From Azolla caroliniana (taxonomy: Eukaryota; Plantae; Polypodiophyta), in NCBI GenBank assembly GCA_043228905.1, contig JBHGNT010000022.1, positions 5,146,001 through 5,210,000 on the forward strand: a stretch of 64,000 nucleotides of DNA, read 5' to 3'. A model generated the notes under the pieces. The model did not search any database, had not been told where the DNA came from, and saw nothing but the letters and a program-made list of their open reading frames with translations. Every line of letters begins with the position of its first letter. Position 1 is the first letter of the stretch. Below, piece by piece: positions 1 through 64,000 of this stretch. Made by a program: the position numbers and the translations under genes.

Positions 1-11
1 AGTTTTATATA

Positions 12-452
12 TCTATTATAAAAATATTATTACTGTGAGGTCCCCTTTTAATGATAGATAAAAATATCAATGTTTGTGGGAGAGTAAAAAACTTGGGAAT
101 TAATGAACCTTTTACTTATTACTTATTATTTATTATTATTTTATTAAAAATAAAACAAATACTTTTAAGTTTCTATCTATTATATAAAAATATTATTTAG
201 TGTAAGTCTCCTTTTTAATGTGAAGTTAAATATCCCCTTTTTATTGTGAAAGCCTATTTGTTATATTATATATCTAAGAAATTAAAAAGTATGAACTCTT
301 TTTTTTTTCCGAATATTTTTTCATGCGTTGTTATACGTATTCGTATGCATTCGTTTGGTAACCCCCACGAATGCGAATATGTCAATCTATGGTGGTGGTT
401 TTGTAAAATACCACCAAGAGGAAGCATACAGCCTTCATAAGAAAGTAACTAG
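12..452 (+). mobile_element. Possible non-autonomous Helitron remnant
   Basis: A|TCTATTATAAAAATATTATT start at 12, with a similar TCTATCTATTATATAAAAATATTATT at ~172. CTAG|T at 449-453, with weak hairpins upstream (GGTGGTTTTGTAAAATACCACC; GAAG..CTTC ~12 nt before CTAG). Confidence 0.35.
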
Positions 453-626
453 TAATAATAATATTATTATTATTTCGTATATTTATTATTATTTTCTTAT
501 TATAATAATAAAAAAATTTCTAGAACTGTAAGTTCTCATTTTTGTCTTGGGTTTCATCAACTAATCCTACTTGCTTGCAACAAATAATGTGCTTCGATTG
601 TTGAAGAGGTTTAGTTAGAAAATTGC

Positions 627-983
627 CTACATATGATGAGTGGGAGAAAACTTTATTTCTATCTTCTTCGTTTCAATGAGGTCATGAAGAAAGTGATGCT
701 TCAAGTCCACATGACGTATGTTGTCATTCATCTTCGCATTGTTGGCCAACTTGATGCAAGATTGATTATGGCAAAACAAAGTCATTGTTGGAATAGTAAA
801 TAGGTTAAATTCTTCGAGCATTGATTTAATCCAAATGCCACTTTTAGCCACTAGGTCTATGACTACATATTCGACTTCGGTGGATGATAATGCTACAGTA
901 GTTTGTTTCTTTGACTTCCAAGAAATCACAATACTAGCTAGTGTGTAGAAACCTTCATGCCCACAGTCTTGTACTTCGACCAT
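627..983 (-). pseudogene. Ty1/copia RNase H fragment
   Basis: ISWKSKKQTTVALSSTEVEY...FCHNQSCIKLA...RHVDLKHHF; copia RNase H motifs, truncated. Confidence 0.85.
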
Positions 984-1076
984 CCTTTCTTCCTTGATAA
1001 ACAGTCCAAGCCTTTCATGGCGTTGTACATGCTAATTGAAACTGTGTCCAAGCCTTTCATGGCGTTGTACATTTCT

Positions 1077-1107
1077 TGGAAGATGAGAGACTATGTGTGT
1101 GTGTGTA

Positions 1108-1161
<54 letters not shown>

Positions 1162-3635
1162 AAAGTGTATATGATATTAACAAGACAAAATACATTCAAC
1201 TGTTAACTAAGTTACAATGAGTTGGTTTATATACCAACTAAGCTAGGGCAAGCGCCCTTTTTGCTATTTACAAAACTAGCCTGGTATGTCCATAGTGTGA
1301 ACCTATTCCTATGGGAAGTTGAGTTCGATTCTCAACACGCCCCTTCGAACACAACTTCCATCTGTTCGGCGTACCCTCAAGCTTGGCAAGGTAGGCGACA
1401 TGAGACCAAGATCCGATGTGAATTGCCCGAGCTTGTCTACTCCTAAGGCCTTCGTAAATATATCAGCAACCTGAAGGTGAGTGTTGATATGTTGGAGATC
1501 GATTTCTCCGGTCTATATGCGCTCGCGGATGAAGTGGTAGTGTACTTCGATGTGTTTAGCCCGCGCGTGAAATACGGGGTTGCGCGCCAAGTAGACATTG
1601 CTCATGTTGTCGCAGTACAGGCCTTTGATGGGAATGCCCAGATCCTTCAGTACGCGCTTAAGCCATATGACTTCACATGCGGCGACTGCCGCGCCCCTGT
1701 ATTCAGCTTTCGTGCTCGATAGTGCGACTGTCGACTGTTTCTTGCTGCTCCAGGAGATCACTCTGCTGCCGAGGGAGAAGACGAATCCGAATGTGGATTG
1801 TCTATCTGCTTTGTATCCTGCCTAGTCCGCGTCTGTGTACCCTTCAAGTCGAATGGTCGTATTCGACTTATACAAGATGCCATAATCCATTGTTGTGCTA
1901 ACATACCATAGTATCCTCTTAGCGTAATCGAGGTGAAGGTTTCTTGGATTCTGCATGAATTGGCTAAGTAGGCCGACCAAATAACTGAGGTTGGGTCGCG
2001 TAATGGTTAGGTAGATTAGACTGCCGATCAGTTGATGATACTGAATCGACTCGCTCGTAGCCGTGCCGGAACTAGCATCGATCTTGAGATTACGTTCAAG
2101 AGGGGTAGTCATAGGTTTGCACTCTGTCATTCCGAACTTGTAGAGTAAGTTGAGAATGTAATGCTGTTTTGAGATCATTATCTTGACTGGTGTCCGAATT
2201 ACTTCAATACCTAGAAAGTAATGAAGTTCGTGCAAGTCCTTCATTTTGAATCTGCCAAAAAGAAGTGATTTAACTTTGTTAATCTTGGCGAGATCCTTTC
2301 CTCCGATAACCAAGTCATCCACGTATAGAATGATGACTATCGGGCTATCCAACTCATTTCAGATGTACAGAGATGTATCAGATTTTGACATCCGAAATCC
2401 GGCTTGGTGAAGATACTGCGTGATCTTCGAGTGCCAAGCGTGGGTGCTTGTTTGAGGCCGTAGAATGGCTTCTTGAGTCGGCATACGGCGTGCGGATGAT
2501 TACGCGTTTCGAATCTGGGTGGTTGTGTGATATACACCTCTTCTTCTAGCTCTCCTTGGAGGAAAATGTTTTTCACGTCCATCTAATGGAGGTGCCACCC
2601 TTTTGCTGCTGCTAGCGCGATTACGGTTCGTACTGTCATCATCTTTGCCATCAGAGCAAAGGTTTCTTTGTAGTCTATGCCGTATGTCTGTGCGTAGCCT
2701 TTTGCAATGAGCTGTGCTTTGAAGTGATTTATGGAACCATCAGCATCGTGCTTCACCTTGTAAATCCACCTGCAACCAATTGGTTTCTTGTTCGGGGGGT
2801 GAGGAATGAGATCCCATGTCTCGTTTTTGCATAACACTTCCATCTCCTCATTCATCACGTTGACCCATCACGGATCCTTTGTGGCTTCGGAAAGCGTTTC
2901 CGGTTCCCGTATTGACGCTACCTTCATCATGAATGTGTAATGATACGCCATGTACTCGTCGTAGCTGTAGCGGTTTGCGGGGTTCTTCTCACGCGTAGAT
3001 CGGTGTGGCTTGTCATTTGCGGATTCTAGGGGTTTCTTCACGCCGTCCGTGGGGATGTCAAGGCCTTCGAACTCATTGTCGAGATCAAAATTATCTTCAT
3101 ACCCCTGCATTTTCGCCTTGCCTTTGTCTAGCAGTGAACTTGGCTGAGATGTGCTTTCATCACTTGGGGGCTCTTGTGGTCCGCTTAGCCATGTCAAAAT
3201 TGGACTTTCGGCCAACGATATAAGAATAGACTTCCCATTTGAGTGTTCATGGTGATTTCTTCTCTGTAGATGGGCCGGTTCTGTTGATCGTCGGCATGCA
3301 GCACAACATGCTTGATCAGGCAACCACTCGCTCTGATACCATGTTAAGAATTGAGTCTATGGTGATTGCAATGCAATGGAAGATGAGAGATTGTATGTGT
3401 GTGTGTGTGTAACAACAGAGAGAAAGAGAGATAGAGAGCTCAAGAGACAGAGATAGACAAAAGTGTATATGATATTAACAAGACAAAATACATCCAACCG
3501 TTAACTAAGTTACAATGAGTTGGTTTATATACCAACTAAGCTAGGGCAAGCACCCTTTCTGCTATTTACAAAACTAGCCTGGTATGTCCATAGTGTGAAC
3601 CTATTCCTATGGGAAGTTGAGTTTGATTCTCAACA
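1077..3635 (-). mobile_element. Ty1/copia element with gag-PR-INT deleted (RT/RNase H only, degenerate)
   Basis: 5' LTR 3342-3635 (TG..CA); truncated 3' LTR 1077-1337 with the same sequence; tRNA-iMet PBS 3330-3341. Frameshifted RT ([30 protein letters not shown]) and RNase H (SWSSKKQSTVALSS, KHIEVHYHF) in ORFs 1513-2858. Confidence 0.9.
3330..3341 (-). promoter_or_regulatory. Primer-binding site, tRNA-iMet
   Basis: Minus strand TGGTATCAGAGC directly adjacent to the LTR at 3342. Confidence 0.9.
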
Positions 3636-5145
3636 AATTTCATGGAGATTAGGTTGATTTTGGATCCATGGTTGATCAACACCACCTCTAGCTCTTTTAT
3701 GTCCCCGATCCACATTGTTGTCGCCCCAACCCAATGTGGCCTTGTGCAGTAGCTATGCCCATAGTCTTCTTTGGCCTCAAACCCATCTGTTGCCACCATG
3801 TTTATGTTCATGGGGCTTGCACCGTCTAGATTAATTGAGTTTGAGTCTTTTTCTCTTTATTAGGTAGATGATAACCTCGAAGAATTGTTTCTTGGGTATA
3901 CCAAGGGCATCCAGTAGAGTGAACTCTACCCAACTACTAGGGACCCTTTCCTCCATCACTTTCTACAGGTTTGTTGCTTGTTCAATCTCTAAGAAAAGCT
4001 TGAAGTTTAGGGGTTTGATCTTCTAATCCATCTATCGTTGCGTGCTAGGGCTGGGTTTGGCTCTTCCCTTCTTTGTGCACCCCAAGTGTCATATTTCCTT
4101 GATGCTACAACTCCTTGATCATTTCCTTCTCTCTTTTCTTCAACATCACTTCGTAGTTTTGGTACGTGGCTTCTACTAAGCCCGTCTTCTCTTCTACCAG
4201 ATCTCTCCATCCGGTTGCCTCTTCGACCCTTCTCTCTACTTGATCTCCTTCTTCCTTCTGGTGCATTCCCTTTTGGAGGCTTCCAAGGATTGATGGCCAA
4301 AAATCGACCTCGTTTTCTTCTTAGCTCCTTACAACTTTTCCCAATTGTATCCCGACTGATGTTGAGGAGTGGATGACTTCGACATCCAATGCTTCAACTT
4401 CCTTGATTAGCCTCTTCATTCCTCCTTGACCTATGTTCAATTGCACATGGTACCTTGTCTTCGTCAAATGGACCCTGTTGCCCACAAAATAGACTATGTT
4501 CCTTCGTAAGGCCTCTTGGAAGTCTTCACACTCCCTTCGTAGGTGGTCGGGGTTGTCACACTACATGCATCTTTGTGCTATTGTAGGATGATGATCTTGA
4601 GGGAGCAACCCACCTTCTCTCCTTGGTTGTGCTATGTGGAGGTTTCACACCATCTTTGTGAGTTCTTCAATGGCCAATCCTCCTGCCGATCCTTCCACCA
4701 CATTTCATAAAATGTTTCTCGAAATCTTGAAGTATTGAACAATAATATTTCTCCCCTTCCCAAGAAGCTCAACCCAATCCATTAGGTATTTCTTGGTCAA
4801 TGACACGGAGTCGTCTCTAAGTCCATGCTCTTCAAGTGGCCCTGTCTTGAACTCCGCCATGTCGCGGCTCTCCGTAGTCATATCGAGTATCTCCCCATGG
4901 AGAATTGGTGTTACAAGTCTCGTAAAGCCACTCAGTTGCCTAATCAACATCGTGGCTTTGTATACCTCTAGGTAGCATGAGGCATCATTTCGATTGAAAT
5001 GGCCCGTCGTCCCGATGACCATCTCTATGGCTTGGTCTAGGCTTGCCGTTTTCTCCCTTTCTTGCATCATCTTGTCCATGGATATATCCATCATTGGAGC
5101 GAGATCCTCTCTATACGAGTTATGTGCAGAAGCTCTGAGAAACAA
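3636..5145 (-). pseudogene. Degenerate Ty3/gypsy gag-protease remnant, related to the 10100-17514 element
   Basis: EVVLINHGSKINLISMKF parallels ALIDHGSEINMMSSEF (12758 ORF). GHFNRNDASCYLEVYKATML parallels GIFEGINLTRFLKIYNEEML (11061 ORF). Confidence 0.7.
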
Positions 5146-5218
5146 TCGGCTTAGCGAGATAACAACAGAAATAGAATGAAGGTTTAATGGAAAGCTTGGA
5201 AATACACAGAGAGTATGC

Positions 5219-5260
<42 letters not shown>

Positions 5261-5328
5261 AGAACACAACGTCTACTTCAAAATAATACACAATACTCTG
5301 TACATCGAATGTGCTCAAAGAGCACTTT
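5146..5328 (-). repeat. Partial copia LTR interrupted by a related LTR
   Basis: AGAATGAAGGTTTAATG..AAATACACA..(GA)n..ATGTGCTCAAAGAGCACTTT is repeated in diverged form at 5371-5503. Confidence 0.6.
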
Positions 5329-6818
5329 TGTAAAAGTTAACGTGTGGAAGCTTGTAGACACAACCGAAAACAGAATGAAGGTTTAATGTAAAGCGTCAAA
5401 TACACAAAGAATGCACAGGAGAGATAGAGAGAGGTGAACACACAAAACTATATTCAAAATACTCTATGGACTCAGTACATACAAATGTGCTTTAGAGAAC
5501 TTTTATACAAGTCCTTAAAAGGACTGATAGAAGTACTAACAAGTACTTCAATGCTCGTACTGAGCTATGACACTAATTACTAGAACAATAACTACCTAGT
5601 AGACTAGGAGAGTAGGCCTCCAATGGCCTACCGGTTCACACATGGGTCGGGCTCCTGGCTTCTTTGCCAGATCCTGATCATGTTGAGCTTGCTCGCTCAA
5701 CACTCCCCCTCAAGTTCAACTTGAGGCCAGATTGTGGTCTCTGTGTCTGTCGGTCCTTTCCTTTGGCTCCTCCTCAAGACCCACTTGCGTAGGAAGTGGT
5801 AATGCAGTTATATGTGCTTTGTGTGATCATGGAACATGGGGTTAGTGGCCAACTGAATGCTACTTATGTTGTCGTAGTACATTGGGATCGAAGTCGATAC
5901 TTCGATCCAGAGGTCTTGCAGCAGCCGTCGAAGCCATATGGCTCCTCTGTACTTACCCTTAGTGCTTGATAGAGCCACTGTTAGCTGCTTCTTACTGCTC
6001 CACGCAATAGTCACGCTACCAAGAGAGAACATAAAGTTGGATGTTGACCGAAGATTTGACGCATCACCAACCCAGTCGGCATCTTTATAACTGACTAACT
6101 TTTTGGTTATACCGTGTTGGTACAATAGTCCCCTATCCTTAGTGCTGCTCACGTATCACAGTAGACGATGCACACACTGAAGGTGGTCGACGGTTGGTTG
6201 TTACATGTATTGATTGATCACCCCGATTGGATAGTTGATGTCGGGTCGGGTGATAGTAAGATATATTAGGCTTCCAACAATTTGTCAGAATCGTTTCTCG
6301 TTGTAGGCCGGTTCAGAGTCGGGACGTAGCTTCTAATTCTGGATGTTGAGATTGGTCGGCAATCCATCATGCCGAACTTGAACAACATATTCAACACATA
6401 GTGTCTTTGTGACAACAATATGCCATCGGGGATGTGGATCACTTCGATCCTGAGGAAGTAGTGAAGATTCCCTAGGTCCTTCATCTCAAATGATGCCGCA
6501 AGTTGACACTTCATGTAACCAATTTCCTCTAGGTCGGCGCCGATGATGACTAAATCATCAACATAAAGTAAAAGATTTAATGACCCATTCCAACCTTCCC
6601 GGATGCAGAGTGAAGACTTCGACTTGGATGTAGCAAACCCCATCCGACGTAGGCACTACGTGATCCTCGCATTCCAAGCATGCGGGGCCTGCTTTAATTC
6701 ATAAAAGGACTTCTTCAATTAGCATACTCCTGAAGTATTCAATCTGAACTGAAATCTGGGTGGTTGCTCCATGTATACCTGTTCATCAAATTCTCCTTGC
6801 AGAAACGGGTTCTTCACA
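5329..6818 (-). mobile_element. Truncated Ty1/copia element (3' LTR, RNase H, RT)
   Basis: LTR 5329-5702 (TGTAAAAG..CTCAACA), PPT 5703-5714; RT/RNase H ORFs 5808-6643 (LLYVDD, AWSSKKQLTVALSS). Confidence 0.85.
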
Positions 6819-8090
6819 AGGCTTCCATTTGCCATGTGAACTTGATAGATATGATCACTTGCGTTTATATGGAGTTCCATTTGTTGCACAAAGTGATCAT
6901 TAAGAAAATTGTGAGAAATCAAACAAGAAATCTTCTTGTGTTCCATTAATATACCCGATTGCCCGGAGTAAATCATTAGGTCCAAGTAGATGTGAAGGAA
7001 AAGTGCATTCACATGAACTTAAGTGGTTGTTATGAACTTCAACAACATCAAAAGACTCACCTGTGTGACTCGTAGATTTGTCTTGAGGAGGGGTGTTCAT
7101 TGACTTCCTCTCAAGACGATGACAGGTATCCTTTGTGTGGCCCCACTTCTTGCAATATGCACAAAAGAGGTTAGGTTTCTTGGAGTCGCAGTCAAGAGTG
7201 TCTGGATTGCTTACGTTTCCCAATGAACTTGACATTCGGAGTTTTGGCAAACTCAAGTTTATTGTGGTCTTTCTTGGAAGTCCTATGGTACCGAAGTACA
7301 ATGTTGACGGCTTCCTCGAAAGTTGTGGGGTCTTTGTCATGGACAATCCAATGGTAATCCCCATTGGGAATACCATTCAAAAACCAAGCAACAAAACATT
7401 TCTCACCCATAAGTTCCGACTTTTGGATTTGGGTCCGAGCATGATGCACATAATCCTCGAGAGAGGTAAATGGCTTAATCGACAACGTGAGCAAGTGTTG
7501 CGCTTGTTTAGTTTGGGAAGGTGGTTGCAAAAACTGTTTCTTAAAAATATCAATGAAACCTTCCCAAGTTGTGGGTAAGTTCTTTGCAGTCCTTAGGACG
7601 CGCCACCAAGCAGCAGCCCAGCCACCTAACTCACGAACGACGTAACCAATTTTTATAGCATCGGGCTTGGGGTGGAGCTCAAAGTGAGACTCCCAACGAC
7701 CAAGCCAAGTTGTTAATGGCCTCCTCGGTTCTTTCTTTCTTATCTCCCTTGAATGGCGTTACTACGAAAGAAGGCTCACCTTCTTTCTTGGACTCAATAG
7801 TCAATTCTTGGAATTTCTATTCCAATGCCATATTGGCCTACCTGATTTCGTCCAATTGATTCAAGGTAGTAGTGAGCAATTGCTCAATAGTGATCTTAGC
7901 TTGTGTGTGAGATGCGGATTGGAGTTGAGAGGTCTCGGTCGGAGAGATTGCTCCAACAACGTTCAAAACTTGTTCCATGATGCAAGCTGTGGGTATGCAA
8001 TATAAATAAGGAGGTTCAGAAAATACACAAGCAAAATGAATGCTTGAAATTTTGATTGTAAGAACTTTACCAAGAAAGCATCTCACGTCT
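6819..8090 (-). pseudogene. Ty3/gypsy gag-protease remnant
   Basis: Retrotransposon gag-like ORF 7192-7530, CCHC knuckle CAYCKKWGHTKDTC, protease-like segment FLFD..NDHFVQQMEL..VHMANG. Confidence 0.7.
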
Positions 8091-8882
8091 TTACCCCTCT
8101 AGACATATGAGATGTGATTCAAGATCCGATAACTATGGTAACACTATGGTGTTTTAAAAACCATGGGGGAAAACATAGCTAAGATGTTTTTCTCGGATCT
8201 CTATCTTGAATAATCATGGCGGCTCCCCGAGGCTCAACCATGGTTCTAAACATCAACGTACTTTCCTAGTTAGCCTTATATTAAAATGCCAACCCAACAT
8301 GTATTGATATGGTCAAGAAAGTGTATTACGTGAAAAAACAAGTGCACTCGCAAGTAATATTCTAGTCTTGCAAGTAACAAGCAAATGTTATGACAAAAAC
8401 GATAAACTAAGGCACCCATAAGAATCAAGCAGTGACGAAAACAAGGGTAAAAAAACCCATGTGTTACCTACTAAAAAAAAAATTTGTCACAAATAAATGG
8501 ATGGTGCGAGGTATGCACATATACATCCCAATATGGTGGTTGTAATTTGCACAATTGTGACATAAGCCACAAATTGATACAAGTGGCGGTGGTGTTGTGC
8601 GCAAAGATGTAGAACTCAAATCTGTGAGTAAAACATCAATAGGGTAACTCATGTGGTTTTACTCGAGTTCTAAGGCTCGATAATATGAGTTAAACCTAGA
8701 TGAGTCGTTAGAAAAAATCGTTCAAAAAACGGCATGATGCCCACTCAATATTAAAAAATAGTCTACATGAATCGTTACACCATTAAACGTACGTAAATAG
8801 TATAGATGAACTTAAAATAAGGGCAAGAAAGAGAGTTAATTGTGGGTGGGTAAATGACAATTACTAGAAAATCATAGAAAAG

Positions 8883-10099
8883 TGTTCAGAATTAGGTAAG
8901 TAATTAAGCAAGGATTAATTAGTACCTAATTATGTGATTAATTGATAAGCGAAAGATTAAGTGATATGTGTGTATGTGTGTGAGAGGAAGAGAGAGAGAG
9001 AGAGAGATACACATATGAACAACACAAGATGGGGGATGAGTAAGTATATTAAATTAGCATTATCATCATCATCAAATACAAAAATACCCACAATGAGGTA
9101 TATATACATCTCATGTGCAAAGGTGCACATGTGTGAGTGGAATATAGGTACTAAGGTGTAAGTCCTATATTAAATGTACTTAGGAGTGGAGGATCTAGAA
9201 TATCCTACTTAAGTACAAGGTCCTATTTAAGGCGTTATAGTCAACACTTCTAATTAGATTCTATCTACGTAACTACGAAGTTACATGATTGACTAACTAA
9301 CTAAACTAAGTTGAGCTTGATTTCTCAACACGCCCCCTCAAGCTCAAGTGTGAGGCGTCCGACATCCGCTTTGGCTTTCGTCAGCTTCGTGTGCTTCCGT
9401 CCAGCCTTCGGCTTTCTTCGCCGTGGGAACCTTGGTTCCTCCTCCTCAGGCCGGTGACGAAGGCTTGTAGCGTGTGGGTGAAGGTCGACTACTTCCACCC
9501 ATCGTGGGTTACAAGCCACTTCGGTGGACCTCTTGGGCTCTTGTTCGCCCGCAACCTTCATCGCGAAGGCGTAATGATGGTCGTATACTCATTGTAGTCG
9601 AGCCGAGTGACAGGATTCTTCTCTCTAGAAGAGTGTCGAAGTTTTTTGCTCACCGATGTGAGCGCCTTATTTGCTCCGGGTGTCTGCATGATGGGTACAC
9701 CGAACTCATTGTCTAGTGAGGGAGCCGACACATCTGAATCACTGTCGTCGAAGTGATCGACTTTGTATTCGGGCATCTCACCTTTGCCTTTGTCCAAGTT
9801 TGTAGTTGGCCGTGATGTGCTTGGGTCGCGTGGGGGCTCCTGTGGCCCACTAGGCCTTGCCGTAATCAGACATTCTTCGAACATGTGTTCAAAGCGATCT
9901 CCATATTCTACCTCTTGTTCGGAGGATTCCAGGTCGAGCGTAGTCGGAGTCGAAGTTGTCTTTGGTGCGTACCAGGATGCGGACTCGTCAAAGACTACGT
10001 CTCGACTTACCTGAACCACTCGGGTAGAAGAGTTGTAGCACTTGTACACCTTCTTCTCATACAAGTATCCTATGAGGATACATTCCTCCGACTTCGCGT
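8883..10099 (-). mobile_element. Ty1/copia 3' part lacking RT/RNase H (LTR, PPT, post-integrase region)
   Basis: LTR ~8883-9330 ending CTCAACA, PPT 9331-9342; ORF 9558-10099 with KSEECILIGY..YKCYN..VSRDVVFDE. Sequence jumps from the start of RT (NPRWVEVV) to the 3' tail. LTR start is approximate. Confidence 0.8.
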
Positions 10100-10160
10100 T
10101 GTCGTGAAGAATGTGCTTCACGATATAAAAAAAAGCTTGAAAATTGTATTTAATAATAAT

Positions 10161-10218
10161 TGAAAGACTTGAACCCACATCCTTATATACGAAGTACAAT
10201 GTACATACCACTAGGCTA
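10161..10218 (-). other. tRNA-like cassette A in LTR (A-box/B-box, anticodon-like TCG)
   Basis: Minus strand TAGCCTAGTGG-TATGTACA-TTGTA CTTCGTA TATAA-GGAT-GTGGGTTCAAGTCTTTC; no acceptor stem; copy at 16683-16740. Confidence 0.6.
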
Positions 10219-10298
10219 GGCTATTTATTTGTAAAAGTTTGTAAAAAAATGTGTTTCATGATATAAGAATGAAGCTATATATTGTATTGAGTAAAATA

Positions 10299-10355
10299 GA
10301 GAGACTTGAACTCTCAACCTTGTATACCAAACACAAAGCATACACCACTAAGCTA
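10299..10355 (-). other. tRNA-like cassette B in LTR (anticodon-like TGG)
   Basis: Minus strand TAGCTTAGTGG-TGTATGCT-TTGTG TTTGGTA TACAA-GGTT-GAGAG TTCAAGT CTCTC-TATTTT; perfect T-arm; copy at 16821-16877. Confidence 0.65.
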
Positions 10356-10607
10356 GGTTAGTTATTTTAGAATACATTTTCATCATTATACTTATCCCAT
10401 ATCTATTTTCATATAGCCATCACGCATCACATGCAATGCATGTGCGCCAAATGGTGATCATGCATTACATGTAACTCATGCATCGCATGCATGCCATGCT
10501 CCCATACATTACCATATGCATGGCAACACTTATATAAAGAGGGGCAAGGAAACAAGAGGGAATCAAGAAGAGAGAGTGAGAAAATAATACAATTAAGAAA
10601 AGAAGAC

Positions 10608-10672
10608 TAGCTCATTGGGTGGAGAACCTCTCGTTTCGAAGTTGAGGTCGTGGGTTCAACTCAAGGGTCGGT
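10608..10672 (+). other. tRNA-like cassette C in LTR (downstream of TATA)
   Basis: TAGCTCATTGG..TTTCGAA..AGGTC-GTGGGTTCAACTC; 3' LTR copy (~17132-17195) has GGTTCAAATC. Confidence 0.55.
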
Positions 10673-11024
10673 AGAGAATGTGTTCAATTTGCGATCAAGG
10701 ATTGTAAAGTTGGTAAAATATTGTTTTTTTTAATATACATCATGTTTATATCAAATACTCTTGCGTCTTGAATCATACTTTGTCTCAATCTTCCTTCTTA
10801 AATCATACTTTGTCTCTATCTTGCTTCTTGAATCATATATTGTCTCTATCTTCTATCTATTCTCATCTCTCTCTCTCACACACATTACTCATATCTCTTC
10901 TTCTTTCTATTCTTAACCTTTCTTACATCACCATACAAGCCTTATTAAAATTTAAGTTCCTTCAACTCCCCTTAACCTTCGTCCCTGCGACTTCGCCGCA
11001 TGAACCACAACTACCCCGACATAT

Positions 11025-11043
11025 TTGGTGAACCTGACGTGAA
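11025..11043 (+). promoter_or_regulatory. Primer-binding site complementary to tRNA-Trp
   Basis: TGGTGAACCTGACGTGAA, 4 nt after the LTR, versus TGGTGAACCCGACGTGAA expected from the 3' end of plant cytosolic tRNA-Trp(CCA) (recalled sequence). Confidence 0.75.
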
Positions 11044-11060
11044 GGCGACAACGAGGAGAA

Positions 11061-13174
11061 ATGGAGGAGCAAATGAGGCTTATGTGTATGATGATGGAAC
11101 GAGTTATGCGGGAACAAGGGATGATGGCAATCATCGACAAAGTCGTCGACAATATTCTCGTACGAGTAGGAATCTTCGAAGGTATAAATTTAACAAGATT
11201 TCTGAAGATTTATAATGAAGAAATGCTTAAACGCGGTGTCGATGAAGCTACAAAAATTAATAGCTTTAGTCGAGTCGCTGCGATTGGGCTACAAGAAAGG
11301 ATCCAGGAGCTACAGAGGGAACATCAGACATGGGCGACTTTCGAAAGAGCATTGCTAAATGAATACAACCTCAATGATATGTCAAGGATTACAAGGCGAG
11401 CTTTCATGGATTGGGTAGAGTCTGATAAACATTTAAATGTTTTGGAAGTGTTAAAAGAGTTTTCAGAAAGGTTTGAGCAATTAAATGTTAGAGATAGAAA
11501 TATAATAATGCCAGATAAAGTAATATTGTTTCTACAAGCTACTAATATTAAAGACAGGAAGGACTTGGGAATGCTTTTAGAAGATCAGAATAGTCCAAGT
11601 GGACTTACCGAAGACTGGGAGGAGGTGAAAAGGGCGTGCGCCCATTTCTACAAAAGAAAGTTATGGTTTATGGAGTTGCTCGACAGAAATGATGAAGAAA
11701 TGGGGAACGAGTTGGGAGAAAAGAAAGTAGAAGAATCGCTCTTACACGAATTGGTGAAAGGCATGAAAGACTTGTTGATCAAAGTGACGAAGCGAGAATC
11801 GGGACAAAGCTCGACTTCATCAAGGCAGGGAGGTGGAATGGTCCGAAGGTGTATGTGGTGGATAGTATCGACCACCAGAAGAAAGATTGTTAAGAGCATA
11901 GGGATGCTCTTAATCATAATAAAATCTACTATCAAGATGGCAAGATTCACTCGACAGAGACTTGACAACCACTTCAACTCAACTTCGGGCGAGGAGGAAT
12001 GAAAAATCTAATGGAAGATGCTGAGAGAGAAATGACTCAAGCGATACAATCCGTGGCAACCTTAGGGTTGCGCGTAGAAGACTCATATGGTGGATCTGGC
12101 TTTTGGCAAGATGTGATGGATTATTCAAGAAAAGGGAAGGTTCGAGTGGATGAATTAAAAAGAGCGGGAGATGAAATACGAAACTTCACTGGATGGAATG
12201 ATCCAGTAGACGCGCTACCAGCATTCGCCCAAGTGAATGCACATGATGTGCTAGTGGAAGAGAAGCGGAAGAGAGCTGAGGAAGCTGATCCGACAAAGAG
12301 ACATGAGACACGAGAACAGAAGAGAAGGGAGATGGAAAAGGGTGCTACTGAGCCGAAGGAAGCTGATAAAGTAAAAGGAAAGAGAGGCCCATCTTTCAAG
12401 CTTGCCTCAGACATAGAAACAACGACGGATATAAAAAAGGTACTAGAAACAAGAATACTAAATAGTAAGGTAGAATTTACTTTAAGAGAAGTGTTGGGTA
12501 TAGCAAAGAAAGAATTTCATGAAGTTATCATAGATATTATTAGAAGAAAGAGACAGGTGACGGAGGAAATTACGGGAGGGTGTGCAGCAACACTCCAAGA
12601 TTTGTATGGTGGCACCATCAATGTTGCAAGTGTAAAAAACCAAAATGATGTTGGCGTCCATGAAGGGGATAGGAGTCACTATACAAGGGACCATTGGGCT
12701 TGAGCAACAACGGAGGCACCTGCAAAAATCGGGGAGCAGCAAATTCCATGTATTGCTTTGATCGATCATGGATCCGAGATTAACATGATGTCATCGGAAT
12801 TTTACGCTCGAGGACGGTGGCCGATTGACAAGAATCATGGGTGGAAAATAAGAGCTGCCACAGAGACTACGGAGGATCTATTCGGAGCATGTCCTAGTGT
12901 GAAGGTAACAATTGGTGATGTGTCGGTGAATCAAAATTTCTTTGTGCAAGATTGATCAACCTACCCCGTCATCCTTGGTCAGCCCTATATCACCGCAGTG
13001 AGGATGGAAACAAAGGTTATTGATGATGGTAAGGCTTTCGCGAGAATCAAGAGTCAAGATGGAAGAAAGACTATCCAATCCTTAACCGTGAGGCCCAACC
13101 ATGAAAGAAACAAAGAATGCTTGAGGGAACATCCAATTCAAGAGATGGATGAAGAGTTTTCCCAAGATTTTTAG
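11061..13174 (+). pseudogene. gypsy gag-protease ORF (disrupted)
   Basis: gag 11061-; CCHC knuckle broken by a frameshift (CMW/DSIDHQKKDC, ~11850-11890); protease LIDHGSEIN..VILGQPY; internal stops at 12703 and 12955; ends at TAG 13172-13174. Confidence 0.85.
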
Positions 13175-16100
13175 ATAGGGCTTTTATAGGTAGGGATTGT
13201 GATAGCCCGGACATGAAAGAAAACCCCATAAATAATAATGTAAATAGAGATATTCTTTGTACAATCTCATCTAGTGGTGCTACTTTTATACTAAAGGCCG
13301 ATAATAATAAAATACAAAATACTTTCGAGTACTTTAAGTATTCTGGATTAATAGATAATGATGAAGAAATTCAGGATATGTTTGAAGAATTAAGTTTCGA
13401 AGATACAATAAGTCATTTGGAAGCAATGGAGGACAAGGAAGAAATTCAAGTTCCTGTCCATTCTATCAAGATGTACGAGGTCATTGAAGAAGTTGCTCGA
13501 AAGGATCATGAGGCATATGTGATGACAAAGTACAAGACAGTGGAGAAGAAGGTTCGTCCTATTGTTGCTCCACTTCCAAGGGATAGTGAAAGGGCAATCA
13601 AAGAAGCAACTATAGAGCCAATTATCAGAGACCCACGAAAGGTAAGACATGCGTTTACTCCGGAAACAATACAAGGGATGAAAATAGGAGGGGGTGACTT
13701 CCTATTACCTGCTGAAGAAAAGCAGTTCAAGGAGATGTTAAAAAGGCATGGAAAGGCATTCGCATTCCTACCAGAGGAAATAGGGTGTGTGGATCCAGAA
13801 ATTGTGGAACCCATGGTTATATTCACTATCCCTCATATTCCATGGAACTTTAAGCCAATACCCATGCCTAGGGCTAGAATCCCTCAACTATTAGAACTTT
13901 TGAAAGAAAAGATAAGGACGGGTATCTTGGAACCATCGAACGCTCCTTACTCGAGTCGATGGTTCACTGTGTTAAAGAAAGATGGGCGACTCCGATTTAT
14001 CCAAGATATGCAACCTGTGAATAAGGTAACAATCCGAAACTCGGGAGTAGGACCAATTGTGGATGAGTTTGCTGAGATGTTTGCAGGAAGAGCTATATAT
14101 TCAATGGGAGACCTTTATTCCGGGTATGATCAATTTCAACTTGCTATCAAAAGTCGAGATATAACTTCTATCAAGACACCTATAGGGTTAGTACGGATGT
14201 GTACCTTGCCGCAAGGAGCGACCAACTCAGTGGCGTATATGATGAATGGAATGAACAAGGTACTTCGTGATTTTATTCCTCATATTACAATGCCTTTTTT
14301 AGATGATGTTCCAATTAAGGGATGCAAGGAGGAAGAGAAGAATGAGGAATTGGACGAAAGTGGTTGCCGTCAATTCGTTGCTGATCATATCAAGGATTGT
14401 GAGAAGGTGCTATCAAGGATGGAAGAAGTTCATTTGACCTTATCAAGGGCAAAGTCAATATTTGGGGCAAAAGAGATATTAATAGTTGGTCATATGTGTG
14501 GCCCGTACGGGAGAAAGCCGTCCCCAACCAAGGTCAATGCAATTCAAAATATGCAAGAGGAATGTACATCTGTCTCAGAAGTACGAAGGTTTTTGGGGGT
14601 ATGTATTTTTTACTGTAAATGGATTCCGCATTATGCCCATTTATCCGAACCTTTATATAGACTCCTAAGAAAAGGAGAGACATTTGAATGGAGTGAAGAG
14701 CATTTAGAAGCAATGAAGATATTGAAGTACTACTTGGCACAAGCTCCACCATTAAAGCAACCAGACTATACCCGGCCCATATATCTCACAGTTGACTTTA
14801 GTCCCATTGGAATTGGATGGGTGATAAGCCAACAAGATAGGGAAGAAAGGTATCCAATCCGATTCAGGGCAAAGGTTCTTAGTGGTTGACAAAGAAAATA
14901 TGCACAGGTGAAAAGAGAGCTATGGGGGATAGTAACAGCAGTAAAGACAAACATAGATTACTTAATTGGTGCTGAAGTAATAATAGAAACAGATTGTTTG
15001 CCTATTCTTGGTATCATAGCTAATTGTGATATTCCAGATCAAGCCATGTTAAGATGGTGTACCTATATTAGATCAGTCAACCCTGAAGTTAGACATATCT
15101 CTGGGAATAGAAATGCAGTAGCAGATATGTTATCAAGAGCAAGGTATAAGGAAGAGGAGATTCCAGTCTCGGACGATGAGGACAAAGAACAAACAGTCCT
15201 TGCCACAAGCATTACCCGAAAAAAAAGAATGCAGTTTCTAGTAGAGGAGTATGAAGAAGAATTCAAGGAAATAGGGAAATACCTACAAACCCCTGACAAG
15301 TACAAAGGTCAATCTGGAAAAGAGTTCGCACAGTTTCGCAAGAAAACCCATAAGTTCATCCTGCATGAAGGATATCTATGGCGACATCCAAAGACCAAGA
15401 CTGGAAACCCGCAAAGAGTAATAGGTTCTGAAGTGCAAAGAAAGGAGGTAATGAGAGAGTTGCATGACAAAGAATGGGCTGGTCAACGAGGATTGTGGGC
15501 CACTTTCAGTAAGATTAAAGAACGGTTTTGGTGGCCTCGATACTATGAGGAAATAAAGAAGTATGTGGGAACTTGTCCCACTTGTCAATATTATTCAAAT
15601 ATAAAATTTTGTGATGAGTTAAACCCAACATACTCACCGGGGGTGCATTACAAGTGGATGATAGATTTGGTAACAATGCCACTTGGAGTAGGACAAAAGA
15701 GATACTTGGTTCTTGCTAGAGAAGATCTAACAAATCAAGTGGAAGGTCGTTCATTGTGAACAAAAGGGACATTAGGAGTATGTCAATTCATCTTGGAGGA
15801 CATTGTTTGTAGATATGGATGTATCGGGAAGATAGTGGCAGATAGGGGAGAACTCAATTCTGCGGAAGCTCAAGATTTTTTCGACAAAATAGGAATTCGG
15901 CTTTCTTTGACAACGGCGTACAATCCAGAAGCTAATGGAAAGATAGAAAGGGGACATGGGCCAATTGTCAAAGCTTTGGCAAAGGCATGTAGAGGACGAG
16001 TTAGTGATTGGCCAAAAATCTTACCCTATGCACTATGGGCTGATAGGACAACTCACAGCACTGTTACTGGATATATGCCTGTAGAATTAATCACAGGACA

Positions 16101-16629
16101 GAAGCCAATAATGCCAATTGAAGAAAAGATAACTACATGGGTTGTGTTGCCTTGGGAATTGGAAATGAGTAGGGAAGATTTACTTGCGATTCGAATACGA
16201 CAACTTCAATCAAGGACAGAAGACATAGAAAAAGCAGCTACTAGATTGAAAGAGGCAAGAATCAAGAATAAGGATAGATTTGACAAGATGAAAAGAATAC
16301 GACCAAGAAAGGTGCAAGAGGGAGATTGGGTATTAGTATATGATAGTGGCCTAGATAATCAATACAGTACTATTCAGAAGTTTGCAAAAAGATGGTTTGG
16401 ACCTTGTGAAATTAGGAAAATAACAGATAAAGCCACATACTTCCTCAATGAATTAGATGGGACAGAAATTCGTATCCCAATTGCAGGAAAAAGGATTAAA
16501 ATATTTAAAAGGAGGGAGTCATTAGAGCCCGATTTTTATGAAGAAGTAGAAATACTAAAAGAATCGGAAGAAGTGTTGGATGAACTCTGCACAACCAATG
16601 TGCAAGTTCAGAGGGGGTGGGTGTCGTGA
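13165..16629 (+). pseudogene. gypsy pol (RT, RNase H, integrase), disrupted
   Basis: RT LRFIQD..DLYSGYDQ..PQGATNS..FLDD; RNase H; H2C2 zinc finger (LHD..CPTCQ); integrase VADRG..NGKIERGH, GPF-like region; stops at 14889 and 15759. Confidence 0.92.
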
Positions 16630-17514
16630 AGAATGTGCTTCACGATATAAAAATGAGCTTAAATATTGTATTTAATAATAATTGAGAGACTTGAACCCAC
16701 ATCCTTATATACGAAGTACAATGTACATACCACTAGGCTAGGCTATTTATTTGTAAAAGTTTGTAAAAAAATGTCCTTCATGATATAAGAATGAAGCTAT
16801 ATATTGTATTGAGTAAAATAGAGAGACTTGAACTCTCAACCTTGTATACCAAACACAAAGCATACACCACTAAGCTAGGTTAGTTATTTTAGAATGTATT
16901 TTCATCATTATACTTATCCCATATCTATTTTCATACATAGCCATCACGCATCACATGCAATGCATGTGCGCCAAATGGCGATCATGCATTACATGTAACT
17001 CATGCATTGCATGCATGCCATGCTCCCATACATTACCATATGCATGGCAACACTTATATAAAGAGGTGCAAGGAAACAAGAGGGAATCAAGAAGAGAGAG
17101 GGAGAAAATAATACAATCAAGTAAAGAAGACTAGCTCATTGGGTGGAGAACCTCTTGTTTCGAAGTTGAGGTCATGGGTTCAAATCAAGGGTCGGTAGAG
17201 AATGTGTTCAGTTTGCGATCAAGGATTGTAAAGTTGGTAATTATATCAAATACTCTTGCGTCTTGAACCATACTTTGTCTCAATCTTCCTTCTTAAATCA
17301 TACTTTGTCTTTATCTTGCTTCTTGAATCATATATTGTCTCTATCTTCTATCTATTCTCGTCTCTCTCTCACACACATTACTCGTAACTCTTCTTCTTGC
17401 TATTCTTAACCTTTCTAACATCACCATACAAGCCTTATTAAAATTTAAGTTCCTTCAACTTCCCTTAACCTTAGTCCCTGCGACTTCGCCGCATGAACCA
17501 CAACTACCCCGATA
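16622..17514 (+). repeat. 3' LTR of gypsy element (893 bp)
   Basis: Direct repeat of 10100-11021 with a ~28-bp deletion; terminal CA mutated to TA. Confidence 0.95.
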
Positions 17515-17518
17515 GCGT

Positions 17519-20486
17519 GAGCCGATCTTCGGCTTCTATCTCTATTTCAGCGGATTCCGGGTCGAGCGGAATCGGAGTCGAAGTAGTCTCTAGTGCGTAC
17601 CAGGATGCGGACTCATCAAAAACGACGTCTCGACTTACTCGACCCTTCCGAGTAGAGGGGTTATAGCACTTGTACCCCTTTTGCTCCAGTGAGTATCCTA
17701 TGAGGATACATTTCTCCGACTTCGGGTCGAGCTATTGTCGCTTCTTGTCGGGGATGTGCATGTATGCAATGGAGCCGAATATCCGAACATGTGATAGGTC
17801 CGGCTTTTTTCCGAAAAACTTCTCGTGTGGAGTAAGTGCGTGCACACCCGATGTCGTACACCGATTCATGAGGTATACGACCGTGTTAACCGCTTCTGTC
17901 CAGTACGACTTCGGCAGGTGCTTTTTGCTTATCATGGCCCGTGCTACTTCGAGGATGTGCCGATTCTTTCGTTCGGCTACACCGTTTTGCTGAGATGTGT
18001 GTTGGCACAAGAATGCTCATCGGATTCCTTCCTTTTGGAGATATGTCGTAAACTCATCCAAGAAATATTCCTTGCCTCCATCTGATCAAAGGCATCGTAC
18101 ATGTCGGCTCGTGGCTTTCTCGACTTCATTTTTAAATTTTTGGAAGTGTCTAAACACTTCACCCTTTTGCCGCATGGGGTAGATCCAGGTGTGCCTGGAG
18201 AAGTCGTCGATGAAAGCCACGTAGTATCGACATCCGTCGAATGTAGTCGTCTAAGCCGGACCCCATAGATCAGAATGGATTATGTCGAGTATGCCTTTGC
18301 TCACGTTTCGCTCCTTTGGAAATGGGTGCCGATGTTGCTTGCCAAATTGGCAAGCAGGGGGCAAGCGGCACACACGCCTTCAATCTCTTTCTCTTTGACT
18401 GTCGGGAGCCCGATGACGACACCTTTCGATTGCATCACCTTAAGCTTTTGAAATATGATATTGCCAATCCGCTTGTGCCATAACTCTATGTCGGAGTTGG
18501 CTTTCGTGCCTTTTGCGAACATGGCCGATTTCATCTCGTGTGAGTCGAGAATGAACATTCGGCTCTCTTCGTCCGTGAGCGATGAGTCAGCCCTCTATTT
18601 TGATGAAGCAACCGCCTTGATTAAATCGTATTTGCATGCCTTGCTCAACAATTTGGCCGACGGAGACCAAATTCTTCATAATGGTCGGTACATGCAAGAC
18701 ATTCTTAATAAAATTTTGGTTACATTCTTTGCCGAATGGGACATTGCCGATGTGTCGAATCGGATGCGTAGTGTCGTCTTCGATCTCGACATAGCCAGGT
18801 CAGTCCGGCTCTCCAATTTCTCGGAACCATTCTTGATGAGATGCCATATGGTTCGAGGCACCCGAGTCGACGAACCATATGTCTTCTGAACTAGATGCGT
18901 TATTCGAAGTAGAAGCCGACATAGAATTTTCTCTATGTCTCATCACGAACATTCCGCCATGATCGTCATAGTCAGAGTTGGTGGCGTAATTGGTGAGTTG
19001 TCGACTTGTGGAAGCCGACTCGCGCATCTTCTTACGACACTCTTCTTTGTGGTGACTGATTTTTCCGTAATATCCGCATACAATCGAGTTTTTTCGGCTT
19101 GGACCGGAATGGAAGCTCCCCCTTCTTCCGAAGGTTCCTCGATGGCTTCCGTCTTGATGCCAAAATTGCGAGTTGTTTTCGTAAGTCGGGCCTCGTCCGC
19201 CTCGTCCTTGGCCGAATCGGCCTCTTCTTGCACGGCCGCGTCCTCTTCCTCCATCCGAATGTGAGTAAATCATGTGTCCTTCCGAGGCGTTGCTCCTTGT
19301 TCGAACATGGTTTTCTTCAACCAACAACATGGATTGAAGATCGAAGAAGGAGGGCGGATTCTCCCGTGCTAGTACAACAGTCCTCATCACGCCGAACCAT
19401 GGTGCAAGGCCGCCGAGGCATATTTGCACCATCTCATCATCGTCCACATTGACGATTATCGAGCCGAGCGAGTCGCAAATGTCCTTGATCTTCAAGGTGT
19501 AGCTCGTGATGGACATATCCCTTTGTTGGATGTTGTTCAACTCTTGGCAGAGTTGAAGCTTTCTCGCGGTTGTGTTGGCAGTGAAGATCTTTCGTAGATT
19601 CTCCCACGCTTCCTTTGGTGTCTCGACTTCTCGAATGTAGTCGTGCATGTGGTCGTGAACACATGTCGCCAACCAATACATCACTCGACTTGCCGCTTGC
19701 TCCCATGTTGCGTAGTCGGCGTCTTTCGGATCGAGTCGATTTTCTTGTGCTCCTTTGATGTAGCTCCAATAGCCTTGTCCGACAAGGTCTTGGTGCATCT
19801 TGTACTCCCAAGATGCAAAGTTGCTTCGATCTAACTTCTCGTTAGTGAGAGTGCTCCCCATTTGAGTATTCATTGTGGATGAAGGTGTCTTTCTTATTTT
19901 CTTTTCCTTCTCTCTTGAATGTGAGTTATGTAGTCGCACTACGATATCGATGGACCGGTTGTTCTCAAACGTCGGCGTAGAACACAACACATGCGGATGG
20001 GCTAGATCGAGCTACCAAACCGCTCTGGTACCATGTAAAGAATCAGATATGATTCTTGTGTAGTGGAAGAGATGTGTGTTATGTGGGAGAGAAAAGAGAG
20101 AAGAGAAGAGAAACACGAGATAGATAAGCTAGAGAAATGAAATACTCAAGAAGAAGAAGATGTATATTCACAAGTAGAATAGCAAATACAAAATGTAGCA
20201 TTACAAGGAGTCACAACCGACTTAGTATGAAGTATGAGGAGGGTGCTTCATATATAGCCAACCTCTCTCTTCATTAACTAACTACAACAACCACTCTCTC
20301 TTGGGGAATGTGAAGACTCATAGTCATGGGGAATATGTAACTCATTAGTTATGTGTCATAGAATATGATTCTATGACACATAGTTAATGTGTAGAGAGTA
20401 ATTGTATGACTCATCACCTTTGAGTAATCATAGATTCTCAAAAGGTGTGTTCACACGTTGCACTATGTTGCGCTTGATTCTCAACA
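17519..20486 (-). mobile_element. Ty1/copia 5' part (LTR, PBS, gag, PR, integrase)
   Basis: LTR 20034-20486; PBS TGGTACCAGAGC 20022-20033; gag EKLDRSNFASW, knuckle remnant, WFVDSGASNHM; LWHKRIG; QQNGVAERKNRHI. Confidence 0.9.
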
Positions 20487-20621
20487 TGTGTCATAGAATA
20501 TGATTCTATGACACAAAGTTAATGTGTAGAGAGTAGTGGTGTGACTCATGACCTTTTGAGTGATCATAGATTCTCAAAGGTGTGTTCACATGTTGCATTA
20601 GGTTGAGCTTGAGTCTCAACA
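20487..20621 (-). repeat. Diverged duplicate of the copia LTR end (fragment of a related LTR)
   Basis: Repeats 20352-20486 with substitutions; ends GTTGAGCTTGAGTCTCAACA. Confidence 0.75.
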
Positions 20622-23600
20622 ATCGGAGACAATTGATTAACACAAGACAAAAGACGAATTGGAGACAGCCAATTTGGTTGAGGAGTTTGATTTGGGAGAG
20701 CCGAATCATATGAAGGTCAGGTAGACGAGAGGACAACTGAAGCCGACAACGAAATGAAGGAGTGGACGGGTTGAGGGAGCTGAGAAGGGCTTGATGGTGG
20801 ACAAGCTAACCGTAAGGGTCGAGGTGCGTGGAACCAGACGAGTCAAGGTGCGTCGGACCTGAGGGGTTGTGGGACGCGGAACCAGACTAGACGTGGAGCG
20901 CGAGCCAAGCGAGAGGATTCTAGGAGTGGGTTGCAAGGACTACCTACATATGACATGACAAACCAACCTCAAGTTGAGCTTCAAGGCGAGTGTTGAGTGA
21001 GCAAGCTCAACATGGGCCAAACTGGTTGGACAAGCAAGTAGGCCATACTGACATTGATCCGGTTGGCTATGCCCACTCAGGTTGATAAGCCTAAGCTCTA
21101 GACTAGGTTCTGGACCGGATGTTGGATAGGCTAGAGAAGCTGGATACCGGATCTGGAATGGATGACGAAGTGGCTACGGAAGCCGTCCGGAATGTCACAC
21201 GTGCCAAGTACACCTATTTTATTAAATACGTCCAACGTAGGCAATGTGTAAACAATTACTTGCGGAAGCGTTAGAAAACAGAGAAAGCAGAGGATACACA
21301 AAGTACACGGGAGAGACAGAGAGAGCAGAACGTAAAAGCTATATTCAAATCAATATAGACACTCTATACGTACAACTATGCTCAGTAGCACTATTTATAC
21401 AAGTCCTCATGGGACTGACAAAAGTACCGCATACTTCAATGCTCATACGAGCATCTAACACTTACTACGAGATTATAACTGCCTAGTAGTCTAAACTAAT
21501 ACTAGGCTTCCGGTTATCGATTGGATCCGGCTAACCGGCTCCCCAGCTCACCGGCTCTATTGCTTATCCAGCCGATCCGGCTCTAGTTGAGCTTGCCGCT
21601 CAACACTCCCCCTCAAGCTCAACTTGAGGTTGGATCCTAGTGTCAGCCTCTGTGGCAGTCAGTTCTTCCAACCGACTTCTCCTGGCGTCGCTCCGCCTTG
21701 CTCGCGCTCCTCGTCCAGTCCGGTTCTGTTTGCCGCAACCCCTCTTGTTCTGCGCACCTTGACCTCCTCGGTCGGCTTGTCTGCTCAACAGGCCCAATTC
21801 AGCTCCATTGTTGTTGTGACTTCGGCGCGTTCCGGTTCGCCGATTCCTTCATGTTGGCATCGACTTTTGCTGCCTTCTTGTCCTCTTGGCCTTGAATTGA
21901 TCTGGTTCTTCCGAATCTGTCTGTTGAACCGAATCAACTGTCTCCGATTCGTTCTAGCTCTTGTTCGAATCGGTTGCTCCCGATTTGTCTTCTCGTTCCA
22001 AGCCCTTCACCACATCAGACCATGTCCGAGTCTTGGCCTTCTTCCTTCGGTCGGCTCTATCCTTCTTGACTCTACCGCCGCTACCGCTTGTTCCGACTTG
22101 TTCGGACGTGTCGACTCAGCTCCTTTCTTCTTCTTGACTCTCCCTTCGTCGATTCTTCCCTCACCGGCGCAATCGGCAGTCTCTTTGCCTTTGCCCGTTC
22201 CCCCCCTCAAGTGTGGCACGTCGAGATGCTGAACACCAAGCATTTCGGTGAAGTGCTGCAACTTGTCCGATTCGAGTGGTTTAGTGAAGATGTCGGCAAC
22301 TTGTCGATCCGTGTGAACATACCGAAGTTCGACCTCACCGCTCAGGACACGCTCACGCACGAAGTGATAGTGCACTTCTATGTGCTTTTAGCGAGCATGG
22401 AATACGGGGTTCTTGGCGAGTTCCATGTTGCTTATGTTGTCGCAGTAGACACGAATCGGGGTCGGTACCTCGATCCGTAGGTCTTGAAACAGTCGCCAAA
22501 GCCAAATGCCTTCACAGGTGGCAATGGTAGCGCCCTGATACTCAGCCTCAGTGCTCGACAGAGCAACTATTGGCTGCTTTTTGCTGCTCCACGCAACATC
22601 TGCACTACCTAGGGAAAACATGTAACCGGAGGTTGATCGGCGATCCGATGCATCACCGGCCCAGTCGGCATCTGTGTAACCGACCAGCTCTTCGGTTATA
22701 CCACGCCGGTATAACAGGCCCCAATCCTTCGTGCCGCTTACATATCGCAGTATACGTTGCGCGCACTGAAGGTGCTCCACGGTCGGCTTCTACATGAACT
22801 GACTTATCATTCCGACCGGATAGCTGATGTCGGGTCGCGTGATAGTCAAGTAAATAAGGCTTCCGACAATTTGTCAGAACTGTTTCTCGTTGCAGGCCGG
22901 TCCAGAGTTGGGACGAAGCTTCTGGTTCAGGTCCAAGGGTGTGGAGACAGGTCAGCATTCTGTCATGCCGAACTTGTACAGCATATTCAAGACGTAATGT
23001 CGTTGTGAGAGCAATATGCCGTCGAGGATTCGGATCACCTCGATCCCAAGAAAATAATGAAGGTCCCCTAGGTCCTTCATCTCAAATGCGTCCAACAACT
23101 GGGACTTGACGCGGTTGACTTCTGGAAGACCCGGTCCGGTGATGACTAAATCATCAACATACAGCAGGATACATACCGGACCGGCTGAGCCTTGCCGAAT
23201 GAACAACGAAGAGTCAGACTTGGAGGCCGCAAACCCCATCTTACGCAACTGGTGCGTGATCTTCTCATTCCAAGGTCGAGGGGCTTGCTTCAGGCCGTAC
23301 AACGACTTCTTTAGCCGGCATACCGCCGACTTGTTCATCTCCGATTGAAAACCGGGGGCCGGAGTCATAAAGACTTCTTCTTCAAGATCACCTTGAAGAA
23401 ACGCATTCTTCACATCCATCTGGTGAAGATGTCACCCTCTTGTTGCAGCAACCGCCAGCACCACGCGAACCGTCGTCATCTTAGTTACCGGAGCGAAGGT
23501 CTCGTCGTAGTCGATTCCGTGGGTCTGCGCGTATCCCTTCGCCACTAACTGTGCCTTGTACCGATTAATTAAACCGTCGACGTTGTACTTTACCTTGTAC

Positions 23601-26600
23601 ACCCACTTGCATCCACCCGGTTTACAGTGACGGGGAGGGTCAACTAGGTCCCATGTCTCATTGACAGCAAGTGCCCACATTTCTTCCTCCATAGCGGCAC
23701 GCCAATTTGCGTCCTTGGCCGCTTCTATGTAGCTCTCCGGCTCACGCACTTCCGCCACCTTAGTCATGTACGCATAGTGATGCACCATGTACTCATTGTA
23801 CCTATACCGTGTGACGGGATCCTTCTAGCGGGTGGACCGCCGTAACTCACCGTAACCCGGTTTGAGGCCCTTCTTGGCTGGTTCAGTCTTCATTGCTGAA
23901 GATCCGCCTTTCTCCTTGCCGGAGTCGTATGCACACTGATCCGACTCATCGTTGCCAGTTTCGAATTCCGGCATCTTTTTCTTCCCTTTCTCTTTGTGTG
24001 TGAACCGTCTCCTCGGTTCCTTGTGCAGGGAGAGCACAACAGAGTTTCCACTACTCGCTGATTCCTCATCGGACTGGTCAGATTGACTCAGTCTCTCGTT
24101 CGGCCCGCTCAACCGAAACGATTCCGGACTCTCATCCTAAGTCCACGCTTCGTCATCATCTACCTGGGCCGGTTCAGGCTCACTAGCCTCATCCGCCGGC
24201 ATCGGGTCGGATTCAGAAGTCAGAGCCGGTAAGGAGTACCACGATGCTGATTCATCAAACTCGACATCTCGACTAACTCGGACCTGCTTTGTCTGGGGGT
24301 TATAACACGTATAACCCTTTTGCTCTTGAGCATAGCTTACTAGGATGCATCCAGCTTCCTCCGCTTCTCATCCGGTACATGCACATATGCAATGCTACCG
24401 AAGATCTTAAGGTGTCTCAAATTCGGCTTGCGCCCGAAATACAGCTCGTGAGCTGACACCTTGTCACCGATCCGGTTCTGGAGGTAGACAACCGTTCGGA
24501 CTGCCTCCGCCCAGTAGAATTTGGGCATGCTCTTCTCCTCCATCATTGCCCTTGCTGCATAAATAAGCGACCGGTTCTTCCTTTCGGCAACACCGTTCTG
24601 TTGCGGTGTGTATCTGCAGCTGAACTCTCGCCGAATTCCCTTTTGCTGCAAATAACTGTTGAATTGGCCGGAAAAGTATTCTTTTCCGCCATCCGGCCGC
24701 AGGCATTTGATCTTCCTCTCCGATTCCCGTTCCACCATGCTTTGGAGACTCCGGAAACACTCGAAGACTTCACTCTTCCGCTCAATGAGGTAGATCCACG
24801 TGTGTCGCGTATAGTCATTGATGAAGGAGACGAAACATCGACTCTCGCCAAGACTAACATTCTGTGCCGGTCCCCAGACATCCGAATGGATAAGGTCGAG
24901 CTTGTTATGGCTCTGGTTACGTTCGGTAGGGAATGGAAACCGGTGTTGCTTCCCGAGTTGGTAGGCTTCACATACTTGGGCCTTCCGGCCACTGAACTTC
25001 GGCAAACCGAAAACAACTTGTTTCGCTTGCAGGTCTTGAAGCCTCCGGTAATTGACGTGGCCTATCCGCTTGTGCCACAGGTCGATGTCCGATTCGACCT
25101 TCTGTCCTTTTGCAAACAGAGCGGTGCCGACATCATTGGTGTCAAGGATAAACATCCTCTCGTCTCTGCGCCCTTGCGCAATAATCTAGCCCTCTTCCTC
25201 AATGAAGCACCCGAGGTGCGTAAACCGCACCTGCATCCCTTGGTCGACGATCTGTCCGACCGACACCAGGTTCTTCATGATTGTCGGAACGTGTAATACG
25301 TTCATCAGCTTCCCCTTCTGTCTGACGTGGCTCAAAGGGACTTCTCCGACGTGCACGATTGGGGGAGGAGTGTCGTCTCCGGTTTCGACTACTCCTGGTT
25401 GATCCAGTTTCTCCAAAAAGGAGAACCACTCTTTGTGGCTCGTCATGTGGTTCGACGCACCGGAATCAACATACCACACTTCCTTCGATTTGGAAGTGGT
25501 CTTCTTCATCGATTTTTCCTCATGCTTCATCACCAAGGCTGGCCCGTTACCGTTCTTGGATCCTCCTGATCCCTCGCATAGTGCGAGCTTTGCCGGCCAT
25601 CCTTGCCGGTCTTGCCGGATTCGGATTTGTCCGAATCAGCGCGTTTTCTCCAGCACTCACTTTCTCTGTGGCCCTTTTTGCCATAGTACCAACATTTCGT
25701 TGTAGTTTTCTCTTGCCGTCTTCCGGTGCCGCCATGACTCCCCCTGCTCCCGGAGGGTCCGGAACTGTTGTAGGCACGTTCTTTGTGCCTTTGTTCCTGG
25801 TCTTGCTGGCCGCCTCCATTGCGTGCCAACCCTCCTCGTCCACCACGCCCACGGGACCGATCCGCTTCCGTGTACAACATCCGGTTGTCAATGGGTGCGC
25901 TAGTTGACGCACCGGCGTGGTTCTCCTCTACAAGGAGCATCGATTGTAAGTCAAAAAATGACGGCATATTCTCCCTTGTACATACCACCGTTCGGAACAC
26001 TCTGAACTTAGACGCCAAGCCCCCAAGACAGACCTGTACCATCTCGTCTTCCTCTACGGTAACGTTGATAGAGGCAAGCGAGTCACATATCTCTTTGATC
26101 CGGGCCGTGTAATCCGCCACCGACATGTCCTTCTATCAGACATTGTTCAACTCCTGTCGAAGTTGCAGCTTCCGAGCTATAGTACTCGCGGTGAAAACCT
26201 TCTTCAGGTTTCCCCAAGCCTCCTTCGACATCTTGGCATCTCGGATGTGGCTCAGCAGCTGGTCTCCGACACTGGACGTGAAGCAGTACATCACTCTGCT
26301 TGCCGATTGTTCCCACACTGGGAAATCCTTATGTGCCGCATCAGGTGTTGTTTTGTTGGCTCCTTCGATGAAACTCCAGTAGCCATGCCCAAGCAGGTAC
26401 TGGTGCATCTTGTACAACCAAGTTGCGTAGTTGGATCTGTCGAGTTTCTCCACAGGGAGCGAGCTAGCCATTCCTCTATCCATCACTTCTCTGTCTGCTA
26501 TTCTTACAACCTGTTAGGGTTTGCTTTCAAGCGTTTGTCGGCTGTAGAGGTTCTCAACCCTCGCGCTCTAATACCATGTAAACGATTACTTGTGGAAGCG

Positions 26601-27208
26601 TTAGCAAACAGAGAAAGTAAAGGATACACAAAGTACACGGGAGAGACAGAGAGAGCAGAACGTAAAAGCTATATTCAAATCAATATAGACACCCTATACA
26701 TAAAACTATGCTCAGTAGCACTATTTATACAAGTCCTCGTGGGACTGACAAAAGTACCGTGTACTTCAATGCTCACACGAGCATCTGACACTTACTACGA
26801 GACTATAACTGCCTAGTAGTCTAAACTAATACTAGGCTTCCGGTTACCGATTGGATCCGGCTAACCGGCTCCCCAACTCACTGGCTCTGTTGCTTATCCA
26901 GCCGATCCGGCTCCAATTGAGCTTGCCGCTCAACACAATGAATGTCAGATGCTCTTTTAAGAGCATTGAACTACATGTCAGTACTTCTTAACGGCCCTGA
27001 CAGATGGGCTTGTATATATAAATTGCACATAAGCACTATGTAAGTGATAGAGTGTATATTTCTGTACTAGAATTTTTTGTTGTCTGATCTCACTCAATCC
27101 TACTCTCTTTCTTCTTGTGCTTTGTGTTCTGTGGTAACAAACTGTTCATCTTTCGGATAACCGACTGACTGTCTGTTCACAAGCTTCTACATATTGCAAA
27201 TCTTTACA
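20622..27208 (+). mobile_element. Older copia 3' tail and LTR (20991-21246 + 26941-27208), split by a younger copia insertion
   Basis: PPT-like CAAGGCGAG, then TGTTGAG..CAAGCTCAAC at 20991; resumes after the TSD with TATATATAAA (27013) and ends TTTACA at 27208. Confidence 0.7.
21247..26935 (-). mobile_element. Structurally complete Ty1/copia element (gag-PR-INT-RT-RH), inactivated
   Basis: 359-bp LTRs 21247-21605 and 26577-26935 (about 20 differences counted by eye, mostly transitions); TSD CAATG (21242-21246, 26936-26940); iMet PBS 26565-26576; PPT 21606-21617. All pol motifs are present in ORF pieces 22007-26486. Confidence 0.97.
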
Positions 27209-27567
27209 ATCTATCTACTTACATGTTATCTCAATCCCTCCATGAACCTTGATTGATAGTTCATTACCAACACATTTACAAACTCGTGATCATGTTTGTT
27301 TCTCTTTCGTCCCATAAGATGATGGTCTATTTGTCAGCTTGTTTATCACGGTCCTTCCTTGCATGACCGAGAGAGGGGTAGTGTCGATATTACACGGATC
27401 ATACGAGAGAAGGGTATTTCCGATATTTTTATGTACAATATATATGCCTTCAATCTTACACACAATTCTGATAACAAATACCTATACACATACACATACA
27501 TATGCTGTTATACATATACATATACATCTATTATCCATCTTTTTGCTTTGCGCTTTCTTTTGCATCG

Positions 27568-29899
27568 ATGCTTTCCTTCACTAATTTCTCGCCCTCGATC
27601 CTCAGAGCTATGTCGTGGCCGTGGAAATCTTCTTCTTCAAACCAAGAGACCAAGAAACGGAAAGGAGATGGTGAAGAAGAACAGCATCACCATCGCCAGC
27701 AGCAGAGATCTCATGACAAGCTTCTCGCCAAACCAAATACATCGAAACTCCATCGCCCACTTCTCTCAAGAGGTGTATTTCATTTGTGCCCATCTCGTTA
27801 TTTTTGTTGCTGTTTTTTTATTTTTCCCTTTCCTGTATTCACATTATAAATATGTGGTCGGAGTTTCCCTTCTCCTAAAGTTGCACCAAATGTTTGGACA
27901 GAAAAAGATGCCTGCCCTCTTTCTCTAAAAATTTGGTCAAGTTTTCTGTATGTTGGTGTCGGAAGTCTTTATAGAGCAAACAACATTCTGTACAAATACT
28001 ATATATACAAATTCCTGCAAAAACTTACTATAATTTTATGGCATCTTCTCATGTATCCCGTTCTCTTTTCATAAATATCCTTGTATGAAATGAGTCTATC
28101 ATAAAGATGCATTGTGTTTATGAAAAGATCATCTATTCTTTTGAGAATCCAGTTAAGAGAACCTGTGTAAACTGAAATTGAAGGAGCTATCTAATTAAGA
28201 ATTAATAAAAGCAGGGAAGCACAGACACGGGGGCAATGCATATCAGTGTGTTTTGTATTTATTGCTTGTTCTTATTATGGTAAAGGACTCCGTGTTATTA
28301 ATCGTAGCTAAAGATGAAGGTGATGTTCAAGGAAACCCTCTGTGGCTCCCTGATGCTCCTCTTGTACCAAGGCCAAGAGCTTCTTACAATGCAGCATCCT
28401 TGGCATACCTGGGAGATAGCATATATGAGGTAATTCTTCTCTCTTCATATCTTTAAGATATTAAAAATTTTAGTTTCCTGTTATGTGATTGTGGCTAGAA
28501 ATATCTGATAGGATACGTAATACATGGGCGAGAAACAAAAATAGTGGAAATAAAATGCTCTAGCTAATCTACTCTTAAATGAAATCACAGTACAATTTCT
28601 CTCTCATAATCACTATTTCATGCAACTATGTATATGTGAGCTAACTGTGGATGTTACAGGTGATATGCTACATCATGTGTTCTTAATAATATGTAAGCTT
28701 TTTTTTGTGTTCATTACATTGGTGTGAAGGCGTGCAGCTGTATGTGCGATGCCATTTTTTAAGTCCACCACGGAGCATTGACAGCTACAATACGCTTGTC
28801 ATGGGTATGGTCTGTTGTGAAGCACAGGTAATGAAACATTCCATAGAGCTACTGAGAGAGAAAGAGAGATCATTTTTAATGCTTTTGTTTAACAAAAATG
28901 CACAACCCCTAACTTTTGCTTATTTACTGGAATACCCATAAGTTTTCCAAACTTGGCTCTGTGTAGTACAAATGTTTCTTACTACAAAGAAGCTTTCTGG
29001 TAACTTGTGAAAATTTTGAGGGGTCCAGGAGGAGGGTATTCTGGTAAATATCCATTAAAAGTTAGGAGTAGATGGGCGTTTACAACCCTTTGTTGTATGT
29101 GTTTAATCCTGTTTAAATGTTTCATGTCCATGTAGGATACCTTGATAAAGACGTTGCTAAAAGATGATTTTCTCTCGGAGGAAGAAAGGTGCAATTTATG
29201 TGTATTTGTTTTGGGTCTGGGCTCGTCCCTTTTTGTGTTGCTTAAATGAATCGTTTCTGTTCCAGAGACATAGTTCGGTGGGGACAGAATGTACAAACCA
29301 ACCATAAAAGAGCAACAAAGCGTGCTGGGGCTGCTGCGTATAGTCGAGCTTCATCTTTAGAAACATTAGTAAGTAACAGTCTGAAAGATTTACTGTAATA
29401 AAGTTAAACAAAAAGAAATGCATCCACATCTGAAATCAAAGAAAACTTCACATTCATAACAATCAGAAGCAATCTTCTGACATTGAAATCTAAAACTTTT
29501 ATTTGTCACTGTCATGTACTTAATAGAGGTTAATTAAGGCTGGAGATATCACTATATTGCTATTAGGCTAATTAAGACTAGACTAGGCCCATGTGTAGAG
29601 GTTAATCAAGATTAGAGCTGGGCCATTACAGATCGTACTGGCATTGGAATAGGAAAATATTATGTTTCTAATGGTTCATTTTATGTTATGAACACACACA
29701 CACAAACATATATACCTAACTATATTAGGCTCATGAGTTACTGGAAAAGTTTGAAAAAAGAATTCATTGCTTTCAATACATTTGACAACGTGATTTTTTT
29801 ATAATCTTGATACACAATGTATTGTTTTGACAGATTGGATATTTATATCTTACAAATCCTGGCCGGTTGCACGAATTGATGAAACGGCTCGGACTTTAA
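27568..29899 (+). CDS. RNC3: Plastid-type Mini-ribonuclease III (RNC3/RNC4-like), 6 exons
   Basis: Exons 27568-27772, 28308-28429, 28738-28827, 29136-29188, 29266-29368, 29834-29899, all GT-AG and in phase. Motifs NAASLAYLGDSIYELYVR, VCCEAQ, LSEEERDIVRWG, YSRASSLETLIGYLYL; Ser-rich N-terminal extension. Confidence 0.9.
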
Positions 29900-31356
29900 T
29901 CAGACTAGGATGTTTGGAATTGAGAATTTTGAAATTGCTAAAAGAATTAGCGGTGGTGTTTTGAGCATAAAAATAATGCTTACCTATTTGTATGTGTTCC
30001 TGATTAGCTACAAGAAGTGTAAACAAAAGGGTGATCAAATACTGCATTATTTGTAAGTTCAAATATGCTGCAGCATTGTCATATTCAATCTTTTATCACC
30101 AACCAATTGCTCTTTGGTAAATGGAAAAACACAAGGGTTGCGGGCAGGCTTGTCCTAGAAATCTGTGACCAATTTTCTTTTATCCAGAGAGACTGTAATA
30201 GAATTATTTCTAATGGAATGCATTTCCTGTAATCCTATGATGAGTCAGGTTTAGAACAAGCCCATCCTATAATGAAACTAGCAGAGAATTGCCTTGAATT
30301 TTTCACTAACTTCTCTACTCGTTTCAATGTATGTGTATCACATTTCTTTTCAAAATCTCACATCAACCTTGCTAAGAAATGAAGGATTTAAGGATGAGAA
30401 ATTGGGTTTCAGAGTTAATAAAGGTTTCCCAATTGGCATTTCATGACCCACTCTGAACTTTCTCGGGACGGCATTCTAATGATGGTGATCCAGAATGAAG
30501 GGCTGTATAAAACAGTAATTAAAGAAGTGATTTAACTATGAACTGAAATCAGGAAAGGAAAGAAGGATAGGTAAGTAGTAGAAGGATTTAACTATATCAA
30601 AATTGATACACAATAGTTCTCTCTAAAATAAGTAAGGAGAAAACACTGCCTTTCTTTCCCTCTCAAGGTATAGGCCTGTACGTACACATGGAAGGCATGT
30701 TGATGCAGCCCTAGCATTTTGTTTCTGTTGCTTTTTTAAACCAGTAGTGGAGAATGCTTTTATGGGTTAGATGCCTCTTCAGGCGCATAGCAAAGCATTG
30801 TGCCTTTCTCATGAAATCTTTATAAATCCTTGCGCACCCTACTTGTATGTTTCATGTGTCTAAAACCAAGTCAAGAGTTATTACCTATTTAATGCATTAA
30901 GAGATCATTATCATGGATGTTTAGGATATCTTTGAGCTTTTATGTTTGTTTCAATATGGATAATTTGATGTTGCCCATTTTTGGAATCATATTTTATAGG
31001 TTGATTTCCTTGAGTATGCATCATTCATAAATCTCCACACATAAGATTGTTAGTAAATATTCACATCCACTGAAAGAATTTGTGCTTAGAATGTTTCATC
31101 ATTTACATAAGCTAGCTTTCACACCCAGTTTTATACAACCATCTTGGCCACTGAGCCAAGAAACACACATGTACAACAAACCCAATTGTTCTCCCATCAA
31201 GGGCTTCCCAATCAATGGAGTCAATTAGTAGGTATTCACTATTGTAGGCTTCTTAGCATACATATAGTATTTCACGAGACGTCATGCTTGTTTTTCCATG
31301 TATTGATGTAGGTACAATGCTAAATCAGGCTGTTTCACAAAAGCAGGTTGTTTGTT

Positions 31357-34058
31357 TCATGATTTTGATAGCTTAACTTGATGGATTCTTGTTATGTACA
31401 CATTCTTCATAGTCTCTTTAGAGTTGTTCAATAGGTGGCATAGACCCCCTTGTTCTTGCTTACCGAACCCATTTCTCAAACTCTGTATCAAAAGGCATCT
31501 GAATGAAGAAAATGTACAGCAATAAACAAAGGATAACTAACTTTCACGTGTACAACTATGGGAAGAATGTAAATATAACCAACATTTTGGGAAAATCTTG
31601 AGGCTACCCTGAGGTTTTGTTTATTTCCCCGAAATGCCCTTAGTTAAACCCTTGAAAAGCCGAAGAAACGGAGATGAAGTTTGACCCCATATATTTTCTC
31701 AAATAGCACAAATCATTGCTCATTCGAGGAGCTGACCACCGAGGGGAAACAACAAAAACTCAGGGGTATGTCAAAGTGTTTCCCACACCCTTTTCTTTTT
31801 CTTTACCTGGTTTGATATGCATTTGCATTGCTCCGGATGCCAATGAACAGGAAAAAACTCTGAAACAATGCCGAAGTTTAGCGTTTATTAATCGATAAGT
31901 CCAAGATTGTATTCTGGTGTTCTATCTGCTCTTATCATTGTACTAAGAAAGGTTTTAAATGACAAGATAAGCAGTTCAACATGAAGCAGTCTTGCTGTTC
32001 TGTCTTATGATATATTGCTACATACCACTAAACCTTTCAATGAAATGTTACTGCATTTCTGGTAGATACCCATAAGACTAAAGATTATTTTTTAAGAGAA
32101 CTTTTTTTCTCCTCCTGCATGCTTGCAGCCTAAGAATCCCATTCACATAAGGAATCAACAAGCAAACATTACACCATATCAAACACTTACTACATTCATC
32201 ATAGTTTTAATGAAAATTATAGGCAGGCCTTCTTTTCTGAGTCATTCTAGCCCCCACCTAGAGTAAAGACCAAAAACAATCCAAGTACAAGGAAAACAAA
32301 ATAAAGGGAGCCCAATACTAAGCTTAACAAGCAACAGATCTTCACCTTGACGAAGGAAACCAAAGGTAGCTGATGCGTTTCTCCTTTAATGTCTACAATA
32401 TCCTGAGCTATCGCTTGAAGTAGTTTCAAGTCTTTGTCCTCTTTAATCAGAGAATCTATAGCTTGTTTCATCAACAGTCTTTCTTCTTTGAGGACCGTCA
32501 GTTTTTCCTTAAGCTTAAGGCTATTCTTCCCATCTTCAATGTCTTCTTTTCGAGTGCACTTTACATCTGTTAGGCTTGAATCGAGTGATAATGGGTCTAA
32601 TGCTTTGGGATTATCACGAAGAGTTTGATTTTCATCAGGTAGCACGATTCCTTCCTCCTCCTCAAATCCTTCATCTTTCTCATGACCATCTTTCTTGTCA
32701 TATTCTCTGTCAACAACTAAATTGGAATGCTGAACAAATGGTATATCAGATGTTTCATATTTGACTTCATACACATCATGTACACGTTCACCGGCATCAC
32801 TAACCTCTGCTATTGATGCTTGACTATGAAAAGCTTCATTTATATTCATACCATACCCTTCACGATCTGTTGAAGAAGGATCACATCCTTGCTTGGCATC
32901 TTTATTGATTCTATCATATGCCAAATCTTTCAAATTTATACTTACTAATCCCCGGAGTTTGCTCTTCACAGAATCCTCTGCTAGTTTCACCTCTTTATGC
33001 GCTTTAGAGCACTGTGTTTCTTTCTTAAGTTCTTCTTCCAAATAAGAATTCCATCTCAGTTCATCTGATGCAAATGCATCTTTTGATGTTTCCTGTTTCA
33101 ATCTAAGTTGATTGTTAGAATAAAGAATTTTAGCATTTTGCATACACTGAAAACGTTCCTCCAGGCGTTTCACACGAGCTAAAATCAACATACTTGTATC
33201 ATCCAAGATTTCCTCATGATAATGCTTGTGAGTATCAAATCGACAGCCCTTATATTCTGCCTTGATTCCTTCTCGCTCTTCATTTCTCCATAGTGTACCA
33301 CTTGCTACAGGTAACCCTAAACAATCATCTTCTACATTCCTCTTTATGGTAGCATAAATTTCTTCTTCAATCTGCTTTCCATCGCAATTCATTTGGCAAT
33401 AATCATCTAACCGATCTGATATGTTTACACTGTCATGACTGTTAGTTACATTCAAGTCATGTCCAACACTTTCCTCATTAATCATCTGATCAGTTCTACC
33501 TAAGTATATTATTTCACCTTTATTCTCATCCTCCAGTTCGATCGGATCTGTTACTGGCATGCTCATCAAATTTTTCCGATGGGAATTCACATACTTTGGA
33601 TTAGTGTGGCATAATCTCTCACTTTCAAGAAGCGTAATGTGTTCACCATCTCGATTGTCCTGATCTTCTACATTGGACACTGATCGTTCTTGTTCTTGTT
33701 CTGTTGTATGATCTATTCTTAAGAACATTCTTTGGTATGCGCTGATATGATTCTGTAAGGATATCAATTCATCTTCTTTATTTAGGAGTACTTGTTTCAG
33801 AAGAGATATGGCTTCTTGAGTATGTGATTCTCTTTCTTCACATGCATATATATACTGCCGAGCTTCCATTAGAACTGACGATTTCTCTTCTTGGAGCCGA
33901 GTGATCATCGCCATGGCTTCCTCTGCAGCTGTCGCAGCTGCACATCTCTCCTGTTCCAATTCCAAGTAAACCTTGTGAAGCTCCTCTCTTGCAGACCTCA
34001 GATCACAACGTAACCTTGAGACATTGTCCTCGACAAAGCAGACAGGATTTTCTTCCAT
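31357..34058 (-). CDS. DUF593 / zein-binding (GTD-binding) coiled-coil protein, myosin-binding protein family
   Basis: LELEQERCAAATAAEEAMAMITRLQEEKSSVLMEARQY signature; exons 34058-32346, 31859-31807, 31498-31357 in phase; C-terminal LKLLQAIAQ and GLCHLL segments. Confidence 0.85.
31589..31784. mobile_element. Mutator-like MITE in an intron
   Basis: Imperfect ~42-bp TIRs GGGAAAATCTTGAGGCTACCCTGAGGTTTTG / CAAAAACTCAGGGGTATGTCAAAGTGTTTCCC; TSD not clear. Confidence 0.55.
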
Positions 34059-34596
34059 AACAGGAACTGTTCTTCTATGGCTCAGAATTAAATGACCATT
34101 TCTGTGACTGCGACAAAGAACAAAGAAAATGTTATAAATTTGGTCAGATTTTCTTTTCTCCACGGAATAACCGTGTCTGTGGATGACTCAGAGATTATTG
34201 TTGTAATTCTATAGGGGATTATTCCCAAGAAAGAAGCTGCCAATCATCCAGAAAGAAAAAGGAACGCCTAGAGCTGGTTCGTGAACATGTCCTTCCATAA
34301 GGGAACTGAAACCCTATACAGAAAAGCTTTAGAGTTTAGGGCTAGATTTATGGTTTAGAACAAATCTAACGTTTATTCTGCAATTCGTTCAGAAACATCA
34401 GCATTCTCTGTCTGTTTATTGAGTATGAGTGGGGGGATTTGGAAACCCCAGGGATGATGAGAAGCTTCTTTAGAAGAATAGGGAGGAATGGCGGGAGAAT
34501 GAATGTTTTTGTTAATTCAAGAAATGTCAGCTGTTAGGTTTCTTTGTAATTTTTCTGCCTCATTTTTCTTTTTTTTCCTGAAGAAGAGGAAGTAGA

Positions 34597-34644
34597 GAAG
34601 AAGAAGAAGAAGAAGAAGAAGAAGAAGAAGAAGAAGAAGAAGAA
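34597..34644. repeat. (GAA)n microsatellite in the 5' region of the DUF593 gene
   Basis: About 15 GAA units; (GA)n and (CT)n tracts nearby at 34720-34742 and 34839-34873. Confidence 0.9.
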
Positions 34645-35389
34645 GGGAAGGATGTGGGGGAGGGTGGTGTTGTTACAGTGATGGTGGGGGAACGAAGGTC
34701 GCCATGGAAGCTCGATATGGAGAGAGAGAGAGAGAGAGAGAGATGTGATGAAAAAGCCGTTAATGGACGGACGCCCAACAAACTAACTGTTTTTCATCTC
34801 TAACTAACAACACAATGAATGAACGAACGATGCGTGGGCTCTCTCTCTCTCTCTCTCTCTCTCTGCTCTCTCTCTGGCCTCTAGGCTCGGGGGGCTCTCT
34901 TCTCTACCTCTGCCCCTGCCTCTGGTTTGGGCTCTGGCTTCTGGCTCCGGCTACGACTTTGGCTCTCGCATCGGCCCAACCTCGAACCTTGGCCCCAGAC
35001 TCCTATTGTTCACTTGGTTGTTGCTAGATGACAGGCTCAAGCACTCTTGCCCCATTTGAGCGCACACAAAGTTGTCCGCAAGCTCGAATACATTCGCGCG
35101 CGCCATCATATCCGATTTTCTCGTTTCCTTTAGATATGCGCTTGTCCTTGGCCTTGAACAAAATAGCTAGGGTGGTGCCAATCGCCGAAACAATGTTAAT
35201 GTTGTGGGCAAAGGTTAAAGCATATAACCACATGAACGTAGAGACACAAGAAGAGTGTCAAGTTTCATGTATGTTGGAGTGTGTAGAGATATTGGAGTGG
35301 AATGCATGCAAATTGTTTTGGCCCCATTATTAATTCCCCATTGTTTTATATATGTTATGGCAACAGACTCTCCAAGTCGTAGATGTCGT

Positions 35390-35800
35390 CCAATACATAA
35401 GCAAACAACTCGAGAATCAAGAACAACCCTAAACCGGCCACAACTGGTTTCACGTTCGTATTCGTATGCAGAGAACAAGAAGCAGTACACAAACAGAAAA
35501 AACCGTAAAGACACAGAGACACCGATATATTTACGTGGAAAACCCGAAATGGGAAAAACCACGGGGTTCCACAAACCCCAAGAAAACAGATCACTATAGT
35601 AGAGACGAAGTACAAATACGGAACTCGGAGGCAACGACCTCGAGTTCTCCTTCGTCTAACAGATGGCTATAGAGTTACACTCTCACTCTCTCACTCACGG
35701 TTCCAACAGCAACTACCTACATTCTAACTTTTCAATAATGATCAACTACTGTCTTACTAAAGTTTGCCCTAGTTGCTTATAAACAAAAACAACTTTCTGG
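35390..35800 (-). repeat. Copia-type LTR remnant
   Basis: Minus strand CCCGTGGTTTTTCCC..GGGTTTTCCACGTAAA (35530-35566), typical of plant copia U5 regions; boundaries approximate. Confidence 0.5.
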
Positions 35801-36106
35801 CTATTTACAAGTATAAGGGTAAAAGCATGCGAGTGGAAACAATATTATAGCTAATTAGCTACTAAAATGGCCATAGCTAATTACCTATTTGTTTAGCTAG
35901 TTTTTTGTGGGCAAATCATAAGGATGGTTTACGAAATTTTATGTTTTATTAGTTAAATACATGTCATTTAATTTATGAGAATACTCAAATATTTGAACTT
36001 TGGTTTCTAACATAGTGGAACTTGGGGAATAGTGTCATCATCTAAGGTTGACTTGAATGTCATCAAATTCTTGATAATCCTGAGTTCGAGTTCGAACTCC
36101 AAACAG

Positions 36107-37172
36107 ATGGAGTACTCTGAGCACGAATGCAGATGAAGCTCCCACAGCAGCACAAAAACTTTGAGATCGACATTGCACCTTCAGAGCTACAACACACGAC
36201 TAGTTCGATCCTTGTCCAGGTATGTATCAGTTACATATTAAAAAACCTTTGTTTTTTTCCTTTTTGATAATTGTTTGTAACTTTGGTGTCTGTTCATCTT
36301 TCCCAAAAATCGAATAGGGCGAAGTCGTTGGAGTCCCAAACAAGGATGTCTCGAAGATCGGGGTGTAGCAACATGTGTGTTTCTGATTGACAGAATTTCG
36401 TATTACGGTTGATTTCTGCCTTTAGTGATGATTAGGGTTTGTGTTTTCCTTAAGTGGTTTAGGGTTTCTGATTACAAATTTCAAATTACAAGTTTCTGGT
36501 TACAAATTTCTGATTACTATCGCAATGTGTTGTAATTTTGCACCAATTCTCATGACAAATTCTTATTAGGGTTTCTAATTTTTTAAGTGGTTGATTTCTG
36601 ATACATGTTGAAAAGGATAGATTACAAATTTCAAATTATTGTCTCAAAGTCTTGTAATTTTGCACCAAATTCACATTAAAATTTCTGTTTTTGCACCAAT
36701 TTTGATTACTGATTTTCTATTTCAGGTGGCTCGTTCCTCCCTATCCTAGAGTGCTGAACTTCGCAAAATTTTGCAAAGGAAAAGGAGGACTTTCACAACA
36801 TATATGGTCTATCACTCAAGGGTATTCACCCTACTGTTCTAACAAATAGATTGGTTAGTGATGTAGACTGGATGTCAGTATATAAAGTGCCTAGAGTGAA
36901 AGGCAAGGTCAAGCTCAAGCATGTACGACCGGACCTGTACGATGACTGCATGAGACTGCACCAGAAAGTACATCAAGAGATCCCGGTCAACAACGTGTTG
37001 TCCGTTTCATTTGCTATAGCTTTTGCATACGAGTATTGCAAAACAACGAAGGAATCTCAAGACCCTAAAATGTACAAGGTAGCTTGGGCAATTTATGGTG
37101 AGGCATCAGTAGAAAGATGTCGGAAAATGGGGAGCTTGCAACAAAAAATGGCAAGATTTTGGAGCATGGTAG
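36107..37172 (+). pseudogene. Spliced TE-associated ORF fragment of unknown function, truncated by a gypsy LTR
   Basis: Donor CAG|GTATGT at ~36220, acceptor TTTCAG at ~36725; VHQEIPVNN..SFAIAFAYEY..KVAWAIYG. Confidence 0.45.
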
Positions 37173-39822
37173 TGTCAAGACTGAGAGAGAGAAAGAGAGA
37201 GAAAAAGAGAGAGAGAGATAATTGAAAGAGAATTATTATATTGAAGCGTAAAATGGATTACAAAGAGTAGGCTACAAAATGACGTTGAACCAATTTAGGT
37301 TTGGGATGGGTGGTAGATCCCTATTTATAAGTAATAGAGAACACTCTAGAATATTCTAGGTTATCCTAGAATGTAGAGTAATCTAGAAGATCTCTAGAGT
37401 ATTCTAGAAGGTTCTAGTGGTATAGAACACTCTAGAATATTCTAGGTCATTCTAGAATGTAGAGTAATATAGAATATTCCTATGATATTAGATTTCATAT
37501 TCTAGAGTCTATACATATAAGAATATTAATACAATGGTTAAAGATTTGACATGTGTACAACAAGGTCGTGGGTTCAAATCCTTTCGAGTCATATCGATGA
37601 TTTTAGAATCGAGAACGGCAGCAACTTCAAATTCAGGCCCATCCAAGAACTCGACAGGTGGGGGGGTGTCATAAGACGGCCTGGAATTGAACTTGTAGTA
37701 TAAGGGTTCCAAAAGGGATACATGAAACACCGGATGAAGATGCATGTGCGGAGGGAGGTCAAGACGAAACGTAACATCACTTATCTTACCAGTGATCATG
37801 TAAGGGCCAAAACGTTGGTAATCCAATTTACTGCAAGGTCGAGTGGTCTTGATGTTGTGTTGGAGAAGCCATACATGATCCCCAATGCAGAACTTTTTTG
37901 AGGAGTCTAGACAATGACGATCGGCAAGCCTCTTGTGTGTAAATTGAGCATCGTGCAAAATGTGGAGAATGTTAGCTTGAATTTCTTGGAGGCGACTAAG
38001 ACGATCCTTGACAGCAGGGTTAGTAGGAACTTCTGGATGCGCATTCATCGTCCACCGAGGATGCCATCCCGTATTTGCAAAAAATGGGGAATATCTTGTA
38101 GAAGAATGGGTTGAGTTGTTGTAAGCAAAATCCGCCAAGTGCAAAAAATCAACCCAATCATCTTGTTGATAGTTGATGAAACAACGAAGATATTGTTCCA
38201 ATGTCTGGTTGGTACGCTCTGTTTGGCCATTTGTTTCAAGATGATAGCCCGAAGAAAGCTTAACTGAAATGTGGAGAAGTTTGAACAGGTGCTTCCAAAA
38301 CTTTGAGATGAATTGTGGACCACGATCACTAATAATATCATTAGGCAGACCATTATGCTTAAATACCTCCCGCATAACGAGATCAACCGCCTCTTGACTA
38401 GTAATCGACTTTGTACATGGCAAGAAATGTGCCATTTTGGTAAATCGATCAACCACTGTGAGAATTGCATCAAAACCTTTTGAAATTGGGAGATCAGTAA
38501 TGAAGTCCAAGGATATAAACTTCCAAGGAGTTTCCGGAATGGGAAGTGATTGTAGTAAACCATAGGGTCGGTGACGAGGATTCTTTGATCGACAACATAT
38601 ATCACAGCTCCGAACATACTCCTCAACAAAATGACGAAGGCGAGGCCGCCAATAGCGTCGAGAAATTAATTCTAGAGTCTTGTGAACTCCAAAATGACCA
38701 GCCATTGGTGAGTCATGGCAATGTTGCAAAACTTGTAGCCGTGGGGGACCATCAGGAACATACAATAAATTTTGTCGAAATAGAAAACCACCATGCCAAT
38801 AGAACTGACAATAGTCATTACGAGGATTTTTCGACCGTGAGCAAGAAGCACGATCCGGGACGATATGATCCAAAACATCCTTGGCAAAATCATAAATGGC
38901 CATATGATCTCGAATGGAATCAAGAAGAGTGGAATTTTCAAGAGTTGTTATGGCGTTAACTACCATTAATCGTAATCTATTAGGACCCAAAAGGATTTGT
39001 TTTTGATGCTCAAATGCAGGTTCCCCTGGACGAAGTTCCATATAAGAGCGTCGAGAAAGAGCATCTACTTTGCCTTGCTGCATCCTAGGGTGATATATGA
39101 TGATAAAGTCAAAGTGAGTCAAAAATTGCGTCCACCGGGCTTGTCGCCGACTCAAGACTCGAGCATTTTGGAAATAAGTCAGGTTCTTATGATCATTGTA
39201 GACAATGATCTGCTGAGAAGAACCTTCTAGGAAATGTCGCCATTGTTGAAACGAATCCACGATTGCAAGAAGCTCTTTGTCATGGATCTCGTAGTTGATC
39301 TCTGCAACTTCAAACTTTCGTGAATGAAAGGCGACAGAGTGTAGTTGTCCATCATCTCCAGTCTGTGAGAGGACACTCCCTAGTGCAAAATCGGATGCAT
39401 TGGCTTCGAGGATGAAGCGTTTTGTTGGGTCGACATGTGCTAAGATAGGTGCTGTTGTAAATGCTCGTTTTAAGCTTTCGAATGCCTCGGCTGCATCTGA
39501 ACTCCATATAAATGGTTGATCTTTATGTGTGAGCTAAGTAAGCGGAAGCACAACCTTGGAATAATCTTTAATAAATTTTCGATAAAAATTTGCAAACCCG
39601 AGAAAACATTGCACATCACGCACTGAAAGGGGCGTTTGCCACTCTAAAATTGCTTGTACCTTCATGGGGTCCATAGCAATACCATTTGACAATACAACAT
39701 ACCCCAAAAATTCCACTTGATTCTGGCCGAAACTACACTTTTCTAATTTTGCGTAGAGACCATATTCTCGAAGTCGACGCAGTACCTGACGAACATGTTC
39801 GTCATGCTCCTCTTGGTCATAA
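37173..39822 (-). mobile_element. Chromovirus (Tcn1-like) Ty3/gypsy 3' fragment: RT end, RNase H, integrase, partial chromodomain, partial LTR
   Basis: ORF 37509-39260: CHDSPMAGHFG, ISLDFITDLP, ISDRGPQF, GQTERTNQTLEQYLR, GPY, HPVFHVSLL; chromodomain start FEVAAVLDSKI; LTR from TGTCAAGA 37173 with TCTAGAA repeats. Confidence 0.9.
37521..37591 (+). other. tRNA-like (SINE-head-like) fragment replacing the chromodomain end and PPT
   Basis: TAATACAATGG..AGGTC-GTGGGTTCAAATCC between the chromodomain start and the LTR. Confidence 0.45.
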
Positions 39823-40389
39823 AACCTTTTTAAGTAAGGCCCCTAGTTGTTACAAAATATGGCAAATGTCACTAAAAAGTCTGATTTTGACAGAAAGTTT
39901 GGTATCTTTTCACACATATACTAAATTGTTCCCCCAAAGACACAATATTCCTATTTAAATTTTGTGTTTTATACAGTAACTCAATACGCCGTATCAAGTT
40001 CCTGTATAAAGTTAGTGTTTATATAGGAACTCAATACAGGGTATCGAGTTAAACATACTTTACACAAGAACTCGATACGTCGTATCGAGTTCCTGTGCAA
40101 AACATAAACTTTAAACAGGAACTCGATACAGCGTATCGAGTTCCTTTATAGAACACATACTTTACATAGGAACTCGATACGCCGTATCGAGTTCCTGTAT
40201 GAAACAAGAACTTTATACAAGAACTCGATACGTCGTATCAAGTTCTTGTATAAAACACGGAGTTTATACAGGAACTCAATACGCCATATCGAGTTCCTCT
40301 ATAAAACACGAACATAATACAGGAACTCCATACGGCGTATCGAGTTCCTGTTGAAAACGCAAACTTTATACAAGAACTCGATACGTTGT

Positions 40390-41553
40390 TGTCCTGAAGA
40401 TCCGTCACTAGGCATGAATCGTGAGGTGGAACCGTCGGGGTTCTGGACTGGAAGAATTCGAAGTTTATGCTAGTTTTAGCGAGAAAGTATTAAAGATAGA
40501 TTGAGAGAGATTGATATGGCAAGAGAGAGATACTGAAATAAAGATTTAACTCTTGATTTTAGATTTGAGAGAGAAGATACATCAACAATAGGGTTACAAG
40601 TCTCTTATTTGATCGTCCAAACATTTTACATTAGTCCTTTCATCTTTTTCCTCCCCTCTTTTATAGATGGCTTCATGCATTTGAGGGTACAAGACATGCA
40701 TAAAATGCATGTTTGCCATTTGGCGCTCATGTATTACATGTGGTGCATGAGAACCATGTCACTCATTTTAGCTCTCATGTATGAGAATTTACATGTAAAG
40801 TTACAATGATAAAAATATAATTCCAAGAAAATGTGTTGTCTTAGTGGTAAGCCTATTGACTCTCAACTTGGAGGTGCAAGGTTCAAATCCTTACTTTCCC
40901 TCCTTGTGTATATGTATAAATATTTATTTATTTATTTATTCATCTAGTCGTCGGATGTCGGTTACCGTCCGGTGCCGGATGTCGGTTACCATTCGGTCAT
41001 CGGATCCTAGTTCCGTCGCCTGATGTACCATCCGATCGTCGGATCCCAGTTCCGTCGTCGGATGCCAGTTACTGTATGGTTCCGTCACCGGATCCCGGTT
41101 CCATTGTTGGTTGCCGCCGGCTCATTGGCTCCGTCGTCGATCCAATTTTGGTTGGCCAAAACCTTTGCAAGTAGCCAGGCCACACCCACTCATCCAATAG
41201 CTTAGTTCAAGTCACCTTGAACTCTCTATGCTCCACACATAGACACAAAGATAATAGCTTTTGCTCTACCTTATATATGGTGAGATCCTTATTTCCTGTC
41301 TATATGGGATATTTCACAATTTTATTTTTATCTCTGTCTTTGTAAACTTCCTACCCACATAAGTTGACACTTAGATGTTCGTTTCTTATGTAGTAAAGTG
41401 CATCCGAAAGCTCTTCAAGACCTCCATCTTTTTGTACTAAGATATTAAACTTACTTAAAATTAGTATCTTCGCTATTATTGTTTTATATGAATCACACTC
41501 GATTTCGTACGTTTTATGTGATTTTCACACCATTGCCGAAAATCTTCACGACA
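40390..41553 (-). mobile_element. Gypsy solo LTR related to the 10100-17514 LTRs
   Basis: TG..CA ends; 4-bp TSD TTGT; minus-strand start TGTCGTGAAGA identical to 10100; shared GCGCCAAATGG..CATGCA block and TATAAAAGAGGGG; internal ~20-bp repeats 40947-41150. Confidence 0.9.
40836..40894 (+). other. tRNA-like cassette in solo LTR (anticodon-like CTC)
   Basis: TGTCTTAGTGGTAAG..CTCTCAA..GAGGTG-CAAGG TTCAAAT CCTTA; antisense to the LTR, same relative position as cassette B. Confidence 0.55.
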
Positions 41554-42489
41554 TTGTATCGAGTTCTTGAGTGCTAAAACATATTTACAAAAATGTCCAG
41601 AGTGTCAGAAACTTATCTGGAGTCTTGGCGCTCGATTTTCTTTGAAGACATGGTGGACGTTGTCGATGCTTAGGGGGAGATCTCAGTTTGGTGTTGTGTG
41701 CTCTTGTGCTTTGTTCTGTGCGTGTGCTCTGTGTGACTGAAATATGAGGAGGTCTTCCTATTTATTGGAATTGATCACAGTGGTTAAAGTAACCAGAGTC
41801 ACTTTAACCAGGGTTGGCAACGTTAAGGTTAGTTAATTAGTAACCACAGTCACTTTAACCATATTTACTTTATTTAGTACCTAATCTTGAGTGTACCAAT
41901 CACTCTCTAATGGATTTGAAATAAATGAAGCTTATGAATGCATCAATGATTAAATAGTCAAACTAACATAATAATGATTATTTTATAGTCAAACTAACAT
42001 ACAATGACTTTGAAGGCCATGAAGTAAGCAATGATAGAGGTTCATGAATGAACCAATGATTGAATACTCAAAGGAACATTTTTATGACTCTTAATTGCTT
42101 TATAGTAAAGATGTGGCCATGAATGAACCAATGATTGAAAAGTCTTATATTTAAAATGGTGGGCCTGAATGAACCAATGACTGAGAAGTTCTATATTAAA
42201 TATGGGTGCCATTAATTAACCAATGATTTTAACTTTAAACCAACATATAAGTGTCTTGGTAATGATTGTAATTATATTATACTTGATTTAACTTTATAAA
42301 GACTAGTTTAAGTAATTATTAATATGTTGAATACAATTGTTATATTAAAAATAATATCTTTTTTTATTGTATTAATATAATATTTAATAATATAGACATT
42401 ATATTGAGGGAGTTTATGTTTAGAAGCTTATCAGTTTTTTATGTTAGCCTAAGCACATAACTTAAAGAGCTCTGTGTGAACCTTAATCC

Positions 42490-45248
42490 ATGAGTGAAGA
42501 CTCACTGTTCTCGATTAAAGAATATTGTTTGTCATCAGACTCTTTGTTTTCTACCGAAGAGTATTGTCTGTCGACAGACTCACCATTTTCTATCGAAGAA
42601 TATTGTCTAAGCTCATCTTCACCTACAACGCCTGTGAATAATGACACATGTGAAGAGTTCTCTATTGAAGAATACGATATTAATAAAGATACGGAGAATG
42701 AAGGTAGTGCCAATAAAACATCGAATATCATGGGCGATGGTCACAACAAAGAATTGGATAGTAACAAGGTTACACCAACTTCTATGCAGGAAGAGAAATC
42801 TGGAAGCCCTATGCATATTAGAAGAATCCCACGAAGAATTCTTCTGGCTAGATTTAACTTGGTGACATCAGATAAGCAGATTGGATTTGATGTCAAAAAA
42901 ATATGTTGTGCCCCCCGTGGTTGTATGTCTATGATTGGAAAATCAAAGTTGCGAGAATTAAGGCGGTACTATTTTTCGATGACTGGTGATGAGCAAGACA
43001 CTTACCTCGGGCCACATATGCAACTAGTGTTTGACAAATGTACGGAGATCAAAGTATCATTCGAGTATTATATCTTCCATGCGCAACAGATATGTAGAGT
43101 TACATTCAAAATTGTGTAATGTGTTAGTAACATGCGGCTACATAGAGTACAACAACGTCTACTTAGCGGGGATCAGATGCTCAATTGTAAAGAGGTTCCA
43201 AGTATGAAAGGTGCAATTGGAAGACATGCTATTGGTTGGATGAAAAGTTACTTTTAGTTAAATTATGAAGTAATGCCCACTACAGGTAGGATGCACCTCT
43301 TTGATAATTACACACGTCGGGAAGTTTATGATGTCTATCGATCTGATATGGTGGGCTCACGTAATAAGTCTGTCACATATAACCAATTCACAAGATTATG
43401 GAGAGCTCGGTTTTCAAATGTTATCATTCCACGTAAAGTACGCATGGGATATTGCTCCATTTGTGCAAATCTTAAAAATTTGGCTAAAGGTGCAAAGACA
43501 TCAATGGAAAAGGATATGAGTAAGAAGTTACTACATGAGCATCGTGAGGCACAATCGTTAGAACGAAAGAAGGCGATGCATCATAGAGAAAAGTGTTTGA
43601 AGAGGCCCGAACAATACATGTGTTTAATGATAGATGGCATGGACCAGAAGAAGACATGCTTGTCGCATATGCGGAGGCTCCCCAAAGATGTCAATGATGA
43701 GTGCCTTGTTCAAATGCACTTGGTGGGATGCTTGGCTTATAATAGGTCAGTTGGAACTCACGTCTTCATTACATACCCCAACCTAACCTAACCTAACAAT
43801 GACCCTAACCTAACAGTTACAGTGATTCACCGAGTTTTGATGTCTTGGGGCCAACCATCCCCCCTTGTTCTATACATTCAATTGGACAATACTGCTAGAG
43901 AGAACAAAAATTCAACTGTGTTTGGCTATCTAAGTATGTTGGTTAACCAAGGATTGTTTAGAAAAGTGAAAGTAAATTTTCTTTTGGTTGGCCACACACA
44001 TGATCATATAGATCAGATGTTTAGCACATTCTCCAGACAGTTGTCTCAGCATGATGCTTTCACATTACCTAAACTATTTGATGTCATTTGGGATGCATAT
44101 ACACCACGCCCAAAAGTGTTACACTTGAAGGAGGTATATGACTTTAAGAGATATATATCAGATGGGGTTGTTGGGAATGTTAAAGTGCTCGCCAAGTTAA
44201 ACAATATAAGCTTCAATCACATTTTATGATAAAGAAAAATGAAATAAGTGGTTCTACGCTTTTGTATGCTAAACAATATTAATCTTCTACAACATGGGAA
44301 CCTGAAGGTGGTTGCCAGTTATTATTTTGTATGCCGAGTACAATTGTCCATGGAGCTAAACAAATGCCAATTGAGAAGAAAGGACAGTTACATAGTGACT
44401 TGGTATTGGAACAAAAACGGTTATGGCTCCAAGCCTTAGAAGAAAAAAGAAAGCATATTGAGGCCACCAAGAAATATGCCGCACAACAAGACACGTCATG
44501 GTGGGATGTATTTTTTAGTGATAAAAAAGGAATTATAGACAATTGTGTATTTGGTGATAATTGGAATTTGGAAACGTCATTCATATGGTCGCTACAACAT
44601 GATCGTGTAAATAAAACTCCAGAGCAACCAACAAATGTGATTAATGACAGTTTGGTCCATCCACAACAAAGAGACATTTATGTGGGACCAAGGATGACCA
44701 AAGTAGCCGAAGCTAGATGGCAAGGCAATTTGCAAGAGCTCGCGGCGAGGATGTTGATTGCAACGCAGGCTGATGAGAACTCACATGGCCACCAATTTTG
44801 GGTTGGTAAAATTCTAGAAGTGCTAATGCATGAAATAGAAAACACGATCAAGTCTATAAGCGTTCATTGGTACAACACTAGAAGTGCAAATGCTTTTACA
44901 GGTAAGTATACATTGGAGATGATTGAATGCCCAACAACAAGGGGAAGTAGGAAGAGGAAGCGAAACATTCGTAACACCTCAACCCTTGATATCTCTGATG
45001 TGGATATCATTGTGTACGACTTCACGCTTACAAAAGCTGGACGATTAAGGAAGTCAACAATAGATATAATAAAAGAAAAATTACCAGGTCTACAAGGCGA
45101 CTCGAGTCAAAGGCAAACGAGATCTGCTACATATAATCTAGAGTCAAACCATTTGGTTTATGACGAAGATAATGCACTGATTGGCACGTCCGAGGATGAC
45201 GAGGAGGAATTGTCATTGTATATTAGTTATAGTAGTGATTCTCCGTAA
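42490..45248 (+). pseudogene. Degenerate Sola-like (DUF7869-type) DDD DNA transposase
   Basis: CC..GC and CSIC Cys motifs; LMIDGMDQKK; LYIQLDNTARENKN; FLLVGHTHDHIDQMFS; broken by stops (43119, ~43257) and frameshifts (~43790, ~44227). Confidence 0.75.
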
Positions 45249-45689
45249 AGGAGTGATCATGAATGTATTTTTGGCTATTAAGTGTAACTACATTCCGCTT
45301 GTAACAAATCGAGTAATATAAAAGCATGTGTTTTGAATCTTATGATTTCTAAAAACTCGTTTCTTATAAAATAACATTGGTTGTAAAGTTTGTGATATAA
45401 ATTGAGAATGTAACTTTTTGAAATTCCTCTTTTTTTATTTACTTCTAAATCACGAAAATAGTGGATTTTTAACCTTTTTCATAGTATATTTGAACATGTA
45501 TGATATTGGTATCAATGTGTTTTTTAAAATCATTGAAAAGGCCCTAAAATCAACCAAAATATTCCTTATCCTTCCATTTATGTACGATCCTTCCACTTGT
45601 GAACGCGAACGTGTTTAATTAACTACTACACTACAACCATAACAACTAAATCACAAGCAACAATTTTACTTGTTAGTTTTCTCCACTCA

Positions 45690-46030
45690 TCTAGGAGAAT
45701 TGTACTGCAATCCCCCAAAATAGAATGCAACAATGCGACAGACATATTGAAAACAAACGATATGGTATGTGTGGTTTCATGGTTGTAGGTGAACCAACAG
45801 AGTGGCAGATTTGTCCTCTATACGTAATCCGCAAGCGATGTAACGTGCTTGAACAATCAATATATCGTTTCCTGGTTCTCCTTCATTTGGTAAGGGAGCA
45901 AGAATGTTCAGGTCCAATTCTTGTCTGCTCCTTACCATCCCCTCCACAAAATATAGCAGCTTCTTAAGGAAGCTAACTACCTGTTCTTGACGGGAGTATT
46001 GTTCCTTCAACGCAACCAAGAAATTTACCG
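45690..46030 (-). pseudogene. Degenerate RING-H2-like exon
   Basis: Minus strand reads YIACGL..LQP*NHTYHIVCFQYVC..(frameshift)CSTILLDEWRK. Confidence 0.4.
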
Positions 46031-46083
46031 ATTAATTATTCCTTAATGAGGAAAATACAGCAATAAGAAACAAGAATCATACT

Positions 46084-46655
46084 GTAACTAATTAGCTACT
46101 ACCATACTTCAGTTGAGTAGCTAATTAGCTAAGTGGAAGCTAATTAACTACTACCATAGTTTAGTACAGTAGTTAATTATCTACTACCATAGTTTAGTAC
46201 AGTAGTTAATTAGCTATTACCATAGTTTAATACAGTAGCTAATTAGCTACTACCATACTTTAGTTAAGTAGCTAATTAGCTAAGTGGAAGCTAATTAACT
46301 ACTACCATAGTTTAGTATAGTAGTTAATTATCTACTACCATAGTTTAGTACAGTAGTTAATTAGCTATTACCATAGTTTAATACAGTAGCTAATTAGCTA
46401 CTACCATACTTTAGTTAAGTAGCTAATTAGCTAAGTGGTAGCTAATTAGCTACTACCATACTTCATTAGAGTAACTAATTAGCTAAGTGGTAGCTAATTA
46501 GCTACTACCATACTTTAGTACAATAGTTAATTAGCTAAGTGGTAGCTAATTAACTACTACCATAATTTAGCTGAATAGCTAATTAGCTAAGTGGTAGCCA
46601 ATTAGCTACTACCATAGTTTAGTATAGTAGCTAATTAGCTAAGTGGTAGCTAATT
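46084..46655. repeat. Tandem minisatellite built on the palindrome TAGCTAATTAGCTA
   Basis: More than 20 copies of the core alternating with CTACCATAGTTTAGTACAG or AGTGG spacers; same motif at 35848-35900. Confidence 0.9.
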
Positions 46656-46859
46656 CATTGACTATCAAGACCATGATAGTGCATGCACATATCATTCCTT
46701 CTATCCAATCACATTAGTTCCTTTTTAACATTAGTGAACATACCCTTCACTTATGTACATATCAGTGACCTACTACACATAACATCTTGGTCCACACAAC
46801 AAGAATCAAGGAGCTAAAGCGGGATGCGTATATGGTGTACATGCTAGATGATTGTACGA

Positions 46860-47240
46860 GCTACGTATGATACTATTGCTGCTGCTACTACTACTGCTAC
46901 TACTGGTCGTGTTGCTCGTTGTTGTTGCTACTACTACTAATACAACAACAACAACAACTAGTGCTGCCACTACCTGTGATACCAAATGATCCTACAAGCT
47001 GCCCGTGGTACAATTTTTGCTACTACTGCTACTGCTAAGTCCTACTACTAGTGTTGCCACTACTTGTGATACCAGATGATCGTACGAGTTGCCCGTGGTA
47101 CAATTGTTGCTACTACTACTACTGCTGCTATTGCTAACTCCTACTACTAGTGTTGCCACTACCTGTGATACCAGATGATCGTACGAGCTGTTTGCGATAC
47201 CATTGCTGGTGCTACTACTATTATTGGTGGTGGTGGTGTT
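46860..47240. repeat. (TAC/TGC)n-rich repeat with three ~90-100-bp units
   Basis: ACTAGTG(C/T)TGCCACTACCTGTGATACCA..GATC.TAC.AG..GCCCGTGGTACAATT at ~46957, ~47047, ~47146. Confidence 0.8.
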
Positions 47241-47251
47241 ATTACTAATTA

Positions 47252-47563
47252 GGGAAAAGTACCAAGATACCCCTAGAAGTTCATCTATTTACTAGAATGC
47301 CCCTGGAAGTTCCAAATTTACAAAACTACCCCTATGTCCAAAAAATTACACTTTATAAAGTAATTATACACTCAAATCTACAAGCCCTATTTACCAAAGA
47401 TGGAAGAAATGGACTCGAACTAGCCCTATTTACCAAAGATTTGAGTGTATAATTACTTTATAAAGTGTAATTTTTTGGACATAGGGGTAGTTTGGTAAAT
47501 TTGGAACTTCTAGGGGCATTATGGTAAATAGACGAACTTCCAAGGTATCATGGTACTTTTCCC
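47252..47563. mobile_element. Mutator-like foldback MITE
   Basis: ~128-bp TIRs GGGAAAAGTACC..GGTACTTTTCCC; degenerate 9-bp TSD TACTAATTA/TACTACCTA. Confidence 0.85.
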
Positions 47564-48547
47564 TACTACCTACTACTACTACTACTACTAATGTGAGTAG
47601 TGTGTAATGGGGGGGGCTACATTTGCAATTTCTAGAAAGGAGGACGGCATTCACACAGTTTCACTCACAGATGATTGACAGAACTGAAAATAGAAAAACA
47701 CCGAAGAATTTACCTACATACATGACTTACCTTTGCTGAAAGCTTCAGATCCTCGTCTTCCAGATCTCTGCAGAACATCCACGCTTGATGCCAGCAGAAA
47801 TTCTATGCTCCAGTTCCCTCCCCGGACTTCTGGTGTCAGATCATATCTATCTAGCATAGCTATCAGAAGGTAAGTCGATATTTCAGATTGATCGATTGAT
47901 TCTTTCAGTGAAGAGATGGAAGATGAAGAAGGTCGGGATCCATTTCTTTCCTTTATGTTTGTTCTTTCCACATCAGTTGAGAATACCTTTAGAATTAAAT
48001 CTTTAAAATGCGAGATTTCTCTGTGTAGTGACACAGCTAGAACTTTGAAGTCCTATGAGCGAAGGTAAAGAGTTGTGCGTGGTTAGTTTAGTGAAGATAT
48101 CAGATATTAATTTTCAGTGTATATAAAGGATCTCTTTACTGAATCCATATTAAATGTCTCTATCTTTGCAGAGTTCTTCAAAGATCAGATGTATCGGAAT
48201 TTCTATCTTCCAAATGAATATACACATAAGTACTTATTTTCTCGGTACCATTATTTATAGGTTGAAAAATCTTGGAAAACGTGTGTGTTTTTAAACAGGT
48301 AGATAGAGCTTCCCATTGGTGCAGTAAAGTGAGGTGAAAGATGAAGAGGTGCAGGATTCGAGTTGAAAAAACCAAGATAACTACCTATTTTTTCCTTATA
48401 CTTTAGAGAATTTCGTCGATCAAAACTTGAAAGGGAAGTGTAATGAAACCTTAAGAAAGGACTGCTTGAGAAAGGAAAACTTGAAGAAAGCAACTGCTCC
48501 TGTGTGGCCAGTTTGGAAATACATACATACATCACACACATTTGAGA

Positions 48548-51500
48548 ATGGCTTTATCTGTTGATGGTAAAACAGTGCAACGCATAGAACTTTACAGATG
48601 GAAGAAAATACCTCAGAGATTGGATGTGTGGCCTTTTGTTGCTCTATATCTTTGCTGGATTACCATTCTCATCCCTAAGCTTGATTTCATGGACTCTATG
48701 ATCGTGTTTGGTGTGATTGGTGTCATCCATATCCTGACGTTCTTGTTTGAAACATGGTCAGTGGAATTCCGGTGTTTCGTTCAAGCTTCGAAGGTACACA
48801 CATACATCTATATATGCATATAAATTGGCCAAATTCTATCTGTAATTGGATAAACATTTCGTATATTCGAGGAACTGTTTTATACAATTGATGAGTTGTT
48901 GGATATAACGTGCCAAGTATTACATGCTGATTTGATTGTTGGATATAATGTGCCAACTATTACATGCTGAGTTGATGCTCCGAATCTGTTCAATCTGAGT
49001 CTTGTTATTATTTTCCCTCAAGTTCTTTCAAAGGCACCATTATAAAGAGCTTTTAAGGGTTTAATTTCCTAAAGAATATTGAGGACCTTCATGGGATGGT
49101 GAAGTAGATATTAACAAAAGAATTGGGGAATTCAGAAACGTTCAACAATTTATGAGAAATCCTACTATCAGAAATGAAATTAGCTTTTGAAGGATATGAT
49201 GTAGATAATTTAGCATTAGAATATTATTTAACCTTCAGAGAGTTCTACTTCTAAGTATACATGATTTATGTAGTACAAGTTTTAGTGTGTTCTATTTCTA
49301 AGTGTACATAATTTATATAGGATCAGGTTTAAGATGTCTCTGTTGTTCAGTTATAGAGTCAATTAAATTGATATGATGACTATATTCATTTATTTATCTC
49401 TTTTTGATTAATTCCTCTACGATTGAAACAAGCTTTTTAACAATATGATGTAGATTCTAAGTTTACATAATTTACATAGACCAGTTTTGAGGGTGTGACA
49501 TTGTTCAGCAGTAGGTTCATTGAATGGATAAAATGACTATGGTCTCTAGAGTATATTCGTGCACTGCTTTTGGGAACAGCTCTTGTATTTACTCCTCCCC
49601 TTATTTATAAAAATGAACAATTTCTTACATCAGGTGAAGGACGTAAAGGATGCCACAATCTGCAAAGTCATTCCCGAAAAGTTCTCGGGCTCAAAAGAGA
49701 TTGTGCCACTATGCCATAAAAGCACTGTAAGTTTTACTCAATCACTCCATTAAGACTCCACGGAGAACTTTTGGTCATGCACATATGGATCAATCACTAC
49801 AAATTCATGATTCCTTACTCCTATCTAAAGCATAATCTGTTGCATACTTGGTTTGCAGTTAGGTAATGAGAAAAGTAGTGACGTTACTCATAAAAGTTCA
49901 ACTCTCAAACAGCTTGCAGCTGCTTTACCCTCTGCTGCATCACCAGCCGATGAGGTCTCCTTTGAGTTTAGGAAACAACAATTCATTTACTCTGTAGAGC
50001 TACAGAAGTTTCAGAAGCTTCCATATCCTTGTAAGGAAACATTTGGCCACTATGGTAAATGCACTGGATATGGTTCAGATGCTAAGGCTCAAGCCGCAGC
50101 TACAAAATGGGGAAGAAATGTGTACGTTAAATTTATGTTGTCATGTTTTAAACCATATCTCCATTTTGCTAGTAATTACTTTCATAGAGATGGAGTTCTT
50201 TTCACATTATGGTAGACCCTTTTGTTAATTTCTTTATCAAACTGTTGGGGTCATATTCTAAGGTTTATAAAACTGATGTAATTCGTTGTCTTTATTATGT
50301 TTAAAATTGGTTTTTATATTTAAACCATTACTACACATATAACCTCGTAAAAGATAACCTATTCTTCTTTTTTGTTATTTTCTTCAGATTTGAGTTTCCT
50401 GAACCTACATTTCAAAAACTGATGAAAGAGCATTGCATGGAGCCTTTCTTTGTTTTCCAGGTAAATAACTATTTGAAATGTCTATTTCTCACTCAGAGAG
50501 CACTGAATGTTAAGTATTTACTTGTTTATATATACGGTTTCAGGTATTCTGTGTAGGTCTCTGGTGTCTTGATGAGTACTGGTATTACAGCATTTTTACT
50601 CTCTTCATGCTATTTTTGTTCGAGTCCACTGTGGTAAAGAGCAGGATTAGGACATTGGCAGAACTAAGAAGAGTGCGGGTAGACAGCCAAACTTTGATGG
50701 TCCATCGTGGTGGAAAGTAAGTGTTTTTCATCTAATATATGTTCACATGTGAATGAATTTGTGTTGAAATTTAAATACTTTTCTATGTTTTCTGAACATG
50801 TGAATGTTCTACTGATATTCCTATAACTTACACTGATTCTAATTTATCCCATACATACTGAAGAGACTGTGAGAAAAGTTGTTAATAGCAGCAGCGGAAG
50901 ACTTAAAACAAAATAGGCACAGCCAAGCTGTGAGAAGGCTGTTAGACAGCAGTAGAAAAAATGGTTGCAAAGATTAGAGACACAGCCAAGGAATTGAGCT
51001 TGTTTTAAGTAGCAAAAAAGAAAATGAAAACTATACAAAAGAGGCTGGTATAGCCTATTTATACAAAATTGGGGAATGTGGGTGAAATGGCTGTTTGGTA
51101 GTTAAGTGACTCTTGTACTACCAAACAGGTACAAAAAACTAGGAATAAAAGGGAATATCTTGGAAAAGGTATTTAAAGCATTGCAGATTCTAGAGAGAGA
51201 AGGCATGTAAAGCATTGCAGATTCTAGAGAGAGAAGGCATTTAAAGAGTTGCAGATTCTAGATAGAGAAGAATCTGAGAAAAGAGAGAATGTAGTACAGA
51301 GATAATAAATATGAAAGAGAGTGCAGGTCTGGAGCTGCCACCCTCCAACAGAGACATGGCCTTATGTGGCTTTCACAATTTTTGACGTGGTTGTGTTTTA
51401 ATCAATTATTACCCATGTAAGGATATCATGAGAAGTTATTCAAGCACACTAAGAGTTTGCGATTCAGGTCACATTTAACTCGTTATATAAGTGATAGAAA

Positions 51501-54500
51501 CTCAAAAATGCAGGACATATACTCAACATTTCTTGCAGTAAATGTTGATATACGAACATTACCCTTTTGTTTTGACTTTTCTTTATATGAAAAGTGATAT
51601 ATAAAGAGTTCCCACATTAGGATGCCATAAAGTTTGGTCAAGCTATGATTGTCTAGGTTTTTTGAATGCTAATATTTGGCCTCTTCTGAGTAAGTTCCAA
51701 GAATATTTTCGAGACAACACTTTGTGCAAAAGAGCACCTGTTGCCAATGCAGGGAATATCACATGCATGTAAATTAGGTGAAGTGGTGTGCCTGCATGCA
51801 ACGTGGAAAAATTTATGTTAAGAAATATAATGCATCAAAGGCTGTGATACATATGTTTAGACTGACTATCTCTACATGTAGTTCAATAATCACAGGCACA
51901 TTCTCCAGAACTATCTATAAATTTCTCATATATGCAAGTTTAATATCACCAGAGCTTAAAAAAATGTATACTAGTGACCATCATCTGAAAAAGGACTTCT
52001 GCATTAGATGCAGTAGGCCTGTAACTAAATTAAAAAGGGAAAACCCTAAATGCCTTCAAGGTTTTTCTTTATTTTCCCACGTGCCCCTTTTCATGCCCAT
52101 CTAAAGCAAGCTATTTGGGAAGTTTCAATCAAATTCATCTCTTATTTCTCTTTTCCGGGTTGGCCCGGGTCATTGTGGAAAATAAAGAAAATATCAGAGT
52201 TGTTTTGTAGTTTTTCTCAATTTAGTATTAACCCTGATTACTACTACTGGAAGGGCAGATGGGTAAAGCTATCAGGTATTGATCTGCTTCCTGGAGATGT
52301 TGTATCCATAGGGCGTCAGGTTGGTCAAGGTTCTGAAGAAAGAACTGTTCCAGCAGATATGCTTTTACTCTCTGGAAGTGTTATTACAAATGAAGCCCTA
52401 CTAACAGGAGAATCAACACCACAGTGGAAGGTATACTGTAATTGATTTCCCAATAAACAGGATAATATAAAATTTCTTACAACTTACCACATTCCCTGAA
52501 GAGGATCAGAGGCATTTATTTCTTCTTATATATATTTTGGTTCACTTTCAGGTTTCTATTGTTGGCAGGCATGCAGGAGAAAATCTGTCCATGAAAAGAG
52601 ACAAAACTCATGTACTGTTTGGGGGGACAAAGATTTTACAGCATTCAGCAGAAAAGGTTATTTCTCTCTCATGTCATCTAGGTTAATCTACGAGGAGGCT
52701 TAGAGGGATCTTAATTAATCTAGTCTAAGCACTAGGGTTTCACATTTTTTTATTAGCATTTAGAATGCTGTGGGAAGAGAATAGGGACATTACCCAAAAT
52801 AGATATGAACTTAAAAGTTTCAATGCGATTCTCAGGGTCACTGTGAGACTTAAGCCCTCAACGAGGCTGAACTGAAGTGTTTACTGAAACTTTCAGATTA
52901 ATATAAGACAGTAAATATACTGCGTGCATTAGGTATATATGAGTGAAAAAAGATGGACAGATGGATATGTCTGTAGTTAGATCAGGGTTAGGGTTAATAT
53001 CTAAGAGACAGGAGCTAATAGTGATGGGCCATGGCTTTGATTATGAAGTAGATGAGGAAGGAGGATGCCTTACTTCATTGGAAGAAAGAAATATGTCTCC
53101 ACCAGGTTTCCCTTGTGAGAAAAGCTGTAAATAGCAGCAGCAGAGCAATTGGAGAAAAAATAGACACAGCCAAGCTGTTAGAAGGCTGTGCAAAGTTAAA
53201 GTTCTTACACAAGAGGCTGGTATAATCGATTTATGCAAAATTGGGAATGTGGGTGAACTGGTGATTTGGTAGTAAAGTGACTCTTATACTACCGAACAGG
53301 TACAATAAATGAGGAATAAGGGAATAACCTTGGGAAAGTGAAGAGAGAAGGCATTTAAAAAGTTGCAGATTCTAGAGAGAACAATCTAGGGAGATAGAAA
53401 TTGTAGAGGAGAGATAATAAAGATGAAAGTGAGTGTAGGTCTGGAGTTGCCACCCTCTAACACCTGTAATGTTAAAACATTAAAAGGAAGTATTGAGGCA
53501 CCATGGCAAGTTGTCTTGGACAGGCCCTAAAGTTAAACATGAAAACTTTTTAGGTCAAGTTTCAGGCAGGCTTTTAGCCCCTCTCTAAGTAAATCCTTTA
53601 AAGAAAATCTTAAGTTACAGCCGTGTTTCAGATTTGGCCTTTCACTGCATGCTGAAATATTTCAGTCAATTCAGTCTAAAGAGGAATGTATTTCATGGAG
53701 ACAAGTGAATCCCTCGAGAAGATGGTATAAATGGAATCCACCTTAATAGTATCATTGTGATCTCATTGCACATCTCGAGTTTGACGGATTTTGCAAATCA
53801 TGCAAGTTAAAAATTCTGTAGTAGATTTTTTATTTAAGTAATCTGTCCATATTATATGTGTTTCATATGTTGCGGATTCAAAGGTGATATATGCTGTATG
53901 ACTTTCTGTTTCATAATTTTCTTTTATTTTTGGTTTTCAACGGCTTCTCCATTCACTAGTTCCTATACGTGGCCTTACAAGGCATTATGTAAGTTCATTT
54001 CTAGTTGACATTGGGGAGAGGCTACTGTGCTGCTGAATAGAGTTGTCGAGATTTCTGCATGGAAAATAATTTGTTTCCATGTTCTCTTTCAAATATGCAA
54101 GCCATTTCCTTAGGTCTTTCATCTCTTTTCAATGAGATGGAGATAGGGATGTATTAGAATAGCATTTTTTTATGAGTGATTTAAGGATTTTAGAGTTTTT
54201 CAACGACCAACCAAAAAGGTTTAACAAATATAAAAAAGGTTCTGGTTATAAACTAAGTCTCATCAACTTCATTGGCAAGTAAATGACTTTGTTTGAACTT
54301 TGAACCTAACAATAGATCCTGAAAACAGCCTTAACAAATAGGAACTGTAGCAATTGTTGTATATCGCTGAAAACAGTCTTAACAAATAGGAACTGTAGCA
54401 ATTGTTGTATATCGCTGAATGTGTATCGGCTAAAAAAAGAGGCAGTGGCGATAAAAATTATTAGAGCAAAGCGAATGAATACAAGATATTGCAAGTTTGA

Positions 54501-57500
54501 TGAATAAGAGTTGCATATATGTATCAGCTTTGAATATCATCATCATCTGTAATTTAGTACTGCAAACCGAACAACAGATCCTGAAAACAGGCTAACAAAT
54601 AAGGACTGTGATGATCGTTGCAGATCTACTGGATATGTATTGGCTAGAAATTAGAGGCTGTGGAGATCATGATTAGTCGGCTAACGAATAGAGACTGAGG
54701 TGATCGTTGAATATGATGTATGAGCTAAAATCTGGAGGCTGTGGTGATTATGATCATTAGAGCAAGTGTGCGTTACACACAATATCTCGTATTTATTTTC
54801 TTTGCTCCAATAACATAATTGCCACAACCACAATTTTTTAGCTGATACATATTCAACGATAATCACAGTTTCTATTCGTTAGCCTTAACCTTGATATCAT
54901 CATCATATCTAAGTCAAGATGATATAGGCTTGTTTCATGGGGCAGAATTGATAAGGCGGAAAGTGAAACCATCATAATGAGAGCAGAATTGAACAGGGAT
55001 TTACAATATGCAATATATATCATTTAACTGAAATCTATGGGCAGATGTTCTGATGGCCATCCCTCACGGTTTAGACAGTACCTATGTATATGATACAAGT
55101 TAATGTATGAAACACATCAAGAATGATTTCTGGTGTCATTGACATTGGAGGATCATCTTTCTCTCTGCAGAGCGGGAACAACTTTTTGAATCTGAGAATG
55201 TGTATCGGAGTTAGGATGTGTACTTCTTCTATCGGGCTAGATGGATTTGCATACAATTTTTCTTGGGTCTTAAATGGAGATACTTTTGAATTTACATACT
55301 TGCAAACTGAAGGAAATGCCAACTTAGCAAATGTAGCTCTTGGTAGTTGTATTGATAGTGTGGCACCTAGCTGTTTGGTGTCATGGGTGTGTATGTATTT
55401 GTTTGTTTATTTATAATCCCTTTTTTGTTCTTTCTATTTCTGTCTGTCACCCCAGGAAAGGAAAAATTTATGCAAGAGTGCATGCTTTACTAAAATGATA
55501 ATGTGGGTTTAAAAAATCTACAGTATCCTGCAAATTATCTCACGTGCTTTCTTTTCTTCAAAATTTATGCAAATAAGGAGGCTTTTAAACTGTATATGTT
55601 CTACTTTTGAAATGTGTTCTATAATTTTGAATAGCGATTGTGCATTCTGAAGCTTTTTTTACCTCCAGACCGGGCATCTGAAGACTCCTGATGGTGGATG
55701 TCTTGCTGTTGTGGTTCGAACTGGCTTTGAGACAAGCCAGGGGAAACTGATGCGAACTATTCTGTTCTCAACAGAACGGGTCTGTGATTTTCTGACTCTG
55801 TTATCGTAGAAGATGTTCTAGTTGTGGCAAACTGAAGTGCTTGGTTTTCACTTATGTAGGTGACTGCAAACAATTGGGAAAGTGGTCTTTTTATTTGTTT
55901 CCTTGTCATTTTTGCTCTTGTGGCAGCAGGATATGTCCTTAAAAAGGTAATTTCATTCGAATTATGTAGAGATTCATGAAATAGAATAATAATATCATCT
56001 GATGGCATTGAACAACAAGATACAAGAATATTATAACTTAGGACCATAGTATAATGTGCTCCCCAGGGTTTGGAAGATCCATCACGAAGCAAATACAAGC
56101 TTTTCCTGAATTGTTCCCTCATCATCACCTCAGTCATACCACCTGAATTACCAATGGAGCTTTCAATTGCTGTTAATACTTCACTTATTGCACTGGCGCG
56201 TAAAGGAATATTTTGTACTGAGCCATTTAGGATACCTTTTGCTGGAAAGGTATGTCTTTGAGCACATTGTGTGTAAGCTTGGTCTCTATGCAATCCATCT
56301 CATGTAATAATGACTTATTATTGCAGGTTGATGTGTGCTGTTTCGACAAGACAGGCACTTTGACTTCAGATGATATGGTGCAACTTTGGTTACTTCTGAC
56401 ATTGTAAATCTGTAGACAATGCACATCTCTCGATTGATGGATTTTTTTCAGGAATTTCGTGGAGTGGTCTCTCTTGATAGAGATCTGGAGCTCGAAACAG
56501 ATCCAAGTAACCTGGATGAAAAGGCTGTACAAGTTTTAGCTGCATGCCATGCACTTGTTTTTGTGGACAACAAACTAGTAAGATCTTTGAAATCTTAAGA
56601 TTGCTTCATAAATCAGTAAAATTGTATGTGTGACTTAACCTTTCTGTTTATAATTTTCTTTAGGTTGGTGATCCGTTAGAGAAAGCTGCCTTGAAGGGAA
56701 TTGAATGGGCATATACTTCAGATGAAAAAGCAATTCCACGCAAGTAATGATGAACTGCACACTACCTGTCTATGTTGACCTCTGTGTGTGATTTAACTTT
56801 TGAATGAAGTTGGTACTGATATTGTTAGATTTTATTTTCAGAGGAAATTATGAACCAGTGCAGATATTACAGCGACATCACTTTGCATCTCATTTGAAAA
56901 GAATGTCTACAGTAGTACGTGTGCAGGATTCTTATTTTGCTTTTGTCAAGGTACGGAGTGTTTGTCTACTGATTTACATGATCTTGACTCAATGATAGTA
57001 GCTGAATATGATCCATTTTCATTTTTGGATGTGACTTTATAATGAAATGGAAGGCCATTATCCATTGTACTGTAGTGCTTTCTGTTTCTAAGCAGCCTTT
57101 TGAGACATACCTTATTGAAGCATTTCCCTTGTGCTTTTTTTATTTTACTTTTTAACCTGTTGATACATGCGGTTCATTTATTGGTTTATCTGTGCATATA
57201 TTCATTCTTGCATCCTCATGAGTACGGTTGATGATTATGAATGTACAAAAATGATGTTTCTTTAACATTTCTGGTGTTTCAAAAGGGAAGAAAGCAAAAT
57301 TACAAGCGTAGTATATAGGGTCTAAGTGATTGGACCACTTATTTTGACTGTATACTCAACATGGCTTCCGAGTTTAAATATAAACAGGGTCAAAATGGTT
57401 GGATCACTCAACAACCAAAATCTGAGGAACCCAATAAATGTTAGAGGAAACATCAATGTTCATAATACAGAAAGTCGTTTTTGTCGTGAGGCATGAGTTG

Positions 57501-60500
57501 GATACTAGGAATGACAAAAGAAGAGTTCGAGATAAGAGAAGAATCCGGTACTTTGCTAAAAAGACTTGGAGACATATTTAGGAGTTTTAAAATAAAGTAT
57601 CGTGCTGCAATGTGATTGTTTTTTCCAAGAGAATAAAGTGCAACGTTACTATGGGTTTTTGATGTTAAAAAACTTCAACATAACGAACGGGTATGTGATA
57701 TAAAAAAAATGCACACAGGCACACACATTATTGTAAAAGGAATGTTAAAATCAATGAAAGACATGAGCACATATGTTTGATTTGTGCAGACCAGAATGAA
57801 ACATATGCAGGTGTTTGGAATGCCAATATGGTATGCACACATCTAGGGTAGATCGGTGTATAATATTGTGATTCTTGGAATTTTTATTTTTAATAAAATA
57901 ATTCTGGTCTGTAATGTATGTGCAGGGTGCACCTGAAGTCATTCAAGAAAGACTTATAGAGGTAAACCGAAAGTATGTTGAAACCTATAAGCACTTTACT
58001 TGCCAGGGATCAAGGGTTTTATCACTGGCATTCAAGAAGCTGCCAGACCTTCCGGTATGCAAAATGGGTTAAATATTCTCATAATATCGTCGTCTTTGAA
58101 TTTTCCACAATGTTTTTATTTAGATAATTTTTTAGGTTGGTGAATTGCGGAATCTTGAAAGAGATTTTGTGGAGGAGGGTCTGTTGTTTGCTGGATTTTC
58201 GGTATGGATATTAACTAAGTCTTAAGCATAATCTGAAGGAAATGATTACTTTCTAGCATCTTTCAACCCTCATAAAATACATGCAGGTTTTTGCTTGTCC
58301 TCTTCGTAGCGATTCTGCAAGGGTTTTGAAAGAGTTGAAATCTTCTTCTCATGATCTGGTATGTGTAATTTTGATTTGAGTGATAATGGTGTTACTTTTG
58401 TCACTACTCATCCATCTCTATGCCTATAGGTTATGATTACTGGAGATCAGGCATTAACCGCTTGTCATGTAGCTCGTCAAGTCTATATTCTATCTCACCC
58501 AGTTTTGATTCTAAGCTCAAAACAAGTTAGTGGGAAGTTTGAATGGTTATCTCCAGATGAAAAGGAGCAGTTACCCTTTCAGTACGGGCTAAATTAAACT
58601 TTACTGTTTAATTACTGCAAAGATGTGGTTTGTTACTCTACTTGACATTTACTTGATTGTATGTTAATGATATCAGAGATGAAGGTGTTGGGGTCTTATC
58701 TATCACATATGATCTATGTATTACTGGAGACAGTATTGCCCTGTTGCAAAGAAATGGAGCATTGCAATTAGTCATTCCTTTTATTAAGGTTTGGTTTTGT
58801 GTTGGTGATTTATTATAATGTGAAATTATGTCTCTCGTATGATAATGTATGATTATACGTATGCATTATAGAGTGGTAATGAAAAGCACCTGTCCTTTTG
58901 TTGTATGATATAAGAAAGTGTTATTATACACATCACGAGTGTTAGCCAGTGGATCCAACCATAAAATAATAAAGATTATGCAGTCTTTGCAAGGTTAATG
59001 TTTTCCACAGTTTGATATTTGTGTATGGGTTTCTCATGTGCGCTAATGGATTGTATTTGAGAATGCACATAAATTCAATTGAAAATATCTTATGGAGTGT
59101 TTTGACGTTTTACTTCTGGCAGGTGTTTGCACGAGTTAGTCCTGACCAAAAAGAACTTGTACTTACGACACTGAAGGCTGTTGGACGTACTGCATTAATG
59201 TGTGGAGATGGTACAAATGATGTTGGAGCATTGAAGCAAGTATGGTTTGGGTAGAATTTACGTCATTTGAGATGTTATATAGCCTATAAGCATGCCGTTT
59301 GATTGATACAGTTCAGTGGTTTCAGTCACATGTAGGTGTTGCCCTTCTGAATGCTCTTCCACCTGACCAACCATCCTCAAACTCCACATCATCCAAGCAA
59401 TCTTCATCTTCAGCTGCGAGTGGTTAGATATGTTAATATTGGTATATTTTTATTCATGCCCTTAAAGAATGGCATCATTATATTACTTTCTTGCAGGGAA
59501 GGTTGTAAAGGTTAAGAAAATCAGGAGCACAAATGTACCATCTTCTTTGGGCATTTCTACCTCATTGTCAAATCAAACCCCTCAAAATAGGAGTGGTGGT
59601 GTATTGAACAGGCCAGTAAAAGTCAGTTCTAATTCGATTAACTTACAAGGGTCAAACTCAGGTGAAGGTAACTCAAGCAATCGCCAGCTTACCCCTGTAG
59701 AGAGGGAGAAACAGAAGCTAAAGAAACTGATGGATGAACTGAATGAAGAAGGTGATGGAAGGGCAGCTCCCATGGTAAAACTTGGTGATGCTTCAATGGC
59801 ATCTCCATTCACAGCAAAACACTCATCTGTGCAACCAACAGTAGATATAATTCGTCAAGGAAGGAGTACTCTAGTAACAACGGTGCAGATGTTTAAGATT
59901 CTTGGGCTTAATTGCCTGGCCACTGCCTATGTGCTGAGTGTGATGTATTTAGATGGTGTTAAACTTGGAGATGTACAAGCTACTATCAGTGGCATTTTCA
60001 CAGCAGCTTTTTTCCTTTTCATTTCTCATGCACGTCCCATGGAGACTCTATCAGCTGAGAGACCACATGCCAACATTTTCTGTGCTTATGTTTTCCTATC
60101 GCTCTTGGGGCAGTTTGCTATCCACATCACATTTCTCATTGCGATGATGAATGCTGCAGCTGAATACATGCCAGAAGAATGTATCGAACCAGACTCAGAA
60201 TTTGAGCCTAATCTTGTAAATACAGTTTCTTACATGGCCAACATGATGATTCAGGTCGCCACATTTGCAGTTAACTATATGGGTCATCCTTTCAATCAAA
60301 GCATAAGGGAGAACAAGGCCTTTTTTTATGCACTTACATCTGCTGGTATTTTCTTTACTGCAATCACATCAGATATTTTTCGAGCACTGAATGATTCTCT
60401 ACGGCTAGTTCCATTGCCTCAACCATTCGGTTACAAGCTGCTGTTGTCTGCATTAGTGATGATGATCAGTTGCTATACGTGGGAGCAAATACTTAGAAAA

Positions 60501-60590
60501 CTTTTTCCTGGTAAGATGCCCGCATGGCAAAAAAAGTTGCGACGGTCGTCTGCAATAACTAAGGGAATTGATGATAAGAAGAATGAGTAA
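48548..60590 (+). CDS. PDR2: P5A-type ATPase (PDR2/MIA, SPF1/ATP13A1 orthologue), about 22 exons
   Basis: Exons begin 48548-48793, 49634-49726, 49913-50121, 50388-50460, 50544-50716, 52259-52430, 52552-52656, 55669-55779; last exon 59497-60590. Motifs [15 protein letters not shown] (P5A), CFDKTGTLT (~56340), [35 protein letters not shown]. Confidence 0.97.
50868..51350 (-). mobile_element. Solo LTR in P5A-ATPase intron 5
   Basis: TGTGAGAAAAG..CCCTCCAACA with 5-bp TSD GAGAC (50863-50867, 51351-51355); minus-strand TATAAATAG. Confidence 0.8.
53114..53462 (-). mobile_element. Second solo LTR of the same family in intron 7
   Basis: TGTGAGAAAAG..CCCTCTAACA, collinear with 50868-51350 but shorter; TSD not intact. 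Confidence 0.75.
54305..54884. repeat. Intronic tandem units ending in a foldback
   Basis: 48-bp duplication 54320-54418; related units ~54590 and 54679; imperfect inverted repeat 54679-54752 vs 54814-54884. Confidence 0.65.
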
Positions 60591-62507
60591 TATATAGTTT
60601 ATCTTTGGTGACTTGCCAACAAATGTGTGAATCACATCACGTGCCCTTCTTTTTTGGTTCCCTCAAATGGCCTACTTTTCTGGGTTGGGGACAAAGATGG
60701 CTTTTAGGAAATTCCAATTTTGTTAAATGATCTGTTACAATATGAAGTAAAGAGGTGGCTTTTTGATTATTTTGTTGTAAAAACTGTTATGGTTCCAGAA
60801 GAGTCTCTTTTCTGGTAAACCACCAATTCATAACATTCTTATGGTGGCTTTTTGATTATTTGTTGTACAACTCTTATGATTCTGGAAGAGGAAACTCTGT
60901 TTTGGCCACTGATTTGTAGCATTTTTGTATTCACCAATTGTAGTCTACTGACAGTTCATTAAGAATGTGTTTCATTCTCTAGCACATCTATGTAGTGTTT
61001 CATTAGGAATGTGTTTCACCAATTGTAGTCTACTGACAGTCCATTAGGAATATGTTTCATTCATGCCACCATTTCTGTTTAATGCTTGGAGAAGGCAATC
61101 CTCATTTTAAAGATGCTATGGATGTGTAGTTGGGATTTAAAAATATGCGAAAATGTGGAGAAATATTGAAAATAAATGCTTTGTACTTAAAGAAAAACAA
61201 GACACCTAGGATGTGTTAGGTTTCGATGTCACTAGTTAGAAGCCACCAGGAAATTATGAAATAGTTGATGAAAGTGCTCCATTTTGAGCTGTATTGTGTC
61301 TATTACATGTACAAGTGCCAAGAACCCTCATACAAGTGCTCTATTCCATATGTTAGATTTGTTAGCCATTGGATCTAACAACCTACATACGTGTACACTA
61401 TTGGGTTGTAAGAGCCCTAAGGCACATTGGTAAATGTAGATTCTACCTCTCATGCTCTTTCAATTGTGTTTATGTTTGCTCGAGTAATGGCTGTAGACCA
61501 TTTAGAGGAAATGGTGGGAAACTTATTGAGTAGGTAGGTGCATCAAAAGATTTAACAAATTTTTATGACTAGCTTCCACTAGTTCCATAATCCATTGTTG
61601 AAGGCCTTCTGTATACTTAAATCACCAGCTGTCCACGTTGCCATGACATTAGAACAAAATCTTGAGAACAAACATTACAAGAGTTGATGAATTCTTTGAG
61701 TGGTTTCAATTGCTGAAGTCCACCAATTATTTAGTGGTGCAAGTATGAGAGTCTTTGTTTCATAGAAATGACCAAACTTCGTCATGGCGTTGTGAAATAT
61801 CTAAGCCTATACAAATTTTCTATCTACCATGGTAATCGGGTTGTGTGAGGGGAGTCCATCTTCAAATGTGAACGTTAATCTCAAGTAGCAGACGTTTAAT
61901 CTCTGTCTTGTAAGCTTACAAATAGCACCAAAGCAGACTTTGTGCGGTTGTGAACGTTGCAACCAAAACATGACTAATGTTTTTCACGATAATTAGGATA
62001 GCTCCTTGCCAAACAAATGTAGGCGATGTTGAATCAACGAAGATGTGCACATCTTGCATCAATGGGAGTTATAGTATTGGGAGGAATCATGAGTTGCTAT
62101 CAAATTGTATGGGGTGGCAATGATCCTGGGTAGGGAGGACCGGTGCACAAGCAATGGGACAAAGTCTTTTATGGTCATGTTGTGACTTAAGGCATTGCCA
62201 ACGAAAGCCTTAACGGTAAGGAAGCATTAGAATGTTTGATGGTCAAGGTCATACTTTGCGACCACAATGTCATTCCTTTGCGTAATCTTATATTGTGATG
62301 GTGGATAAGTGTTGTGGAAGTATTGGAATACGAAAACTAGCAATCATTGTTAGATAGAATGTGACACTTACCAAAACTCACGACATTTACACAAGAGGGG
62401 CCAATAACACTTGATCACCACGATAGAGCTACTTAATTCATAGTAGTAGAAGGAGAACTTGTTCAAGGTCCTTCTCCAATGCAACACAGTTTTTGAACCA
62501 TCTTTAA

Positions 62508-64000
62508 TGTAAAGAAAACGGTTCAGAAGCTTCATAGACAACTTAGCTGAATAACAGAATAGTAGACACTTAGGAAAACACAGAGTTTGGAGATAAAGTA
62601 CAGAGATAGAGCTCTAGAGATTACATAGAAAGATAGAGTTCTATTACAAAACTTGTCGACTTATTACATAGTGTGCTCACAAAGCACTTTATATACAAGC
62701 CTCTGATAGTAGGCTGACACAAGTACTGACACAAGTACTAAATGCTCACTTCTGAGCTCTAACAACTAATCAACCTATAATATTCCTATTACTAAGTTAG
62801 GAATATCAGTCCTAATGGTCGTACGACCGTTTTGGACTACGACCTTACAGTTGTGTCGGCTTCTAGCCCATTCGGCCGATTCGGCTTTGGCTTCTTGTTG
62901 AGCTTGCCTTCTCAACAATCACCCTCAAGCTCAAGTTGGGGGTTCTCTTTGTCCACTCTGCTCTATCTGTCCGCTTCTCCGACTTCTCCTTGCTGATTGG
63001 TTTTCAACCATTGCAAGCCACTCCTTAAAGATCGCGAACTCTCGATCTTTGGTTGTGATCAAATACACCCACACTTTTCTTGTTGAGTCGTCAATGAACG
63101 TGACGAAGTAGGAGCAGCCGCCAAGAGACTGATGTGGCAATAGGCAACAGAAGTCCGAGTGGACCAAGTCAAGGGGACTAGACTCTCTCGGCTCTCTAGG
63201 CGGGTGTGAAGTGGCAGTTTGTTTGTCGTATTGGTAGTGCTCACCGAACTGATGGTTGGAGAATGATAGCTTGGGGATGTATCTGGCTCTAAATAGATGC
63301 TTTATGCCGGCCTTACTGAGGTGTCCGAGTCGTCCATGCCATAGCGATGACACAGGGACATCAACAAAGAACAAGTCACCCTCTCTGAGTGTGACACATA
63401 ACGGGTATAATGAATGTACTTCTGGTCCTCGATCAAGTAGAAGGTTCCCCCTATGGAGTGTCCACCCTCCTGAGGAGAAGCCAACACGGATGCTGCCTTT
63501 GACAAGTTGTCTGATCGAAATCAGCGGTCTTGAGAGCTCAGGTATGTGTCGGACATCGTGTAGTACTAATATAGAGCCACCCGAAAGGTTGAGCTCTACA
63601 GTGTCGATTCCAATTATGTCAGAATGTCGGACCGAGTATTATCGAAATTGGGATCTATGAGGAGTCACATGGTATTAAGCGCTTGAATCCAAGAGCCAAG
63701 TGCTTGACTCTTCAGTTATAAGCAAAACTTCTGATTTGACTAAGTGTTCAATGAACAGAATGTTTGGGTCGTTCGTCAATACTTCGGTTGAAGAGCCAAC
63801 ATAGTTGACTACCTCATGCCGGTCGCTCTTCTAATTAGCTCGCTGAGCTTTATCGTTCTTTGCTTTCAACGTGTGGCAATTAGCCTTAATGTGTCCGGGT
63901 TTCTTGTAGTAATTGTAGATTCGACTATCCTCGGACTTGCTTCGGCTTCGGGTATTGCTTGGCAGCTGGGAAGAACTTCTTCATCGGTTGAACCTTGTAC
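62508..64000 (-). mobile_element. Internally deleted Ty1/copia element running off the window
   Basis: LTR 62508-62917 ending CTCAACA, PPT remnant, then directly the integrase N-half (LWHGRLGHLS, LDLVHSD, FVTFIDDSTRKVWVY), protease (LLDSSA) and knuckle remnant; no RT/RNase H. Confidence 0.85.

Follow-up and report, generated by a model that had tools for sequence, protein, structure and literature searches.

tRNA-derived promoter boxes in the long terminal repeats of protein-coding Ty3/gypsy retrotransposons

Protein-coding LTR retrotransposons carry, inside their long terminal repeats (LTRs), promoter boxes that by their sequence derive from tRNA genes, and these boxes recur in several LTR families with like orientation and spacing; we regard this as a real feature. 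The evidence supports reading the modules formed by these boxes as tRNA-derived type-2 promoter shapes and not as tRNAs. As to what they do, we propose that TFIIIC and TFIIIB dock on their DNA to the benefit of the LTR's own Pol II promoter, a reading that has, in our judgment, roughly even chances of being right. Here we describe the modules of one element in a 64-kb stretch of DNA (the window), trace them through other LTR families, and compare them with known elements that carry Pol III promoters.

The element and its three modules

The studied region is the 5' LTR of a protein-coding Ty3/gypsy retrotransposon of 7415 bp (10100-17514; Table 1), whose 5' and 3' LTRs differ by 29 substitutions in 891 aligned columns and by one 29-bp indel. 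A Pfam scan of its five ORF pieces found the domain order RT-RH-INT and no chromodomain, archaeal RNase H or extra ORF; the closest matches to its Pol are 92% and 74% identical, and the named relatives are mostly Riccia proteins at roughly 46-68%. We presume its primer-binding site (PBS) to be of the tRNA-Trp isotype. The 4-bp NCGN target-site duplication (TSD), a polyprotein that fills the internal region and the lack of an extra ORF liken the element to Phygy, for which a 4-bp NCGN TSD in 100% and a tRNA-Trp PBS in 81% of cases have been reported (Neumann et al., 2019, PMC6317226), although at 7415 bp it is slightly shorter than the published range of 7656-9968. We infer that the element is a Phygy-type non-chromovirus; its host would be a bryophyte, probably a moss. 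The sections on Phygy in that paper that we draw on make no mention of tRNA-like LTR modules (PMC6317226).

The element is surrounded by Copia fragments, and the Copia flanks on its two sides (9895-10099 and 17523-17727) repeat each other over 205 bp at 81% identity, which places a junction between two Copia copies directly to the right of its TSD. Elsewhere in the window, an internally deleted Copia element (1078-3637, minus strand), with a PBS presumably of the tRNA-Met type, is nested in a Phygy-type remnant, and its LTR starts with a T-arm-like hairpin. Also present are a palindromic tandem array of 33/52 bp (46079-46687), a MITE-like inverted repeat of 109 nt with 94% complementarity and a 57-nt loop (47214-47601), and a 646-aa ORF with a Zein-binding (PF04576) domain (32247-34187, minus strand) that is likely a host gene among repeats.

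Table 1. Positions in the window of the element's features and of two further module-bearing LTRs
Feature	Position	Strand	Details
Target-site duplication	10096-10099 (left), 17515-17518 (right)	+	4 bp, GCGT (NCGN)
5' LTR	10100-11021	+	TGTCG...CGACA, 922 bp
Module A, antisense, U3	10162-10218	-	A-box 10208-10218; anticodon-like arm 10183-10199; B-box 10165-10175; 3' LTR copy 16684-16740 (first A-box base 16740)
Module B, antisense, U3	10299-10355	-	A-box 10345-10355; anticodon-like arm 10320-10336; B-box 10302-10312; T4 just behind; 3' LTR copy 16821-16877 (first A-box base 16877)
CATG-rich palindromic region, putative Pol II enhancer (predicted function)	10419-10525	+	sequence common to the solo LTR 40390-41553 and the L063/L050 LTRs
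Predicted Pol II TATA box	10531-10538	+	176 nt from the A-box of module B
Module C, sense, 77 nt behind the predicted TATA box	10608-10665	+	A-box 10608-10618; B-box 10653-10663; weak arms; 3' LTR copy 17132-17189 (first A-box base 17132)
Primer-binding site, presumed tRNA-Trp type	11026-11043	+	follows the 5' LTR
gag-pol region	11043-16629	+	five ORF pieces (frameshifts, in-frame stops): DUF4100, RT, RNase H, integrase
Polypurine tract	16610-16621	+	precedes the 3' LTR
3' LTR	16622-17514	+	893 bp
Putative Tcn1-type LTR, first bases missing	37173-37596	-	antisense module 37527-37586, 198 nt from the predicted TATA box
Solo LTR, other Phygy-type family	40390-41553	-	4-bp TSD ACAA; antisense module 40837-40895, 172 nt from the predicted TATA box

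A preliminary description of this DNA had reported three modules with an A-box and a B-box at tRNA spacing, and we find its coordinates and motifs correct, all three being present in the 3' LTR as well. The strict A+B pattern matches three times in the 922-bp LTR, and one match was reached by 17 of 5000 shuffles and two by 0/5000; across the 64-kb window it occurs only at the 6 places in the element's two LTRs. Modules A and B, antisense in U3, are indeed tandem paralogues (10107-10230 against 10245-10367, 76.8% identical), the duplication unit being about 138 bp long and lying inside U3, with the first unit starting at the 5' end of the LTR. The boxes of A and B differ at 2/22 positions and the remaining sequence at 30/113 (p=0.10). 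Their anticodon-like arms do form 5/5 pairs around 7-nt loops centred on TCG and TGG, but the substitutions between them, which had been read as pairing retained despite change, are one-sided G-U changes and not two-sided compensations. The TGG loop of B would be a Pro anticodon, and the module may resemble tRNA-Pro. Module B also has the 5-bp T-arm followed by TTTT that had been noted. Module C stands in sense orientation downstream of the TATA box, so that outward-facing modules bracket the promoter, the TATA box and the U3/R boundary being predicted from sequence. It is the weakest of the three, with 2/5 pairs in its T-arm and no T4 terminator inside the 3' LTR; T runs lie within 25 nt of A and B, and C meets a T8 at 10724, inserted in this copy, and by 11440 at the latest a T4.

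These features bear on the possibility, raised earlier by analogy with Cassandra, that a module is the Pol III promoter of the element's genomic RNA. Module C has the sense orientation and a position close to that expected of R, and Helenus LTRs have tRNA-like boxes (PMC10886601); but A and B face away from the element with T runs close behind them, C runs into the T8 and T4 just named, the element is 7.4 kb long and protein-coding, a predicted TATA box and enhancer are present, and for autonomous elements Kojima regards Pol II as obligatory (PMC10886601). The analogy is not supported on this point, and we consider such a use highly improbable.

Modules in other LTR families

A scan of a metagenome collection for the PBS motif yielded 119 loci (numbered with the prefix L) from 15/64 parts; viral contigs gave no match to the pattern. 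The motif follows an LTR-like end in 73 of the 121 pattern matches; dropped were the 48 without such an end as well as 3 doubtful junctions and 2 duplicates. LTR-side regions with a usable start numbered 22 (17 kb), the starts of L020, L061 and L062 being uncertain. A graded motif scan of these regions found modules in L002, L050, L063 and L066, and 105 kb of control DNA gave only two motif matches, both within further LTRs of the 64-kb window. The window's solo LTR is 77% identical to the LTR of L063 and has inserted into a 51-bp tandem array, which occupies about 39950-40385 and continues beyond 41553. The stretch at 37173-37596, with no partner LTR in the window, is inferred to be an LTR of the Tcn1 type, and a second copy of it is L067. 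It belongs to a Tcn1-type chromovirus remnant (37173-39800, minus strand) in which a cut chromodomain is joined straight to the LTR and the polypurine tract is missing.

When a profile of 14 modules was searched against the window and 67 loci (204 kb), 16 matches at E<1e-6 were obtained. Besides the 14 seeds these are the copy of B in the 3' LTR and one further module, in L018, whose LTR is complete; every match lies in an LTR or an LTR-like stretch. The best match on shuffled DNA had an E of 1.3. Built without A, B and C, the profile still recovered the L018 module (E 7e-9) as well as A and B, at E values of about 1e-4 to 2e-4, and C only weakly (0.012, 0.028). No free copy of the module outside LTRs exists among the 16 strong matches (0/16, about 200 kb examined). 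An origin of the modules as inserted SINEs was rejected: they have no TSD, body or tail of their own, and the duplication unit of A and B includes the 5' end of the LTR. Since A and B are units of one tandem duplication that starts at that end, they are not two SINE insertions.

Five Phygy-type families bear modules, namely those of this element, of L063/L050 and the solo LTR, of L002, of L066/L053 and of L018, and to these is added the one Tcn1-type LTR. About seven LTR types have no module (L003, a 13-sequence cluster, L025, L057, L061, L020 and the third LTR in L023). Module-less L061 and L025 have Gag proteins 57-58% identical to that of module-bearing L063, and the sister family L066/L053 (RT-RH 83% identical) lacks the U3 module and has two sense modules behind the TATA box; in L066 the second module has lost the C of its B-box and the A-boxes are degenerate. 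In an RT tree, which was built from relatives, four Riccia proteins and, as outgroup, two long rows, a branch with 99/99 support separates 3 elements with modules from 4 without; L063, having no RT in its contig, was left out. The closest U5 relatives of the element are L100 and L112 (78-80%).

When the solo LTR is compared with L063, differences are more frequent in the boxes (4/22) than in the flanks (42/289), and between the solo LTR and L002 blastn matches only the LTR start and the module. The columns invariant across modules are the tRNA invariants that form the internal promoter, together with an AG in the variable loop; the invariance of the box columns is partly circular because the scan demanded those columns, and the AG of the variable loop was not demanded.

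Several candidates were set aside. The modules of L067 and L047 belong to an inserted Tcn1-type LTR and an inserted Copia LTR, respectively, and were rejected as Phygy modules. The B-box-like hairpin at the start of the Copia LTR (near 1336 and 3637, minus strand) has no proper A-box and no profile match, and a degenerate stretch in L017, 262 nt from the TATA box, has no profile match either and does not enter the tally of spacings. Two weak matches, in L095 (E 0.013) and in L023 (E 0.002; partial and left unassigned), were not counted as families.

Other features of these loci deserve separate mention. In most Phygy-type LTRs, a U5 motif about 60 nt before the end of the 5' LTR (L007-L119) has the B-box-like start GGTTCAAGACCCC, often with C at the fourth place, and continues into a GC-rich palindrome, in which respect this element's family differs; the palindrome is possibly an RNA hairpin for priming or packaging. 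L018 (3268-3805) and L023 (about 6480-7490) hold head-to-tail Phygy-type elements that share an LTR, the LTR being followed by a second PBS and gag, and these arrays may reflect tandem insertion or assembly collapse. Although the LTR ends of L002 (841-2802) are Phygy-type, the 431-aa ORF that follows its PBS matches none of the other Gag proteins; L002 is possibly a non-autonomous derivative with foreign cargo.

The outward-facing layout claimed for this element recurs in other LTR families. Modules upstream of the predicted TATA box are antisense in 5/5 LTR types, and modules downstream of it are sense in 2/2 LTR types and also in the weak L095, so the 5' side of a module always faces the Pol II promoter. 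The distance from the TATA box, which was chosen in each LTR by sequence context, to the A-box of the nearest upstream module is 176 nt in this LTR, 172 in the solo LTR, 181 in L063, 163 in L050, 185 in L002, 166 in L018 and 198 in the Tcn1-type LTR; this range of 163-198 nt thus takes in 7/7 LTRs with a clear upstream module (the element being counted once), in U3 regions of 270-890 nt. The first module of L066 lies 177 nt downstream of its predicted TATA box. By their sequence, the Phygy-type cases may all descend from one block of module, enhancer and TATA box: a CATG-rich core is common to this LTR and the solo/L063 type, and the solo/L063-type module is also found in L002. Because the Phygy-type modules may share one origin, their orientations and spacings are not independent counts, and the Tcn1-type LTR, which has a different enhancer, is the most independent case.

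Variation and candidate function

Contigs of four DNA runs (4 samples from 3 studies, representing four related organisms that share 25-36% of the element's words) were aligned to the LTR. They cover all 30 bins of 9900-11400 and all 27 bins of A and B, and within 10140-10380 only 1-5% of the aligned contigs continue into unlike sequence. With A and B fully covered in four related organisms, the modules appear fixed in the family and not confined to a few copies. Variation was counted for A, B and the spacer within 10140-10380 (33 variant rows at 30 positions, share of at least 12%); the low cover of module C in runs X11 and X12 is not used as evidence. Variable positions amount to 0/22 in the A-boxes, 2/22 in the B-boxes (2/44 for the boxes together), 2/32 in the stems, 12/38 in the unpaired inter-box sequence and 14/80 in the spacer, and boxes and stems are less variable than unpaired positions (p=0.0003, all 33 variants). 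Because variants seem under-reported near the ends of stretches, an edge-safe range was used as well, in which boxes and stems vary at 4/51 positions against 12/38 unpaired ones (p=0.005), the boxes alone differ from unpaired positions at p=0.06, and boxes and stems differ from the spacer at p=0.19. In 12 of the 33 variants the letter is the one that the paralogous module has at that place, and these may have been cross-placed; in counts repeated without them, boxes and stems vary at 2/76 against 7/38 unpaired (p=0.006) and 11/80 spacer positions (p=0.018), and in the edge-safe range at 2/51 against 7/38 (p=0.034), with p=0.078 against the spacer. G/C sites vary at 0/31 in boxes and stems and at 9/31 elsewhere (p=0.002), and both B-box variants of module B shift towards the box consensus. 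The module as a whole is no less variable than the spacer (16/114 against 14/80, p=0.55). The suggestion that boxes and stems are better conserved than the rest of the LTR is therefore upheld against loop positions, but in the edge-safe range the difference from the spacer is not significant. The pattern, modest in strength and drawn from depth-weighted contigs rather than from a phylogeny, fits selection on the boxes, for which we take it as moderate evidence, and perhaps on the arms.

The same data must be set against the view that the modules are neutral passengers, that is, captured tRNA or SINE heads that travel with the enhancer and TATA block when these are copied and that now serve no function. 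The patchy distribution, with its seven or so Phygy-type LTR types that have no module, speaks for passengers and against docking; so do the variability of the whole module, which equals that of the spacer, the lack of a common fold, the absence of T4 within 100 nt in three LTRs (see below), and a number of modules that seems to differ among copies (single joints of 10230 to 10107 and of 10226 to 10376 suggest copies with one or three units). Against it stand the boxes and stems, which hardly vary, even at their 31 G/C sites, while the loops do; the single orientation rule and the 163-198-nt spacing, which hold even in the Tcn1-type LTR of unrelated sequence; and the fact that none of the 16 strong matches is free-standing. 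We regard neutrality as rather unlikely, though it deserves serious weight.

A role for the modules as RNA finds less in its favour. All three lack an acceptor stem, as had been stated, and ARAGORN finds no tRNA gene at the LTR. The tRNA-like shape ascribed to the three modules was recovered by an Rfam check of the LTR (9900-11200) for B only, at 22.6 bits, below the cut-off of 29, and over model positions 8-63; the scan of the same interval at E up to 10 gave no 5S match. Rfam also found no tRNA match in 20 related loci (34.7 kb), for which it is too insensitive, since it missed even the clear module of L050. A, B and C fold no better than shuffles (z +0.96, -0.94 and -1.22), and across the 14 modules, in an alignment whose anticodon arm is imperfectly registered outside A and B, 63% of cells are paired as against 61% when shuffled, with 153/500 shuffles as high. 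A T4 lies within 25 nt behind A, B and the L063, L018, Tcn1-type and L066 modules, and is absent at that distance behind C and the modules of the solo LTR, L050 and L002, the last three having none even within 100 nt; by chance a quarter of antisense-U3 positions have a T4 within 25 nt. With no stable fold and no cross-family covariation, the idea of a tRNA mimic as an RNA structure kept across families is not supported.

Short Pol III RNAs, such as antisense U3 RNAs or mimics of tRNA fragments, could still act in trans as decoys or packaged helpers. This would suit the paired arms of A and B, which are kept within the family (2/32 stem positions variable), the full T-arm of B with T4 right behind it, and a switch between A-U and G-C at pair 10312/10302 of B, the two letters of which have matched frequencies in two runs (48/44% and 34/31%). 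The switching pair is, however, also part of the B-box consensus, and neither cross-family covariation, nor a stable fold, nor conserved terminators are found, so that we think such RNAs quite improbable as the use of the modules.

Docking of TFIIIC and TFIIIB on the modules would draw on the boxes as DNA. An ancestral tRNA gene or SINE head may have been captured into U3 with loss of its acceptor stem, then doubled in tandem to give A and B, and passed between families as a unit with the enhancer and TATA block. Once bound to the boxes, TFIIIC would load TFIIIB on the 5' side of the module, facing the Pol II promoter; TFIIIB would be placed between module and enhancer and Pol III would travel away from the promoter. 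The docked factors would keep the Pol II promoter open or shield it against surrounding heterochromatin, and any Pol III transcript would be short and incidental. Yeast tRNA genes are described as nucleosome-free, with TFIIIB loaded upstream of the start site, and mutations of the A- or B-box abolish their barrier function, which seems to require the complete Pol III apparatus (PMC7990762). Plant tRNA genes are reported to rely on the same boxes, to be preceded by AT-rich DNA, and to have a CAA motif as well as T-run terminators (PMC7544208, PMC13578239); our literature search found no test of a TFIIIC barrier in plants.

Yeast tRNA genes repress neighbouring Pol II promoters. The modules might likewise recruit Pol III factors that dampen the LTR's own Pol II promoter and limit transposition to tolerable levels or to stress. 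The conservation and geometry are as compatible with this as with docking in the service of the promoter, and Pol II has to pass C, as it has to pass both L066 modules, so that C could hinder transcription. Selection on a replicating element would, however, normally favour expression, and all four runs show the family at high depth; dampening is in our view improbable.

The furthest-reaching form of the proposal that TFIIIC and TFIIIB dock for the benefit of the Pol II promoter is one we put forward tentatively, as doubtful: that autonomous moss retrotransposons of two distant Ty3/gypsy lineages may independently have gained outward-facing tRNA-gene promoters, about one nucleosome repeat from the TATA box, and may use them to hijack TFIIIC and TFIIIB as a portable anti-silencing device that moves between families and would act in cis as a counter-defence against the heterochromatin of the plant.

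Comparison with known systems

That the arrangement is undescribed, as the preliminary description had it, is true in part: a tRNA analogue of Cassandra is known as Helenus, but the elements described there are only short and non-autonomous (PMC10886601). Our literature search found no account of tRNA-derived modules in autonomous moss LTRs, Repbase lying outside this search. Helenus TRIMs (TRIMp3; Kojima, 2024, PMC10886601) share with this element tRNA-derived LTR sequence, conserved boxes A and B and the lack of a functional tRNA; they are non-autonomous elements of 311-1263 bp, and their tRNA part has been proposed as their own promoter. This element, in contrast, is 7.4 kb long and protein-coding, and each of its LTRs surrounds a predicted Pol II promoter with three modules, of which two are antisense. 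By its LTR-borne boxes A and B it resembles Helenus, and its size (7415 bp) and gag-pol coding place it outside that group. The only plant case of Helenus in the parts of the paper used here is from Selaginella, and moss terms have 0 matches in its supplement (PMC10886601). According to Kojima, 'not a few LTRs' held in Repbase show a likeness to some portion of a tRNA (PMC10886601); because only TRIMs were analysed there, Repbase may hold autonomous cases that were not.

Cassandra and Ajax TRIMs also have Pol III promoter boxes inside their LTRs, but these are of type 1 (5S), the elements are non-autonomous, and Cassandra RNA starts in the 5S part (PMC10886601). The boxes of this element are of type 2 and mostly face away, and the Rfam scan showed no 5S-derived segment. 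Pol III promoters within LTRs have been described for short parasites (Cassandra, Helenus and Ajax), whose RNA they are thought to drive; an autonomous element that retains type-2 boxes aimed away from its own promoter would have another use for them. The mosquito Gypsy element cqgypsy_1 is alike in having tRNA-derived sequence within a Gypsy element, there as SINE-like tandem tRNA copies at the PBS with CCA ends and a 26-nt duplication (PMC3286476). Unlike these, the present modules have no tail, TSD or SINE body, and A and B arose by duplication within the LTR. The parts of the Tcn1 account consulted (PMC2864245) mention no tRNA-like LTR module. LTRs of the kind described here can inflate the calls of tRNA pseudogenes and SINEs in moss genomes.

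If TFIIIC and TFIIIB do dock on the modules, this would show how plant retrotransposons stay active in nested heterochromatin, and it would offer a natural test in many copies of tRNA-type barriers in plants, module-bearing and module-less families sharing one genome. The closest parallel in function would be the tDNA and TFIIIC-bound barriers of yeast, which likewise employ A and B boxes as DNA elements apart from any tRNA product (PMC7990762). Those barriers are host loci in fungi, whereas the boxes here, candidate barriers by their sequence, ride on a mobile element in a plant.
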